Assembly (NCBI GenBank): GCA_963674785.1
Contig: OY771555.1
Coordinates: 32,001 to 96,000 of the forward strand
DNA from: Caldisericia bacterium
GTDB lineage: Bacteria; Caldisericota; Caldisericia; JAAYUI01
DNA length: 64,000 bases
Reading direction: 5' to 3'
Shown in pieces: positions 1 to 64,000 of this stretch. Made by a program: the position numbers and the translations under genes. Below the pieces are notes generated by a model. That model was not told the origin of the DNA. It saw only the letters and a program-made list of their open reading frames with translations, and did no database searches. Within the stretch, counting starts at the first letter, position 1, and the number at the start of each line of letters is the position of its first letter.

Positions 1-2
1 TT

Positions 3-1718
3 CCACCAAAGATAGCATTTTCAAGAATAAAATCAATCTGTGAACAAGAAATCAAGCCACCACCAACAGTATCATCAGTTATGAACTATCCAGTAAAAAC
101 AGTTACACCAAACGAAACATTCAAAATCGCCAAAGAAAAATTGAAACGATTTGGTCATGGTGGATTACCAGTAGTCAATAATGGAAAACTCATTGGAATT
201 GTCACAAGACTAGACCTAGATAAGGTGCCTTCCTACATGGAGGATAAACCTGTAAAAAGGTTCATGTCTCCAAGTCCTTCAACAATCGAGGCAAACGCAT
301 CGATAGTTGAAGCAAGACGAATGATGATGAAAAAGGGCGTTGGAAGGCTACCGGTGATGGAGAAAGAAAAACTTGTTGGAATCATCACCAGAACAGATGT
401 TCTATCTGCAGATTTCTGGCATAGAGGTCAGGACATAGGTCCATATCCTCTCCCTACAAAACTCGATACAAATCAAACAAAAGAGCTTTATTCCGGACTG
501 CCGGAAAAATACAAAAACATCCTCAATGAAATCCGTGAGATAGCATTTGGCCTTTCAGTTTCAACATATCTTGTTGGAGGAGCAGTCAGAGATATTGTTC
601 TGTCAAAAAATCCTGATGATTTAGATATTTTAGTTGAGGGAGATGCGATCAACCTCGCCCAGGCAGTATCAAGGAAGCTTAACGGAAAACTCATCGCTCA
701 TACAAGGTTTGGCACAGCACAGCTTCACCTCCCAAACTTAAAAATTGACTTTGCATCTGCAAGAGCTGAGTACTACAAAGAACCCGGGCTACATCCAAAC
801 GTTGTCCACACATCAATCTATGAGGATTTAAAAAGAAGGGACTTCACAATAAATTCCCTGGCGCTCGGACTGACAGGAGATGATGCCTGGAAAATAATTG
901 ATATTTGTGGAGGGCTTGATGACATTAACCGAAAAGAAATTCGGATTCTGCACAATCTCTCATTTGTTGAAGATCCTACAAGGATTTTAAGGGCAGTCTA
1001 CTATGCCACAAATCTCGGTTTTGAAATTGAAAAAAATACAGAGAGATACGCAAAAGAAGCAATTAGCACAGGACTACTTTCAACCGCAAAAAATGAAAGA
1101 ACCGCTCAAGAACTACTCCGAATCCTTTCACACAAAAATGGGACTGAGATGCTTATCAAACTTAAGACTCTTAAGGGAATCCAAAAAATATTCGACAGAA
1201 TCCCACAGTACTTCTCAAGCCTATTGAATCGAATCGAAAAGATTTATAGGTATTCACTTGAGTTAGGCTTAAAACCTGATCTTGCGAAGCTTAGATTGCT
1301 AGCTCTCACAAAAGAGATGGACGAAACGCATGTTGTTGACGTCTTAACAAGATTAAGAATCCCAAAGAGAATAACCGACCAAACAAAAATAAGCATGGTA
1401 AATGCAACATATCTGAAAAAGGCAATCGCATCTGGTGACAGAATTGAGATTTTCGAGTATATGAAGAATGAGTCTGATGAGACCATTGTTTTTTCTTGTC
1501 TGACATCCAGGCTTCAATCAAGCTTGAATCTTCTTTCGAGGTTGGTTAGAATCAGGGAAGTGAGATTAGAAATCAGTGGAGACGATCTGATCAACATGGG
1601 GCTAAAATCTGGAAAGATGATTGGTTCTGTTTTGGATGTCGTACATAAAGAAAAAATTGCAGGAAGGGTGCACGGAAGGATAGAGGAATTATCCATGGCA
1701 AAAAGGCTTATTAAATGA
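3..1718 (+). CDS. CBS-domain-containing tRNA nucleotidyltransferase (CCA- or A-adding, class II); 5' end lies outside the window
   Basis: Frame is open from nt 3. Tandem CBS pair (LPVVNNGKLIGIVTRLD; LPVMEKEKLVGIITRTD), then nucleotidyltransferase motifs VGGAVRD..DDLDILVEGD, RRDFTINSLA and SFVEDPTRILRA. Confidence 0.9.
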   Translation, partial: PPKIAFSRIKSICEQEIKPPPTVSSVMNYPVKTVTPNETFKIAKEKLKRFGHGGLPVVNNGKLIGIVTRLDLDKVPSYMEDKPVKRFMSPSPSTIEANASIVEARRMMMKKGVGRLPVMEKEKLVGIITRTDVLSADFWHRGQDIGPYPLPTKLDTNQTKELYSGLPEKYKNILNEIREIAFGLSVSTYLVGGAVRDIVLSKNPDDLDILVEGDAINLAQAVSRKLNGKLIAHTRFGTAQLHLPNLKIDFASARAEYYKEPGLHPNVVHTSIYEDLKRRDFTINSLALGLTGDDAWKIIDICGGLDDINRKEIRILHNLSFVEDPTRILRAVYYATNLGFEIEKNTERYAKEAISTGLLSTAKNERTAQELLRILSHKNGTEMLIKLKTLKGIQKIFDRIPQYFSSLLNRIEKIYRYSLELGLKPDLAKLRLLALTKEMDETHVVDVLTRLRIPKRITDQTKISMVNATYLKKAIASGDRIEIFEYMKNESDETIVFSCLTSRLQSSLNLLSRLVRIREVRLEISGDDLINMGLKSGKMIGSVLDVVHKEKIAGRVHGRIEELSMAKRLIK

Positions 1719-2401
1719 GTATTTTCTCGACAATCTTCACTTGGATTGTCTACATTCTTTTGTATCTCGTGTCAATCCATATTCCAAGCTTTGTCAAAGC
1801 AAATCTTGCTTATCATTTATTCGGCGATTCGACTCCAAAGGTAAACGGAAGGATGACCTGGTGGAATCCAATCCCAAATCTCGACTGGATCGGCACTTTA
1901 TCAATATTCTTCCTTTATGTTTCTTGGGCGAAACCGATGGATGTTAGCTGGAATAATCTTAAAAATCCAAAACTGACAAACACATATACAGAACTGGCTG
2001 ACTGTTTTACAAGCTTTGCATTAGGGATGATTGCCTGTTTATTTCATCTGGTACTCTCAAAACTCCAACTTGCTCTGAATCTTGACCTTAGATTCCTGAT
2101 GACTCTCATAGACATGTTCGCATCATTCAATATTTTTCTGTTCCTACTTAAACTACTCCCCCTTCCACAATTTCCCGGATTCAGAATCCTAACTGGCCTT
2201 TTCTACCACAAGCCTCAGGGAGTCTTTGATTCACTCTCATTGACACTCATGGGGACTGTAATTTTGATAATTCTTTTGATATGGACACCACTTCCTCAGT
2301 TTCTGGGGCAGATAACTAGCTCAATCCTGAAACCATTCGCAGTTTCGAGTTCAACATATCTGCAGTGGTTGGACAAAATCCCTGGAATCGGAGGACTATA
2401 A
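1715..2401 (+). CDS. Site-2 protease (M50) family membrane protein with degenerate catalytic motifs
   Basis: AYHLFGDSTPKVNGRMTWWNPIPNLDWIGT and SWAKPM match the M50 scaffold; several TM segments; usual position before trpS-scpAB. HExxH and the LDG Asp are absent. Confidence 0.75.
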   Translation: MSIFSTIFTWIVYILLYLVSIHIPSFVKANLAYHLFGDSTPKVNGRMTWWNPIPNLDWIGTLSIFFLYVSWAKPMDVSWNNLKNPKLTNTYTELADCFTSFALGMIACLFHLVLSKLQLALNLDLRFLMTLIDMFASFNIFLFLLKLLPLPQFPGFRILTGLFYHKPQGVFDSLSLTLMGTVILIILLIWTPLPQFLGQITSSILKPFAVSSSTYLQWLDKIPGIGGL

Positions 2402-2407
2402 CTCATC

Positions 2408-3391
2408 ATGCCAAGAATAGTTTCTGGAATGCGATCTACTGGACAAATGCATATTGCTCATTACTTATCGGTATTAAAATCATACAAAGAGATGCAGGAG
2501 AAAAATGACTGTTATTTCTTTTTTGCAGACCTTCATGTTTTGACAACAGGTGCTGAAAAAACAGCAGAAATCAAGAACAATACTCTTCAACTTGCTGTCG
2601 ATTGGCTCTCATCTGGAATCGATCCTGAAAAGGCAACCGTCTTTATTCAGTCACAGGTTCCAGGACACTACCAGCTTTACCTACTTCTTTCGATGATTAC
2701 CCCAAAAGGATGGCTTGAAAGAAACCCAACCGTGAAGGATATGATCAGAGACTATAACCTACAGGATAGTGTTGGTCATGGTCTTCTTGGTTATCCAGTT
2801 CTTCAGGCATCAGATATCCTTCTTTACAAAGGTGAAATGGTTCCAATTGGAAAAGACCAGAGACCTCACCTTGAGATAACAAGAGAGATTGCAAGAAGAT
2901 TCAATGGAATCTTTGGTGAAACTTTCCCAGAACCAAAGGAGTACTTAAGAGAGTATCCACTAATTAAGGGAACCGATGGTCAGAAGATGAGCAAAAGTCT
3001 GGATAATGCAATCTATCTATCAGATGATGAAAAAACAATTGGAAAGAAAGTTTCAAGAATGGTAACAGACCCCGAAAAGATCAGACGTGATGACCCAGGT
3101 CATCCAGAGGTTTGCTCAGTTTATGAGTTCCATTCAGTCATTGGTGATCCAGAAAAAGAGGCAAGAACAACAGATTGCAAATCAGGTGATTTGGGCTGCG
3201 TTACATGCAAAAAAGGGTTATCTGCAAAACTCAATGATATCATTGCCCCAATAAGGGAAAAGCGGGAAGCACTCCTTGAAAAACCAGCCAATGTTTGGGA
3301 AATACTCGCTGAGGGTAACAAAAAAGCAAATATCACCGCAAAAGAAGTCTGGGGTGAAATTGAGGAAAAAGTTGGACTCAAATACTACTGA
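2408..3391 (+). CDS. trpS: Tryptophan--tRNA ligase
   Basis: SGMRSTGQMHIAHY (HIGH motif), FADLH, YPVLQASDIL, VPIGKDQRPHLE, KMSKS. Confidence 0.97.
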   Translation: MPRIVSGMRSTGQMHIAHYLSVLKSYKEMQEKNDCYFFFADLHVLTTGAEKTAEIKNNTLQLAVDWLSSGIDPEKATVFIQSQVPGHYQLYLLLSMITPKGWLERNPTVKDMIRDYNLQDSVGHGLLGYPVLQASDILLYKGEMVPIGKDQRPHLEITREIARRFNGIFGETFPEPKEYLREYPLIKGTDGQKMSKSLDNAIYLSDDEKTIGKKVSRMVTDPEKIRRDDPGHPEVCSVYEFHSVIGDPEKEARTTDCKSGDLGCVTCKKGLSAKLNDIIAPIREKREALLEKPANVWEILAEGNKKANITAKEVWGEIEEKVGLKYY

Positions 3392-4124
3392 TCAAAAAAA
3401 GAACGAGATAATAAAAACTTCATCTGCTCATCTTGGAACAGTCAACCCAGATTCTCTTGCCCAAATTGCAAGATTTGCTCGAAGCGGTAAAATTTCTCCC
3501 TACAGAATCAAGCTTCATGCAATCAGTGGAAAACTGAATTCAGTGATTATTGATAGCGATGAAATCTCACCAGTTCATCTCGAATCAATGGTTAGAGTAT
3601 CAGACTTATTACTCATGAAAGCGGAATTTGTTGCAAATGGTGGAAGTTTTCCAGTTCGTGAGAAGAAATCTGTTTTTGATGAAAATGAAGACAAAAAGCT
3701 TGAGGATAATTTCCAAACACTCAAGATGCTCACAAACCTTATTGAAAGAAATCTTCATGAGATCTCTGCAAGTTACCCAAGACCCAACCCACCAATTCTA
3801 GTAAAAGATGAACTCAAGATGCCAAATTCCAAAAGGCTACTTAAGATCATCGAAAAAATGATGGGTACCGAGGAAGCAAAAGAAAAAGGCGAAAGTATGC
3901 TGGTCGTCAGGAGAAAAACACTTGACATCAAATCAGCAATGAGAGAAATATTAGAAAGATTGAAAGAAGGGGTTCAAGTCCTTTTTGATATGTTGATTAA
4001 ACCTGGAGCAACAAGATTTGACGTAATTGCATCACTTCTTGCACTTCTCGAACTTGTAAAAAGAAGACAGGTCGACATCTATCAAAATGACGTATTTGGT
4101 CCCATATTGATTGAAAAAAGATGA
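3372..4124 (+). CDS. scpA: Segregation/condensation protein A (kleisin), divergent
   Basis: C-terminal VIASLLALLELVKRRQVDIYQNDVFGPILI is the ScpA winged-helix signature; lies directly before scpB. Start placed at TTG 3372 after GAGG (ORF track starts at 3276). Confidence 0.8.
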   Translation: MDSNTTDQKKNEIIKTSSAHLGTVNPDSLAQIARFARSGKISPYRIKLHAISGKLNSVIIDSDEISPVHLESMVRVSDLLLMKAEFVANGGSFPVREKKSVFDENEDKKLEDNFQTLKMLTNLIERNLHEISASYPRPNPPILVKDELKMPNSKRLLKIIEKMMGTEEAKEKGESMLVVRRKTLDIKSAMREILERLKEGVQVLFDMLIKPGATRFDVIASLLALLELVKRRQVDIYQNDVFGPILIEKR

Positions 4125-4777
4125 ATCTAGAAAATGCAATTGAAGCGGTTTTGTTCGTATCGCCAAAACCATTAACATTCCATAGAATAGCCAAACTCGT
4201 TGAGTGTAATCCCCATGAAGTCACAGAAACTCTCAACATCCTCGCTGAAAAATTTATCGACAGGGGAATTGTGCTGAGAGTTAAAGACAACAAAGCTCAG
4301 CTCCTCTCGCATCCTGATTTTGAGGAGATGGTAAAACCCCTCAGAACACATGTTGCAAACCGAAGAATGACAAAAGCTGCTGTCGAGACACTTGCAATCA
4401 TAACGTCAAAAGGTGAGGCAACAAAAGCAGAGGTAACTAAATATCGTGGTTCAGTCTCAGATAACACAATCGATGGACTTGTTGCCAAAGGACTTCTTGA
4501 AAGATTTGAAAAACCAACAGCGGGAAAACGTGTTCTTGTCTACTTTAAAGTAACAGAGAAATTTAGGAAAATGGCTGGTCTGACGGATGTTACAGAACTA
4601 AAAACAAAGTTTGCATCACTTGTTGATGAACCTGCTGACCTTTTTTCAGAGTTTGACAAACAGCTTGAAAATGATGAATCAGAGGAAATGGAAGAGCTCG
4701 AGTTATCAGATGAAAACGAGGAAGATTCAGATTTTGAATGCAACCAAATAAGTTCGTTGGAAGAAGAAACTGAGTAG
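4121..4777 (+). CDS. scpB: Segregation/condensation protein B
   Basis: IEAVLFVSPKPL, AAVETLAII, TKAEV..YRG, YFKVTEKF; acidic C-terminal tail. Confidence 0.92.
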   Translation: MNLENAIEAVLFVSPKPLTFHRIAKLVECNPHEVTETLNILAEKFIDRGIVLRVKDNKAQLLSHPDFEEMVKPLRTHVANRRMTKAAVETLAIITSKGEATKAEVTKYRGSVSDNTIDGLVAKGLLERFEKPTAGKRVLVYFKVTEKFRKMAGLTDVTELKTKFASLVDEPADLFSEFDKQLENDESEEMEELELSDENEEDSDFECNQISSLEEETE

Positions 4778-4866
4778 GTTTTATCACAATTTTTTTGATT
4801 TAAACGTATAAAAATTATCCAACATAGCGGAAAACCATACACATTAATTCACGTATTTAATCGTTT

Positions 4867-4906
4867 TTGCATTTGCCAGACACCCTCCATAAAATGAACA
4901 TGGAGG
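4867..4906 (+). promoter_or_regulatory. Putative sigma70 promoter and SD for the GNAT operon
   Basis: TTGCAT (4867-4872), 17-nt spacer, TAAAAT (4890-4895); GGAGG at 4902-4906 before ATG 4912. Confidence 0.55.
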
Positions 4907-4911
4907 ATATG

Positions 4912-5976
4912 ATGGATAAGAGAGTAATGCTCAATAAATACACCATTTTTGAAATAAATCGACAGAACATGAGTGATTCTGAAATAAATGATATATACAC
5001 CTCTTCTCTTGAGGAATGGAGAGAGGAAAACCCAATGTTTCCAAAACCAGCTTTTGAAGAAGTAAAAAGTGATTTCCTCAAAACTGATGATTCATATGTT
5101 GATTTAGATTTTCTCATCAAAGATAATAGCAATCTTGTTGCAACTGCTTCGGTCTTTTTACATAACCCAAACTCAGACGCCCCGTCTGAAAAAAAGGAAA
5201 AGGCATGGGTCAGAATGAGAGTTTTCCCTGACCACAGAAACAAAGGGATAGGTACTGAGATTTTAAAATTTCTGATAAATAAAACCAAACAGTACCCCTT
5301 AAGAAGCTTTTCAGCAGCAACCGGTCTTGAACCAGGATATAGATTCTGCGAGAAGTTTGGAGGAGATGTTATAAAAAAATCCGTAGAAAGCTACTTGGAT
5401 TTAGAAAAAGTTGATGTCACAAAGATTGAAAAGTTAAGCTCTGAAATCACCACAAAAAACCAAGACGTGAAAATAGAAACAGTCGACAATCTAACAATTG
5501 GTGGCGTCGAAGAATATATAAGGTTGTTTGCCGAGTTTGATGAAGAAACCTCAAAATACAATAAGGATGCAAATTTTGATAAAGATTCCTGCATAGAAAA
5601 TGGAATTAAATCTGCAAAAAAAGACATCTCAATTGGTTACAAAAAAACTGTCACATATGTAAGGGATTCGAATGGAAGAGCTGTAGGAATGTCAACTTTC
5701 CTAATTACCCCCGAATCAAAAGAAATCGCTCAACAACTCATGACTGGAGTACTAAAAGATTATCGAAGAAGAGGCTTGTGTAGGTTACTCAAATCAAGAT
5801 CAATAATCAGACTGAAAGAGTTATATCCAAATATCAAATTAATCAAGACCGTAAATGACGAAGAAAATTCATCGATGAGGAAAATCAATGAGAGTCTTGG
5901 TTTCCAGCAATTGCCGGTTTACAAGGCATACACATTTGAGTTGAATAAACTCAAAGAAAGATTACAAATAAAATGA
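4912..5976 (+). CDS. Double-domain GNAT N-acetyltransferase, copy 1 of 6
   Basis: Two acetyl-CoA motif-A segments (HRNKGIGTEIL; TGVLKDYRRRGLC) and C-terminal TVNDEENSSMRKINESLGF. Confidence 0.88.
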   Translation: MDKRVMLNKYTIFEINRQNMSDSEINDIYTSSLEEWREENPMFPKPAFEEVKSDFLKTDDSYVDLDFLIKDNSNLVATASVFLHNPNSDAPSEKKEKAWVRMRVFPDHRNKGIGTEILKFLINKTKQYPLRSFSAATGLEPGYRFCEKFGGDVIKKSVESYLDLEKVDVTKIEKLSSEITTKNQDVKIETVDNLTIGGVEEYIRLFAEFDEETSKYNKDANFDKDSCIENGIKSAKKDISIGYKKTVTYVRDSNGRAVGMSTFLITPESKEIAQQLMTGVLKDYRRRGLCRLLKSRSIIRLKELYPNIKLIKTVNDEENSSMRKINESLGFQQLPVYKAYTFELNKLKERLQIK

Positions 5977-7043
5977 AGATATTGAATAAATACACACTTA
6001 CAGAAATTGATTACAAAAATCCAACTGAAAAAGAACTGAATGAGATATTCAACTTTTACATTGAGCAATGGAATGAGGAGAATCCAGGGCTTCCTGACCC
6101 AACTTTTGAAAAATTCAAATATGATTTTAAATATTCAAGAGAAAACGAACAAAAATATAAATTTCTCTTGCATGATGCAAATGGGAAACTAATTGCGAGA
6201 TCAGAAATAAAGCTTCTTAAGCATGACTGTGACGCCCCGCAAGCTAAAAAAGATGATGCATCATTTAAAATCAGAATAGATGAGAAGTTCAGAAGAAAAG
6301 GTGTTGTAAGAGAACTCCTTTTAAGCTCGATAAACAAAATCCAAGGTTTAGGTATCAAAAAAATTAACACATACTCTAACCTTGAATCAGGTCAGTCATT
6401 TTGTGAAAAGCTAGATGGAAAGATTACTGCAAGAGGATTTATAAGTTATCTTGATATTGAAAAAAATGATTGGAAAAAAACTCAGAAACTCTTTGATGAA
6501 ATCAAATCAAAGAATCCAGATATTAGAGTTGAGACACACCTTGAGCTAAAAGAAGAGGACATTCCAGGATTTGTTAAAATTGATACAGTTTTCATGGAAG
6601 AAATCTCAAAATACTCAGAAGAAAGCAATTTTGACAAGGACTTTACCATAAGAGAATCAACAAAGTATATCAAAGAAGGGCTCAAAAAGGGACAAAAACA
6701 CATATATACATATTTAAGGAACCGAAATGATGAGATAATTGGACTTTCCGACCTCATAATTGACCCTAAAAGCCCTCTCAGAATCTTTCAAGGTATGACC
6801 GGAATAACGAAAGATTATCGAGGAAGAGGTTTAGCAAAACTGGTAAAAGCAGGCACTCTTCTCAGGCTCAAGGATAATCATATACCTGGATCGGTTATCA
6901 CAACATACAATGACGAAGATAATACTGTGATGAGAAAGATAAATGAGAGTATTGGATTTAAATCTATTCCGATTTGGAAAAAATATACTTTCGGATTACA
7001 AGAACTAAGGGAGAAGTTACGTGAAAGAACGCAAGATGAATGA
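5973..7043 (+). CDS. Double-domain GNAT N-acetyltransferase, copy 2 of 6
   Basis: FRRKGVV; TGITKDYRGRGLA; TYNDEDNTVMRKINESIGF; ATGA overlap with copy 1. Confidence 0.88.
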   Translation: MKILNKYTLTEIDYKNPTEKELNEIFNFYIEQWNEENPGLPDPTFEKFKYDFKYSRENEQKYKFLLHDANGKLIARSEIKLLKHDCDAPQAKKDDASFKIRIDEKFRRKGVVRELLLSSINKIQGLGIKKINTYSNLESGQSFCEKLDGKITARGFISYLDIEKNDWKKTQKLFDEIKSKNPDIRVETHLELKEEDIPGFVKIDTVFMEEISKYSEESNFDKDFTIRESTKYIKEGLKKGQKHIYTYLRNRNDEIIGLSDLIIDPKSPLRIFQGMTGITKDYRGRGLAKLVKAGTLLRLKDNHIPGSVITTYNDEDNTVMRKINESIGFKSIPIWKKYTFGLQELREKLRERTQDE

Positions 7044-8091
7044 TGGTTACCAGATAATTGAAATTGATAATAACAAGGTCTCTGAAAATGAATTGCTGGA
7101 TATATATGAGTTTTCTCTTGATAGATGGAGAGAATCGTATCAGATGCTTCCCAAACCAACATTTGAATCTTTCAGCTACCATTTCAAAAAGAAGTATCCG
7201 AATGAAATTGACCACAACTACATAATCAAAAACCATGATGCCAGGATTATTGGGAGTGCGTGTCTTTCATTATCGAAACCTGAGTCAGAAGAACCCGAAT
7301 CGATTAAGAAAATCGCAGGTATTCAGTTGAGGATCACCAAATTTGAGCGAGGAAAAGGGATTGGAACTGAGGCACTAAAAGTAATCCTTGAAAAGACAAA
7401 AAATAGTGGAATAGAGAAAGTAAGTATGAATGCAACACTTGATTGTGGTCACAAGTTTTGTCTTCATCTTGGTGGAAAGGTCGCTGATACCAGCTATCTA
7501 AACTATCTCGGTCTCAAAAACACAAATTGGACAGAGATTCAAGAGATTAACCAAAACACAAAAAACAAAAATAGTGAAATCACACTTGAAACTTTCACAA
7601 AATTGAATCAATCAAACACTGAAGAATACATAAGACAGAATGCAAAATATGTAAAGGAGATATCCAAGTATTCTGATGACTGGGAATTTGATGAAGATTA
7701 TTATATAAATGAATCTAGGGAAAATATTAGGAATTGTATCCAAAGGGGAGTAAAAGGAGTTTTCACATACGCCCGAGACCCAAGTCAAAGAATCATCGGA
7801 ATATCCGTTGTAAAATGTGACCCATTGGAGCCTCAGGAAGTATACACAGTTATTACTGGTGTCGATAAAGACTTTAGAAGAAGGGGGCTATGTAAACTCA
7901 TGAAAACTGAGCTTCTTCTCTATATAAAGAAAAATCGCCCGGAGTATTCTGTTATGACAACGGCAAATAATGAAGAAAATACAGTCATGCGAAGAATAAA
8001 CGAAGAGCTTGGGTTTAAGCAGCTTCCTGTTTGGAAAAGATATTCGTTTGATCTTAACAAACTGAAAGAACAATTAAATGAAAATCTATAA
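7036..8091 (+). CDS. Double-domain GNAT N-acetyltransferase, copy 3 of 6
   Basis: ERGKGIGTEAL; TGVDKDFRRRGLC; TANNEENTVMRRINEELGF. Confidence 0.88.
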   Translation: MNDGYQIIEIDNNKVSENELLDIYEFSLDRWRESYQMLPKPTFESFSYHFKKKYPNEIDHNYIIKNHDARIIGSACLSLSKPESEEPESIKKIAGIQLRITKFERGKGIGTEALKVILEKTKNSGIEKVSMNATLDCGHKFCLHLGGKVADTSYLNYLGLKNTNWTEIQEINQNTKNKNSEITLETFTKLNQSNTEEYIRQNAKYVKEISKYSDDWEFDEDYYINESRENIRNCIQRGVKGVFTYARDPSQRIIGISVVKCDPLEPQEVYTVITGVDKDFRRRGLCKLMKTELLLYIKKNRPEYSVMTTANNEENTVMRRINEELGFKQLPVWKRYSFDLNKLKEQLNENL

Positions 8092-9139
8092 GATACCAGA
8101 TGGATTCAAGATAATTGAGTTGAATAACGAGAATATAACCGAAAACGAGTTAGCTGAATTGTTTGAGCTTTCACTTGATAAATGGCGAGAATCATATCAT
8201 ATGCTTCCAAAACCAACATTTGAGTACTTCAAATATCAATTCAAAAAGAAGTATCCTTTCTATAAGATTTTCAATTTTGTAATCAAAAATAATCAAAATG
8301 AGGTAATTGGAAGTTCATATATAAGAATTACTCCACCCGACTCAGATGCACCAGATTCCGAAAAGAAACGTGCAAATGCAATGATTCGATTAAAGAAAAA
8401 GTATCGAAGGAGGGGTATCGGAAAAGCATGTCTTTTAAAACTCTTAGAAACGATTGATGGACTTGGTATTGAAAAAATAACTATGGGCACACCTGTTGAT
8501 TGCGGACAAAAATTTTGTCAACATTTCGGTGGAGAAATAACTGATAAAAGCGTTACCAACTATTTAGATTTGAAAACTGCAAACTGGTCAGAAATTCAAA
8601 GAATTAACTCAAACATAAAGGATGATAACGACGGAATTTCTTTAGAAATTATTGACAAACTAACTGAAGGAAACATTGAAGAATACATCAGACAAACCGC
8701 AAAGTATTTAAAGGAAGTCTCAGAGTATTCAAACGATTGGGAATTTGATGAGGATTTCTTTATCAAAGAATCTAGAATAAATATTCCAGACAGCATAAAA
8801 GGGGGGGTTAAAAGGATTATCACCTATGCATGGTCTGAACAAAAAATTGTTGGCATATCAGTTTTGAGAAGCGATCCATTTGAACCAAAAGAGGTCTATA
8901 CAGTTATTTCTGGAGTAGATAAGAATCAGCGGAAAAGAGGAATTTGCAAGCTCATGAAAACTGAACTGCTTCTTCATGTCAAGAAAAATTATCCAGAGCA
9001 CTCTGTTGTGACCACTTCAAACGATGAAGAAAATTCAGCCATAAGAACAACAAACAAGAGGCTTGGATTCAAAGAGTTACCAGTTTGGAAAGCATATTCC
9101 TTCAAAATAGAAAACCTGAAATCTAGATTAGAGGAATAA
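8078..9139 (+). CDS. Double-domain GNAT N-acetyltransferase, copy 4 of 6
   Basis: YRRRGIGKACL; SGVDKNQRKRGIC; TSNDEENSAIRTTNKRLGF. Confidence 0.88.
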   Translation: MKIYKIPDGFKIIELNNENITENELAELFELSLDKWRESYHMLPKPTFEYFKYQFKKKYPFYKIFNFVIKNNQNEVIGSSYIRITPPDSDAPDSEKKRANAMIRLKKKYRRRGIGKACLLKLLETIDGLGIEKITMGTPVDCGQKFCQHFGGEITDKSVTNYLDLKTANWSEIQRINSNIKDDNDGISLEIIDKLTEGNIEEYIRQTAKYLKEVSEYSNDWEFDEDFFIKESRINIPDSIKGGVKRIITYAWSEQKIVGISVLRSDPFEPKEVYTVISGVDKNQRKRGICKLMKTELLLHVKKNYPEHSVVTTSNDEENSAIRTTNKRLGFKELPVWKAYSFKIENLKSRLEE

Positions 9140-9141
9140 GA

Positions 9142-10206
9142 ATGGACAAAACTAAACTCATTAAAGACTTTAATATCTATGAAATTGACACAAGCAATAT
9201 CCCTGAAAAGGACATGGAGAGTCTTTATAAAATAGCTCTGGAGAAATGGGGAGAAGAGCACCCAGAGCTAATGAAGCCAACCTTTTCTGAGGTAAAACGA
9301 GAACACCGAGATAGTATTCCGTCTGATATCATTAATAAATTCATTGTTAGAGACAATGAAAACAATGGGTTCATTGGTTACGCAACACTGGGATATATCA
9401 AAAGAGATGTTGATGCACCTGAAGAAGAAAAGGATAAAGCATGGGTTGGGATAAGGATTAGAAAGGAATACAGGAGAAGAGGGATTGGAACGGATGTTTT
9501 AAAATTGCTCACGCTCAGAGTATCAAATCTAAACATCAAAAAGATAACCTCTGGTGCAAGAACAAAATCGGGAAAATCATTCTCCGAAAAGTTCGGCGGA
9601 GAATTATCTAGCCGAAGTTATTATAGCTTTCTAAACCTCAAAAAATGTAACTGGAAAAGAATTGAGGAAATAAATTTCGAAAATAAAAGCAAAAACAGCG
9701 ACATAAAGCTCAAAACCTTTTTCGGAATCAATGACAAAAACTTTGATAACCATTTCACAAAAATCGCTGAGTATATGGAGGAAGTATCAGAATACTCGAC
9801 AGATTGGGATTTCGATAAAGATTTCTTTCTCAGAGAAGTTATTCCCGAGGAGAAAAAAGCAAAAGAGCGTGGTGTAAAAAAACTCTACGTTTATGCATAC
9901 CAAAATGAGAAAATAATTGGTGTATCGGAGCTCAGAATCGAACCAGAAAATTCTAAGGAAATCTACACCGAAATAACTGGGATTGACAGAGATTTCAGGG
10001 GTCGAGGTTTGTGCAAGCTACTGAAAACAGAATTATTACTCAAAATCAAAAAAGATTTCCCCGATATAGAACTGATAACAACTGGAAATGATGAAGATAA
10101 TTCTGCGATAAGAAAAGTTAATAAGGAATTTGGATTCAAACAACTTGAAATTTCCAAAGGATATATATTTGATGTAGATAATCTGAAGAAAAGACTTGGA
10201 TTATGA
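9142..10206 (+). CDS. Double-domain GNAT N-acetyltransferase, copy 5 of 6
   Basis: YRRRGIGTDVL; TGIDRDFRGRGLC; TGNDEDNSAIRKVNKEFGF. Confidence 0.88.
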   Translation: MDKTKLIKDFNIYEIDTSNIPEKDMESLYKIALEKWGEEHPELMKPTFSEVKREHRDSIPSDIINKFIVRDNENNGFIGYATLGYIKRDVDAPEEEKDKAWVGIRIRKEYRRRGIGTDVLKLLTLRVSNLNIKKITSGARTKSGKSFSEKFGGELSSRSYYSFLNLKKCNWKRIEEINFENKSKNSDIKLKTFFGINDKNFDNHFTKIAEYMEEVSEYSTDWDFDKDFFLREVIPEEKKAKERGVKKLYVYAYQNEKIIGVSELRIEPENSKEIYTEITGIDRDFRGRGLCKLLKTELLLKIKKDFPDIELITTGNDEDNSAIRKVNKEFGFKQLEISKGYIFDVDNLKKRLGL

Positions 10207-11270
10207 TTGAAAAGGAAAAGATATTAGATAAATACAGAATTTATGAGGTTGATTTCAAAAATATCTCAGACGGAGACATGAACGATATTTATGGTTTAAC
10301 GTTGGAAAGATGGGAAGAATCATACTTCATGTTACCAAAACCAACATTTGAGAATGAAAAACATGAATACACTCACAATCATCCATCAGATATCGCCTCA
10401 AAATATATCATCAGAGACAATACAGGTGAATTGGTCGCAGCAACAACAATTTCGAGAATAAAGCCTGAGATTGATGCTCCTGAGGATGAAAAAAACCGCG
10501 GATGGATATCAATCTCGGTGAGGAAGGAATTCCGAAGAGTCGGTGTGGGAACTGAAACACTCAAATTTTTGACAGGGTATGCACATGAAAAAAACCTCAA
10601 AAAGCTCCAGGTTTTTACGAGTATGGATGAAGGTGTAAAATTCTGTGAAAGGTTCAAAGGTGAGATAACTGGAAGAAGTTACTTCAATTACCTAGACTTC
10701 AGAAACCTGGATACAAAGAAATTCCAAAGAATAATGGATGTCATCCAGAAAGAAAATCCAGGTATTTCAATATCTACATCAGTTAGTTTGAAGGACTCAG
10801 ATAGAGAAAAATACCTAAAACTATTATGTGAGTTTGCAGAGGATATTTCTATCTATTCCCCTGAATGGAACTACGATGAAAAATTCTTTTTGGAGATGAC
10901 CCTCGAAAATGAGCAAGTAGAAAAAGAAAAAGGAATTGCAAGACTGTTCTCACACGCCAGAACAGAAAATGGTGAAATCATAGGGATGTCAGAGCTTCAC
11001 TACAATCCCAAAAAACCAAAAGAGATTTATACTGAGATTACTGGAGTTACAAAAGATTACAGAAAAAGAGGGATTGCGAAGCTTCTAAAAATCAAGCTTT
11101 TCTTGTTTGCAAAAGAAATGTATCCAGATATAGAAATTTTACTCACTGAAAATGACGAGGGGAACTCAAACATGAGGAAGATCAATCATGATTTTGGATT
11201 CAAAAACATGCCAATCCAGACTGAGTATACATTTAAAATCGATACTCTAAAAAAGCTCTTTGATGATTAG
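10203..11270 (+). CDS. Double-domain GNAT N-acetyltransferase, copy 6 of 6
   Basis: FRRVGVGTETL; TGVTKDYRKRGIA; TENDEGNSNMRKINHDFGF. Confidence 0.88.
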   Translation: MIEKEKILDKYRIYEVDFKNISDGDMNDIYGLTLERWEESYFMLPKPTFENEKHEYTHNHPSDIASKYIIRDNTGELVAATTISRIKPEIDAPEDEKNRGWISISVRKEFRRVGVGTETLKFLTGYAHEKNLKKLQVFTSMDEGVKFCERFKGEITGRSYFNYLDFRNLDTKKFQRIMDVIQKENPGISISTSVSLKDSDREKYLKLLCEFAEDISIYSPEWNYDEKFFLEMTLENEQVEKEKGIARLFSHARTENGEIIGMSELHYNPKKPKEIYTEITGVTKDYRKRGIAKLLKIKLFLFAKEMYPDIEILLTENDEGNSNMRKINHDFGFKNMPIQTEYTFKIDTLKKLFDD

Positions 11271-11494
11271 AGCTTATCTTCAGGTTCTTTATCCAATCGA
11301 ATTATGCCTTTTGGGTTGACACCTTCCTCAGAAGGAAAACTATCAAGCATCAAGGATTTTGTTATTACACGGTCTCTTTTTGGATGAATCGGATTCTTAT
11401 TCAGATCATCCTTGCTCAACTCTCTGTCGGTTCCAAGGACTTCTTTGAGTCGAAGTTTTGCTCTTATTGCAGATTCGTTATCTTGTTTGGGCAT
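11267..11494 (-). CDS. MinE-like small protein (only the MinD-contact helix is recognisable)
   Basis: Directly downstream of minD. SAIRAKLRLKEVLGTDR matches the MinE S/A-x-x-A-K-E-R-L-x-x-x-L-x-x-D-R motif; the rest is not MinE-like. Confidence 0.6.
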   Translation of the reverse strand: MPKQDNESAIRAKLRLKEVLGTDRELSKDDLNKNPIHPKRDRVITKSLMLDSFPSEEGVNPKGIIRLDKEPEDKL

Positions 11495-11503
11495 GATTCT
11501 TTC

Positions 11504-12298
11504 CTATCCCCCCTTAAACGCCGAACCAAGTCTCTTCCAAAATCCATCTTTTTCGGGCATTGAAACCGGGATATCGATTCCTTGAATCCTTTTTGCGATA
11601 GTCGAAACAGCTTTTGAGACAGGAGATTTAGAGTTCAAAAATACTGGTTCACCTCTATTTGTTGAGACTATAACGTTCCTATCCTCAGGAACAGCCCCAA
11701 GCAACCTCACAGCCAATATATCAATGACATCATCAATTGAGAGCATCTCACCTGATGATACCATGTCCGGTTTAATTCGGTTTATAATAAGCGAGATGTT
11801 TGTTTTTCCGGCAGACTCTAAAAGTCCGATGACCCTATCAGCATCTCTTACTGAGGCAATCTCTGGTGTTACAACAACTATCGCCTCATCTGCAGGCTGG
11901 ATTGCATTATTAAAACCATGCTCAATTCCAGCAGGGCAATCTAAAATAACAAAATCAAATGCAGTCTTAAGCGCAGCAACAATCGCTTGCATTTCGTCAA
12001 CCCCAAGATCATCTTTTCTGAAGGTTTGAGCCGCAGGAAGCAGATAAAGACTTGAACTGAGCCTTTTATCTTTGACAAGAGCAGATTTTAACTCACATTC
12101 TCTTCTTGCGACATGAAGAATATTCCAAACAATCCTGTTTTCTAGACCTAAAATCACATCGAGATTTCTAAGACCTATGTCAGTATCAACAAGAACAACT
12201 TTTGAGCCATCCATTGAAAGAGCATAGCCGATATTTGCAGTAAGTGTCGTCTTGCCAACCCCTCCCTTGCCAGACGTAATAACTATCGCTCTACTCAT
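11504..12298 (-). CDS. minD: Septum site-determining ATPase MinD
   Basis: ITSGKGGVGKTT, DTDIGLRNLDVILGLENRIV, DCPAGIEHGF, RDADRVIGLLE; C-terminal amphipathic GFWKRLGSAF. Confidence 0.97.
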   Translation of the reverse strand: MSRAIVITSGKGGVGKTTLTANIGYALSMDGSKVVLVDTDIGLRNLDVILGLENRIVWNILHVARRECELKSALVKDKRLSSSLYLLPAAQTFRKDDLGVDEMQAIVAALKTAFDFVILDCPAGIEHGFNNAIQPADEAIVVVTPEIASVRDADRVIGLLESAGKTNISLIINRIKPDMVSSGEMLSIDDVIDILAVRLLGAVPEDRNVIVSTNRGEPVFLNSKSPVSKAVSTIAKRIQGIDIPVSMPEKDGFWKRLGSAFKGG

Positions 12299-12334
12299 GG
12301 TTATTTATTTTATGTCCTATACGGATATTGTCAA
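12299..12334 (-). promoter_or_regulatory. Putative leaderless sigma70 promoter of minD
   Basis: Minus strand TTGACA, 16 nt, TAAAAT, 8 nt, ATG; no SD. Confidence 0.6.
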
Positions 12335-12341
12335 TCTGCCG

Positions 12342-12938
12342 TCAAATATGTGGTCTTGCAACAAACCCAATTTTTCTTTCTGGGTTATGTTTGTTTTCCA
12401 TCATCCCACGAACAACCTTTATTATCGACCTTATTGCTTGTTCATGTAAATCAATCTGATCCTTAAGTTTGAAGAAATCAGCAGAATTAGAATCATAGCT
12501 CGAGATTGCCTTTCTAAATCTCACAAATGCCCTTACGACATATATACTCACTTCAATTGCCCTTTTTGTATTTAAAACACTTGCAGTCATAACCACACCA
12601 TGTTCTGTAAAAACATTGGGCATTGATGATGAATACTTTAATCCATTTAGCTGGTCGCAGTTTGCGACCAGTTCACCTTTCTCTTCTTTTGTAAGTTGAA
12701 ACATAAAATCCCTTGGAAAACGGGAGATGTTTCTTTTTATTTGCTCATTTAGTCTCTTTGTTTTAACTCCATAAAGCTTCGCAAGATCAGAATCAACAAT
12801 CACCTTTTTCCCTCTGATATCTTTAATGAGATAATCAATGTTGAGCAAATCATCTTCCGATAATCCATAAAATAAATCTGGTAACATTTCGCTTGATTTA
12901 GCTGAACAGTCTTCGAGTTGGCCCATTTCTTTTTCCAT
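12342..12938 (-). CDS. ORF6N (KilA-N-like) DNA-binding domain protein
   Basis: IRGKKVIVDSDLAKLYGVKTKRLNEQIKRNISRFPRDFMFQLT..PNVFTEHGVVM..VRAFV; C-terminal RKIGF; GGAGG before ATG 12938. Confidence 0.9.
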   Translation of the reverse strand: MEKEMGQLEDCSAKSSEMLPDLFYGLSEDDLLNIDYLIKDIRGKKVIVDSDLAKLYGVKTKRLNEQIKRNISRFPRDFMFQLTKEEKGELVANCDQLNGLKYSSSMPNVFTEHGVVMTASVLNTKRAIEVSIYVVRAFVRFRKAISSYDSNSADFFKLKDQIDLHEQAIRSIIKVVRGMMENKHNPERKIGFVARPHI

Positions 12939-13140
12939 GCATCCTCCGAAAATGTCGTTTTGTTTCAATTTGTGCATCAAAACGTAATAAATATAACTCG
13001 TATAACCATCCAAATATCTGAGTCAAAGAAAATAATATGTCGAAAAATATTGGTAAATGTCGAATAAAATGCCTATGTATCTTTCATTTTTCACAAGTTT
13101 GTATATAATGTTGCTACAATGAAGAAAGGGGATAGAAAAA

Positions 13141-15282
13141 ATGTCTTCTAGGAAAATATATTTTATAATAATATTGTGTCTTATCCTGATAATACCTCCT
13201 GGTATTTCAAATTCAATTGCATCAACGGAACCCTACCTTTCAGTTCTGCAACCTAATGGTGGAGAGAGATGGGCAGCGAATGAGAATCAAATAATTGCAT
13301 GGGCATCATCAAACTTGAACCCTGAGGGAAGGGTATTTATCTATGTTGGGAGTGACAATAACTGGAAAAAAATCGGAGGGCCGATTCCTACAAACATTAA
13401 TGCCTGGACATGGAACATCAAAGATGTGGGCTTCACATATGCAAAAATAAAAGTTGTATGTTATGTAAATGGCACAACCCAGATTGAAGACTCATCTGAT
13501 GGATTTGTTACATTTTTGGGTACAACCCCACACCTTGAGCCACCCACATTGCTCTCTCCATTGAACAATTCTCTTAATATCTCAATCAAACCAACATTCA
13601 AATGGAATAAGATAAATGCCGCTTACAGCTACAGAATTCAGATTTCAAGATTTGAATCATTCTCGAATATCTACATGGATAGATGGGTCGTTGGAGAAGA
13701 ATTCTTTACACCAGATCTGTCTCTTCCAGGCGATTCTGTTCTCTATTGGAGAGTAGCATCATATGATTCATCAGGAACTGCCAGTCTCTGGTCGTACCCA
13801 TGGGTGTTTGACACTGGAAAATCAGATAATGCAAGTTTTTTTACCTCAAGCGGAAGACTAACAAATTCTGATGGATACCCGATCTCCGGAGCAATAATTG
13901 ATTTTATCTGTGAAAACAGTGATGTGGTTACCCCACCATATTCTGTTGTTTCCGACTCCCAGGGATATTGGAGCCAGACAGGGTTTAAAGCCGGATACAA
14001 ATTCAAGGTTATCCCTGAAAAACCTGTTTACTCATTCGCCCCCACTGCCCAATATGTTGAGCTTTGGAACTCTACAAATATCAATTTTGTCGGCACATCT
14101 GGATTCACAGGTGGGATAACAATCGCCTACCCAAACGGAACAGAGATTATCGAAGCAAACAAAAATCATCTTATCAGATGGACATCCTCTGGTCTCGACC
14201 CAAACAGTTACCTATACATATATCTCAAAAAAAGTATTGGAGAAACTGAGCTTATCGCTGGTCCAATTTCCCCATCAATGATGTCTTACAACTGGTACGC
14301 CCCGAATTTTGAAATTGAGATGGCAAAGATTCAAATTGTTTGCAAAAAAGATGAAAAGATTCTATCCGCCGATGAAAGTAACTGGTGGTTCAAAATCTCA
14401 AAAACACCAGAAACCCCACAAAGACCAACGCTGATTTCACCAATCAATGGTGAAAGATGGGTTTCAACATATCCAAAACTCAGCTGGATACCAATAACAG
14501 AATACGACCTTTACCAGGTTCAACTTAGTGATGATCAGTATTTTGCAAACATCATCCTTGAAAGATACGTCCCCCAAACCTGGGTAGAAGTCACACCCGC
14601 TCTGATGCGTGGAAGGAAATACTATTGGCGTGTGAAGGCTTTCAATAACACAACAAGCGATACCACAGAATGGAGCTATTACAACACCTTCGAAACAGGC
14701 CACGAGAGAGAAGACAGCAAATGGATGGCATCAGGATATGTCAGAGATGAAAACGGCAACGGAGTATATGGTTGCATGATTTCCTTTGTTGCTGCTGACA
14801 ACTATTCAAAAGTCCCACCTGTTGCCGTCACAAACAAAGAGGGGTTTTGGAGTCAGACAGGATTTGCAGAAGATGTCGAGTATTACGTTTATCCATCAAT
14901 TTCAGGTGCGACCTTCACACCGACATACCGAACAATTGAGCAGAGTATTTCCACAAACACCGACTTCATTGCATATGGTCTTGGTTCTATCTCTCAGATT
15001 TCTGTCAGGTCGCCAACTGCCGGAAGCTACCCAAGGGGTGGAACTCTCTCAATTGCGTGGTCTGTCAGCTCAATCCCAAGTGATGCAGTTTTTTATATCA
15101 GCCTGCTTCATGACGGAAAGGTAACAACCATCGACGGCCCAATTGCAAACGACATCAGATATCACGTTTGGACAATCCCAGACATCATTACAAGCGATGC
15201 CAAGGTGAGAGTACAAGCCTGGAGAAATTCCCAAATAATTGCCGAAGCCAAGAGCGCAACTTTTTCTATAACTGGGCCGTAA
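13141..15282 (+). CDS. Secreted multi-beta-sandwich protein (Ig-like, FN3-like and carboxypeptidase-regulatory-like modules), internally duplicated
   Basis: Signal peptide; repeated modules PNGGE..IIAW / PNGTE..LIRW, PTLLSP..YWRV / PTLISP..YWRV, GYWSQTGF / GFWSQTGF. Confidence 0.7.
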   Translation: MSSRKIYFIIILCLILIIPPGISNSIASTEPYLSVLQPNGGERWAANENQIIAWASSNLNPEGRVFIYVGSDNNWKKIGGPIPTNINAWTWNIKDVGFTYAKIKVVCYVNGTTQIEDSSDGFVTFLGTTPHLEPPTLLSPLNNSLNISIKPTFKWNKINAAYSYRIQISRFESFSNIYMDRWVVGEEFFTPDLSLPGDSVLYWRVASYDSSGTASLWSYPWVFDTGKSDNASFFTSSGRLTNSDGYPISGAIIDFICENSDVVTPPYSVVSDSQGYWSQTGFKAGYKFKVIPEKPVYSFAPTAQYVELWNSTNINFVGTSGFTGGITIAYPNGTEIIEANKNHLIRWTSSGLDPNSYLYIYLKKSIGETELIAGPISPSMMSYNWYAPNFEIEMAKIQIVCKKDEKILSADESNWWFKISKTPETPQRPTLISPINGERWVSTYPKLSWIPITEYDLYQVQLSDDQYFANIILERYVPQTWVEVTPALMRGRKYYWRVKAFNNTTSDTTEWSYYNTFETGHEREDSKWMASGYVRDENGNGVYGCMISFVAADNYSKVPPVAVTNKEGFWSQTGFAEDVEYYVYPSISGATFTPTYRTIEQSISTNTDFIAYGLGSISQISVRSPTAGSYPRGGTLSIAWSVSSIPSDAVFYISLLHDGKVTTIDGPIANDIRYHVWTIPDIITSDAKVRVQAWRNSQIIAEAKSATFSITGP

Positions 15283-15397
15283 AAGTTCTGCTCAACAAGT
15301 CAAGCAACATTTGTGAGTCTGTTTCCCTTGTCTTATGTGTAGTTTGTTGTTTCATCTGCCGGGAAGAGTGATGGATTTAGAAGTTTCATTTTAGGGA

Positions 15398-16450
15398 TTA
15401 ATCTGCAATAATAACTGGTTTTTCTTTGTCATTCTCACTTGTGTCACCTGGATCAGATTTGTCTTCAGGTGGATATTCATCACCAATCCCTTCACCTCGT
15501 CCTTTTCCAGTCATCATATCCTTTGTTTCTTGTCCTTCTCCTCCAACATTTCCATCTGCTTCGTCCCAGTCCATGCAACCATCATTATCATCGTCGTCAT
15601 CCAGGACATCAGAGATTTTGTCTGCATCATCATCGTCATCAACAACATCCATGATTCCATCCGAGTCTGTATCGGGAGTAAATCGGTACCATTTCCCAAG
15701 AATATGGGACATTGTTTTTTGATGTTCAGAATTAACTGAAAATCTTGGGTCAGATTTTATTTCCCCAAGAAGGTCATTTAAAAACACTTCTATTTTTTCA
15801 TGAGAAAGCTGTTTTTTGTTTTCTTCGGTTATGCCATGTTTTGTTTCAATTTTTGTAATAATTTTATCAAGCTCCTCACGACCTGGACCAGCTATATAAC
15901 CATATTCAAATGTTGGGCCACCACCCATTAATGAGCCAATAAACAGAACTCTTTCATTATTATCATTATCTTCATCCCAAATTCCGTCACCATCATCGTC
16001 TGGGTCTATTGTATCACATATTCCATCATAATCCGAATGTATTGCTTTACCGAACTCAGATTCAAGAATCTCAGAAATTTTGACTAAGTTCATACTGTCA
16101 TCATTTAATATTCCATCAATAACTTCGTATCCGCTATCTTTATCAACAATCTTTTGAAACAACTCTGCAAAAAACTTATCTCTATTTTCAGGGTTTGCAT
16201 TATGGGCATCAACTTCACCATTCTTTGAGTCGAAATCCTTTTTTGTTTTTGTGATTATCTCAGCCAAACCTTCGTGATTCGGACCATTTATTGGGCCAGC
16301 GTTAAACGATGAACCTGCACCCATCAAACGTTTCGCAATTCTTAGTGAATGACTATCAAACTTAGTATTATTTTCATTTGTGTTACTACATCCAAATATC
16401 GCAAGAACCAACATCGTACTGAGTACCATAGTAATACTAAACTTTTTCAT
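15398..16450 (-). CDS. Lipoprotein with Asp-rich Ca-binding (TSP3-like) repeats
   Basis: Lipobox IFGC; DxDxDG-type runs (DYDGICDTIDPDDDGDGIWDED; DTDSDGIMDVVDDDDD..DDDNDGCMD); GGAGGAG SD. Confidence 0.7.
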   Translation of the reverse strand: MKKFSITMVLSTMLVLAIFGCSNTNENNTKFDSHSLRIAKRLMGAGSSFNAGPINGPNHEGLAEIITKTKKDFDSKNGEVDAHNANPENRDKFFAELFQKIVDKDSGYEVIDGILNDDSMNLVKISEILESEFGKAIHSDYDGICDTIDPDDDGDGIWDEDNDNNERVLFIGSLMGGGPTFEYGYIAGPGREELDKIITKIETKHGITEENKKQLSHEKIEVFLNDLLGEIKSDPRFSVNSEHQKTMSHILGKWYRFTPDTDSDGIMDVVDDDDDADKISDVLDDDDDNDGCMDWDEADGNVGGEGQETKDMMTGKGRGEGIGDEYPPEDKSDPGDTSENDKEKPVIIAD

Positions 16451-16490
16451 TACTCCTCCAAGGATTAGTCAAAATTTGTCCAAACATGGT

Positions 16491-17708
16491 TTAATTAATA
16501 ACCAGTGTTACTTTCCTCTCATTACCATCCCAGGAAACCTCAGCACCAAGTGCTTCACCAATAAACCTGAAAGGAACAAACGTTCTTCCACTTAAGATTG
16601 TTGGTGGAGGATCAACTTGAGTCATCTGACCATTTACAAACGATGAACTCGAATCAACCCACATCTCAATAACATTTTTTCCATGGGTGATTGTTACTTT
16701 CTTTTCTGTTCCATCCCAGGAAACATCAGCTCCGAAGGCTTCAGATATTGCACGAACGGGAACAACAGTTCGACCAGAAACAATTGTTGGTGGAGCGTCA
16801 AGCCTTTTTGTTTGACCATTAACCCTCATGATGTCACTATCTATCCAAAGCTCAACTGTGCCACTGCCACCTGAAACATCAGCATCATCATGCAGAATCG
16901 TAAGCTCAATTGGTGTAGTCTGACTTCCGCCCTCATGATAAAAAGTCAAATCAGCTTCATGCAGTCCGGTGATGAGATTTTTCGCATCAAACATAATATC
17001 AAACTCTGCACTCTCCCCTGGTTTCAAAAATGCTGAGGCGGGTGTTACAATAAGCCAACCAGATCCAAACTCGTCATATTCAACTTTCCATTTAATAGTC
17101 AGATTTGTATCACCGGTATTTGTCCACGTTATCGTGTATGTGGGTGATGGGTCACTGTGTTTCATTGAATATCTTATTGTGTCGCTAACAGTATCTGACC
17201 CGCCCCCATCATCCGATCCACCTGGAGAAGTAGTTGTTGTTAATCCCAAAAATGTAAAGTACCAGCCAGCAGAATCTGATGAGACGATCGCCACACATCC
17301 ATATACTGGGCAATCACTGAGCATATTCTCGTTATGACCTTGAGACTTTTTCCATTGGTTGAAGGCGGACAGCACAGGGTCAGTGTGTCCGTGATTGAAT
17401 GCAACATTTTCAACATAGCAAGAATAGTCTATACCAGCATCTTTGAGTCTGTCATCTGGTCCTTTTCCATTGAGATCATGGGAAAGTTGCTGAGTATTGT
17501 GCATATTAACTGTATGATTATAAGCAACTACATACGCAGACTCATGCCACTGCATTTTTGCGAGACCCATTTGAACTCTATAATCATTTATCATGTTAAA
17601 AAGTCTCGTTGAATCAGACTTGCTTGCTGCATATGTAAAATCTGGCAAAGCAACAAAAAGGGTAAAAAACATCGTGGCAACAAGGATTAAACTCAAAGCT
17701 CTTCTCAT
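16491..17708 (-). CDS. Secreted CAP/SCP-domain protein with Ig-like and copper-amine-oxidase-N (stalk) domains
   Basis: Signal peptide; INDYR..AYNHT.NM..LSH..ENVA..WKKSQGHNENML; C-terminal GRTVVPVRAISEAFGADVSWD and GRTFVPFRFIGEALGAEVSWD. Confidence 0.85.
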   Translation of the reverse strand: MRRALSLILVATMFFTLFVALPDFTYAASKSDSTRLFNMINDYRVQMGLAKMQWHESAYVVAYNHTVNMHNTQQLSHDLNGKGPDDRLKDAGIDYSCYVENVAFNHGHTDPVLSAFNQWKKSQGHNENMLSDCPVYGCVAIVSSDSAGWYFTFLGLTTTTSPGGSDDGGGSDTVSDTIRYSMKHSDPSPTYTITWTNTGDTNLTIKWKVEYDEFGSGWLIVTPASAFLKPGESAEFDIMFDAKNLITGLHEADLTFYHEGGSQTTPIELTILHDDADVSGGSGTVELWIDSDIMRVNGQTKRLDAPPTIVSGRTVVPVRAISEAFGADVSWDGTEKKVTITHGKNVIEMWVDSSSSFVNGQMTQVDPPPTILSGRTFVPFRFIGEALGAEVSWDGNERKVTLVIN

Positions 17709-17761
17709 TAGGATTCCTCCTTCTACACTACTAAAACGATTATACCATCTTTTTGGTTCAG

Positions 17762-17784
17762 TGTGAAATTATTCACATTAGAAT
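17762..17784 (+). promoter_or_regulatory. Palindrome TGTGAA-N4-TTCACA abutting the putative uvrB -10 box
   Basis: TGTGAAATTATTCACA at 17762-17777; TAGAAT at 17779-17784, 7 nt before ATG 17792. Confidence 0.5.
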
Positions 17785-17791
17785 ACTCATC

Positions 17792-19864
17792 ATGGAAGAG
17801 GCAAAATTCAAACTGGTTTCTGATTTTTCGCCGTCGGGAGATCAACCACAAGCAATAGAGAAGTTGACCGATGGTATCTGGAGAGGTGTTCAGTTTCAAA
17901 CTCTGCTTGGTGTCACAGGTTCTGGGAAGACATACACCATGGCAAAGGTTATTGAAAAAATAAACCGTCCAACTCTTGTAATTGCCCACAACAAAACCTT
18001 GGCAGCCCAGCTTTATTCTGAGCTATCAGAGTTTTTCCCAGAAAATGCGGTTGAATATTTTGTTTCTTACTATGACTACTACCAACCCGAGGCTTATGTC
18101 GCCACAAAAGACCTCTATATCGCGAAAGAAACCGACATAAATGATGATATAATGAGGCTTCGCCATTCTACCGTAAGATCGCTTCTTGAACGAAGAGACA
18201 CAATTGTTGTAGCATCAGTATCTTGCATCTACGGTTGGGAATCACCAGAGGGATACAAAGAGCAACTTGTCCCAGTGAAAACCGGTCAAACCCTCATGCG
18301 TGATGATTTTATTCACGGTCTTGTTGGTATGCAGTACGCCAGAAACAATATCGCTTTTGAACCTGGAAACATAAGAGTCCGTGGGTCAACTGTTGATGTG
18401 TGGCCACCAGAAACAGAGGGTGCTGTTCGGGTTGAATTTGAATTTGATGAGGTAACAAAAGTTTCTGAACTTGACCCTGTTACAGGTGCAACAAGCCCTG
18501 ATATCGGTGGATTCCTTTTCTTTCCTGCAAAACAATTTATCACAACCCAAGAAAGGCTTGATATTGCTGTTCCAAAAATCGTCACAGAACTAGATGAAAG
18601 AATAAAATTCTTCCAAGAGAACAATAAACCCCTTGAAGCAGAAAGAATTGAAGAGCGAACGAAATACGACATTGAGATGCTTCGTGAGGTTGGATATTGC
18701 AGTGGAATTGAAAACTACAGTATGCACCTTTCTGGTCGAGAGATGGGCATGCAACCATACACCCTTATGAATTTCTTCGCCGAAGACGCTCTCATGATCA
18801 TAGATGAATCACACATGACCGTTCCACAAATCAGAGGGATGTACGCTGGCGACAGAGCCAGGAAAATGAATCTTGTAGATTTTGGATTCAGGCTTCCCTC
18901 AGCACTTGAAAACAGACCACTTAACTGGGAAGAATTTCAAGGATTCATGAATCAGGTTGTATTTGTTTCAGCAACTCCTGCTGATTATGAACGTGAGATT
19001 TCTGAAGAAATTGTTGAACAGCTCATCAGACCAACCGGACTTCTTGATCCCGAAATCGAAGTGAGACCAATAACAGGTCAGATCGATGACCTTAAAAACG
19101 AAATCAAAAAAAGGATTGAAAAGGACGAGAGAACTCTTGTTACTGTTCTTACAAAAAGGATGGCTGAAGATCTCGCTGATTTCTTACTTAAAGAACAGTT
19201 CAAGGTTTGTTATCTTCACTCAGATGTTAGCACCCTTGACAGGGTTGATATACTTAAAAAACTGCGAGAGGGAATTTTCGAGGTTATAGTTGGTGTAAAC
19301 TTACTTCGTGAGGGGCTTGATCTACCTGAGGTTTCACTCATTGCTATCCTTGATGCTGATAAAGAGGGGTTCTTGAGATCGTCAACATCGCTTGTTCAAA
19401 CAATAGGACGTGCCGCAAGAAACGTTGACGGCAAGGTCATCATGTATGCTGACAATATGACTGACTCGATGAAATACGCGATAAGCGAGACAAACAGACG
19501 CCGAGAGATTCAACTTGCCCATAATAAAGAAAAAGGGATTGAGCCAAAGACAATCAAAAAAGCAATCAAAGATATGCTCAAGATTCCAGGAAAAGCATAT
19601 GACAAGGCAAATGTCCCTGAGGGCATGAGCAAACAGGATGTAGAAGCTGTTATCTTGCAGCTAACAGATGAAATGAATCTCTCAGCCTCAATGCTCGAGT
19701 TTGAGAAAGCTGCAAGCATAAGAGACCAAATTGCAATTCTCAAACAAGAATTACTACAGAAGGGTAAGGGTTATGATGAACCCCCATCATCATCAAAACG
19801 AACAAAAACAGCAAGAAAGATAAAATCAAAATTGGTGCAGGCTGAACTTAGAAGGAAGAGGTAG
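17792..19864 (+). CDS. uvrB: Excinuclease ABC subunit B
   Basis: PSGDQPQAI, LLGVTGSGKT, YFVSYYDYYQPEAY, IDESH, NLLREGLDLPEVSL, QTIGRAARN; UVR domain FEKAASIRD. Confidence 0.98.
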   Translation: MEEAKFKLVSDFSPSGDQPQAIEKLTDGIWRGVQFQTLLGVTGSGKTYTMAKVIEKINRPTLVIAHNKTLAAQLYSELSEFFPENAVEYFVSYYDYYQPEAYVATKDLYIAKETDINDDIMRLRHSTVRSLLERRDTIVVASVSCIYGWESPEGYKEQLVPVKTGQTLMRDDFIHGLVGMQYARNNIAFEPGNIRVRGSTVDVWPPETEGAVRVEFEFDEVTKVSELDPVTGATSPDIGGFLFFPAKQFITTQERLDIAVPKIVTELDERIKFFQENNKPLEAERIEERTKYDIEMLREVGYCSGIENYSMHLSGREMGMQPYTLMNFFAEDALMIIDESHMTVPQIRGMYAGDRARKMNLVDFGFRLPSALENRPLNWEEFQGFMNQVVFVSATPADYEREISEEIVEQLIRPTGLLDPEIEVRPITGQIDDLKNEIKKRIEKDERTLVTVLTKRMAEDLADFLLKEQFKVCYLHSDVSTLDRVDILKKLREGIFEVIVGVNLLREGLDLPEVSLIAILDADKEGFLRSSTSLVQTIGRAARNVDGKVIMYADNMTDSMKYAISETNRRREIQLAHNKEKGIEPKTIKKAIKDMLKIPGKAYDKANVPEGMSKQDVEAVILQLTDEMNLSASMLEFEKAASIRDQIAILKQELLQKGKGYDEPPSSSKRTKTARKIKSKLVQAELRRKR

Positions 19865-19868
19865 GTTG

Positions 19869-20744
19869 ATGGACAAAAGAAATCAATTGATTGAAAAAAG
19901 GGCTATTGTATTGGGTTTAGCTGTGAACATAGTGTTATTCTTTTTTAAACTAATCGCCGGTGTCCTTGGCGGCAGTGCTGCCCTTGTTGCTGACTCTGTT
20001 CATACAATCACTGATGTTACAACTGATGTCGCGGTACTTATTGGTTCAAGATTTTGGCATTCCCCAGCCGACAAAAACCACACATACGGTCACGGCCGAA
20101 TCGAAACCGCGGTTGCCTTTGGTATCGGTCTTATACTTGCTTTTACATCATTACAACTCATCATCTCGGCATCAACAAATCTGATTTCTGGAAGCCATGG
20201 CCATACAGAGTTTTGGACAATATGGATTGCAGGTCTTTCAATTTGCTTTAAGGAAGGAATCTTTTTCTACACTCTCCACGCATCAAAGGTTACAAAATCA
20301 ATGGCACTAAAAGCCAATGCTTGGCATCATCGTGCGGACTCAATAAGCACAATCCCTGTAATTGTAGCAATTTATTTGACATCAATATATCCAGGGCTCT
20401 GGTGGGTCGACCCAGTTGGTGTGCTTCTTGTTGCGGGATTAATTTTAAAAACAAGCTTCGACATATCCAAACCTGCTTTTGAACAGCTCGTAGATACTGG
20501 AGCCGACGAAAAGATTGTAAAGAAGATTGAAGAAGTAGTTAATACTGTCCCAGAAATACACTCTGCATGTGACATTAAAACAAGATACGTTGGTGCTGCA
20601 CTACTTGTCGACTTTTCTGTAAGAGTTGACAAAGAGTACTCTATAGCTGAGGGATACGACATTATTCAGAAATCTAAGGACATGCTCACAAAGAAAATCC
20701 CAGATTTAAAAGATGTAACCATCAATCTTGTACCAACAAAGTAA
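19869..20744 (+). CDS. Cation diffusion facilitator (FieF-like) metal transporter
   Basis: SAALVADSVHTITD, PADKNHTYGHGRIE, ANAWHHRADS; about 6 TM segments plus C-terminal dimerisation domain. Confidence 0.93.
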   Translation: MDKRNQLIEKRAIVLGLAVNIVLFFFKLIAGVLGGSAALVADSVHTITDVTTDVAVLIGSRFWHSPADKNHTYGHGRIETAVAFGIGLILAFTSLQLIISASTNLISGSHGHTEFWTIWIAGLSICFKEGIFFYTLHASKVTKSMALKANAWHHRADSISTIPVIVAIYLTSIYPGLWWVDPVGVLLVAGLILKTSFDISKPAFEQLVDTGADEKIVKKIEEVVNTVPEIHSACDIKTRYVGAALLVDFSVRVDKEYSIAEGYDIIQKSKDMLTKKIPDLKDVTINLVPTK

Positions 20745-20747
20745 AAA

Positions 20748-21713
20748 TCAATACCCCGCTAATATATCCACTCTGTTTGGAATTTCCCTGCCCTCACAGG
20801 CAGCATTTAAAGAATGGGCAAGATGTGTCATTCGATCAGATTCCATCTCATGAACCCTACCCCCTCTATGAGGACTCATTACGACGTTTTCAAGCTCATG
20901 AAATGGGTATTTGGATGGAAATGTATTTCGAATGTCTGTTCCATTGCTTTTTGGATAGATATACCAAACATCTGAACCAGCACCATAAATCCGATTATTT
21001 TTAAGGGCTTCATATAATGCCTTTTCATTAACCACTGGCCCTCTGCTTACATTCACAATGATTGAGTTTTTTGGCATTAATCCGAATTCTTTCTCACCTA
21101 TCAAATCAGTCGTTTCTTCTGAAAATGGGATTGTAACAATCACGACATTCGATTTTGGCAATAGTTCATGGAGTTTATCCAATTGAAAAACATTTTCAGC
21201 AAAATCTCCATTCCCCAAGTTTTTTCTAATTCCAAAAACATTCATGGCAAGTGCTGAAAGGACTGATCCAACTCTTTTCCCAATTCTCCCATATCCAATT
21301 ATTAAGGCATTTTTTCCTTCAAGAAGAAGTGACGGCACAACATCATACCTCGGACTCCAATCACCTTTTCTGAATTTTGCATCGATTGAGTTCATCTTTC
21401 TACTTATACAAAGAAGCAAGGAGAGAGCCATCTCGGCAGTCGGGGCAGCATTGTGATGCAGATTATAAACCTCAATATCAGGATAATTCATCATCAAGTC
21501 TTTTGTTTTTTTTGGTAAACCTGCATATGGGATGAAAAGATACTTAAGTTTTTTCGAGGTTTTTATCATCTCCTCTGTCGGTACACCACAAACCAAAGCC
21601 TCAATGTCCTCGGGAATCTGTTTACCGTACGTACAGGAAATACCTGGGTTCAGATGACCCAGAAGAATCTTCTTATTCTTTCCTTCAGGCTCAAGAGCAA
21701 TATGAACTTTCAT
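20748..21713 (-). CDS. D-isomer-specific 2-hydroxyacid dehydrogenase
   Basis: IIGYGRIG, IVNVSRGPVVNEKALYEAL, GAGSDVW, VMSPHRGG. Confidence 0.92.
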   Translation of the reverse strand: MKVHIALEPEGKNKKILLGHLNPGISCTYGKQIPEDIEALVCGVPTEEMIKTSKKLKYLFIPYAGLPKKTKDLMMNYPDIEVYNLHHNAAPTAEMALSLLLCISRKMNSIDAKFRKGDWSPRYDVVPSLLLEGKNALIIGYGRIGKRVGSVLSALAMNVFGIRKNLGNGDFAENVFQLDKLHELLPKSNVVIVTIPFSEETTDLIGEKEFGLMPKNSIIVNVSRGPVVNEKALYEALKNNRIYGAGSDVWYIYPKSNGTDIRNTFPSKYPFHELENVVMSPHRGGRVHEMESDRMTHLAHSLNAACEGREIPNRVDILAGY

Positions 21714-21753
21714 GAGAAAAAAATAATCAAAACAAAAGTAGTATCAAGGGTAA

Positions 21754-22176
21754 TTAGTCGTTATTTTTCAAACAAGACTTTATGATTTGTTCAATATCAA
21801 TTGTTTCAAGACCTAAAACTTTTACAAAATCAAGAAGATTCATATCTAAAAAGTCTTCATCAATATTGAGTTTATCCATCACACAATCATTATCTGCTTC
21901 AATCTCAAATAAATAATGTCTGATAATCGTATCACTCTTTAATTCAGGTTCCTCGCCATCTTCTCTGATATAATGATAATGATCACCATGTTTCCAACGT
22001 CTTCTTCCATCTTCTAGAGTTTCGATAGGGGTGCCAATTGGCACCCCATTTTCATCAAATTCAATTCTAAAAGAATCATCAGCAGAATTATTGGTGCTTT
22101 CCGTTCCACATCCGGCAACAACAAAACCCACAAGAAAAACAGCTACCAAAAAAACAATAATAAATCTGCTTTGCAT
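21754..22176 (-). CDS. Lipoprotein with histidine triad (HGDHYH) and one C-x36-C domain
   Basis: Lipobox VAGC; WKHGDHYHYI; C-terminal domain aligns with the repeats of the upstream gene. Confidence 0.7.
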   Translation of the reverse strand: MQSRFIIVFLVAVFLVGFVVAGCGTESTNNSADDSFRIEFDENGVPIGTPIETLEDGRRRWKHGDHYHYIREDGEEPELKSDTIIRHYLFEIEADNDCVMDKLNIDEDFLDMNLLDFVKVLGLETIDIEQIIKSCLKNND

Positions 22177-22193
22177 TCAATTCTCTTTCGTTT

Positions 22194-23201
22194 TTATAAA
22201 CAACAGCTAGAAACTAAATCCCTTAGGGCGCTCATATCCATCCCAATTTCTCGTGATAGCTTACCACCCTGCATATCAAGTGCTTTTACATCCAAATTAA
22301 GCTTTGACGCAACACAATCAACTGGAATCGAGTTTTCTTCACAATAACTCTTTATGTTATCTTTTCCCATCAACTGGGGAAGATCAGAGGCAGCCTGATG
22401 AGTGTCGCTATCATCTAAACCAACATCTTCATCTTCTTCCTTTGGTTCTTCTTCGATCGCTTTATCAATCGATTCAGATTCTTCAACTTCTGTTTCATCT
22501 GTCACTGTATGTGGATCTTCTCTTTGAGGAAGCCCCAAGCAATCGTCGATTGCAAATCTGATATCAGTCATATCGATAACAAGTTCTTCCTTGATGTCTT
22601 TTGCAGATTGGTCAAGTTCTTTCTCGCCAATGCCAAGTTTCTCTGCTAAGCAATCTGCTGGAATATCATTGTTCTTCAAGAATTCCATGAGATTATCAGA
22701 ACCAACTAACTCATCGCTGACATATACAAGTCCTTCATCAACAATAACAGACTCAACTTCATCCGTCTCAGGTTCGTGTTCAGTCTCAGTAGTCTCCGTC
22801 TCGACAGAATGAGGATCTGGTCTTGCCTCAAGCCCCATACATTCGTCTATAATCGCTCTTATATCACTCATATCGATACCGAGTTTGTCTTTTATATCTC
22901 TGGCATCCTTCTTTATTTCAGAATTTGCAATGCCAAGTTTTCCGGAGACACAACTTATATCAACATCATAATCTTCGAGGAAATCATGAAGATTCATTGA
23001 ACCTTCGAGCAGATCACTGATATATCCTAATTCAACATATTCCGATTCAACTTCAGTTTCATCGTGGTCATCATGATCGCTTTCATAAGTTGATTCAACA
23101 CCTGGTGGATTCCAATAACCAAATGCCTGAAAGACATATGCCACGATAACAAACAGCGCAACAAACAAAACACCAACGAGAACTGCTGGTTTTATCTTCA
23201 T
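22194..23201 (-). CDS. Membrane-anchored exported protein with three C-x36-C repeats and His/acidic linkers
   Basis: N-terminal TM helix; three ~60-aa repeats L.G..NL..FL....I...C...KL(G/N)...DM..(I/L)R....C; ATGA overlap with the polyferredoxin gene. Confidence 0.7.
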   Translation of the reverse strand: MKIKPAVLVGVLFVALFVIVAYVFQAFGYWNPPGVESTYESDHDDHDETEVESEYVELGYISDLLEGSMNLHDFLEDYDVDISCVSGKLGIANSEIKKDARDIKDKLGIDMSDIRAIIDECMGLEARPDPHSVETETTETEHEPETDEVESVIVDEGLVYVSDELVGSDNLMEFLKNNDIPADCLAEKLGIGEKELDQSAKDIKEELVIDMTDIRFAIDDCLGLPQREDPHTVTDETEVEESESIDKAIEEEPKEEDEDVGLDDSDTHQAASDLPQLMGKDNIKSYCEENSIPVDCVASKLNLDVKALDMQGGKLSREIGMDMSALRDLVSSCCL

Positions 23202-24022
23202 TTTAAACCATCCTTCCCGTAACCAAAGGCAAACTCAAGCGTACCTGGAACCGGACACTCATCAATACACCTCAAACATTCAATACAAAGTCCCTTGTTA
23301 ACAGAATTGACATTCGAGATTGGAAGTTGATATGGACATGTTGAGTCACATTTACCGCAATCTATACAGGTATCACTATTCCTTTTAATACCAACAGCGG
23401 AAATCTTTGCAACAGGCTGAATCACTCCACCGAGTGGACATCCATACTGGCAAAGTGGTCTCTCAATGACAAGACTTATAAGGAGCACAACACCTAGAAT
23501 TATAATTCCAATAATTGAGGACTCATGCCCCCAGGTGAACAATGTGTTATACGGATCAAATGCTTTAAACCAGAATCCAACCTCAATAAATGTCATAATC
23601 AGAATCAATACGAATACGACATATCTGAACCATCTAAGGGCTTTGTGAACTGGAAGTGGAAGTTTGATATCTTTTTTCCAGATCTTTTTCCTAATTCGAT
23701 AAAGCCACTCCTGAACAGTCCCCATTGGGCAAATCCAGCCACAAAAACCGCCACCAAAAGCAAGAATAGACAAAATAAGTGCGGCAAGCACAACAACATT
23801 TGTGTTACCAGCCCTATGGATAAACTCTCCAGTCTGAATCCACTTCGGCAACATTGCAATTGATCCAAGTGGACAGATACAATCAATTGGACCAGTTCTT
23901 CCAGCAACACCCTTTTCAAATGCAAAATGTGCCCACGAATACCTGATAATAAACGCTGCAAACGCCGCCTGGGACATATATCTTATATATCTCCAATTAA
24001 ACCAAGATTTCTTCTTAGCCAT
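23198..24022 (-). CDS. Membrane 4Fe-4S binding protein (NapH/MauN/YccM-like)
   Basis: About 4 TM segments; CGWICP and CQYGCP (CxxxCP) plus DCICP; two ferredoxin motifs CIDCGKCDSTCP and CIECLRCIDECP. Confidence 0.9.
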   Translation of the reverse strand: MAKKKSWFNWRYIRYMSQAAFAAFIIRYSWAHFAFEKGVAGRTGPIDCICPLGSIAMLPKWIQTGEFIHRAGNTNVVVLAALILSILAFGGGFCGWICPMGTVQEWLYRIRKKIWKKDIKLPLPVHKALRWFRYVVFVLILIMTFIEVGFWFKAFDPYNTLFTWGHESSIIGIIILGVVLLISLVIERPLCQYGCPLGGVIQPVAKISAVGIKRNSDTCIDCGKCDSTCPYQLPISNVNSVNKGLCIECLRCIDECPVPGTLEFAFGYGKDGLK

Positions 24023-24125
24023 AAAACCACCTTCCGGATATTTCTAGTAAAACTACGTTATACATCAAATATTACACCAGACCGGGGATTGACAAATATA
24101 ATCTATTATTAGGAATGAATTGCAA

Positions 24126-24377
24126 TTATTTTGCGGAAACCACAGCCCAGAGGCAAAGTAAATAGCCAATAATCCTGATAGCAATCAGAACCCAATCCAT
24201 CGGGCTTCCAGGGATCAAGAATGCAGGATCCCAAATTTTAAATGCATGGCTGATACCAAAGCAAAGGAATCCGATTCCTACAAGAAGAAAGGCCTGTGCC
24301 TCAGTTTTCTTCCAAGAAATAATTCCGAACACAAAAATGGCCATAGCCATAATCAAATTAATAATATAAAGCGTCAT
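24126..24377 (-). CDS. Small 3-TM membrane protein
   Basis: Three hydrophobic stretches; AAGGAG SD; immediately follows the DUF4388-like gene. Confidence 0.7.
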   Translation of the reverse strand: MTLYIINLIMAMAIFVFGIISWKKTEAQAFLLVGIGFLCFGISHAFKIWDPAFLIPGSPMDWVLIAIRIIGYLLCLWAVVSAK

Positions 24378-24378
24378 T

Positions 24379-25236
24379 TCATACTCCTTTCACGAGTGTT
24401 ATCTCAGTCTTTCCCCTTCCTTCACCAACAAAGGATTCAAAATCTATTTTCGTCATAAGTATCTCATTTGATTCCAATCTATACACATCTGTACTGAAAT
24501 ATCCATCTCCCACACTTGCGTTTATGTTGGAATCTCCATGAAAGTTATTCATCATCTTTTCTTTATCTGGTGAAATATGAATTCTACCCTTTCTGGCAGT
24601 CAGTGAACCGTTGATACTCACATCTGCCAAGAAAGAAAGCTGAAAAGATGTTGGCTTTAAGAAATTCTTGATTTGAAGTTTTGGGATTCTTTTCGCATCG
24701 AAGGAAAGGAGGTCAAGAATTCCGAGTTGGATTCCCTCGTCCATAACCTGAAGAATCGTTTTTGGTGAAACGCTGTATTGTTCAGATAACTCTTCAATTG
24801 TTGGGCTATCAGAACACAATTCAAAAAGTTTTTTTGTTGATGGCGAGATATTACCCGGAAACCTGGCAAGGCGTATTTGACTGATTCTAGCTCCCATAAC
24901 TTCATTAGAGTACAAAATATATGGGAATCCAGCATTCTCTTTGCTTGTTTGAATAAGCTTACTTGGAAGATAATCCCTTATTTCAATTTCACCCGTGAAG
25001 GTTTCTAGCTCCATTCCATCAAAGAATACGAATTCTCCATTTGCAATAGATGCAACTCTGTGAAGAATGTCGACTGGATGAATTGAATGGTTATCATTGA
25101 GAAGAAATCCATTTTTAAAATATATGTCTAGAACCTCTGTCTCGGTCGTTACTCTAAGTAAACCCGTGTAAGACAAAAAGGAAACCATCCATATCAAATC
25201 TGAAATGTGCTGCTCGATAAGATTACCGTCTCTCAT
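24379..25236 (-). CDS. DUF4388 (PatA-N-like) domain protein
   Basis: GNLIEQHISDLIWMV..TGLLRV..IYFKNG..GEFVF. Start at ATG 25236, preceded by TTGACG-16-TATAAT-6. Confidence 0.65.
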   Translation of the reverse strand: MRDGNLIEQHISDLIWMVSFLSYTGLLRVTTETEVLDIYFKNGFLLNDNHSIHPVDILHRVASIANGEFVFFDGMELETFTGEIEIRDYLPSKLIQTSKENAGFPYILYSNEVMGARISQIRLARFPGNISPSTKKLFELCSDSPTIEELSEQYSVSPKTILQVMDEGIQLGILDLLSFDAKRIPKLQIKNFLKPTSFQLSFLADVSINGSLTARKGRIHISPDKEKMMNNFHGDSNINASVGDGYFSTDVYRLESNEILMTKIDFESFVGEGRGKTEITLVKGV

Positions 25237-25299
25237 ATTTAGATTATACAAGTAATTCTTATCACGTCAATCTTTCTTATGACTTAATAAAAATTTATA

Positions 25300-28200
25300 T
25301 TAATTAAACGAATAATTTAATTGATCAATAAAACAATCGACTTCTTCAAAGGTTTCGACCTTTATCTTCTCGTCAGAAATCTTCTCACCAGTCACTCTAT
25401 AACAACTTCCAATTTCAAGTTTTTCACAATCTCTTTTTCGAAAATCAAGAATCCAATTTTTCATCTCTTTTGGATCATGTGCTCGAACAATGTCCTTTTC
25501 ACAATCAGTCTCTTCAATTGTTACTTCAATTGTAACAATCTCTTTGCATCCAAACTTCTCTTCAATTTCAAATTCAAGTATTTCTTCTTCACCACAATCG
25601 GGATGAATAACAACTCTCATCATTTCATTTTTTATCATCTCTCTTGTAACAGAATCAATTGACAGTGTGTAATTAACATCATCTGAACCAACAATCGAAA
25701 ATTCTTCCTTTGAAATTACGATGTAATCTATACTTTCACTCTTCCTTTGAAAAATATATTCCCCAGATATCCTATTATCACAATTGTTTTTTATTATGAA
25801 ACTGAGATCAATCTTATCTTTTTCACAAACCGCGATAACAGGATTTTTACCAGTCTCTGTTTTTAATTCATCGCCCCAGAAAACTTCAATTTCACAACAT
25901 GGTTCGCAATCTTCGAGTTTGTTTATTGAGACGTAGTATCGATTTGTTATTCCAGAAAAGATGATGTCGAATATCAACTGCGATGGTAGCTCATCCGGGG
26001 CAGTGAAGTTGAGTGAGTACGTAGAAACGCTTCTTGGGGAGATATTCAAAAATGTGCTATCAATCATTTCACCCTTATCAGTTTTTATTGAGATAAAAAC
26101 ATCGATTGTTTCCTCTCTGCAATTATTCTTGAGCCGTAAGAGCTTATCAAAGGAGAGATTGTCTCCTGGACACACAAAAAATACCGGTGGTAAACCATCC
26201 TCTGTAGACCACGAGATGTCAACATCTGTACAAACCACCACTTCCCCACAACAATTATCCTCTTCTGGTAATGCTGTCCAACTCTGTGCCAACCCAGAAT
26301 CCAGAACACAGATTTCAGCGCAGCCGCTATATCCTAGGATGCTCCTTGAAGACTTGGTATCAAGAATTTCATAATCGCAAAAATACTCAGTTGCTGATCC
26401 ATTACATGGCTTAAAATGGATGATAATCGGGTGCTCAAGATTAATTTCCTCAGTTTCAGTAATCACACCTCTAACTATGCGGCATGGGTCAGTTTTGCAA
26501 CAATCCCCCTCAGCTGCTACCCAACTATCAAGATATACACCCTTATCAGTTTTGTGAATACAAACCTCAGCACAGCCAGAATAACCCAAAATCTTTGTGT
26601 ATGTGTGATCATCGGGAATGTTTTCTACCGATGAGATTTCAAAGGATTCAACTCCGGCACATTGCCTAAAATCGATACTTATTAAACCAGTGTTTGGGTC
26701 TCTTGTTGTTGAAATGATTTCACCAAAAATTGTATCACACTCAGTTGGAGATACCGAGAATGTAAAGTTTGGACTTGTCGAAACAAGAACTCTATTAATA
26801 TCAAAACACTCAACAAACCAGATATAGTTTGTGTTTTTCGAGAGAGGTTCCTTATCATAAGCTATCTGAAATTGATCTGAATCAATCAGATGTTTTGATA
26901 CAACAGGTTTTTCAGAACTAAGCGTTTCAATAATGCTAACACCACTCTTTTTTTCATAAAGATAGAAACTGTAACTCTGAGACTTATCAAGCCTTAAGTC
27001 ATCCCATTTGAAAATGGGATATGGATCAGCGACAATGCTTCCGTTTGATGGCTCAATAATTTCAATCTTTTCCCTGCTTTCGGATATTTTTGAAATCATA
27101 TAGAACTTAAAATCCTTTGACCCATCAAACCATATGCCACCAAAAATGGTTTTAGTTTCAGTGTTAACTACAATTTTTTCTGTAATTATTTTCCCAATCT
27201 CAAGTTGGTCTGCATCATAAACTATTTCGAGACAGTAATTTCCATCGGTATCAACCTGCACTGATGAAATAACAGCAGCATAATGATTACCAGAAATCCT
27301 AGCATCCAGTATCACCGGATTATTCTTAGAAATTGATTTATTGATACCCGATATATCAATATTCTCAATCTCCAAATTGATGTTGTTCTTCGCAAAATAA
27401 TAGTTCAGAGATTTCCACCACGACAAATCGAGATACTCTTCACCGTCAAAAAACTTGCATCCCTTTTGTGAGTTCCAATTTGTCGCCTGCTTCAAATCAT
27501 CGATACCTGGCCATACCCTTCCACTAACATGATTTATAACACTCAAGATAGATGTCGGTACTGTTTCTAATTCCCCAGAATCAAACATCTCAAAGTTTTC
27601 TAATTTTGATTCATCAAGGATCTCTGATGATTCTAAAACTGAGCTTCTTGAGCCAACATCATCAGACTCAACATTCTTACAGAAATCAGGGGAAATGTTT
27701 ATGTATCTGTCTTTGATAGTTGCATCAGTTACTGCCGATGGTTTTGTATAAAGTAGTATTGGTGTCAGACTATATCCGTACTTAATCGAGTTACCTTTTA
27801 TAAAGTCGCAGTCAAGGGTAAACCCCAGTGGTCCGACAGTCTGTGGAGAGATGTACATGTTTTTTAAAATCCAGTTTCCATCGATTGAAAGATTCAGATA
27901 CAGTGGTTTGCGATACCCACTTGATGAGAATTCAACCATGTACCTTTTTTTCTGTTCAAAATTGGTAATTAATTTAAAAAACTCGATATCAGAAACAAAG
28001 CCACATACCTCTTGCTCGGGTTTTGATACCCAGGAGACAACTGTATCATAAGAAACCAGAATCTCCGCGCAACCCGAATATGTCTCAATATTTGTCCCAT
28101 TTTCATCAATCTTTTCTGCAAAAAAATCAAAAGAGGAATCGCCCGACGGAAGCTGCACGTACAGTATTCCATCCTCAAAGCTGTTGACCTCGCAGTTCAT

Positions 28201-30765
28201 CCATACAGACTCAGAACTCTTTCCAATGATGGGTTTATAATCAATTAGCTCAAACTCACGCTTAAACCATCTTCTTTTGGCACTTATGATGTAGTCTCTG
28301 CTCTCCCTGATTCCTTTTGATTTTTCGGGATCAAATGAACACAAGATAAACTCACCAGAATCATCTCTCCCCAAAAAATAAGATTCTTCAGAGTTTTTAA
28401 AAATCCTCAAAACAGATACCTTAAAAGCTTTGAAAAAATCGGATTTATTCTTTACCCAAGAAAGTTCAAAAATATCAAAAATCTCGCCTTCAGAGTTTAC
28501 ATAGAGTGACACATAACCACTCTTTTCCTTCAACTCAGAAACTTTTTGAGCCGAGAACACATCAGAATTCAGGGAATATTTTGTTGTAGTGTTTTCAGAT
28601 TCAAATTCTATAAAGTCAACTGATCTATCTGACTTAACATTACCAAAAAAACCATCAACCCATTTGAGTTCAATATTACTAATATCGAAATCAACTCGAT
28701 GCGACACCCCACAATTCAGCCCATTAAGAGTTTTTGAATCAATCTGATAAAAGTAACTCTTCCCGTTTTCAAGCACACCATCTGGAATCTTAAATGTGCT
28801 TGCAGGAATAAAGCCAGACTTATACGTTGGTTTATCAGCTCCCGACTCAAAAACCGATATAGAGTTTAGTTTCAATGAATCTTCCTCAATGCCAGTTGAA
28901 ACATCGAAGTTATCAGTACAGAAAATCAAGTTGTCTGAAGACACAGTGTTTGAATAACTTGGAAGCAATGGTGCAGTTGTTCTTGAATATCCATTTGAAT
29001 TATTTTCTGGGACAAAACAAACAAAGTAAAAATTTCTGATTCCATTAATGAAGGGACCACCACCATAAAAACTCCTATTCTGGTTATCAAAGCTTGCCTT
29101 TAAAACATCATTTGTTCCAGTAGTGTGGTCATCCTGTTCTATATCATCTAAAAAATCTAACTCATAGCCATTTTTACACCTATAGATACCAGTAACAGGC
29201 ACAGTATGTCCTCTTTGGATAATACCCAGCTCATCAGAATCCCAAACCGACATCAAAACAGGGAAACCAGCATCAAGAACATCAGTCGCAGAATCAAAAT
29301 CCTCAAACCTTAAAACCTGAATCTGAGAATCATTATCTTTAAAAAAGTTTTTAATTGATGTCCACCACAATCTATAGTCCGAACCAAACTCTGAATTCCA
29401 AGAGGTTGCATCCTTCATGGACTCAATTGAAAGTAAATCTTCATCAGTATTCATGGTAAAGTTTGAGTTGAGAAACATAACCGAGTCAAGAACAGAGGAT
29501 GGAGTTGACTCCATATCTCTGCAATCAGATTTATTTAATCCTTCAAGCTTGGCAGCATCAAGAACAAGATCGCACCCCTGAGTGGCAGTCAGTTCATCTG
29601 ATCCTCCAGTAATTATTCCAATTAACGCCTGAGCCCCTCTTAAACCTCTCATCATCGAAATGCGACCTTTGGCAGGGTTGGCTCTTATAACAACATCCGG
29701 TTCTTCAGAAATAGGAGATGAGGTTAATGATGCTGAATAGAGGATTTCACTTGAATCCAATTCAATAAAATATTTCTGTGTTTTTTTACCTGGGTAAAAT
29801 GACAAAGCACTATTTTTTATGATCCAATTTCCGTCAACAACGAGATTGAAATACAAGACACCATCAAATTCTCTAAGTGTAAGGTTAACTGTTCCAAGAT
29901 TTGATTCTCTATCAAGTTTTGCATCGATGACCGTTTCAAGTCTTTCAAACTCAATCTTTTCTAAAACACCAAAGGGTTCATGATATGAAATTGGTCTCCA
30001 GGAAAACACCCATTCATCAATGTATTCTAATTCAGCATAACCCAAATAGTCATTGATTATATTTGTGGAATTGTCTCCAGAAAGATTATTCACTGAGACA
30101 AAACGCTTCACACTTCCATCTTGGCAGGTCAGGATGACCATCGAAGTGCCATCACCCAGATCAGATACTTCCTCGATTCTACCAAATACCTTTTCTTTTC
30201 TGTTCAAACATCGATAGTCAGTAAATTCAAGATCAACTGTTCTTGATTCACCATCCCATAATATTTCATCTGCCCCAAGATACTCTGCGACGAATCTCAT
30301 TGGAAGCATTGTGAAACCAGCACCTTTTACGTAGGGTGCAAGATTATGATCTCCGTCATCAATCCACTTTTCCTCAGTTCTTCCATCAGGATATTCAACC
30401 TTTACTTTGGGGTTTCCGATCCAAAGCATCAGTTTTACTTCGGTTGGCAAAACTATTGTAACTCTTCTTGTAACTGAGTCCCACATCATCAAAACTCCCT
30501 CAATTTCAGAGGTGACATATCTGATGACAAGGAACATTCTTGATGATTTTATCTCTGGCGCGACATCCATTGGCCCTTTTAACAACCCGTCAACCCAATA
30601 ATCGGTGTTGTCAACTTGATAAGAGAGAACTGTAACACAAGGATTTTTTGGATGTGATTTTGAAGAGACAAACGAAAAACTTGAAAAAAGGATCACAAAA
30701 GACAATAGAATAACAAAGGTTTTTTTAGAAAAACAAAGCTTCAAATAATCATTTGGATGTTTCAT
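25300..30765 (-). CDS. Very large (~1820 aa) secreted Cys-rich modular protein: stalk domain, duplicated papain/C39-like and FN3-like modules, YSGCAE repeats
   Basis: Signal peptide; stalk motifs RMFLVIRYV and TMLPMRFVAEYLGA; duplicated LY(F/L)NL.(V/I)DGNWI(I/L)KN and K.AT.WNS; YSGCAE x3 plus YLGYAE. Confidence 0.7.
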   Translation of the reverse strand: MKHPNDYLKLCFSKKTFVILLSFVILFSSFSFVSSKSHPKNPCVTVLSYQVDNTDYWVDGLLKGPMDVAPEIKSSRMFLVIRYVTSEIEGVLMMWDSVTRRVTIVLPTEVKLMLWIGNPKVKVEYPDGRTEEKWIDDGDHNLAPYVKGAGFTMLPMRFVAEYLGADEILWDGESRTVDLEFTDYRCLNRKEKVFGRIEEVSDLGDGTSMVILTCQDGSVKRFVSVNNLSGDNSTNIINDYLGYAELEYIDEWVFSWRPISYHEPFGVLEKIEFERLETVIDAKLDRESNLGTVNLTLREFDGVLYFNLVVDGNWIIKNSALSFYPGKKTQKYFIELDSSEILYSASLTSSPISEEPDVVIRANPAKGRISMMRGLRGAQALIGIITGGSDELTATQGCDLVLDAAKLEGLNKSDCRDMESTPSSVLDSVMFLNSNFTMNTDEDLLSIESMKDATSWNSEFGSDYRLWWTSIKNFFKDNDSQIQVLRFEDFDSATDVLDAGFPVLMSVWDSDELGIIQRGHTVPVTGIYRCKNGYELDFLDDIEQDDHTTGTNDVLKASFDNQNRSFYGGGPFINGIRNFYFVCFVPENNSNGYSRTTAPLLPSYSNTVSSDNLIFCTDNFDVSTGIEEDSLKLNSISVFESGADKPTYKSGFIPASTFKIPDGVLENGKSYFYQIDSKTLNGLNCGVSHRVDFDISNIELKWVDGFFGNVKSDRSVDFIEFESENTTTKYSLNSDVFSAQKVSELKEKSGYVSLYVNSEGEIFDIFELSWVKNKSDFFKAFKVSVLRIFKNSEESYFLGRDDSGEFILCSFDPEKSKGIRESRDYIISAKRRWFKREFELIDYKPIIGKSSESVWMNCEVNSFEDGILYVQLPSGDSSFDFFAEKIDENGTNIETYSGCAEILVSYDTVVSWVSKPEQEVCGFVSDIEFFKLITNFEQKKRYMVEFSSSGYRKPLYLNLSIDGNWILKNMYISPQTVGPLGFTLDCDFIKGNSIKYGYSLTPILLYTKPSAVTDATIKDRYINISPDFCKNVESDDVGSRSSVLESSEILDESKLENFEMFDSGELETVPTSILSVINHVSGRVWPGIDDLKQATNWNSQKGCKFFDGEEYLDLSWWKSLNYYFAKNNINLEIENIDISGINKSISKNNPVILDARISGNHYAAVISSVQVDTDGNYCLEIVYDADQLEIGKIITEKIVVNTETKTIFGGIWFDGSKDFKFYMISKISESREKIEIIEPSNGSIVADPYPIFKWDDLRLDKSQSYSFYLYEKKSGVSIIETLSSEKPVVSKHLIDSDQFQIAYDKEPLSKNTNYIWFVECFDINRVLVSTSPNFTFSVSPTECDTIFGEIISTTRDPNTGLISIDFRQCAGVESFEISSVENIPDDHTYTKILGYSGCAEVCIHKTDKGVYLDSWVAAEGDCCKTDPCRIVRGVITETEEINLEHPIIIHFKPCNGSATEYFCDYEILDTKSSRSILGYSGCAEICVLDSGLAQSWTALPEEDNCCGEVVVCTDVDISWSTEDGLPPVFFVCPGDNLSFDKLLRLKNNCREETIDVFISIKTDKGEMIDSTFLNISPRSVSTYSLNFTAPDELPSQLIFDIIFSGITNRYYVSINKLEDCEPCCEIEVFWGDELKTETGKNPVIAVCEKDKIDLSFIIKNNCDNRISGEYIFQRKSESIDYIVISKEEFSIVGSDDVNYTLSIDSVTREMIKNEMMRVVIHPDCGEEEILEFEIEEKFGCKEIVTIEVTIEETDCEKDIVRAHDPKEMKNWILDFRKRDCEKLEIGSCYRVTGEKISDEKIKVETFEEVDCFIDQLNYSFN

Positions 30766-30960
30766 CCAAACAAACCCCTTTGATAAGAGAATCTCATGCA
30801 ATTAAGATTAGCACACTATAAAAAAAATGCAAACCACAAATATTTGTAAGTTTGCATTTATACATACAAAGTCATCTCTTAATATGCTATAGCTTCCTAT
30901 ATATACATATTATATTATAAATATATATTACATAAACATAATTTTTATTACTAGCTAAAA

Positions 30961-33045
30961 CTATTTATATCTTCTTTTATAATACCAATTGATAACTATT
31001 GCTGCTAAAATAATTATTCCACCGATTATTAATAAGTATAAGCGAGCTTTATTTAGTTCTTGATATGGATTGGGATCGTTTTCGCTTGGTATAACCCCTT
31101 CAGCACTATCAGAATCTGCTATACTTTCATCGACATCTTCAAGCTTGACAACAAACAAAACTGAACTTTCAAAACCAGGAGTATTGCCAACAAAGGAAGT
31201 ATATTCTTTTTCATATTCCCTCATTTTATCAAGTTTTGCTGTCTCAATATGGAACATCTCTTCAGTATCATCCATGACTTCAGAGAACTTTTGAGAACCC
31301 CCAGCCTTTTCGATAGCATCCTTAAGGGTTTTACTAAATTCCTCCATCTTCTCCTGCATTGGCTGTGCTTCTTCAATGGTTTTTTTGAAACTCTCAATCA
31401 TCTCAAGGGTTTCATTTTTTGATGGGATTTTCACACCATTGATTTCACCACCCTCCGTAAAGACATTCATAACATCCATAGAATCAGCAATCTGATCAGG
31501 GATTGTATTCCAGGCTGGAACTTCAAAACCTTCAATTGTACCACCATTTAGAATCAGGTTTATCCCCTCTGAAATCCCTTCAAGTCCATCAATTGTTGTT
31601 GTAAGTCCAGGCAAATCTTGTCCTTCAACCTCTCCACCAGAGATAAGTGCGGAAAGAGTTTGGTCAAAAACATCCATCATTTCGGGCATCTCAGATAGTG
31701 CTGGGATTTCAACACCATCAATTGTGCCACCTGATGTAAGATTTTTCATCAGCTCCGTAGCGGTATCAGCACTGCTTTTAACAGTATTGAGCTTTGAGAG
31801 GGATTTTGAAACAGAGGTATCAAGCTCTAAGATGATTTCTAACTGGGCATCATCTTTTGTGATTTTTCGTAAATCTTTGAGTGATGTTTCCATCTCTTCA
31901 AGATAATATTGAATGCCAAACAAACTGCTTGCAACTTTGTCAGTCGCTTGTGATGCTTTTGTAATAGCTTCAGTGCTTGCTTTAATACCAGCAAGATTTG
32001 CAGAAAGTTGATCTTGAATCATCTCAAGGATCATCTTGTGTGCTTCAGATAGTTGCACCAAGCCATCTGCTCCCTCAGCTATCTGCTTGAATGAATCCCC
32101 ATAATTTGAAAATAACTCTGCCACCTGATCCATGCTTGAAGATGTATCTTCAGTTAAGTCCTCAATAGCCGAAAACATGTTTTCAAGGTTTTCGATATTA
32201 TCAAGTGACTCTGACATATCGAGACTGCTAGAACTTTCAAGCATTGCAAGAAGCTCATCCGTGTCTCCCATCGAACCCATAACTTCTAATAAAGACTCAT
32301 CAATTTCAGGAATCTGAATTGAAGGAAGAGACGGCATCATTGAGATTGATATATTTGGCAGTCTTAAATGATCATCTTTAATCCAGAATGAAACCGTATC
32401 GGTTGGTCTTGGCATAACCGTCCACATAAGTTTTCTGCTATTGCCAATTGTCATCTCAAAAGCATCATTGAAAGAAAGCTCTTCATATCTATCAGAAGCA
32501 ATATCAGCCTGCACAATGACAGTCACTGGAGTATAGACGGTTTCTAAACTTTCTTTCGCGGAACTCCCAGCCGTCCATTTTATCAACTCTTCATGTGGTA
32601 GAGTGTTTGTAAATTTGATTGAAATCTCTAGTTTTCCGGATTTCCCGATAATCTCTGATTCATCAACTTGTTTCCCATCAAGCTCCAAAGCAATATCAAA
32701 TTCAATTGGTAGTTTTTTATTTGTTGTTCCAGAGTAGAACAAATCGGAGCTAGAGTCTTGAGGAATTTCCCAATAAAGCTTGTCTCCATCAATCACTTTT
32801 TTTGCTGTTGGGTGGAGCACAACTATATTTTCGAGTTCTGGATTATCTTGTACTTTTGAATTGCCCTCATTAAACCTCAACCAATTTACAACCGATGTAT
32901 TTTTTATCTTGCCATCCCAACCAAGAACCGAATATATTGTTTGTGTTCTTTTCCCTTCATATGTTTCCTCACCAAAAACAACTGCAGAAGAGACACAAAA
33001 AAAGAAAAGCACAAGACTTAAAATGATAGAAACACGTTTACGCAT
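30961..33045 (-). CDS. Exported coiled-coil protein with C-terminal TM anchor (YhgE/Pip-like MMPL partner)
   Basis: Signal peptide, TIYSVLGWDG..VVNWL, YSGTTNKKLP..LDG..GKSGKLEI, long helical region, EYTSFVG..SSVLFVVK, C-terminal TM. Confidence 0.7.
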   Translation of the reverse strand: MRKRVSIILSLVLFFFCVSSAVVFGEETYEGKRTQTIYSVLGWDGKIKNTSVVNWLRFNEGNSKVQDNPELENIVVLHPTAKKVIDGDKLYWEIPQDSSSDLFYSGTTNKKLPIEFDIALELDGKQVDESEIIGKSGKLEISIKFTNTLPHEELIKWTAGSSAKESLETVYTPVTVIVQADIASDRYEELSFNDAFEMTIGNSRKLMWTVMPRPTDTVSFWIKDDHLRLPNISISMMPSLPSIQIPEIDESLLEVMGSMGDTDELLAMLESSSSLDMSESLDNIENLENMFSAIEDLTEDTSSSMDQVAELFSNYGDSFKQIAEGADGLVQLSEAHKMILEMIQDQLSANLAGIKASTEAITKASQATDKVASSLFGIQYYLEEMETSLKDLRKITKDDAQLEIILELDTSVSKSLSKLNTVKSSADTATELMKNLTSGGTIDGVEIPALSEMPEMMDVFDQTLSALISGGEVEGQDLPGLTTTIDGLEGISEGINLILNGGTIEGFEVPAWNTIPDQIADSMDVMNVFTEGGEINGVKIPSKNETLEMIESFKKTIEEAQPMQEKMEEFSKTLKDAIEKAGGSQKFSEVMDDTEEMFHIETAKLDKMREYEKEYTSFVGNTPGFESSVLFVVKLEDVDESIADSDSAEGVIPSENDPNPYQELNKARLYLLIIGGIIILAAIVINWYYKRRYK

Positions 33046-35098
33046 TATTTTTCCTCCTACCCTTGATAAACTCAATCATCACAAGAAGGGCTGGTAAAAC
33101 CAGTAGAACAACCAACATCGATATTATCGCACCTCTTGAAAACAAGGTTGTCATGCTTCTGACCATTGAAATCTTTGAAACCAATGATATTGCAAAGGTT
33201 GCACCAAAAAGTGTTGCAGCTGCAGTCATTATCGCAGGCCCTGCTCCTTTGACGGTATTGATCATCGCCTCAGTGACTGAAACACCCACCTTTTGTTTCT
33301 CTTCATTAAACCTTGATGCAAGAAGAATACAGTAATCAACAGTAGCCCCAAGTTGGATTGCTGAAAGGGCAACAAAAGATGCAAAGAAAGTAGTTGTGAC
33401 GCCAGAGTAGAAAAGGAAAGAGATGTTTATCCAGATAGCAACCTCAATTGAGAGCACAATCACAAGCGTTTGCCAGAGTTTCCTGAGTGACAGGAAGATA
33501 ATCAAGAGAATTGCGATGACTGAGACCAGTGTCACCTTATTCAAATCTGGCTTGGAGACCCTTGCCAAATCATACTGCATCACATCCTCGCCAGTCACAA
33601 TTACCTTTTCATCATATCTATCTTCAAGCTTTTGGAGCTCTTCTATAACTGAGTCTTCAAACTCATCCGTTCCTTCAACAATCTTTACAAGCATCAGGTT
33701 TCTATTACCTTTTGAAAGTTGACTTGTGACCTTTTCTGGTACGAATGTATCGGGGATGTATATCGTTCCAAGCGACAAAGAACCCCTTGCACTTTCGACT
33801 CCTGTAATCTCTGAAACCTCTTTTTCAATTTGCATCTGTTCAGAAGTTGAGCAATCAGTCATTATTATCGTGGCTTCTTTCCCTGAGCCAAAGCTCTCGC
33901 CAATGATTTCTAAATCAGCTTGAGTTTGTTCACTTAACTCAAATCCTTCGGTTGTATTGTATGTAACCTGAAGATTGAAATTTCCAAAACACGCGATCGA
34001 CCCCACAACGATAAAAACCACAACTATTATTGCGCGATTATTTACAACAAATCTTCCCAAACCAGATAGATTAGGTATCAACTGGCGATGCTTGAGATTT
34101 GATAGTGGTTTTTCCAAGAAAAGAATCAATGCTGGAAGAAGAGTTAGGGTCAGAATAAAACCAATCGCAACTCCTTGAGCCATCACCATACCCATATCAC
34201 CCATCATTTTGTAGCTCATAATCATGAGTGCCAGAAATCCAGCTGCTGTTGTAAGACCAGAAGAAAAAAGTGATGCTGATGTTTTTGAAATTGACTCAAT
34301 CATTGCTTTTTTATGATCATCAAATCGATGTTTTTCTTCCTCATACCTGTGTAGAAGGAAGACAGCATAATCTAGGGTAACTGCAATTTGTAAGGCTGCA
34401 GCAACAGATGACGAAATAAAACTCATCTGACCACGCAGCAGATACGTGAATCCAAAATTGATAATGATTGAGATTCCAGCAATAAGAAGAAAGAGTATAG
34501 AATACGCCGGTTGAGTGAGAGCAAACCCAAGAACAATAAGTGAGATTATCAATGCCATTATAAGCATCAATGTCTTTGCATCCTCACCCATCATTCTCAT
34601 CTCCTCAAGGTAAACAAAACTACCCGTTATACTTATATTCTCTCTTCCAATAGTTTCATATATATCTTCTACCTTTTGCTTTGTGCTTGATGTCCCTGTA
34701 TCTTTGAGTTTTGTCTGAATAATTGTCGAACCATCAACGAAAAACTGATCAATATAATTCCTATCAACGTAGTTATCAGGAAGATATATTCCTGCGACAT
34801 CGGAATACCAAAAAGTCTCAGATATATACGGAAGTGATTTCAATTTCTCATTAATTTGGTCGGCTTCGACTTTTGTTTTGTCAGTCAAAATAACAAAAAC
34901 AGTTTCAGAGCCACCAAATTCATCAGTTATTATCTTCATCCCCTTTATTGAGGAAAGTGTTGATGGAAGATAATCATTAAAATCATAGTTTACGTTCAAT
35001 CCACCCATCCCAACAAAAGAGAGAAGTAGGATACCAATTGACATAACCGCGATCAACACACGGTTATCCACAATCCAGGACGCAATTTTTCTGCCCAT
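33038..35098 (-). CDS. MMPL/RND family transporter
   Basis: Two halves of about 6 TM with AVTLDYAVFLLHRYEEE and GATVDYCILLASRFNEE; VNYDFNDYLP. Confidence 0.92.
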   Translation of the reverse strand: MGRKIASWIVDNRVLIAVMSIGILLLSFVGMGGLNVNYDFNDYLPSTLSSIKGMKIITDEFGGSETVFVILTDKTKVEADQINEKLKSLPYISETFWYSDVAGIYLPDNYVDRNYIDQFFVDGSTIIQTKLKDTGTSSTKQKVEDIYETIGRENISITGSFVYLEEMRMMGEDAKTLMLIMALIISLIVLGFALTQPAYSILFLLIAGISIIINFGFTYLLRGQMSFISSSVAAALQIAVTLDYAVFLLHRYEEEKHRFDDHKKAMIESISKTSASLFSSGLTTAAGFLALMIMSYKMMGDMGMVMAQGVAIGFILTLTLLPALILFLEKPLSNLKHRQLIPNLSGLGRFVVNNRAIIVVVFIVVGSIACFGNFNLQVTYNTTEGFELSEQTQADLEIIGESFGSGKEATIIMTDCSTSEQMQIEKEVSEITGVESARGSLSLGTIYIPDTFVPEKVTSQLSKGNRNLMLVKIVEGTDEFEDSVIEELQKLEDRYDEKVIVTGEDVMQYDLARVSKPDLNKVTLVSVIAILLIIFLSLRKLWQTLVIVLSIEVAIWINISFLFYSGVTTTFFASFVALSAIQLGATVDYCILLASRFNEEKQKVGVSVTEAMINTVKGAGPAIMTAAATLFGATFAISLVSKISMVRSMTTLFSRGAIISMLVVLLVLPALLVMIEFIKGRRKNNA

Positions 35099-35099
35099 A

Positions 35100-35684
35100 T
35101 TAATCCCTCTTTACAGCCCCAAACATACAGAGCTTTATAAAAGCATTAAACATTTCATCGACTCCAAATTCTAGCTTTTCCAGTGCTCCATCTAAAATTA
35201 TCTGTTTCAAACTTATACTTATGATGTCAGCTATAATATCAAAATCCATTTTTTCCAACACACCAATCTCATAACCAGTTTTAAGATATGTTGCCACGAT
35301 TCCCCGAGCATTTTTTCTGAATTTGTCTGAATAAAACCTTACCAAAGCGGAATGTGGAAGCTCCTCGGTGATGATTTTTAAAATATCAGAGTTTGCAGAG
35401 TAAAACTTTCTGAAACTATCCGAGAGACCATATAACTCCAAAAAGAACTCATCTTTTGAAGAAATATCCTTATTTATATCAATCAAAGATAACAGACCTG
35501 CCTGTTCTAGTTCAATAACCGATATCAATTCCTCAAGTATACTTTCTTTATTTTTGAAGTAGAGATAAAAAGTCCCCTGTGCAAGACCTGCATCCTTCAC
35601 AATATCAGATACTCTTGTCCTTGAGTATCCATTCATAAACATCAATCTTCTCGCAGATTCAACAAGTTGCTCCTTAGCGCTCAT
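35100..35684 (-). CDS. TetR/AcrR family transcriptional regulator
   Basis: GYSRTRVSDIVKDAGLAQGTFYLYFKNKE HTH. Confidence 0.95.
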   Translation of the reverse strand: MSAKEQLVESARRLMFMNGYSRTRVSDIVKDAGLAQGTFYLYFKNKESILEELISVIELEQAGLLSLIDINKDISSKDEFFLELYGLSDSFRKFYSANSDILKIITEELPHSALVRFYSDKFRKNARGIVATYLKTGYEIGVLEKMDFDIIADIISISLKQIILDGALEKLEFGVDEMFNAFIKLCMFGAVKRD

Positions 35685-35696
35685 TTTCCTTCTTTC

Positions 35697-35714
35697 TGAC
35701 TGAACGTTCAGTCA
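35697..35714. promoter_or_regulatory. Perfect 18-bp palindrome, putative TetR operator 1
   Basis: TGACTGAACGTTCAGTCA is its own reverse complement; 12 nt upstream of the tetR start. Confidence 0.75.
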
Positions 35715-35746
35715 TCAACAATAAATCATCATAAAGGCATATTTGA

Positions 35747-35798
35747 CATATTATGACTGACTTGTCAGTCATAATATGGGATAGAGAAAAAATGTCAA
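35747..35798 (-). promoter_or_regulatory. Promoter (TTGACA-16-TATTAT) overlapped by a 32-bp palindrome, putative TetR operator 2
   Basis: CATATTATGACTGAC-TT-GTCAGTCATAATATG (35747-35778) has perfect 15-bp arms and the same TGACTGA-N4-TCAGTCA core as operator 1; -35 box at 35798-35793. Confidence 0.8.
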
Positions 35799-35820
35799 GA
35801 TATTGAAAAGATTTTTGATG

Positions 35821-36366
35821 CTATTTTAAAACGCTACCGTCGTACTCGACCTTAACCCAACCGGGTTCATCGATCAGAGGGGTCACACTTATCTTCAGAT
35901 TATAGTATCCGTCAGTTACTTGAAGACTCCCACTTCCATCCTGAGGGATATATATGAGTGGATCTTCGTTATCTGGAAGGTTTCTATTAATCATAAGACC
36001 ATATGGTTCTAAGCTGTCTGCAAACCACGTATAAATAAGTTCTGATGAATTTTTATGATATGTCTCTGCCTTGATGCTTATCCTTCCTTTTTCAAGTGGA
36101 AGTTCAAAAATCACAGGCTCTTTTTGTGGATGAAACATGGGTTCTGAAAAAACAGGAACATAAGCTGAAAGGTTATCAGCCCATAAAGGATTTTCTGTGT
36201 ATTCTACATCAACAACGACCTGAGATGGTGGGTCAGGAATATCTACTTCTTGACCTTTCTGATAAGGCTCAAGAATATCTTCACTTGAATAATATACCTT
36301 TTCGGTTGAACATCCAACCATCAAAACGATAACTACACAAACTATAAGTGACCATGTATTTTTCAT
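35821..36366 (-). CDS. Hypothetical lipoprotein
   Basis: Lipobox MVGC; ATGA-coupled to the upstream lipoprotein gene. Confidence 0.65.
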   Translation of the reverse strand: MKNTWSLIVCVVIVLMVGCSTEKVYYSSEDILEPYQKGQEVDIPDPPSQVVVDVEYTENPLWADNLSAYVPVFSEPMFHPQKEPVIFELPLEKGRISIKAETYHKNSSELIYTWFADSLEPYGLMINRNLPDNEDPLIYIPQDGSGSLQVTDGYYNLKISVTPLIDEPGWVKVEYDGSVLK

Positions 36367-36815
36367 TTTATATCCCTTGTAACTAAGTAAGTAACTCGAA
36401 TTGTTCTAGACCCAGATTCAGAAAGTATCGAAAGCTCAATAAACTCATCCCCTCTTTTTGCTTGAACCCTTGCCACCTCACCATCATAACCCATCAAGTC
36501 AATCAGTGTCCAGCCGAGGTTTTGAACTTCCTGAGCATACCACTCATAAACAACACTCGCTGAGGCATTTGTTTGAAGAGTGCCCGAAACAACTTCAATC
36601 ATGTTTGTATCCCGCAAAGGTTTCTCAACAACTCTAAGTGGATCAGCGGGATAGTTTTTTGCATTTTTATAGATAGGTATATAATCCGGAATCTCTGACA
36701 TTCGATTTTCCAAATCAACCTTGGGTTCAAACGATATCATCGACGGAACCGTCGCTTGGCAAGAGGCAAAGAACATGACTCCCAATATTATTATAAAAAG
36801 ATACCTAAACTTCAT
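36363..36815 (-). CDS. Hypothetical lipoprotein
   Basis: MKFRYLFIIILGVMFFASC lipobox; IPDYIPIY..VYEWY..GW pattern; start set by TTGACC-17-TATTTT-7-ATG. Confidence 0.65.
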   Translation of the reverse strand: MKFRYLFIIILGVMFFASCQATVPSMISFEPKVDLENRMSEIPDYIPIYKNAKNYPADPLRVVEKPLRDTNMIEVVSGTLQTNASASVVYEWYAQEVQNLGWTLIDLMGYDGEVARVQAKRGDEFIELSILSESGSRTIRVTYLVTRDIK

Positions 36816-36932
36816 GGATGGAAAAATAACACATCCCTCATTTCTGGTCAACTGAACTTTTGTATTTCTCACTGTAAACACTCATACACATTAGGTGTCA
36901 TAATAGTTGAATCAAAAATTAAGGAGAAATTT

Positions 36933-37247
36933 ATGAAACTTACAACACAAGACAACTTTGCAGAATTTGAAATCAGCGAGACCCTTGGAATCGTAAACGG
37001 GAACACCGTCAGAACCAGAGGTTTTGGGCACGACTTTATGGCAGGACTGAAAAACCTTGTCGGCGGAGAGATCGGTGCATACGTCGAGATGCTTCAAAAA
37101 GCACGTGAAGAGGCGATGGAGCGAATGGTCGCAAACGCCGAAAAACTCGGAGCAGACGGAATTGTTTGCATCAGAATCACAACATCAAGCGTGATGCAGG
37201 GTGCATCCGAGATAATGGCATTTGGTACTGCTGTTAAGTTTAAGTAG
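36933..37247 (+). CDS. YbjQ (UPF0145) family protein
   Basis: LGIVNG..DFMAGLKNLVGGEI..AREEA..LGADGIV..EIMAFGTAV; AAGGAG SD. Confidence 0.95.
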   Translation: MKLTTQDNFAEFEISETLGIVNGNTVRTRGFGHDFMAGLKNLVGGEIGAYVEMLQKAREEAMERMVANAEKLGADGIVCIRITTSSVMQGASEIMAFGTAVKFK

Positions 37248-37252
37248 AACTA

Positions 37253-37492
37253 TCAGTTATTCTTTTGACTAATTGTGTGTTTTGATGCAGCAAATCCACC
37301 AAGGATAGCTGCAAATAGTCCGACCTTGAGTGCCGTGAACCAACTGATGTTTGCGGCAATCAAACCCTGCTCAACTGCTCCTGGAAACAAATCTGGAATT
37401 ACCCATCCCCACATGAGTTTGAGAAGTAAAATCACCACAACAAACAAACCAAGAGCAAAAACTGCCAATAAACCAACTTTTCCAATTTTCAT
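37253..37492 (-). CDS. Small 2-TM membrane protein
   Basis: WGWVIPDLFPGAVEQGLIAANISWFTALK between two hydrophobic segments; AAGGAG SD. Confidence 0.7.
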   Translation of the reverse strand: MKIGKVGLLAVFALGLFVVVILLLKLMWGWVIPDLFPGAVEQGLIAANISWFTALKVGLFAAILGGFAASKHTISQKNN

Positions 37493-37560
37493 AAAACACT
37501 CCTTATAAGACAATCAATAATTAGAAATATCTAAATTTCAATAAAGGGTTCTGAAGAGAG

Positions 37561-38574
37561 CTACCTCAAATATTTCCTGATATTTGCATTATGCTCGGAC
37601 AGAGTCTTTGCAAAAACTGAAGTACCATTTCCAGTTGCTACAAAAAAGAAATAATCAGATTCAGCAGGATAAAGAACTGCATGGATTGCGTCTTGCCCAG
37701 GTGAACAGATTGGTCCAGGTGGAAGCCCAGGGTATTTGTATGTGTTATATGGGTCATCAGTTCGAAGTTGTTTGGTTGAAAGCATGTATCCATCAATCTT
37801 AAGTGAGTATGCAAGTGTTGCATTACACTCAAGTTTCCAACTTTTGTTCAGCCTGTTCCAAAAAACAGATGAGATAAGAGGCATCTCCTCAGCGTTTCCT
37901 GATTCGGCTTGAACAATTGATGCGAATGTCACACACTCGTGAATGGTCAAACCAAGCTCTTTGCACCTTGCAACATATGAATCATCAAAGATTTTTTCAA
38001 ACTGAGTGAGTTTTGTCTGGATAATCTTTTCTGCAGTAGGTTCCTCAATCAGATATGTTTGAGGAAACAGGTAACCTTCAAGGTCGGCATCCTCCGGAAT
38101 GTTTTTTGAAAACTTGAAATTGAAAAGGTCTTTATGGTTTTTTGCTAAAGTCCTGTACCTTTCATTGTCAATCTCTTCACGTTTTTTCAGGGCATCTGCA
38201 AACTGGTCAATTGTTAGACCTTCAAGAAATGTGTACTTTTGAGGAGGAATCTTACCTTCAGTCAAAAGTTTTTCAATCACCTCAGGCATTGTGTTTGGTT
38301 CTGTGAATGTGAAATATCCAGCCTGAAGCTTTGTTGCAGCTTCCTCTCTTTTTACTTCCCACAGGAATATTTTTTTTGATTTAATCAGTTCAAGATAAAC
38401 AAGAAGATCCGCAATCTCTGAAGGATTCATTCCTTTTCTAATCTCAAATTTTACGGGGTATTCGCTTGCAGAAAATGGAGTATTGATCGTATTTAAAACA
38501 CTTATGTAAACCCAAACACCAGCAATTCCAATCACCAGAAGAACAGCAACAATAGTCAATAATATCTTTTTCAT
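37561..38574 (-). CDS. mltG: Endolytic transglycosylase MltG
   Basis: N-terminal TM, LEGYLFPQTY, ASIVQAE, SVFWNRL, PYNTYKYPGLPPGPICSPG. Confidence 0.95.
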   Translation of the reverse strand: MKKILLTIVAVLLVIGIAGVWVYISVLNTINTPFSASEYPVKFEIRKGMNPSEIADLLVYLELIKSKKIFLWEVKREEAATKLQAGYFTFTEPNTMPEVIEKLLTEGKIPPQKYTFLEGLTIDQFADALKKREEIDNERYRTLAKNHKDLFNFKFSKNIPEDADLEGYLFPQTYLIEEPTAEKIIQTKLTQFEKIFDDSYVARCKELGLTIHECVTFASIVQAESGNAEEMPLISSVFWNRLNKSWKLECNATLAYSLKIDGYMLSTKQLRTDDPYNTYKYPGLPPGPICSPGQDAIHAVLYPAESDYFFFVATGNGTSVFAKTLSEHNANIRKYLR

Positions 38575-38577
38575 GAT

Positions 38578-39576
38578 CTAGTCCCTTTGAGATTTGAGCT
38601 GTCCACAAGCACCCTTTGATTCACCACCTTGAGATCTTCTAACTGTTGCTGAATGACCAAATTCACGCAGAGTTTTTAAAAAATGTCTGATTTTTGAACC
38701 ATCTGATGGTTTGTAATCCACATCACTGACTTCATTGAACGGAATGAGGTTTATCAAACATGGTATATCAAAGACCAAATCGGAAAGCTGTCTTGCATGC
38801 TCAACAGAATCATTTACACCATCAATCATTATGTATTCAAAGGTTTCGCGGTTTCCAGTTGCTCTCTGATGTCTCTTCACATCAGTCATGAGATTCTTCA
38901 GATTCATTGCTTTTGCAGCATTTGGCATGATCTCTTCGCGAAGCTTCTGGTTTGGAGCGTGCAATGATATTGCAAGGTTTACACGGGGCGAATCCTCGGC
39001 AAGTTCTGAAATTATATGTGGAAGTCCGACCGTGGAAATCGTTATATGCCTTGGTGAAAACTTCGCTTCAGAAATAAGTCTTTGAACTGAAGTTTTCACA
39101 TTTGGCCAATTTGAAAGAGGCTCACCAATCCCCATAAAAACAATGTTTCTGGGTCTTGGTTTGCATAACGCTACCTGAGACATTATCTCTGCTACCGAAA
39201 GATTCCTCTTCAATCCCTTTTTACCCGACTCACAGAATGTACATGAAAAAGCACATCCAATCTGAGTAGAAATACACACCGTCGAATGACTGCTTGTTTT
39301 CATCAGAATCATTTCAACGATATTTCCGTCAATCATCTGAACAAGCATCTTCTTTGATCTGTCCTGGGACTTATCAACTTTCACAACCTTTGGACCAAAA
39401 AAGAATTCACTACGGAGGTGTTCTCTGACCTCAGATGGAAGGTCGCTCATCTTGTTGATGTTTAAAACACCTTTTTGCCATATCCAGTCTATTACTTGAT
39501 CAGCCCTGTAAGCAGGTTCTCCAAGCAAACTCATCCACTCAGATAGCTCTGCTCGTGATTGTGATAAAATTTCCAT
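38578..39576 (-). CDS. rlmN: Dual-specificity rRNA/tRNA m2A methyltransferase RlmN
   Basis: CISTQIGCAFSCTFC (CxxxCxxC), VFMGIGEPL, ISLHAP, NLIPFN, GACGQL. True start MEIL at 39576; the ORF-track extension overlaps the tRNA. Confidence 0.93.
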   Translation of the reverse strand: MEILSQSRAELSEWMSLLGEPAYRADQVIDWIWQKGVLNINKMSDLPSEVREHLRSEFFFGPKVVKVDKSQDRSKKMLVQMIDGNIVEMILMKTSSHSTVCISTQIGCAFSCTFCESGKKGLKRNLSVAEIMSQVALCKPRPRNIVFMGIGEPLSNWPNVKTSVQRLISEAKFSPRHITISTVGLPHIISELAEDSPRVNLAISLHAPNQKLREEIMPNAAKAMNLKNLMTDVKRHQRATGNRETFEYIMIDGVNDSVEHARQLSDLVFDIPCLINLIPFNEVSDVDYKPSDGSKIRHFLKTLREFGHSATVRRSQGGESKGACGQLKSQRD

Positions 39577-39643
39577 AGCTTGAGAATAACCAGCAAAGGA
39601 CAAATATTCAACAGTAAAACGCTTGAAATGTTTCGGAAAAGAC

Positions 39644-39719
39644 TGGAGCGGGAGACGGGGCTCGAACCCGCTACCCCCAGCTTGGAAGGCTAGTGCTCTA
39701 CCAAATGAGCTACTCCCGC
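39644..39719 (-). tRNA. tRNA-Gly (anticodon TCC), CCA encoded
   Basis: Reverse complement GCGGGAGTAGCTCATTTGGTAGAGCACTAGCCTTCCAAGCTGGGGGTAGCGGGTTCGAGCCCCGTCTCCCGCTCCA, 76 nt; acceptor stem GCGGGAG/CTCCCGC, T-loop GGTTCGA. Confidence 0.97.
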
Positions 39720-39848
39720 TCAGAGAGAATGAGCAAGATAATAGCAAACAATGGCAGATGGTCAATAAAAGAAAACATTAAAAAGACACAACTACAGAAA
39801 AAAGTTAGAAAACTTGTCAATTCAACAAAAAAAGTTAGAATCTGAATC

Positions 39849-40304
39849 ATGATTCATAAAGGTACTGTTGCGACAAACAGAAAAGCAAAACACGACTATC
39901 AGCTTGAGAAGGCGTTTGAGGCTGGAATCGTGCTTGCGGGAGACGAGGTTAAATCACTAAGGCTTGGTTCATGTGATTTATCTGGCTCATATGTTGAGGA
40001 GAGAAATGGAGAAATTTATCTCATTGACACATACATAAGACCATACCCTGGAGCAAGAGAACCCAGTAAACCCAGAAGGGCAAGGAAGCTTCTTCTTTCC
40101 AGGCAACAGATAAGAAGACTCATTGCAAGATTAATCCAAGGTGGATTTACCTGTGTTCCACTTGAAGTTTTTTTCAATGAAAAAGGGATTGCAAAAGTCA
40201 GAATCGCCCTGGCAAAGGGAAGAAAAAAATATGACCACAAAGATCAGATACTTGAAAGAACAAGAAAGAACGAAACAAGAACTGCAAAAAGGAATCTAGA
40301 ATAA
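39849..40304 (+). CDS. smpB: SsrA-binding protein SmpB
   Basis: ATNRKAKHDY..EAGIVLAGDEVKSLR..RKLLL..IALAKGRKKYD. Confidence 0.96.
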   Translation: MIHKGTVATNRKAKHDYQLEKAFEAGIVLAGDEVKSLRLGSCDLSGSYVEERNGEIYLIDTYIRPYPGAREPSKPRRARKLLLSRQQIRRLIARLIQGGFTCVPLEVFFNEKGIAKVRIALAKGRKKYDHKDQILERTRKNETRTAKRNLE

Positions 40305-43300
40305 TGAAAAAAGTTGTTTTATTTATTCTCATTTTTGTTCTGATTGCTGTTAACATAAACCTCATCTCCGCTGAAGACACAAGAAGATATATTGTCACCT
40401 ACCAACTGACAAACATTCGTCCAAAACCATCAACTTCATCAGAAAAAATTGCACGCGTCGATATTGGAAAAGAGTTTGAGATTGTTGGTGAGGAAACCGA
40501 TTCAGATGGCAAGGTGTGGTTCAAAATTGCATACAAACCTGATACAACTGCATATGTTGCCTCTTGGGTAGTAGACATCAAAACATCAAAGCCCCCCGAA
40601 ACGGTTGAAAATCTTAAGGTCATTATTGACCCAACTGTAAAAGTAAATATTCGAAGTAACAATTCAACCTCCTCAGATGTTGTCCTTGTTGTGAGACAAA
40701 GACAAGTTTTCCCAATTCTTGCTCAGGTATCAACACCTGATCTTTGGTACAAAATTGATATTGGTGATGGAAAGGTTGGATGGGTAAAAGCGGAAGTCAC
40801 AAAAGGAACAATCTCTGATAACGTAGAAAAAGAGACTGTTGAAGGAATGGTTGCACACATAAAACCTTTAGTCAACATCAGAGAACAACCCACAACAAAC
40901 TCGAGAAAAGTAACAAAAACCACATCTGCTATTCAACCGTTTGTTATCTCAAAAACAACAGGCGCTGATGATGGAAAAATCTGGTACGAGATCGAACTAC
41001 CAACAAATCAAATCGGCTGGGTCAGGTCAGACATGGCAACCCTCACACAGAAAGAATCTGCAACCTCAATCAAGGACAAAGCAGCAATAATTCCTGCCAA
41101 TCTGAATATCAGAAAAGAGGCAGGTACAAACCACGAGATTCTGTTTAAAACAAAATCAGAACAGAAGTATCCAGTTTTATCAATGCTCCCGGACGTAAAT
41201 GGTGACATTTGGTATCAAGTCCAAACTGAAAACGATATAGGTTGGGTTCTTGGTTCATACGTCAAACTTGTTTCGACAAGTAATTACAACACGGTAAATT
41301 CTGGCGCAAAACTTCTTCTTTCACCGACCGAGGGTTCAAAACTAATCATCACCCAACAAGCAAACGAAAGATGTGGAATATCAGGATCAGCAATCGATGC
41401 CAATGGAAAATCTTGGTATCTTGTAACAACTAGCAAAAAAACTGGATGGGTTGTCGAAACCCAGGTCACCGTCAAAACATACATCGATAAACCAGCAATA
41501 AGGACTGGTGAAACTGTCTCACTTCAGAGAAGCACAAAGTTGCTTTCCGCACCACTTGAAGGAAGCGAGAGCATAAAAGATTTATTCAAAGGTGCAACGG
41601 GAACAATAAAAGCAACTGCACTTCGGGATAACAATACACTCTATCTGCAAATCCACACAGGAGACGACATCGGTTGGGTGAAAGCGGAAACAACAGAGAA
41701 ACACTACGAACAAAAAAGTAATCTTGCTGTTGATGTTGGTCAAATGAAACACACCAAAAAAGAGGGTTTAAATGAATTCACACTTGATGTCTCCTCGAAA
41801 CCAGAAGTCGAAATCAAAAACTATAGCGATGACCCAAGAATCGTAATGAAAATAAAAAACGCTGTTTCAACCAGCAGAGACCCCCTGAGTGTCGTCACTT
41901 CACTCATATCAAACGTATTGGTCGACCTTGATGTTTCAGAAAAAGAATTGACATACACATTCAAACTGAATAGACCCGCTGGATATTACCTTTATCCACT
42001 GACAAAAAGCTCAAAAATGATAAAACTGGAAATCTTTGAAAAACCTCCAGAAAATGAGATCAAGCTATATATCCAAGGTCAACCGGTTTTCTCATCAACT
42101 CCTCCAATAAATGAAGAAGGCGCAATCCTTGTACCACTCGAATCCATTGCATCAAGGATTGGTGCTCTTGTTTACGCAACAAACATTGAAAAAGGGATAT
42201 TTGAACTAAAAACAGAACATATCAATCTTACATTCACACAAAACAAATCGATGGTTGAGTTCACACAAATTCCAAGTGGTCACTCGGGAGAGGATAATAA
42301 ATTCTATCCTGTGCCAAGATTTTCTGATGATGATGACAAAGTTTTTTATGTACCACTTGAACATCTGGCAAGACATCTTAATTTTAAGTATTACTACTAC
42401 CCACAGAAAAATGAAATCCATCTCGACCCAATCGTTGATAAGATCGAGATTGGTGGATGTTCAAACTCAAGCGACACATGCAAAACAATTGCAACTAATA
42501 TTTCACTGATTGCTGATTATAAATCAGAAGAGCTTTCCGATGGAAGAGAAAAGATCACGATCAACAACACGGTTTTGGGTGAAAATGTTGTAAGGGATGT
42601 TGATGAAACAAGAGTAAAAATCGAAACAGTAGTTAGAACTCAGGAAACACCATCAAAGGTCATTCTCTATATTGTCAAAAAAGATAATGAAAGCATTAGC
42701 GTTGGAGAGTTGAAAAACCCTAATCGATTGATCATTCAAATCTATGAGCAGGTAAGACAGGGACTCTCTGGGAAAACAATCATCATTGACCCCGGTCACG
42801 GTAACCTCATTACAAACGGTGCTTATGATCATGGCTGTATAACTGAAAAAGGAATTAAGGAATCTGATGTTTCTTTGAAAATCGCACAGTCTCTTCAAAA
42901 AATCCTAAACGAGAAGGGTGCAACTGTTGTACTGACAAGAAACTCAGCTATAAGCGAAGATGCAACACTCGATAACAGACTCACCCTTGCAAATGGTGGT
43001 GGTTCGCACATGTTCATCTCAATTCACACTGGGTTTTCAAGAGACCCCAAGATGCAAGGCTGCAGGACATTCTTTTATGCACCCCTTGGCGAAAGACTTG
43101 CAAATCTTATTCAACCTGCAATCTCGAAATCCACTGGTTTTACGAACCTAGGAGTTTTCAAAAGAAATTACTACATGTGCAGAAAGATTTCAGGGATTCC
43201 TTCTGTGCTTGTTGAACCATTTTTTCTTAGCAACACCCAGGGAGAAAGCTTTTCCGGAAACCAAAAAAACATTGACAATCTGTCAAAAAATATTAGCCAA

Positions 43301-43333
43301 GCAATAATAGATTATTTTGAGGAGATACCATGA
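40304..43333 (+). CDS. N-acetylmuramoyl-L-alanine amidase with about six SH3b, AMIN-like and stalk domains
   Basis: Signal peptide; repeated NIR..P....WY....GWV units; ILVPLESIA and FYVPLEHLA stalk motifs; Amidase_3 IIIDPGHG..E..FISIH..VLVE. Confidence 0.9.
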   Translation: MKKVVLFILIFVLIAVNINLISAEDTRRYIVTYQLTNIRPKPSTSSEKIARVDIGKEFEIVGEETDSDGKVWFKIAYKPDTTAYVASWVVDIKTSKPPETVENLKVIIDPTVKVNIRSNNSTSSDVVLVVRQRQVFPILAQVSTPDLWYKIDIGDGKVGWVKAEVTKGTISDNVEKETVEGMVAHIKPLVNIREQPTTNSRKVTKTTSAIQPFVISKTTGADDGKIWYEIELPTNQIGWVRSDMATLTQKESATSIKDKAAIIPANLNIRKEAGTNHEILFKTKSEQKYPVLSMLPDVNGDIWYQVQTENDIGWVLGSYVKLVSTSNYNTVNSGAKLLLSPTEGSKLIITQQANERCGISGSAIDANGKSWYLVTTSKKTGWVVETQVTVKTYIDKPAIRTGETVSLQRSTKLLSAPLEGSESIKDLFKGATGTIKATALRDNNTLYLQIHTGDDIGWVKAETTEKHYEQKSNLAVDVGQMKHTKKEGLNEFTLDVSSKPEVEIKNYSDDPRIVMKIKNAVSTSRDPLSVVTSLISNVLVDLDVSEKELTYTFKLNRPAGYYLYPLTKSSKMIKLEIFEKPPENEIKLYIQGQPVFSSTPPINEEGAILVPLESIASRIGALVYATNIEKGIFELKTEHINLTFTQNKSMVEFTQIPSGHSGEDNKFYPVPRFSDDDDKVFYVPLEHLARHLNFKYYYYPQKNEIHLDPIVDKIEIGGCSNSSDTCKTIATNISLIADYKSEELSDGREKITINNTVLGENVVRDVDETRVKIETVVRTQETPSKVILYIVKKDNESISVGELKNPNRLIIQIYEQVRQGLSGKTIIIDPGHGNLITNGAYDHGCITEKGIKESDVSLKIAQSLQKILNEKGATVVLTRNSAISEDATLDNRLTLANGGGSHMFISIHTGFSRDPKMQGCRTFFYAPLGERLANLIQPAISKSTGFTNLGVFKRNYYMCRKISGIPSVLVEPFFLSNTQGESFSGNQKNIDNLSKNISQAIIDYFEEIP

Positions 43334-44040
43334 GAAATGATGGAAGAAATTTTGATGAACTAAGAAACATAGAAGTTTTAACAGACACAATGAAATATGC
43401 AGATGGTTCTGCGGAAATCATCTGGGGAAACACCCGGGTTATCTGTACCGCCTCCTGGGAGCCAAAAGTTCCACCATGGATGAAAGGTGAAGGGCAGGGC
43501 TGGATTACTGCAGAATACGGCATGCTTCCACGTTCCTCAGCCCAAAGAATTCAAAGAGATATTAACAGACTCAAGAAAGCCCCAAGGTCTGTTGAGATTC
43601 AAAGGCTCATCGGGAGAACAATCAGGTCTGTTGTTGACCTTGAAAAAATGGGCGAAAACACAATGACAATTGATTGTGACGTCATCCAGGCAGACGGCGG
43701 GACAAGGGTTGCTTCAATTGTTGGCGGATTCATTGCTATGGTTCAAGCCTTCAGGTCAATAAATGACGGTATGGTTCCCATAAATGATTATCTTGGTGCT
43801 GTTTCTCTTGGTATCATTAATGGTGAGAATCTTCTTGACCTCTGTTATGAAGAGGATTTCAGAGCTGAGGCAGACATGAATTTTATCATGTCTGGCAAAG
43901 GTGAGATTGTAGAGATTCAGGTAACAGCAGAGGAAAAGCCATTTTCTCTCGAAACATTCAACTCACTGGTGAAACTCGCATCAAAAGGAATCATGGAGAT
44001 TGTTGAGATTCAAAAGAAGGTTTTGGGGGAGTTGAAGTAA
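43330..44040 (+). CDS. rph: Ribonuclease PH
   Basis: MRNDGR..GWITAEYGMLPRS..EIQRLIGR..DCDVIQADGGTR..LDLCYEED..DMN. Confidence 0.97.
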   Translation: MRNDGRNFDELRNIEVLTDTMKYADGSAEIIWGNTRVICTASWEPKVPPWMKGEGQGWITAEYGMLPRSSAQRIQRDINRLKKAPRSVEIQRLIGRTIRSVVDLEKMGENTMTIDCDVIQADGGTRVASIVGGFIAMVQAFRSINDGMVPINDYLGAVSLGIINGENLLDLCYEEDFRAEADMNFIMSGKGEIVEIQVTAEEKPFSLETFNSLVKLASKGIMEIVEIQKKVLGELK

Positions 44041-44118
44041 GATAGAGTCACCAAAAACAAACAAAAGCATCTTCATTGTGTCAAATCCTGTACCCGATTT
44101 TGGGAGAAAGGAATCGTG

Positions 44119-45746
44119 ATGGGATTTAAAGGCTTTGCCAAGTCTATAGCTTTTGTTCTTGGATGTTTGATGTTTGTTTCGATAATCGGTTGTGGGAATA
44201 GTTATGTCTACTCACCAACTCCTGACACGTACAGATGGGTAACCATTAATGGAGAGGATTACAACCCGAACTTGGATACAAATGCACCTATGTTTGAGGA
44301 GGGGAAAACACCTGATATTATCAGTGATTTTGTTTTTAAAGGTGATACAATTTACTTTCTTATAAGAGAGGAAAACTCAAACAAATTCATCAGATGTGTA
44401 AAGTATATCGATGGAAAGATACTCAATCTTGATGATACAAAATGGAAATCGAGTCCAACAAAACTATTTTTGTCACCTTTCAATGAAGCAAATGAACCAA
44501 GTTCATTTGCAATCGATTCAAATGGTTTTCCGCACATTGTATGGTCAGATAAACCTGAATATATAAAGACTTTGGATCACAACAAGGATATCTACTATGC
44601 GAAATGGGATGGACAAGATTGGTACACTATCCAAGGTCAAAAAGTAAACATAGAATCTGATAATGCAAATGTTTCAAGAAATGTTGAGATTTGCTCAACA
44701 TATTCGCCAAGAATTGCACTAGGTTCAAAAGATAATCCCCATATTGTTTGGCGTTCGCATAACCGTGAAAATCAATCTGAAGAATATATATATCTAAACT
44801 ATCTGAAATGGGGTGGTAAAAACTGGTTAACTTCCGATGGCACCCAATACAAACCACGAAGCAACTCAGACTCAATCGTTGGGAGATTCAGCAATGCTGA
44901 AATAAGTGGTGATTATTTTTCCACATTCCCCATCATTAAGATGGATAAAGATGATAATCCTCACATTTTTGGAACTACAAAAATACAGGTAAGACAGAAG
45001 ATATTGAATACGAGTTTTATGAGAAAATGTATATCAAGTGGACAGATGAGGACGGTTGGGTTTTCAATAATGGGAACCTCTGGGATCCAACTATTCGATT
45101 TCTGAATCTCAATAACAATATCCAATCATTATTTATAACATCAGATTTTTCAATTGACAGTCATGGAGATACTTATCTTGCTTGGCTAGGTTTTTTTGAT
45201 GAGTACCCATCATTTGGCATATTTATAATCAAGAATGTCGATGGTGAATGGAGAACTTTGAATGGTGAAAAATGGGACTCCGCCAATCCAAAGAACGCAC
45301 TTGTTGAATCGTTAGGACTTTATTCTGCTGATAGATATTCACTCAAATCATGTGATATTCAGATAAGCGTTGATAGAAATAACAATCTACATTTACTTCT
45401 TAGTAATGGTGAAAGCTCGAATAGAAATATTCAACAATTAGAAAACCCATGTTTGTATTATTTCAAATCTGATGGTGAAAACTGGTATTCAATCGATGGG
45501 CAAACAAATGAATCAAACATGAAGGATTTTGGCTTGATACACAGAGGCTCAATAGAAAAGGGGATGCTACAATCATACCTACTTCTAGATGATCAATATA
45601 ATCCCCATATCATATGGAGGGGAACCAGCATTAAGGAGCTAGATAATTTTAATTATATAAAAGCAATTAAGCATACTAATAACTGGAACCCAATACACCC
45701 CAAAAAAAGCATTTGCAAAAAACAGTTATTCCTGCTATCTTGGTAA
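44119..45746 (+). pseudogene. Frameshifted lipoprotein with repeated (N)PHIxW..Y.KW.G..W beta-propeller-like units
   Basis: Lipobox IIGC. The two overlapping ORFs (44116-45105, 45027-45746) share the same repeat. One extra T in the T5 run at 44966-44970 fuses them and restores NPHIFW. Confidence 0.7.
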
Positions 45747-45767
45747 TTGGGATAGGAGGGGTATGTT

Positions 45768-46277
45768 ATGAAGATCAGTATCTTTGAACATATGAAAAGA
45801 TGTAGGATTTGTGGGGAGAAGTCTAGCTACACTGTTTGTCAAAATTATGCATCGGAAACAGAGCTTCAACTCATGAGGGAGATTGAGTCAATCAACAAGA
45901 AGATTTCGGAAAATACTAAGAGACTTTTTAAGTGTAAGCTTAAATTACCAAAACTAAATCCGTATTTTATCATGGCATTTTTGCTTCTATGGTTATTCTT
46001 CACACACTCGTTCCTTTTTGCGAAATTCGTCCATGAGCCAATTGTAATGATTTTTATTGCAGCATTGTCAATTCTATTTTTGATTTTTTCAGTCTATTTC
46101 TGGATTTTCTTTCCGATGGACAACATCAAAAACGGTGTCGAGTTCATGGACGCAAAACATCAAAATCTCATCCTCAAAAGACACAGAAAATACTACCTAA
46201 AGATGCTCAAAAAAACACCTGAGAGCTGGACAAAACTCGACCTAATGAAGATAAAGTTTGAGACACTTGAGGCTTAG
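45768..46277 (+). CDS. 2-TM membrane protein with N-terminal degenerate Zn-ribbon, paralogue A
   Basis: CRICGEKSSYTVCQNY, coiled coil, two TM segments, LKKTPESWT. Confidence 0.65.
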   Translation: MKISIFEHMKRCRICGEKSSYTVCQNYASETELQLMREIESINKKISENTKRLFKCKLKLPKLNPYFIMAFLLLWLFFTHSFLFAKFVHEPIVMIFIAALSILFLIFSVYFWIFFPMDNIKNGVEFMDAKHQNLILKRHRKYYLKMLKKTPESWTKLDLMKIKFETLEA

Positions 46278-46283
46278 GGGAGG

Positions 46284-46796
46284 ATGAACATGAAGTGTAG
46301 AAAATGTAATGAACAATCACCGTTTCCAGTTTGCCCAGAGTGTGCAAACGATCAGGAACTTGAAATAATAGAAACAATTGTCAAAATCGATGAAACCATA
46401 AGGGTCGACCGTGATCGAAAAAAGGTTCTGTTCGAGTATGTGTTCCCACTAACAAAACCAATGATCATTGCATTTATTCTCTTCGCATTAAGCATCATTA
46501 CTTCGAATTATCTAAACTCAGCCATTCTTCCAATTGTTTCAATGGTTTTAGCTGTTTCACTTTTTATTTACTCTTGGATAATCCATCTTCCGCTCAAGTC
46601 TGAAGCGATTGAAGACTACAGAGACATGAAAATCAGAATTGACCAACTCAAAAAAAGGAAAGAGTTTTTGCTTGATCTTCTAAAGAACTCGCCTGAAAAA
46701 TGGTCGGAAGCTGAGCTTCAGGTTGTCAGAAGTAACATTTTTGCAGACGGTGAGGGAGGATATGATTATGATCCGATCGAGGTTTATTTGAGGTAG
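46284..46796 (+). CDS. 2-TM membrane protein with N-terminal CxxC..CxxC Zn-ribbon, paralogue B
   Basis: CRKCNEQSPFPVCPEC, two TM segments, LKNSPEKWS; GGGAGG SD. Confidence 0.7.
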   Translation: MNMKCRKCNEQSPFPVCPECANDQELEIIETIVKIDETIRVDRDRKKVLFEYVFPLTKPMIIAFILFALSIITSNYLNSAILPIVSMVLAVSLFIYSWIIHLPLKSEAIEDYRDMKIRIDQLKKRKEFLLDLLKNSPEKWSEAELQVVRSNIFADGEGGYDYDPIEVYLR

Positions 46797-46805
46797 CTGA
46801 AGAAT

Positions 46806-48485
46806 CTATTCAGTTTTTTTCGCTATTTCTGTCAGCAATCCTTTCGAAATATCAAACTCATAATCATAAAACTTCTCGATTACCTTATCTCCTGGTATGA
46901 TCATTTTCGCATGAATAAGGATTATGTCTTTATCATCGGTATAATCCCATTCAGTGATATAGTAATTATCCCTAAATGGTGTGGTTATCTCATAATACGG
47001 CTCATCAACCCCTGGTTTGAAAAGTCTGAATCTGTTATCTGGCATAAACGGCATACAGAGGATTCCATGTTTGCTGAAGCAATAGAAATCAGGGAAGAAG
47101 TGTTTTCTACAGTCGCCCGATAATTGATACATCGCTTGGATATAGTAGCTGTACGGCTCAAACATCTCTGATTTCATGTTATAAATATCGATCCTATGGT
47201 GATATTCACCATTTCGAATCTCTGGAATCAAATGATATCTGAAATCACCAATCTCCTGATAGCTCATGACATCATCGGTTTTCATTTTCCAAATGTACTT
47301 GAACGTTTTCACATCAAAAGCTTCCAAGTAACCACCGTGCATGTAAATCATTACTCCATTATCTCTAATACTTGGAACCCGCCCATTACCGGCACCCATA
47401 TTTTCTTCAAACTCATAAATTATTTTGTCTCTTGTGATATCAACCAAATACGCTTTGTAACCAGTGATAACAAGCAAAATATCATCGAGAATATCTTTAA
47501 ATGCAAATTCAATACTACTGCCCAAATCTCCATTGAAATTATGAAGACTGATGACAAAGAACTCTGATTCGCCAGTTTCAATATTGAATTTATCTATCTC
47601 GCATTTTTTCCCGGTATTGAATTTATCAGGTTCATAATCAATCACTTTCATGAAATAAAATAGATTTCCCCGTGAAAGCGTTGTGAAAAATTCCCGACTG
47701 GAAAGCCCTTCAAGTGAAAACTCTTTCACAACTTTCCAATCACTTGTCTTGATAAATGTCATTTTTTGAACAGGTGACTTCCAACTCATGAAAATAAAAA
47801 AGTGGTCACTAAAACCGTAAAGCTTCCCATACTCCCCAGGGACATCACAAACAATTTTTCCATTCCTCACATCTACAATCTGTTTAAACCCATTTTCATG
47901 AGAATTCCCCAAAAGGATATAGTTCTCCCTGATTTTTCTAGAATATATCTTATCACTTGATTTCACTTCCTCATCAACTTCAATCTCCCATTTGACAGAG
48001 CAATCATCAAGATAATAAGCAACCAACTTTTTATCATCATTGTCTACTTCAACCAAAAAAGGTCTTTTGTCCCAGAAAAGCATTCCGGCATCTTCACAAA
48101 AATTGTAGTCTGTTCTTTTTCCGTCAAAACCAATATGAACAATGATTCTGTTACCCTCATCATCAATCGGATATTTTGAGAAAACCACACCATCTTCAAC
48201 AATCATTGGTGACCAATAATTATTCTGCTCGCTTAATTTTGGTAATTCACAATCAAGAAGAATTTCCGCTGTTTCTGCATCCCGCAAGTGAAATCTGCCC
48301 TTATCGAGAATGTAGAATGATAGATATGGGTCGTGAGAAGAAAGGTTATCACCGGCAGGTGAGGGATAATAAAACTCCGATACCCCTTTTTGAAATTTCC
48401 ATCTGCCCTCTTTTGCCCTGCTGACCCCAGCCACACCAAGTAGAAGCACCATCACCAGAAATATTGCAATATATCTTCTTTTCAT
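46806..48485 (-). CDS. Secreted beta-propeller-like (PQQ-type repeat) hypothetical protein
   Basis: Signal peptide; repeated x-D-x-x-T/N-G-x-x-x-W blade-like motifs (LRDAETAEIL, IVDVRNGKIV, AFDVKTFKYIW). Confidence 0.6.
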   Translation of the reverse strand: MKRRYIAIFLVMVLLLGVAGVSRAKEGRWKFQKGVSEFYYPSPAGDNLSSHDPYLSFYILDKGRFHLRDAETAEILLDCELPKLSEQNNYWSPMIVEDGVVFSKYPIDDEGNRIIVHIGFDGKRTDYNFCEDAGMLFWDKRPFLVEVDNDDKKLVAYYLDDCSVKWEIEVDEEVKSSDKIYSRKIRENYILLGNSHENGFKQIVDVRNGKIVCDVPGEYGKLYGFSDHFFIFMSWKSPVQKMTFIKTSDWKVVKEFSLEGLSSREFFTTLSRGNLFYFMKVIDYEPDKFNTGKKCEIDKFNIETGESEFFVISLHNFNGDLGSSIEFAFKDILDDILLVITGYKAYLVDITRDKIIYEFEENMGAGNGRVPSIRDNGVMIYMHGGYLEAFDVKTFKYIWKMKTDDVMSYQEIGDFRYHLIPEIRNGEYHHRIDIYNMKSEMFEPYSYYIQAMYQLSGDCRKHFFPDFYCFSKHGILCMPFMPDNRFRLFKPGVDEPYYEITTPFRDNYYITEWDYTDDKDIILIHAKMIIPGDKVIEKFYDYEFDISKGLLTEIAKKTE

Positions 48486-48544
48486 AACTCACCCCATTTG
48501 TTTCTACTATCTAATACTCGGTCGGGGTGGAAAATGTTGAGTGA

Positions 48545-49597
48545 TTATTTTTGGAGGGAGATGATTTCTTTTACTTTTTCTGGATTCTCTTTGACCCAAA
48601 AATACTTTCGTGTTTTCGATGTTATTGAAACCTTATAAGCATCTGCACCTTCATATTTTGAATTCTTATCCGAGTATTCTAAAAAATCCCATTGCCACAA
48701 TTGTGATATTGGAATCCTATTTTTTTCATTTGTAATTTCTTCAAGATCAAAATATTCAAAAAAACCTTTCTTTTCTTTTTGTAAACGTATAAAGTAGCTA
48801 TCTTGTTTATCAAAATTAAATCTGTAGTTGCTGTCATCTTTTAAGATAAATGTTGGAATATTCCAAATTAGTTTCAATAACCCCCAATCAAATTCATCGA
48901 AGTTTTTGCTATCCTCATAGATTTCTTTTATTTCAGTTATAAACAAGTCTTTATCGCTACTTCTTAAATGCCTGAGTAATTGTTTACCTTCTTCAAGGAT
49001 TACACAAAACTCTCCTTGAGTTGGATCGGTATCAAATCCCAAACAATTGTTATTCTTTAGCCCGTTAATAAGAGATGACCCGATTTTTTGTAGGTCAAAA
49101 AAAATTGAATATTCTCCAGATTGACCAAACCCTCCTCCATCTGCACCACTTTGACTATAGTAAAGCTTAGGAAACAAATCGATTGCTGATAAGAACATTC
49201 TATGTTCACTTCCAAGATTAGTAAGAAGTTTCATTAAATTTGTTTTTTTACCGCTTTCAGGCGTAAGAATAGTTGGATTATTGCTCGCAAGAGTCATCGC
49301 AATCTCATTGCTCCCCTGTAATGCAACAGCAAGTTGTTCATTAACAGATTTAGTTATTAACCCATCTATTCCCTCAAGCTTCTTGTCAAGTTTTAGATAT
49401 GATGCTTCTGCTTTTTCAGATTCTCTATTGGCAATTCTTATCGATTTGTAAGCCAAATAAATGGACACTAATCCTAAAACAATCCCAACAACACTTCCAA
49501 TACTTTGAAGGTTCTCTAGAAACCAAACCCAAGCAACTTTTATCCACATTACTCTCAACTCCCAAACACTTGGTGGCTGATTTTCACCAGCCACCAA
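48545..49597 (-). CDS. Hypothetical protein with N-terminal TM and coiled coil; exact start uncertain
   Basis: 350-aa ORF directly downstream of fixX; one TM (IGSVVGIVLGLVSIYLAY); visibly more AT-rich than the fix genes. Confidence 0.6.
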   Translation of the reverse strand: MVAGENQPPSVWELRVMWIKVAWVWFLENLQSIGSVVGIVLGLVSIYLAYKSIRIANRESEKAEASYLKLDKKLEGIDGLITKSVNEQLAVALQGSNEIAMTLASNNPTILTPESGKKTNLMKLLTNLGSEHRMFLSAIDLFPKLYYSQSGADGGGFGQSGEYSIFFDLQKIGSSLINGLKNNNCLGFDTDPTQGEFCVILEEGKQLLRHLRSSDKDLFITEIKEIYEDSKNFDEFDWGLLKLIWNIPTFILKDDSNYRFNFDKQDSYFIRLQKEKKGFFEYFDLEEITNEKNRIPISQLWQWDFLEYSDKNSKYEGADAYKVSITSKTRKYFWVKENPEKVKEIISLQK

Positions 49598-49612
49598 AAC
49601 AATTATCTAAAT

Positions 49613-49897
49613 CTATCCCAACTTAAACATCACACCATAACCACCTCTGGGGAAGTTCCATGTGATGTTGCTATATGGGCAACCGATGCGGCAGCTGCCA
49701 CATTCAAGGCACCCTTCATACACGACATCGATGTGGTCTTCTTCCCAGATATAGACCTTTGCCGGGCAGAAGATGGTGCAGGGTTGACCATGCTCCTCCA
49801 TGCATTTTTTGCAGATTGACTGGTCTGCAATTTTGAGATGTGGAGTTTCATCAACTTTGAATCGGGTGGTGTACAGTTTGTCTTCAATTTTGCTCAT
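49613..49897 (-). CDS. fixX: Ferredoxin-like protein FixX/EtfX
   Basis: PHLKI..CKKC..PCTIFCPAKVY..GCLECGSCRIGC..WNFPRGGYGV. Confidence 0.93.
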   Translation of the reverse strand: MSKIEDKLYTTRFKVDETPHLKIADQSICKKCMEEHGQPCTIFCPAKVYIWEEDHIDVVYEGCLECGSCRIGCPYSNITWNFPRGGYGVMFKLG

Positions 49898-51198
49898 CTT
49901 ACAGCCCTCCATCCTCTCCATGCAATCTTAAGGAGTTTCATGAGTCCCACTTTTTTCTTGAAGTTCTTTTTGATTTTTGCCTGTTTTTCACGTTTTGTTT
50001 TGCCATCGACAGTTAACATCTCTTCAACTGTTTCACCAAGGAACTCTGGCACCTCATTGAATACTTCTTTATTTTTATAAAGGAAATGACCAAAGTTTTT
50101 ATACTTTTTCATGTCTTTCCCAACAAAACTCTTCATGACATTGTCACTGTATTCTTTGAGAATTTTTTCTGAGGTGTCTCCCGCTTTGATTGCTTTAATG
50201 GCCATTTCACCTGCCATTCGACCTGTTGCTTGGGCGAGGTTTGTTCCTTCACGATGAAGGGTATTGAAAAGCATCGCAGTATCACCAGCAAGCACATATC
50301 CATCACCATAGAGTTTTGGAATTGTATCCCAGCCACCCTCTGGTAACCAGTGGGCGGTGTATTCTTTAAGTGTTCCTCCCTCGATGAATGGTGCGATGAA
50401 GGGGTGTTTTTTGAATTTATCCATCAGTTCATATGGGGTGTTTTTGTTAACCATCCATTGCTTCAGGTTTGCACCAAGACCAAGCGAAACTGTGTCTTTG
50501 TTTGTGTACATGATGCAGATTCCATCCATACCATCAACCTGACTGCCAAGAATTTCAAACGTGACACCCTCACCAGATTTTACAGAGAATCGTTTATTTA
50601 CTTCCTCTTCACCAATCTGGATGTTTTCCTTCACTGAAAGGGCAACATTTTCTGGTTTGACCTCAGGTCTGATGCCAGCTCTAACTGTTAGTGGTGATTG
50701 GATACCATCTGCAAAAACCACCATTTTGCCAAAAACATCACCGTCTGGTCTTCCTGTTCTGACACCAATTACTTTTCCAGTGTTGTCTCTTAAAACCTCT
50801 TCAACACAGGTGTTACAGATAACAAGTGCTCCAGCTTCCTGGGCTTTTTTTGCATACCATCTGTCGAATTTTGCACGGTGAACAGAGAGAACATTTGGAG
50901 TATCTCCTGCAAACTTGCCGGTTTTATATCCCATCTGGAAAGCGCCATCATCATTCATGAGAACAATTCTTGAATCAGTGATTTGTCTTTCAATTGGGAT
51001 TCTTTTTTCTTTCCAGAATTCAGGGACAATTTTTGCAATCTCGCTTGCATAAACCACCCCCCCAAAGACACTCTTTGAACCTGGAAACTCACCTCGCTCC
51101 AGAACGATTGTTTTTATCCCTGCACGGGCTGCAACAATTGCTGCACTGATTCCAGCGGGACCTGCACCAACAATTATCAGATCAAATTTTTCTTCCAT
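49894..51198 (-). CDS. fixC: FixC/EtfC flavoprotein (ETF-quinone oxidoreductase-like)
   Basis: IIVGAGPAG, ERGEFPGSKSVFGG, RAKFDRW, EYTAHWLPEGG, AGDTA..HREGTNLA. Confidence 0.93.
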   Translation of the reverse strand: MEEKFDLIIVGAGPAGISAAIVAARAGIKTIVLERGEFPGSKSVFGGVVYASEIAKIVPEFWKEKRIPIERQITDSRIVLMNDDGAFQMGYKTGKFAGDTPNVLSVHRAKFDRWYAKKAQEAGALVICNTCVEEVLRDNTGKVIGVRTGRPDGDVFGKMVVFADGIQSPLTVRAGIRPEVKPENVALSVKENIQIGEEEVNKRFSVKSGEGVTFEILGSQVDGMDGICIMYTNKDTVSLGLGANLKQWMVNKNTPYELMDKFKKHPFIAPFIEGGTLKEYTAHWLPEGGWDTIPKLYGDGYVLAGDTAMLFNTLHREGTNLAQATGRMAGEMAIKAIKAGDTSEKILKEYSDNVMKSFVGKDMKKYKNFGHFLYKNKEVFNEVPEFLGETVEEMLTVDGKTKREKQAKIKKNFKKKVGLMKLLKIAWRGWRAVR

Positions 51199-52205
51199 CA
51201 GTTCACCCTCTTTTCCAAATCAGAGATAAGCTCTGGCAAGGCATCCTGCCACCTTTTGACGATACCGACAGTTGATACTTTGAAAATTGGGGCATTGGGG
51301 TCATTGTTGATTGAGATGATGACATCAGAGTTTTGCATGCCAACAAGATGCTGAATGGCTCCGCTTATACCAACTGCAATGAAGACTCTTGGTACAACTG
51401 TTTTTCCAGTTTGCCCAACCTGACGCTCAACAGGCAGAAGACCGGCTTCAACCATTGGTCTTGAGCCTGCGACCTCACCACCAAGAAGGTCTGCCAGTTT
51501 TTTGAGCTGTTCAAATCCTTCCTGGCTGTTGACACCTTTTCCACCTGCAACAATTATTTTTGCATGTTCAATTTCAACTGCACCCGCTTTATCTGGGATA
51601 AATTCGAGAACCTTTACTGTTATATCCTTTGGGTCAACTGGAACAGAAACATCAATTACTTCACCTTTTCTTGCTGGGTCTGGATTTCCTTTTTTCATGA
51701 CCTTTGGTCTGACAGTTGACATCTGGGGTTGTCCCTTTTGGCAAAAGATTGTTGCCATGATATTTCCACCAAATGTTGGTCTTGTTGAAAGAAGCTTGAA
51801 GGTTTTATCATCAATATCAAGACCTGTGCAATCGGCAGTGAGTCCTGCCTGAAGGACTGTTCCAACAGCTCCTGAAAGATCACGACCAAGTGGAGTAGCA
51901 CCTATCAAAACAATTGTTGGTTTGTATTTTTTTACAACTTCGCAAAAAGCGTTGTTGTACGTTCTTGTTACATATGTTTTATATGCTGGATCATCAACAA
52001 CATAAACAGTGTCTGCTCCATACTCTATGGCTTCCTTTGCAAACTGTTTTACGTTGTCACCAATGATTAAGGCACTAACTTTTTGACCAAGTTTTCCAGC
52101 GAGCCTTGTTGCCTGACCTAAAAGCTCCCAGCCAACCTCCTGAGGTTTTCCGTCTGAAACTTCGATAAAAACAAGCACATCTTTCCACTCAGTATTCTCA
52201 GCCAT
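51198..52205 (-). CDS. fixB: Electron transfer flavoprotein alpha subunit (FixB/EtfA)
   Basis: GRDL..GLTADCT, RPTFGGNIMATI, QVGQTGKTV.P..IAVGISGAIQHLVGM. Confidence 0.95.
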   Translation of the reverse strand: MAENTEWKDVLVFIEVSDGKPQEVGWELLGQATRLAGKLGQKVSALIIGDNVKQFAKEAIEYGADTVYVVDDPAYKTYVTRTYNNAFCEVVKKYKPTIVLIGATPLGRDLSGAVGTVLQAGLTADCTGLDIDDKTFKLLSTRPTFGGNIMATIFCQKGQPQMSTVRPKVMKKGNPDPARKGEVIDVSVPVDPKDITVKVLEFIPDKAGAVEIEHAKIIVAGGKGVNSQEGFEQLKKLADLLGGEVAGSRPMVEAGLLPVERQVGQTGKTVVPRVFIAVGISGAIQHLVGMQNSDVIISINNDPNAPIFKVSTVGIVKRWQDALPELISDLEKRVN

Positions 52206-53032
52206 TATTCACTCTCCTCACCAAGCACTGCTTCTCTGAAATGTTTGTTATCAAAAACAATATCCAGGGCTTTTTTGACTGCATCATCTGCATCAAACAA
52301 AGGTCCTCCCTCTCTTGGTGGCGGAGTAAAAATTCTTTTTACCCAGGTTGGACTTCCTTTAAATCCAATCTGCTCGGGATCAGCATTGATGAAGTCTGCA
52401 GACCAACTTGGTATCTCTTCACGTTCAGCTTTTATAAGTCCTGGAAGTGAGGCATATCTTGGTTCATTGATGTCTTTCTCAACAGTGATGAGTGCGGGTA
52501 ACTGTGCCTGAACAATTTCAACACCTTTTGCAAGACGTCTTTTAACAACTATCCTTTTTTCATTTTCAACAAGCTCAGTTACCTCAGTGACATACGTCGC
52601 CTGATCAAAATTCAGTCTTGTAGCAATTCCTGGGCCTGTCTGTGCTGTATCACCATCAACCGCTTGTTTACCACAGATAACGAGATTTACAGGTGTAGTA
52701 TCCTTTGATAGTTTTTCGATTGCGGTTGCAAGGGTATAGGATGTTGCAAGTGTATCTGCTGCTGCAAATTTTTTATCTGAGATAAGAATTACTCTATTTA
52801 CACCCATTGCAAGGGTTTCCTTGAGAGCGGCTTCAGCCTGCGGTGGCCCCATTGTGAGCACCGAAACCTCTCCACCATGTTTTTCAACCAACTCCAGTGC
52901 CATTTCAACGGCGTTCATATCGAATGGGTTGACGATCGACTCTACTCCTGCTCGAACAATTGTGTTTTTTTCGGGATCAATCTTGACTTCCTGAGTGTCC
53001 GGAACCTGCTTAATAAGTACAGCAATGTGCAT
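52205..53032 (-). CDS. fixA: Electron transfer flavoprotein beta subunit (FixA/EtfB)
   Basis: IKQVPDT..NPFD..TMGPP..ADTLATS..GKQAVDGDTAQTGP..GSPTWV; GGAGG SD. Confidence 0.95.
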   Translation of the reverse strand: MHIAVLIKQVPDTQEVKIDPEKNTIVRAGVESIVNPFDMNAVEMALELVEKHGGEVSVLTMGPPQAEAALKETLAMGVNRVILISDKKFAAADTLATSYTLATAIEKLSKDTTPVNLVICGKQAVDGDTAQTGPGIATRLNFDQATYVTEVTELVENEKRIVVKRRLAKGVEIVQAQLPALITVEKDINEPRYASLPGLIKAEREEIPSWSADFINADPEQIGFKGSPTWVKRIFTPPPREGGPLFDADDAVKKALDIVFDNKHFREAVLGEESE

Positions 53033-53100
53033 CTAAACCTCCTGTTATTAAAACCGTATGCGCCATACAAGCACCAACTGCTTGTCAATAAACCCGAAAG

Positions 53101-53838
53101 TTATTTCTTGATGTACCTATTATAAAAAATCTGGGCTTCCTTAATCTTCTCAGCCCATCCAAAAAGTTTTGAACTACCAAAAAAATGAACTGTATTCATC
53201 TCGCCACGTCTGCCCGGAACCGCAACAACTAACCTTGGTTTCAGGATTCTATCGGCAGTTGCTTTCGCAAGTGCTATCATCCCAAGAGATGTCACCCTGT
53301 TCATCAAAAACTGAGAGCCTTTTATGTAGTCATATGAAATAAAGACCCACCTTCTGTTGCCCAGATAATCAACCGATCTAAACTCAAGCCCATCTGGTAA
53401 CAAATGAAGATTACCAGATGCTTTTATCATTTGTGACGGATGCGTCCCATCATACGTTACTCGAGGGGATTTCTCACCAAAAGGAATATCTGAAACTTCT
53501 GACAACGAAAAATTTGGTTTTCCAGTGCTTTTCATGTATTCAAGCACATCATACCCAACCTGGATTATTATTGGCTCCTGATCTCCAAAATAGAGATACA
53601 GGTCAACGTCATCCTCGTATTCATCATAGAGAAAACAGGTCATATCTTGGATGTCTCTCTGACAAGCAAGCTTTGGAGGGAATACTGCTGTTAACCGGCT
53701 TCCTTTTGTAAGGAGTGCACCCTCCCTGTTTCCATTCCTTGACCACACACTCCACCAGCCAGAAAACTTAGTAGAGACAAGTCCATTCCTGTTGAGTACC
53801 ACATCTAAATGATGAGGAAATTCCGTCACATCGTTCAT
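53101..53838 (-). CDS. Hypothetical protein, possible C-terminal PH-like domain
   Basis: 245-aa ORF with extended -10 TGcTATAAT 8 nt before ATG; GNLHLLPDGLEF..ISYDYI is only weakly PH-like. Confidence 0.6.
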   Translation of the reverse strand: MNDVTEFPHHLDVVLNRNGLVSTKFSGWWSVWSRNGNREGALLTKGSRLTAVFPPKLACQRDIQDMTCFLYDEYEDDVDLYLYFGDQEPIIIQVGYDVLEYMKSTGKPNFSLSEVSDIPFGEKSPRVTYDGTHPSQMIKASGNLHLLPDGLEFRSVDYLGNRRWVFISYDYIKGSQFLMNRVTSLGMIALAKATADRILKPRLVVAVPGRRGEMNTVHFFGSSKLFGWAEKIKEAQIFYNRYIKK

Positions 53839-53953
53839 TTGGTTAGATTATAGCATACCCTCATTTGGTTATGATTAATTGCAAGTGTTGCCTTTATTAA
53901 CAGAAAATTATATAAAACTTGCAAAGCTCGAAAACACACAATATCATAGATAT

Positions 53954-54592
53954 ATGCAATGGTGGCAGATGTTATTGTGGACAATTCTTGGAATTGTTGT
54001 CGGAGTACTTTTTATTCATTCAGTTATTATTCGCATAATAAGAAAGATATGGAAGTTCCCAATCCCTGCTTTCGCTGTCACGTTCATCGAGGGACCACAT
54101 CGAAGAAGGGTTCAACCTCCAAAACTTGTGTTAGATTGGATGGGGCTTAAGCCGGAGATGAAGGTTCTAGAGCTTGGTCCTGGAGCAGGAGCATTTACTT
54201 TTCCGGTAGCAGAAATAGCTGGCGAAGTACATTGTATAGATATCCAACCGAAAGTTATAAACATAATGAATTCTCGAATCCAAGAGCGTGGGTTTACAAA
54301 TATCTTTCCGGTTGAGGCAAACGCTTATAATCTCCCTTATGATGATAAAAGTTTTGATCTCGTTTTCCATGTCGCGTGTTTACCTGAGATTCCAGATCCA
54401 GTAAGGGTTTTAACTGAAGTAAAAAGGGTTTTAAAAGATGATGGAATTTATGCTGATTCAGAACTTATCGTTGACCCAGATTATCCACTTGCAAGCACAG
54501 TTGTCTCATGGGCAAAAAAAGCTGGTTTAGAAAAGATTTCAGCAAATGGTAATGGAATCCATTACGTACTTAAATTTAGAAAGTCGCACTGA
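53954..54592 (+). CDS. Class I SAM-dependent methyltransferase with N-terminal TM
   Basis: VLELGPGAG, IDIQ, ANAYNLPYDDKSFDLV, EVKRVLKDDG; start set by TTGCAA-17-TATCAT-6-ATG. Confidence 0.9.
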   Translation: MQWWQMLLWTILGIVVGVLFIHSVIIRIIRKIWKFPIPAFAVTFIEGPHRRRVQPPKLVLDWMGLKPEMKVLELGPGAGAFTFPVAEIAGEVHCIDIQPKVINIMNSRIQERGFTNIFPVEANAYNLPYDDKSFDLVFHVACLPEIPDPVRVLTEVKRVLKDDGIYADSELIVDPDYPLASTVVSWAKKAGLEKISANGNGIHYVLKFRKSH

Positions 54593-54726
54593 ATTTAGGT
54601 TTCTTAGGTTAGAAATAAGGTTATATAATGATTAATTCAACAGGAAACACTTAACCGAAAGCTTAACAACAAATCACCGAAAAGTCACTAAAATGTACTC
54701 ATTCTTTAGGTAAGGGGGTGCTTTTT

Positions 54727-57209
54727 ATGAGAAAGTCATTAGTTTTAGCAGTCGTTTTTGTTTTAGTTCTTGGTTTAACACCAATCCTTGGAACGACATT
54801 TGATAGTTCAAAAAAAGACATTGTTGAGATTGGTAATGCGATAAACCTCGGTAATTTCAACGCAGATGAAGTTTTTATCCCCATCGCAACTGGTGATTAC
54901 ATTGTCTGGGGACAAAAGGATGTTGATGCTGTAAACCTTTATTCCTGCAACGTAAACACAAAAGAAGTTAAAAAAATAAACAGTGAGTCATTTCGCATAT
55001 ATACGGGACATATCCCGCCCATATGGTCTCAGTTTCAAACGGATGGGTAGCCTATATTACTGACTCGGTGATGCTTGATGGAAAGATATGGCTCACACAT
55101 GCAAATGGTGAAAACGAACCGATTATCATTTCCACAGAAAACTCTTCTCAAACTTCATACCCAGCTTTTTCGAATGGGGTTTGTTATTTCTGGCAAGAAG
55201 CAGCGGCAGAAGAAGAAACAGGGTTATATTCATACGAACCTGATACAGCGACCCGAACGCTTCTTTATTCTGATCCAGAAAGCGATTTGTTCTATCGAAA
55301 GATTTACGTTGATGATAAGTACATATTGCTTGACCAGGGAGATGGTGGAGCTTTAATACTTGATAAAATTGGTGAAAAGGTGAAAATGCTCGAACTTTTC
55401 AACAGCGAAACTGACGATCATATACACACAAAAACATCATATATAAACCTTGCCTCTAGAAACGTTCTTTTCTATAAAAATACCTTCAAAAGAGAACCTG
55501 GAAAAAGACCAATAGAGATTAGCAAGGACTATTATATTTACGACATCAACTCTGATGAGCAGGTTAATATTGGTGCAACAGCTGATTTGGGCTCAACAGC
55601 AAACCAGGTCAGCCAAAACTCAGGTGCGTTTACATTTGTTGAGATGATTGCCTTGGATGGGCCAGTTCCAGAAAACTTTGAATGGAATCTAAATGTCTAC
55701 AATCCTATTATGAGATCTGTTCATTCTATCGACTATAATGCCCCATTTGATAGCAAAAATGACTACAGGGGAAGACTCTATTCAAGCATCTATGAAGACA
55801 TGATTGTTTATCCTTCTGGTATCGACCATGATCTTTGGCATCTAGACATATTCGACATCAACAAAAAGCTTTCGTACAGAATCACAAATGATAAAGGTGT
55901 ATACCTTTATCCAACAATAAGCGACAATAAAGTTTCGTATTTTAAAGAAAACTTTGAAGAGGGTGGTTTCAACTTGTTTTTCCACAATATCGCTACTAAA
56001 GAATCTGAAATCAAAAACATCAAACGAGAGCTTGTTTTTGAGGATGAAGAAGAGATCACAAAAACCGAAAAGCCTATAATTTTTATTAAATCTCTTGGAA
56101 ACTATCTTGTATGGATCGAATATGATGAAGATGAAGAGATAAATGATGTATTCTCGTATGACTTTGAAACACAGGAAAAATTAGAACTGCTTTCCATTCC
56201 TGGATGGGGTATTTTTTCTGGCTTCGCAATTCCAAAATACTTTTTTAATGAAAGCTTTTTTGTAATTGGGACCATTGAGGAAAGATCACAAATCAGTTAT
56301 AGAACTGTTTCTCTAGACGGGGAAATTGATAGGATAATTGAGGATCCTAATGCAAAAAATATTGGAATTCATGACATCCAGGGTGATTATCTTTATCTTT
56401 CAAAAAGATATGAAGACAGCAAACTGGATGGATGTTTTGAATACAATATGAGAAGTGGCAAATCTGAATTCCTGTTTGACTTTAAGGATGTTGAAAGGAA
56501 CCAGTTTGGATTTTCATACAAAACGTGGATTGACCTATACGTCCATGGAGACAAATTTCTTATTTGCGGTGACAAAAACTCGATTTTTTTAGCAAGCAGA
56601 AATGGTGAGATTGAGAGGATTATCTGTGCAGCGGAGATGAAAACAGAACACTTTAGAACTGAAAATACTATCGAATCAATGATTGGTGACTACTTAATAA
56701 TTGAATCTAAGGTGATTACTCCGAAAATACCTGGAATCGAGTATCTTGATATGTTTAATGAACAAATTGTCTCATGTGAAACATACTGTTACAATGCCGG
56801 AAATAATAGTCTTTACCAATCAAAAACGGATGCTTTCGGATTCGTACCTAGCACATACACAAACTACTGCAACCCAAACATAATTGTGACAGGTGAATAC
56901 AATAACGACGACAATAATACTTCCAAAGAGATTTCCTACAAAGCTATAGACTTATCAAAAGGTTCTGAGGTTGATCTTATAACAAGGAATTCTGCTGATT
57001 TCAGAAACAGAGTGAAATTCTTTGAGGTGGCTGGAGATATTGTCGCATTTGAAAACAATGAAGACAGTAACTACACTATCTGTGATACTCTGACCGGTAA
57101 AATGTATACATTTGAAAATACTGTTTTAGCCCTTTCAAAAGACAGGATCATGTACCTCAAGAACCGGAAAATCCTCTCACAAAAATACTCATTTGTTATT
57201 GAAGAATAA
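54727..57209 (+). pseudogene. Frameshifted secreted beta-propeller-like protein (~820 aa if intact)
   Basis: The 54718-55050 ORF supplies the signal peptide that the overlapping 55023-57209 ORF lacks. Removing 2 nt from ATATATA (54997-55003) gives a continuous frame FRIYGTYPAHMVSVSNGW. Confidence 0.65.
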
Positions 57210-57227
57210 AATTGTCCTTTCAACAAC

Positions 57228-57265
57228 TTAAAAAACCCCAAACTATAACGTTTGGGGTTTTTTAA
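57228..57265. terminator. Bidirectional intrinsic terminator
   Basis: TTAAAAAACCCCAAAC-tataac-GTTTGGGGTTTTTTAA: perfect 16-bp inverted repeat with T-tracts on both strands, between convergent genes. Confidence 0.88.
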
Positions 57266-57275
57266 ATAGAGATTG

Positions 57276-59006
57276 TTACTTCCTCAACAGGATTTTCTCA
57301 GGGTACCACTTCTGAAACCAATTTGTGAAAACAAACATTGGGACAAGAAGAACATATCGAACTATCATTAAGGCAATTGCAATTTTTGGGTAGGACATTT
57401 CAACAAGCATTATTAGTGCTTCAAGTAAGAAGAATAAACCCCAGACAGAACTAATAATAATGTTTGTCACCAAAAAAGCATTAGACATTAAAACAGATTT
57501 GGAAAACCCTTGCCCTGAATATTCGGCAGTTAATGAGAACCTGTTTATAGATGAACCTAACCACAACGCTCCCAAGAAGACATAATCAATAACCCAGATA
57601 TACATACCTACAAAATTGAGATTTAGAGACAAGAGTACGGACATAACCACAAGATAAGCAGTTGATCCAAACTCAAACAATGTCGGTCTGTTTGTCATTG
57701 AATGATAAAGGAGGACTAGAAGTGAAAGACCGGCAGCAACAAACCTCGGCACAAGACCAGGGAACATGGAACCAAAAACCCATACAACGATCCAGGGAAC
57801 AAATGCCACCTGCATCCACGTCATTCCTGAGAGGTTTATAAATCCTCTTTTGTCGGGAATCGATTTTTCATTGGATAAATCACTCATTGCGTCTTCAGGC
57901 TTATCTCCTGATGAGGTATTGAAAGTCTTATCCATATTCATGAGATAACTCATATCACCTTCAATCTTGTAAGCACCTTTTAAGAACTCAGCTTCGCCAT
58001 TTGCACATCCTTCAGATATATCCATCCACAACTTGAGAGGAGAAATAACAGTCATGTCCGGATTTGGGTGTTTTCCACTATAAGCACTTGCCTTTTTCCC
58101 ATCCATTACAATAAACCAATTTTTATCATCCAAGTCGAATTGAATAACACCGTTTGAAGACGCTGCTTTTGAAGGCACATATTGAAGAGCCATCCCTGCA
58201 AAAAAAGTATCCATTCCGCCAGAAGATATTGACAGAGGTTTTTGTTCAATTCTATGTTCAATCGATTTTGGTTTAACTGCACCCTCTCTTGGTTGTAAAG
58301 ACTTCCAATACTGGTTTGCTGTTTCCAGGAACATTTTTACTTCTTCTTTTGTGCTAGTCGTTGCCTGAACAATCTTTTCTGCTGTATCTTTGCTAATCTT
58401 GAGATTTTCAGCAAGCTCTTGACCGGTTTTTTCTGCAAGAGAAAGGATTTCTGTAAATAACTGATCAGATCCTCTGGCAAGAGGCTCTGAGCCTGGAAGG
58501 AGAAAATGTCCTGCGAAAAGATCTCCGATTGTTGACCCATAAACCTTTTCATACCTTTTCAGAAGTGGATCGAAATGAGATCTTTCAGGGAATCCACAGA
58601 CAGAGATAAGAAAAACCTTTGGGTGTGGCTTATCTCCTCTTATTGGATGACCAGTCGTATCTCCTCTAGCAACAAGATATGGCTGCACCAAAGGAAGTTG
58701 TCTATCGGTGAAGTTTTTAAAGATACCTGTAACATCATAATAATAAAGAGGGGTGGAATGAATCACCAAATCAGCATTTCTAATCTTTTCAAGTATCTCC
58801 ACCATGTCATCTTTGTGTACACACTGACCAGGTGTTTTTGTCCAACAGGTATAACATCCAATACACGGATTTATATTCTTGTCAACGAGAAAAATCTCAT
58901 CTACATCGGCACCATTTTTCTTCATCCCTCTAATAAGTCTTTCGGCAATCTTATAGGATGCGGATTTTTTCCTTCTTGGACTTCCAAGGATCACAACTGC
59001 TTTCAT
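57276..59006 (-). CDS. Iron-sulfur flavoprotein (FMN_red/Isf) fused to SCP2 lipid-binding and multi-TM domains
   Basis: ILGSPRR, CIGCYTCWTKTPGQC..DDM, TPLYY; SCP2 IQFDL..PDMTV..AEFLKGAYKIEGDM; about 6 C-terminal TM segments. Confidence 0.85.
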   Translation of the reverse strand: MKAVVILGSPRRKKSASYKIAERLIRGMKKNGADVDEIFLVDKNINPCIGCYTCWTKTPGQCVHKDDMVEILEKIRNADLVIHSTPLYYYDVTGIFKNFTDRQLPLVQPYLVARGDTTGHPIRGDKPHPKVFLISVCGFPERSHFDPLLKRYEKVYGSTIGDLFAGHFLLPGSEPLARGSDQLFTEILSLAEKTGQELAENLKISKDTAEKIVQATTSTKEEVKMFLETANQYWKSLQPREGAVKPKSIEHRIEQKPLSISSGGMDTFFAGMALQYVPSKAASSNGVIQFDLDDKNWFIVMDGKKASAYSGKHPNPDMTVISPLKLWMDISEGCANGEAEFLKGAYKIEGDMSYLMNMDKTFNTSSGDKPEDAMSDLSNEKSIPDKRGFINLSGMTWMQVAFVPWIVVWVFGSMFPGLVPRFVAAGLSLLVLLYHSMTNRPTLFEFGSTAYLVVMSVLLSLNLNFVGMYIWVIDYVFLGALWLGSSINRFSLTAEYSGQGFSKSVLMSNAFLVTNIIISSVWGLFFLLEALIMLVEMSYPKIAIALMIVRYVLLVPMFVFTNWFQKWYPEKILLRK

Positions 59007-59093
59007 ATATCTCTATCTCCTTATAAGTACTGACTACTATCTAAATAATATCTGATATACCTATATAATTATTATTAATATGTATAGATATTT

Positions 59094-59582
59094 TTATTTG
59101 CTCTTTACTGCCTTCATAATAGTATATAATATATTTGTAAGTATGTTATATGTATTATTATCAAACTTACTTACTAATATATCACTTACTTCTTTATAAG
59201 CTTTATCTGACTCATTTAATATCTTTTCTCCGCTATCAGTAAGTTTTAAGTAGTAGGAACGTCTATCTTTCTTATCATATATTCTTTCAATATATTTCTT
59301 ATCTATCAATGAATCTATGACTCTTGTAGTTTTAGCAGGATGCATTAATGTATATTCAGTTAGATCACTTGGGCGGGTCTCATCACACGCTCGCACAATA
59401 AATAGTACCTCATAGCTTTCTGTTGAAAGTCCAAAAGCATCAAAAACCCCTTTATCACCACCGCCTTTTAGTAGAGTACCTAAATGGATTAGAAGTGTTA
59501 TTAATACAGCTCCTTCTCCGACCCTGTCTCTCAGTTCGATAAATCTACTATCATTCCATATATTTTCATCTGATAATTTCAT
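59094..59582 (-). CDS. MarR family transcriptional regulator
   Basis: TRPSDL..TTRVIDSLIDKKYIER..DRRSYYLKLTDSGE. Confidence 0.9.
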   Translation of the reverse strand: MKLSDENIWNDSRFIELRDRVGEGAVLITLLIHLGTLLKGGGDKGVFDAFGLSTESYEVLFIVRACDETRPSDLTEYTLMHPAKTTRVIDSLIDKKYIERIYDKKDRRSYYLKLTDSGEKILNESDKAYKEVSDILVSKFDNNTYNILTNILYTIMKAVKSK

Positions 59583-59672
59583 GTTCAATATATTATCGGA
59601 TGAAATTAATTTGTCAATACTCGCAGATATAAAAATCTTGAAAAAGTGATCTAAATTCGTAGAATCTCCCAC

Positions 59673-59891
59673 ATGGAAAATAAAAACGGATGTTCTTTGC
59701 CATTGATGACAGGCTTTCTCGCATTTGCATCAGTGTCAATGATATTGACCGGTATATGGCACAACTCACCATCACTCCTATGGTTAGGTGTTGGTGAAGG
59801 TGTGATAGCCATTCTCGGAGTCGTAGCGATTATCATCAAAAAAGTCAAAGCAAACAAAACTAAGACTGATTCTGTAGTTGAGTCTAAATAA
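59673..59891 (+). CDS. Small 2-TM hypothetical protein
   Basis: Two hydrophobic helices; TTGAAA-16-TAGAAT-7-ATG upstream. Confidence 0.6.
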   Translation: MENKNGCSLPLMTGFLAFASVSMILTGIWHNSPSLLWLGVGEGVIAILGVVAIIIKKVKANKTKTDSVVESK

Positions 59892-60495
59892 GTTGCAAAT
59901 TCTGTTTTATTGAGTCAGCTGTAATTTTGTTTTTATCAACTTTTTCTGCGATAACCCTGTCTACACAGAAAATTTCTTCTTCCGATTTAAAAAGACTCTG
60001 TGTAAGCCAGTGAATTCTCCAAGAATGATATGATCCAAGGAGTTCCCCGCTCTTCATATGAGATTCATTTTTTGTGTTCAGAAATGGCTTATCTACGAAT
60101 GCTGAAATAGCATTCAATCCATTCGTATTTGTGATTGATTGAATCTTTTGAAGAGTTTTTTCTCTATCACCAGGTGGGATAAGATTTATAAGGCCAACCG
60201 AAATCACGATATCGTATGGACCACCAAGATCATCAGAATCAACCGACTCAACTCTTGTGTTTATTTTAAGCCCAGACTCTTTTGCCCAGGTTTCAAGTTT
60301 TTCAATTGCCTCAGTCGATGGATCAATCGCAGTCACATTATACCCTTGGCCAGCAAGGAAAATGACATTTCGACCATCACCTACGCCCCAAACCAGAACA
60401 TCTTTGAAGTCTTCCGGTTCAACAAATTCCCACAGTTTCATACAGGTCGTTGTGGGAGCGGCACCCCATGTCAATGTGTTTTGTGATTTATCCAT
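59884..60495 (-). CDS. TehB-like class I SAM-dependent methyltransferase
   Basis: VLVWGVGDGRNVIFLAGQGYNVTAID, YDIVIS, TNTNGLNAI, SGEL. Confidence 0.85.
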   Translation of the reverse strand: MDKSQNTLTWGAAPTTTCMKLWEFVEPEDFKDVLVWGVGDGRNVIFLAGQGYNVTAIDPSTEAIEKLETWAKESGLKINTRVESVDSDDLGGPYDIVISVGLINLIPPGDREKTLQKIQSITNTNGLNAISAFVDKPFLNTKNESHMKSGELLGSYHSWRIHWLTQSLFKSEEEIFCVDRVIAEKVDKNKITADSIKQNLQLI

Positions 60496-61165
60496 TGGGA
60501 GATATTTTACCTAACTTTTCCTCATCGTCAACAACTGATGCACGACTATATTCTAAACCCTTAATATATTCGGCTACTTCAGGAAAACTTGGATAACTTT
60601 TCCATTTTACGAAACAATAGATTAAAAGGATCAAGGTCGAACCAAGCAGCAAAAATTCTGTGAATTGAGTTCTGAAAAAAAGAAGTACACCTGATAATAA
60701 AAAGAGGATTGAAGACACCAAAACACCAATAAGCCAGATCCCTTTAGGTACCATCTGGATACTATGTGCCCTACCCATCAAAAGCTTTATACCACTTAAT
60801 GCCTCTGAATAGGATGGTGAACCATCAGCCAATTCAAATCCATCTTTTTCTGGGTTCATCTTTGCGCCCATTGCCCTTGTCAGGGTCTCCAAAAATTCCA
60901 TAGAATAGTCCTTCTTTAATTTTTTAGGTTTTCGTTCTTTTTTTGGATTTCCAGGCAATATTCTCATCGTATCAGAGAGAGTCTCAGAAAATGATGGAGC
61001 TTGATTATATGAGGCAAACTCTTGTGTTTTTAGATATACTTCATATATATCAGAAAGTGAGTCTTGTGCCCATTCATGAAGTAGTGAAGTATTTGCTTGC
61101 TTTAAAGCAATCTCACCTTTATAAACAACTGAAAGATAGAAGCTGGCAACCGGATCGATTTTCAT
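60488..61165 (-). CDS. Hypothetical 2-TM membrane protein
   Basis: 225-aa ORF with two C-terminal hydrophobic segments, tightly packed in the operon. Confidence 0.6.
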   Translation of the reverse strand: MKIDPVASFYLSVVYKGEIALKQANTSLLHEWAQDSLSDIYEVYLKTQEFASYNQAPSFSETLSDTMRILPGNPKKERKPKKLKKDYSMEFLETLTRAMGAKMNPEKDGFELADGSPSYSEALSGIKLLMGRAHSIQMVPKGIWLIGVLVSSILFLLSGVLLFFRTQFTEFLLLGSTLILLIYCFVKWKSYPSFPEVAEYIKGLEYSRASVVDDEEKLGKISPNG

Positions 61166-61173
61166 CTAAAAAC

Positions 61174-62550
61174 CTATCTATAAAATATCAAGGTAAGAGC
61201 TCTATTAAACGAGGTTATGTCTCTAATCTCTTTTGAATCAAGGCTTACAATCACTTCCTGGTTACCGTCAACGGCGATCATGGATGGCGTACTATATAGT
61301 CCTAAGGCTGAAACGACCTCAAGTGCAAGGTCGATAACAAGAGGCGATTTTCCAATTCTTCCAGTGAAACCTTTAAGCTTGTCTTCTTTTGATTTTGAGA
61401 CAAAGATTATGTCTTCTTCAGGGAAATCGTTTTTCATGAGTTCATCTCTAACCTCGGCTGCTCGATTCATACAGCTTCCGCATGATGATACATATATGAA
61501 GACTACTTTATGACCATTAAACATTTCCTTGGTAAGATTTGTACCCATCGTGGAAACCATCTCTGGCCAATAAATCTGAGTTCCTTTTGTCAAAGAAAGT
61601 ATCCCAAACGGGAATTTCTCTTTATAGGCACCATATCCATTATTTTTGATAAAATTGAGTTTCAGAGCTTGTGCAACTTTCTCTTTCAATTCAGCTGCAG
61701 TCGGTCCAAAATTAAACTCCTTTGGTTCAGGAGGAATAAATCCAGCTATTTCATCTGCAGATAATCCTACAAAACTACTCCAAATCTTTTGTTCAATCTG
61801 CCACCTTGCAGGATCAGGTTGAGGATGGATTGGATCAATCCCAATTATTCGACCATCATTATCAATTCTAAGTGATGACCTTCTATTTTGAATCTCAAGG
61901 ACACATGCGATATATTTCTTTTGATAGTCTTCATCAAAAACATCAAAGAATTCCAAAGTTTTTGGTTCAGCACTCACACCTGGTTCAGGATCAGAAACAG
62001 TTGCGTTTGGAATTGGCGAACTGTATTCATTTTCAGCAATTGAATATTGTACAATGCACGCATCAGTAATATCACCATAATAGAAAACTACTTTTCTTGC
62101 TTTATTTTCATCAGTTGGGTCAGGTGTGACAATAATTTCAGCTGTCCCTGTTTCTTCAAACTCTTTTGTTACAGGAATCTCATCAAGACCTTTTCTCTCA
62201 GTTGGTGCACTCATTGTCACACTTACCCTTGAAACATCACTATATGGGATACCTTCAGATGACCAAAGATCTTCATGGATGACACCGGTCACTTTAAACT
62301 CGGCACCCTTAAAAAACTCCATCAGCTCTTCTCCATAATATGGCATCTGTGTCACAAATGTATCCTTATCAGGACCAGTAAAAACCATAGACTGATGTGA
62401 AAGATCAAAAACGGTTTCCCAGTTACCATGGGAGATTTCTGTAAGCAATTCGACAACAAGCTTTCCATCCTCATTTCCTCCACAAGATACAAAAGTAAAG
62501 GACGAAACAATAATCACAAGTACCAACAAAAAAGTTATTCTCTTCATCAT
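61174..62550 (-). CDS. Lipoprotein with C-terminal thioredoxin-like (CGSC) domain
   Basis: Lipobox FVSC; KVVFIYVSSCGSC..DL..ALGLYSTPSMIAVD. Confidence 0.7.
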   Translation of the reverse strand: MMKRITFLLVLVIIVSSFTFVSCGGNEDGKLVVELLTEISHGNWETVFDLSHQSMVFTGPDKDTFVTQMPYYGEELMEFFKGAEFKVTGVIHEDLWSSEGIPYSDVSRVSVTMSAPTERKGLDEIPVTKEFEETGTAEIIVTPDPTDENKARKVVFYYGDITDACIVQYSIAENEYSSPIPNATVSDPEPGVSAEPKTLEFFDVFDEDYQKKYIACVLEIQNRRSSLRIDNDGRIIGIDPIHPQPDPARWQIEQKIWSSFVGLSADEIAGFIPPEPKEFNFGPTAAELKEKVAQALKLNFIKNNGYGAYKEKFPFGILSLTKGTQIYWPEMVSTMGTNLTKEMFNGHKVVFIYVSSCGSCMNRAAEVRDELMKNDFPEEDIIFVSKSKEDKLKGFTGRIGKSPLVIDLALEVVSALGLYSTPSMIAVDGNQEVIVSLDSKEIRDITSFNRALTLIFYR

Positions 62551-63998
62551 TCAACCTCCATAATAAGAAACTCATCTGACTGAGCTAAGACTCTAAAACT
62601 ATTATTCGCCCAATCAAGTAGATTTTCTTCAATATAAAGTGGTGCAGATTCGGTAATATCCTCACCAACTCCAATAGATACATCATACAAATCCCTCGGG
62701 ACATCAGATAGTAACCAACCAAGACTATTTGAGCCGATCGGGACATCAATAAATTCATGTGTAAATGTTGCATCAGACGTTTGAGATTCCAGAATCACTT
62801 CCACTTTTGAAAAATCATCAGATGCAATAAACTCAAGATTCAAGTATTCTTGAGCTCTTATTGGAACAAAAACCCTGAAATTTCTTCCTCTTAGCTCTGT
62901 TTGTTTCCATTCAAAAAGAGCTGTTTTTGAAAGAAGAATATAGTCACCTTTTTCAGGGGTTTTCCCCTCCGGTAAAGCTACCTCACCACGACTCTTTCGA
63001 ATAGCTAGGTAATTGTCAGTCCAGTGCCTATATAAAACTCCACAATGCTTTTCTGTGGCGTACGTAACCCAAAAACGCAATCCATGTCTTGCGTATAAGT
63101 TTTCAGTGTATTCAAGCCCATCTGTTTCCAAAAAGTTATTTAAATCAACAAGCTCTTGGATAGTAACAACAGGTCTTGCAAGCTTGATCGTTTTTAAAAC
63201 TGTATCGTGATAACCGGTGACCGCAAAAACTGTTAATGCCATCAAAACAGCCAAAGACACATAAATAACCTTCTTCTGAGAGACCAATCTCGACAGGTGA
63301 TAGAATCCAAGTCCAATAAGTATTGAGAGAGGAACAAACATCGTCAAAATGTTTCTTTCCTGCCACTCATACTCACAAAGGAAGAGTGCAACAATGAAAA
63401 CAGCAAGCCCAAAGCCGAAAAGCCACAAAGTGAGTTTTCTCCACTTTTTATATGACCAGAACAAACCAAATGCTGGGATTGCTACATGTAGATAATCAAG
63501 AAAATTAAAGTCGACCTGCATTTGATAACGATGGGAGAATAAACCTTTTACTGATGTGATCATGGTTTTCCAGCCATTCAAAGAAAGCTGGACAAAATAT
63601 CGGGATAGGATTGGAATGATAAGTGGGGTGGTGACAATTCCAAGACCAAGTAGTCCCCACATCACAAAGGAAATGATTTTACCATTTTTCCAATTAGATG
63701 ATGGGAGCATAACTGCTAAAATCACAAAAGAACAAGCCAGGAAAATTATTGAGGAAGGTGTATGTGAAAGCAATACTCCAATAAGGGAAATTACCCAAAA
63801 CAAAAGGCTTTTTTTCTGATTCTTCTTCTCAATAAACCAATAAAGGGAAATCAGTCCAAAAAGCAATATTGGAAGTGCTACAGTCTGCTTAAGATAACCC
63901 AGAGGATACCAAAAAACTCCGAGTGAAACACACCATCCAAGTAGACCAGCAAATGCTGGTAGATCATCTTTTGTTACTTTTTTCAAAAAATCAAATAT
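62547..63998 (-). CDS. Multi-TM membrane protein, possibly GT-C glycosyltransferase-like; 5' end lies outside the window
   Basis: Frame is open to the window edge; about 8-9 TM segments followed by a soluble C-terminal domain. Confidence 0.55.
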   Translation of the reverse strand: MFDFLKKVTKDDLPAFAGLLGWCVSLGVFWYPLGYLKQTVALPILLFGLISLYWFIEKKNQKKSLLFWVISLIGVLLSHTPSSIIFLACSFVILAVMLPSSNWKNGKIISFVMWGLLGLGIVTTPLIIPILSRYFVQLSLNGWKTMITSVKGLFSHRYQMQVDFNFLDYLHVAIPAFGLFWSYKKWRKLTLWLFGFGLAVFIVALFLCEYEWQERNILTMFVPLSILIGLGFYHLSRLVSQKKVIYVSLAVLMALTVFAVTGYHDTVLKTIKLARPVVTIQELVDLNNFLETDGLEYTENLYARHGLRFWVTYATEKHCGVLYRHWTDNYLAIRKSRGEVALPEGKTPEKGDYILLSKTALFEWKQTELRGRNFRVFVPIRAQEYLNLEFIASDDFSKVEVILESQTSDATFTHEFIDVPIGSNSLGWLLSDVPRDLYDVSIGVGEDITESAPLYIEENLLDWANNSFRVLAQSDEFLIMEVE

Positions 63999-64000
63999 CA

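Follow-up and report, generated by a model that had tools for sequence, protein, structure and literature searches.

At the scpB-minD junction of a 64,000-nucleotide stretch of Caldisericia DNA (hereafter the window), six intact, co-oriented genes on the + strand (4912-11270) encode two-domain GNAT proteins of 351-356 aa. The array is real and confirmed as a sequence-only reading had described it: open reading frames and junctions agree with six intact tandem paralogues of ~355 aa whose stops and starts overlap or lie 2 nt apart. On sequence profile, and on structure models of g1 and g5, the six are Orf14/Cbg-type tandem GNATs with two superposable GNAT domains per chain; the enzyme type is known, and what appears new, from the sequences, is a six-copy diverged array with unlike pockets. 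Our preferred reading, to which we assign a probability of roughly 55%, is a birth-and-death tandem array of Orf14/Cbg-type acyl-CoA N-acyltransferases whose acceptor specificity has diverged.

The array and its surroundings

The features are listed below; L001 is a syntenic relative.

81-4777, + strand: left flank; CBS/CCA-type nucleotidyltransferase (cut by the window start), membrane protein, trpS, scpA, scpB
4802-4911, + strand: conserved non-coding block upstream of g1, from the alignment with L001
4912-5976, + strand: g1, tandem GNAT, 354 aa; sister to g2; family Gln276 retained
5973-7043, + strand: g2, tandem GNAT, 356 aa; N-domain motif A degenerate (RRKGVV)
7021-8091, + strand: g3, tandem GNAT, 356 aa from GTG 7021; forms the youngest pair with g4
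8078-9139, + strand: g4, tandem GNAT, 353 aa; 55% identical to g3
9142-10206, + strand: g5, tandem GNAT, 354 aa; modelled, pLDDT 95.5
10203-11270, + strand: g6, tandem GNAT, 355 aa; Glu at position 315; pI 5.7
11267-12298, - strand: right flank, convergent; 75-aa ORF with a 4-nt overlap at the g6 stop, then minD

From g1 to g6 the junctions measure -4, -8, -14, +2 and -4 nt, with g3 taken from ATG 7036; this start gives 351 aa, and the alternative GTG 7021, with GGGAG upstream, gives 356 aa. All six copies match Pfam Acetyltransf_1 above its cut-off and share 34-41% pairwise protein identity, with g3/g4 as the exception at 55%. P0016, a 154-aa fragment with a different source, shares 66% identity with g4. 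The sole acidic copy is g6; the other five are basic (pI 8.0-8.9). Three of the five motifs proposed as common to the copies occur in 6/6 as written; the first and fourth occur in 0/6 as written, and in all six once one more wildcard is allowed. The ORF list and the Pfam annotation of the flanks bear out the claim that no biosynthetic, regulator or transport gene stands beside the array. The 75-aa ORF is MinE-like by eye and has no Pfam or NCBIfam match. The flanking housekeeping genes are also tightly spaced.

The conserved block begins with AAACGTATAA (4802-4811), contains TTATCCAA and TTTGCATTTG.CAG (4864-4879), and holds a candidate -35 (TTGCAT, 4867-4872), a candidate -10 (TAAAAT, 4890-4895) and a Shine-Dalgarno sequence (GGAGGA, 4902-4907). 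Region 4778-4911 aligns to L001 with a local score of 39 against 21.0 +/- 3.4 for shuffles, 2 of 1000 of which reach it. A promoter role for the block is something we only infer from sequence. The TTGCAT-17-TAAAAT promoter put forward earlier is present at 4867-4895, inside the block, but its consensus score is no better than chance: a scan of 3000-12500 returned 23 promoter-like sites where shuffles gave 30.2 +/- 6.0, and the 4867 place was scored only as TTTGCA-18-TAAAAT (9/12). Both TTGCAT and the longest mechanical ORF for g1 start at position 4867. A search of the + strand turned up no intrinsic terminator between scpB and g1 or beyond g6, and transcription of the left flank, whose gene order is identical in L001, may read through into the array. 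An Rfam scan of the window gave a single tRNA (39647-39719) and nothing else. The dif-like consensus gave 0 matches, which leaves the GC-skew peak near 11 kb without demonstrated terminus status.

Fold, family and active site

Profile searches against solved structures placed Orf14/Cbg first, at E 8e-8 with the six sequences and 2e-27 with 137 sequences, the next structure in the latter search reaching E 1.5e-12. Structure models were built for g1 and g5, with g2, g3, g4 and g6 tied in by full-length alignment. The g5 model aligns to Orf14 (VIA-align) with Z 28.5 and rmsd 2.8 over 307 residues, the next entry having Z 24.8; for g1, Orf14 is the top Foldseek match (TM 0.69) and VipF the second-ranked fold. 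This type of tandem GNAT was missed by the sequence-only reading, though it had been structurally solved. Because, in the Orf14/Cbg type, the C-terminal domain alone is thought to be catalytic, a 'double' GNAT here would probably mean one active site per chain. According to the available text of PMC8788787, the acetyl-CoA of the Orf14 N-domain is buried and the C-domain is proposed as catalytic; that of PMC10936415 places VipF activity in the C-domain only, with the catalytic dyad Asp251/Tyr263. The Orf14-like family comprises 958 clusters at 50% identity (E up to 1e-10), and its wider relatives, at 22-31% identity, are uncharacterised proteins of Heimdallarchaeota/Thorarchaeota, Methanomassiliicoccales, Chloroflexota, Deinococcus and Streptomyces. 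One homologue, P0114, is fused to a P-loop kinase; fused forms of greater length did not turn up among 8000 candidates, which is weak evidence.

Several assignments were rejected. An Orf14 orthologue of the clavulanic acid pathway is ruled out by the flanks, which are trpS, scpAB and minD, with no clavam cluster. For MshD (TIGR03448), g1 scores 18.6 bits against a cut-off of 163.1 (best member E 9e-4); for RimI (TIGR01575), a single-domain protein where the copies have two domains, g1 scores 19 bits against 86.4 (best member E 2e-8). A NpuN-like RiPP acyltransferase would lack its partners, as flanking ORFs of at least 80 aa include no precursor or maturation/export gene and the array has no room inside. 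In toxin-antitoxin pairs of the TacAT/AtaRT type, the GNAT toxin has one domain and a small antitoxin gene lies directly upstream of it; the copies here are two-domain, without small genes between them. Apart from these rejections, none of the six matched PADLOC defence models (2023 library, E 0.01), and a phage collection searched with g5 gave no match.

In g5 numbering, R286, G289, K295, T314, N316, N320, N327 and G331 are invariant in all six copies, as are the presence of C-domain motif A and of a T-x-N-x3-N-x6-N-x3-GF motif, and the N-domain R-x-x-G-x-G is found in five, the exception being g2. The CoA-binding motifs of the C-domain are retained in every copy, as had been claimed, and acyl-CoA binding itself is predicted. 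Motif A there ends in C or A where the wider family has G, and the family Pro322 is gone. Family-conserved R163, P216, T229, P230, R234 and W293 are lost in all or 5/6 copies, and Q276 in 4/6; most or all of the copies carry replacements for the wider-family set (R163, P216, T229-P230-E231, R234, E237, Q276, W293), as L001 and another relative, L003, largely do, which marks a divergent subclade (98/89 and 100/99 in trees). Asn327 stands in helix 318-332, where VipF has its catalytic Tyr; no copy has a Tyr there, which rejects a VipF-type dyad. Position 315, equated with the VipF dyad by spacing rather than superposition, reads V/Y/A/S/G/E across the copies. Helix 226-242 is 25% identical among copies versus 59-60% for the CoA motifs, and the N-domain strands are equally variable (21-25%). 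Variable positions were assigned to the acceptor pocket by GNAT topology and a DSSP listing of the g5 model, not by coordinates; on this assignment, candidate acceptor-side residues vary from copy to copy. Since five of the six copies are basic, a cationic substrate is hinted at only by the locally acidic segment 205-242 (9-12 D/E versus 3-7 K/R).

Divergence and copy number

Nonsynonymous differences stay below synonymous ones in 15/15 pairs of copies (pN 0.26-0.44, pS 0.64-0.78), and omega is 0.03-0.11 in all 7 partitions and 0.04-0.07 overall, with synonymous sites saturated. Judged by these substitution patterns, all six copies are under purifying selection, and neutral evolution, named beforehand among the refuting outcomes, is excluded for the long-term history. 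The partition omegas, with synonymous sites saturated, give no sign of positive selection in the candidate pocket partitions. Nor is there a long near-identical tract of the kind recent gene conversion leaves, the best ungapped DNA repeat being 100 nt at 78%.

Copy number at the junction varies, as had been supposed: L001 carries three copies at the same place, the middle one frameshifted, for which an assembly error is also possible. The best GNAT identity between window and L001 is 40%, against 65-89% for most flanking genes (six of them). One Caldisericia genome has a single family copy at another site, L003 has one copy only within 21 kb, and the neighbours of family members differ in L001 and L003. 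In trees the six copies form one clade (90-91 bootstrap / 96-98 SH-aLRT, support below the starred level); it survives 4-state recoding with lower support (72/91), so a composition artefact was rejected as its source. AU tests rejected grouping L001a with window subsets in 4/4 cases (p 0.005-0.010), and the trees favour separate expansions of the two arrays.

Among 80 loci there was no longer array, and 76 held no second full-length copy in the sequence covered (57/80 extended 1.3 kb or more to each side). Several family copies, up to 5 and mostly dispersed, occur in 16/58 genomes. Two Heimdallarchaeota loci (L002 and L009) share an orthologous adjacent pair, two being the longest co-oriented run outside the window's relatives; plasmid loci are single-copy in 8/8 cases, in unrelated contexts. 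No recurring neighbour family of related function was seen across lineages: those recurring in 5-12 genomes (ABC transporter, UPRTase, exonuclease, hydrolase, methyltransferases) mostly belong to archaeal synteny blocks on mixed strands (13 annotated among 30 clusters listed). A full-text literature search, outside which most subscription papers lie, found no description of such an array.

Proposed function and known systems

By analogy with characterised tandem GNATs, each chain would be a cytoplasmic enzyme whose N-domain keeps CoA structurally and whose C-domain would move the acyl group from acyl-CoA onto an amine at the interdomain cleft. The acceptor pockets, and perhaps also those for the acyl donor, appear to have diverged into four to six specificities (g1, g2, g3/g4, g5, g6), and the copies would have been retained because of this divergence. 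As no pathway genes lie alongside, the enzymes would most likely work on their own, as a panel for the detoxification or house-cleaning of small molecules or peptides that bear amines. Their co-translation is predicted from a single mRNA, which may begin upstream of g1 or continue from trpS-scpA-scpB. Against this reading stand the missing VipF-type Tyr, the equal variability of the N-domain strands, the absence of a positive-selection signal, the sub-starred support for the clade and, as regards cationic substrates, the basic character of five copies.

It is fairly unlikely that the copies are six promiscuous enzymes of overlapping activity kept for output, their differences being drift under weak constraint. 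Omega well under 1 throughout with the pocket partition not raised, divergence distributed along the entire chain, and the frameshifted L001 copy, which indicates that copies are losable, fit such redundancy; dosage arrays are usually young or homogenised, however, and here synonymous sites are saturated, the best repeat is short and imperfect, and radical changes at family-conserved positions differ from copy to copy. Neutral or decaying duplication, to which the same frameshift (possibly an assembly error) could point, is exceedingly improbable and, for the long-term history, is refuted by six open frames of ~355 codons with saturated synonymous sites and low overall omega. We consider it decidedly unlikely that the copies each serve different cell proteins or peptides by acylating their lysines or N-termini. 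NpuN places a long-chain acyl group on a RiPP lysine and, in the available text of PMC10936415, VipF acylates eIF3-K lysines, so that two tandem GNATs target peptide lysines; VipF is also the second-ranked fold for g1, and the cleft segment is acidic. Yet the flanks hold no precursor peptide, synthetase or exporter gene, neighbours differ between L001 and L003, the RimI score is far under cut-off, and rapid turnover matches conserved protein targets poorly.

That the copies assemble combinatorially into hetero-oligomers, with a coupled operon supplying the subunits stoichiometrically, is very improbable, and such assembly is unlikely to be obligate. Each of the five junctions is an overlap or a 2-nt gap, the Heimdallarchaeota pair is retained and Orf14 is in monomer-dimer equilibrium, but the flanking genes are tightly spaced too, copy number and identity differ between window and L001, L003 is single in 21 kb, and 76/80 loci lack a second full-length copy in the sequence covered. 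A g5+g6 complex prediction scored 0.00 in two runs and bears neither way on pairing. Just as doubtful are GNAT-fold proteins that bind, sense or hydrolyse acyl-CoA: the canonical acid/base dyad is absent, CoA-site residues are the best conserved, and Orf14 has no reported reaction in the available text of PMC8788787. Against this, no regulator is fused or adjacent, the invariant T314/N316/N320/N327 set resembles a constrained active site, and the P0114 kinase fusion suggests small-molecule modification. Many active GNATs lack the Tyr.

A bolder and unlikely proposal makes the scpB-minD junction a standing diversification site, where an acyltransferase is repeatedly amplified and its pocket rebuilt into a lineage-specific panel that counters amine-bearing antibiotics, peptides or toxins made by rivals. 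It would resemble an immunity-gene array, but a chemical one, with an active site lacking the usual Tyr/Asp dyad and possibly various acyl donors; if true, the six proteins would be a natural specificity series exposing the reaction of the whole Orf14 family.

Neither tandem paralogue arrays nor multi-copy GNATs are out of the ordinary, so the diverged acyltransferase array is curious rather than startling, unless its substrates are antagonist molecules. The locus would be a clean prokaryotic example of a fixed site where tandem expansion has recurred, and donor and acceptor specificity could be tested cheaply on six natural variants of one scaffold with apparently differing pockets (co-expression being predicted). 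Orf14, the sole solved family member found, is needed for clavulanic acid production, its reaction being unreported in the available text of a 2021 review, as is any part in N-acylglycylclavaminate formation (PMC8788787).

Among known systems, VipF (Legionella), MshD (mycothiol synthase), GlmA (Clostridium acetobutylicum) and Sphaerobacter 3TT2 share the tandem GNAT fold (Z 20-24) at 12-17% identity, and the array lacks a secretion or pathway context. MAB_4324c of Mycobacterium abscessus (PDB 7Q3A), the second-best fold entry for g5 (Z 24.8), has stand-alone drug-modifying activity, the kind of role proposed here, with mild amikacin acetylation described in the available text of PMC10727445; it differs as a WhiB7-controlled single gene at 16% identity, absent from the best 60 profile matches listed. 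Archaeal and bacterial Orf14-like GNATs often number several per genome, like the array, but are mostly dispersed. Closest is Orf14 (Cbg) of Streptomyces clavuligerus (PDB 2WPW/2WPX), which resembles the six copies in full-length fold, in length and in a C-terminal T-x-N...N..M..(I/V)N..GF motif with Asn replacing the usual Tyr. At 17% identity, Orf14 is a single gene within the clavulanic acid biosynthetic cluster, whereas the copies form a six-gene array among housekeeping genes and are missing several residues that the wider family conserves.

The array and its transcription

Between scpB and minD lie six co-oriented genes (g1-g6), present as the sequence-only reading had described them.

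Tandem GNAT genes of the array
4912-5976, + strand: g1, tandem GNAT
5973-7043, + strand: g2, tandem GNAT
7021/7036-8091, + strand: g3, tandem GNAT (two start options)
8078-9139, + strand: g4, tandem GNAT
9142-10206, + strand: g5, tandem GNAT
10203-11270, + strand: g6, tandem GNAT

The successive junctions measure -4, -8, -14, +2 and -4 nt. Every product exceeds the Pfam cut-off for Acetyltransf_1; pairwise identity is 34-41%, except for g3/g4 (55%). The motifs listed in the same reading fit all six proteins, two of them only after one added wildcard each. No additional family copy was found elsewhere in the 64-kb window. At 33-35%, GC content is below the 40-43% of eight genes nearby; GC3, however, is similar (0.29-0.36 versus 0.32-0.41), leaving no clear sign of a recent foreign origin.

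The proposed promoter, TTGCAT-17-TAAAAT, exists as a sequence, but promoter-like sites in the region are not above chance (23 versus 30.2 +/- 6.0 in shuffles), and a start ~7 nt downstream of the -10 box would coincide with the g1 Shine-Dalgarno sequence itself, which counts against it. In its favour, the 134-nt gap before g1 is conserved in L001, a bacterial MAG locus (score 39 versus 21.0 +/- 3.4 in shuffles, reached by 2 of 1000), although synonymous sites between the two are saturated; the strongest conserved block is TTTGCATTTG.CAG. No + strand terminator was found downstream of scpB or g6, and transcription may therefore continue into the array from the trpS-scpA-scpB operon. We infer that g1-g6 are likely carried on one transcript.

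Several neighbouring features were recorded. A 228-aa membrane protein (1715-2401, +) resembles a site-2 (M50) protease by eye; it has no match in Pfam or NCBIfam, HExxH is absent from it and from its 73% identical L001 orthologue, and it may be a conserved pseudo-protease. ScpA (3276-4124, +) is divergent, 69% identical to L001 ScpA, and matches only in its C-terminal part, below Pfam and NCBIfam cut-offs. Behind minD, a 75-aa ORF (11267-11494, -) with a MinE-like N-terminus by eye has no family match, is ~40% identical to its L001 orthologue (MinD, 89%), and converges on g6, whose stop it overlaps; no terminator was found there. An ORF6N-domain gene (12342-13013, -) between minD and the Ig-domain gene is missing at the L001 site. 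Cumulative GC skew peaks at ~11000, the array's right end, and falls thereafter, which may reflect gene direction only; no match to a dif-like pattern occurs in the window. Within 44116-48485 (+), two adjacent small membrane proteins of similar size (45768-46277 and 46284-46796), both starting with a CxxC motif, look like another tandem duplication.

Copy number and history

In a scan of 185,579 species genomes based on one pattern, RG[RKQ]GL[CG]K[WR][LM]K, 203 stretches were confirmed; the 80 that were kept come from 58 genomes, and 57 of them have 1.3 kb or more of DNA on each side. None of g1-g6 fits this pattern, so close relatives are under-sampled. Co-oriented neighbouring copies occur in 3 of the 80 loci, L001 with three and L002 and L009 with one pair each, and a divergent pair in one. 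The pairs of L002 (8902-11059) and L009 (8887-11047) are orthologous, conserved in two Heimdallarchaeota genomes. Two to five copies, mostly dispersed, are carried by 16 of the 58 genomes; eight plasmid matches inspected among 23 are all single copies in unrelated contexts. A Caldisericia MAG (L003) carries a single copy, flanked by fixABCX and a miaA-like region. Its Fix proteins share 80-91% identity with those of the window, which suggests a Caldisericia origin for the window as well.

L001 shares the window's order: nucleotidyltransferase, membrane protein, trpS, scpA, scpB, three GNATs, small ORF, minD and Ig-domain protein. Copy number at the scpB-minD junction, a check suggested from sequence alone, indeed varies, six against three. 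A frameshift close to a homopolymer run breaks the middle L001 copy (11077-12137), which makes it either a pseudogene or an assembly error. The two genomes share 65-89% identity in six flanking orthologues (dN 0.10-0.28) and just 40% in the small ORF; the best cross-genome GNAT pair reaches 40% (dN ~0.6).

Phylogeny, proposed alongside, places g1-g6 in one group in 52-row and 18-row trees (bootstrap/SH-aLRT 90/98 and 91/96), also under 4-state recoding (72/91) and LG (74/97). The six share two exclusive columns, the highest among 3003 six-row subsets, and AU tests reject all four groupings of the first L001 copy with window subsets. The single group, these rejections and the low cross-genome GNAT identity argue for separate expansion: on sequence comparison, the two arrays most likely expanded separately, and their copies have since diverged by two to six times as much as the genes beside them. 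Block replacement, or the sorting of a once larger ancestral array, may also explain the pattern. Without gaps, the longest DNA repeat shared by any copies spans 100 nt at 78%, so these are old copies that have not been homogenised.

Fold, active site and constraint

The best solved relative by six-sequence profile is Orf14 (Cbg), a Streptomyces clavuligerus tandem GNAT from the clavulanic acid cluster (PDB 2WPX; E 8e-8). A 137-sequence profile (six window proteins plus 131 of 145 non-window hits, fragments and one fusion left out) finds it at E 2e-27, the next structure at 1.5e-12. Orf14 is also the top structural match of the AlphaFold models of g1 (pLDDT 90.3; TM 0.69) and g5 (pLDDT 95.5; Z 28.5, rmsd 2.8 over 307 residues), with MAB_4324, 3TT2, GlmA, MshD and VipF ranked behind. 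An NCBIfam search with g1 found no family near its cut-off (best member E-value 2e-8). The family is broad (4005 clusters at E <= 0.001; 958 at 1e-10), and atlas look-alikes are generically named clusters of Heimdallarchaeota, Actinomycetota, Chloroflexota and Deinococcota. One 680-aa protein, P0114, fuses a P-loop kinase domain to a full family member.

Among 126 outside homologues, conservation reaches 60% or more in 77 alignment columns; five or six of the copies agree with the family in 32 of these, and 45 are not kept to that extent. In g5 numbering, the CoA-binding elements R111, G114, R286, R288, G289 and K295 are kept, as are T314, N316, N320, N327 and G331. R163, P216, T229, P230, R234 and W293 are replaced in every copy or almost every one; g3-g6 also lack Q276, and many other losses are conservative. 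From GNAT topology, the lost residues would map to the swapped strand, C-domain helices 1 and 2 and C-domain strand 4, the putative acceptor side. Identity among copies is 25% in helix 226-242 versus 59-60% in the CoA motifs, and positions 263, 276-278 and 315 sort the copies into types g1, g2, g3/g4, g5 and g6. This suggests pocket divergence, although variation is just as high (21-25% identity) in several strands of the N-domain.

Neutral evolution, which the sequence-only reading had set against its own interpretation, is excluded: pN (0.26-0.44) lies well below pS (0.64-0.78) in all 15 pairs, and omega is 0.04-0.07 overall and 0.03-0.11 across all seven partitions including the candidate pocket, values that are rough because synonymous sites are saturated. 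Positive selection was not seen at partition level in any of the seven.

Proposed function and known relatives

We give a probability of roughly 0.55 to the following reading. Each copy would be a cytoplasmic N-acyltransferase whose single catalytic C-domain transfers acyl from acyl-CoA to an amine; the array would serve detoxification or house-cleaning as a panel of diverged specificities. Gene duplication and loss would keep renewing it where a housekeeping operon ends, a place that tolerates such turnover. That the copies instead supply dosage through overlapping activities is unlikely. Acylation of proteins or peptides is somewhat less probable; NpuN adds long acyl chains to peptide lysine (PMC13060382). 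Subunits of a hetero-oligomer are improbable, and so, to the same degree, is acyl-CoA binding without catalysis, which the kept CoA elements alone would also permit. Neutral decay, with the constraint described, is very improbable.

According to PMC8788787, the Orf14 N-domain buries acetyl-CoA, catalysis is proposed for the C-domain, and a role in N-acylglycylclavaminate formation had not been reported; PMC12219266 and PMC6478378 add context only. MAB_4324c mildly acetylates amikacin (PMC10727445). VipF catalyses by its C-domain only, via Asp251 and Tyr263 (PMC10936415); the counterpart of its catalytic-Tyr helix has Asn327 in g1-g6, and Orf14 likewise has Asn. Arrays of paralogues are in principle common, and many genomes hold the Orf14-like family in several copies. 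In the open full-text literature searched we found no description of a subclade with a remodelled acceptor side, nor of repeated expansion at one site, to three and to six copies: the enzyme type is already known, and these two features are what the array adds to it.
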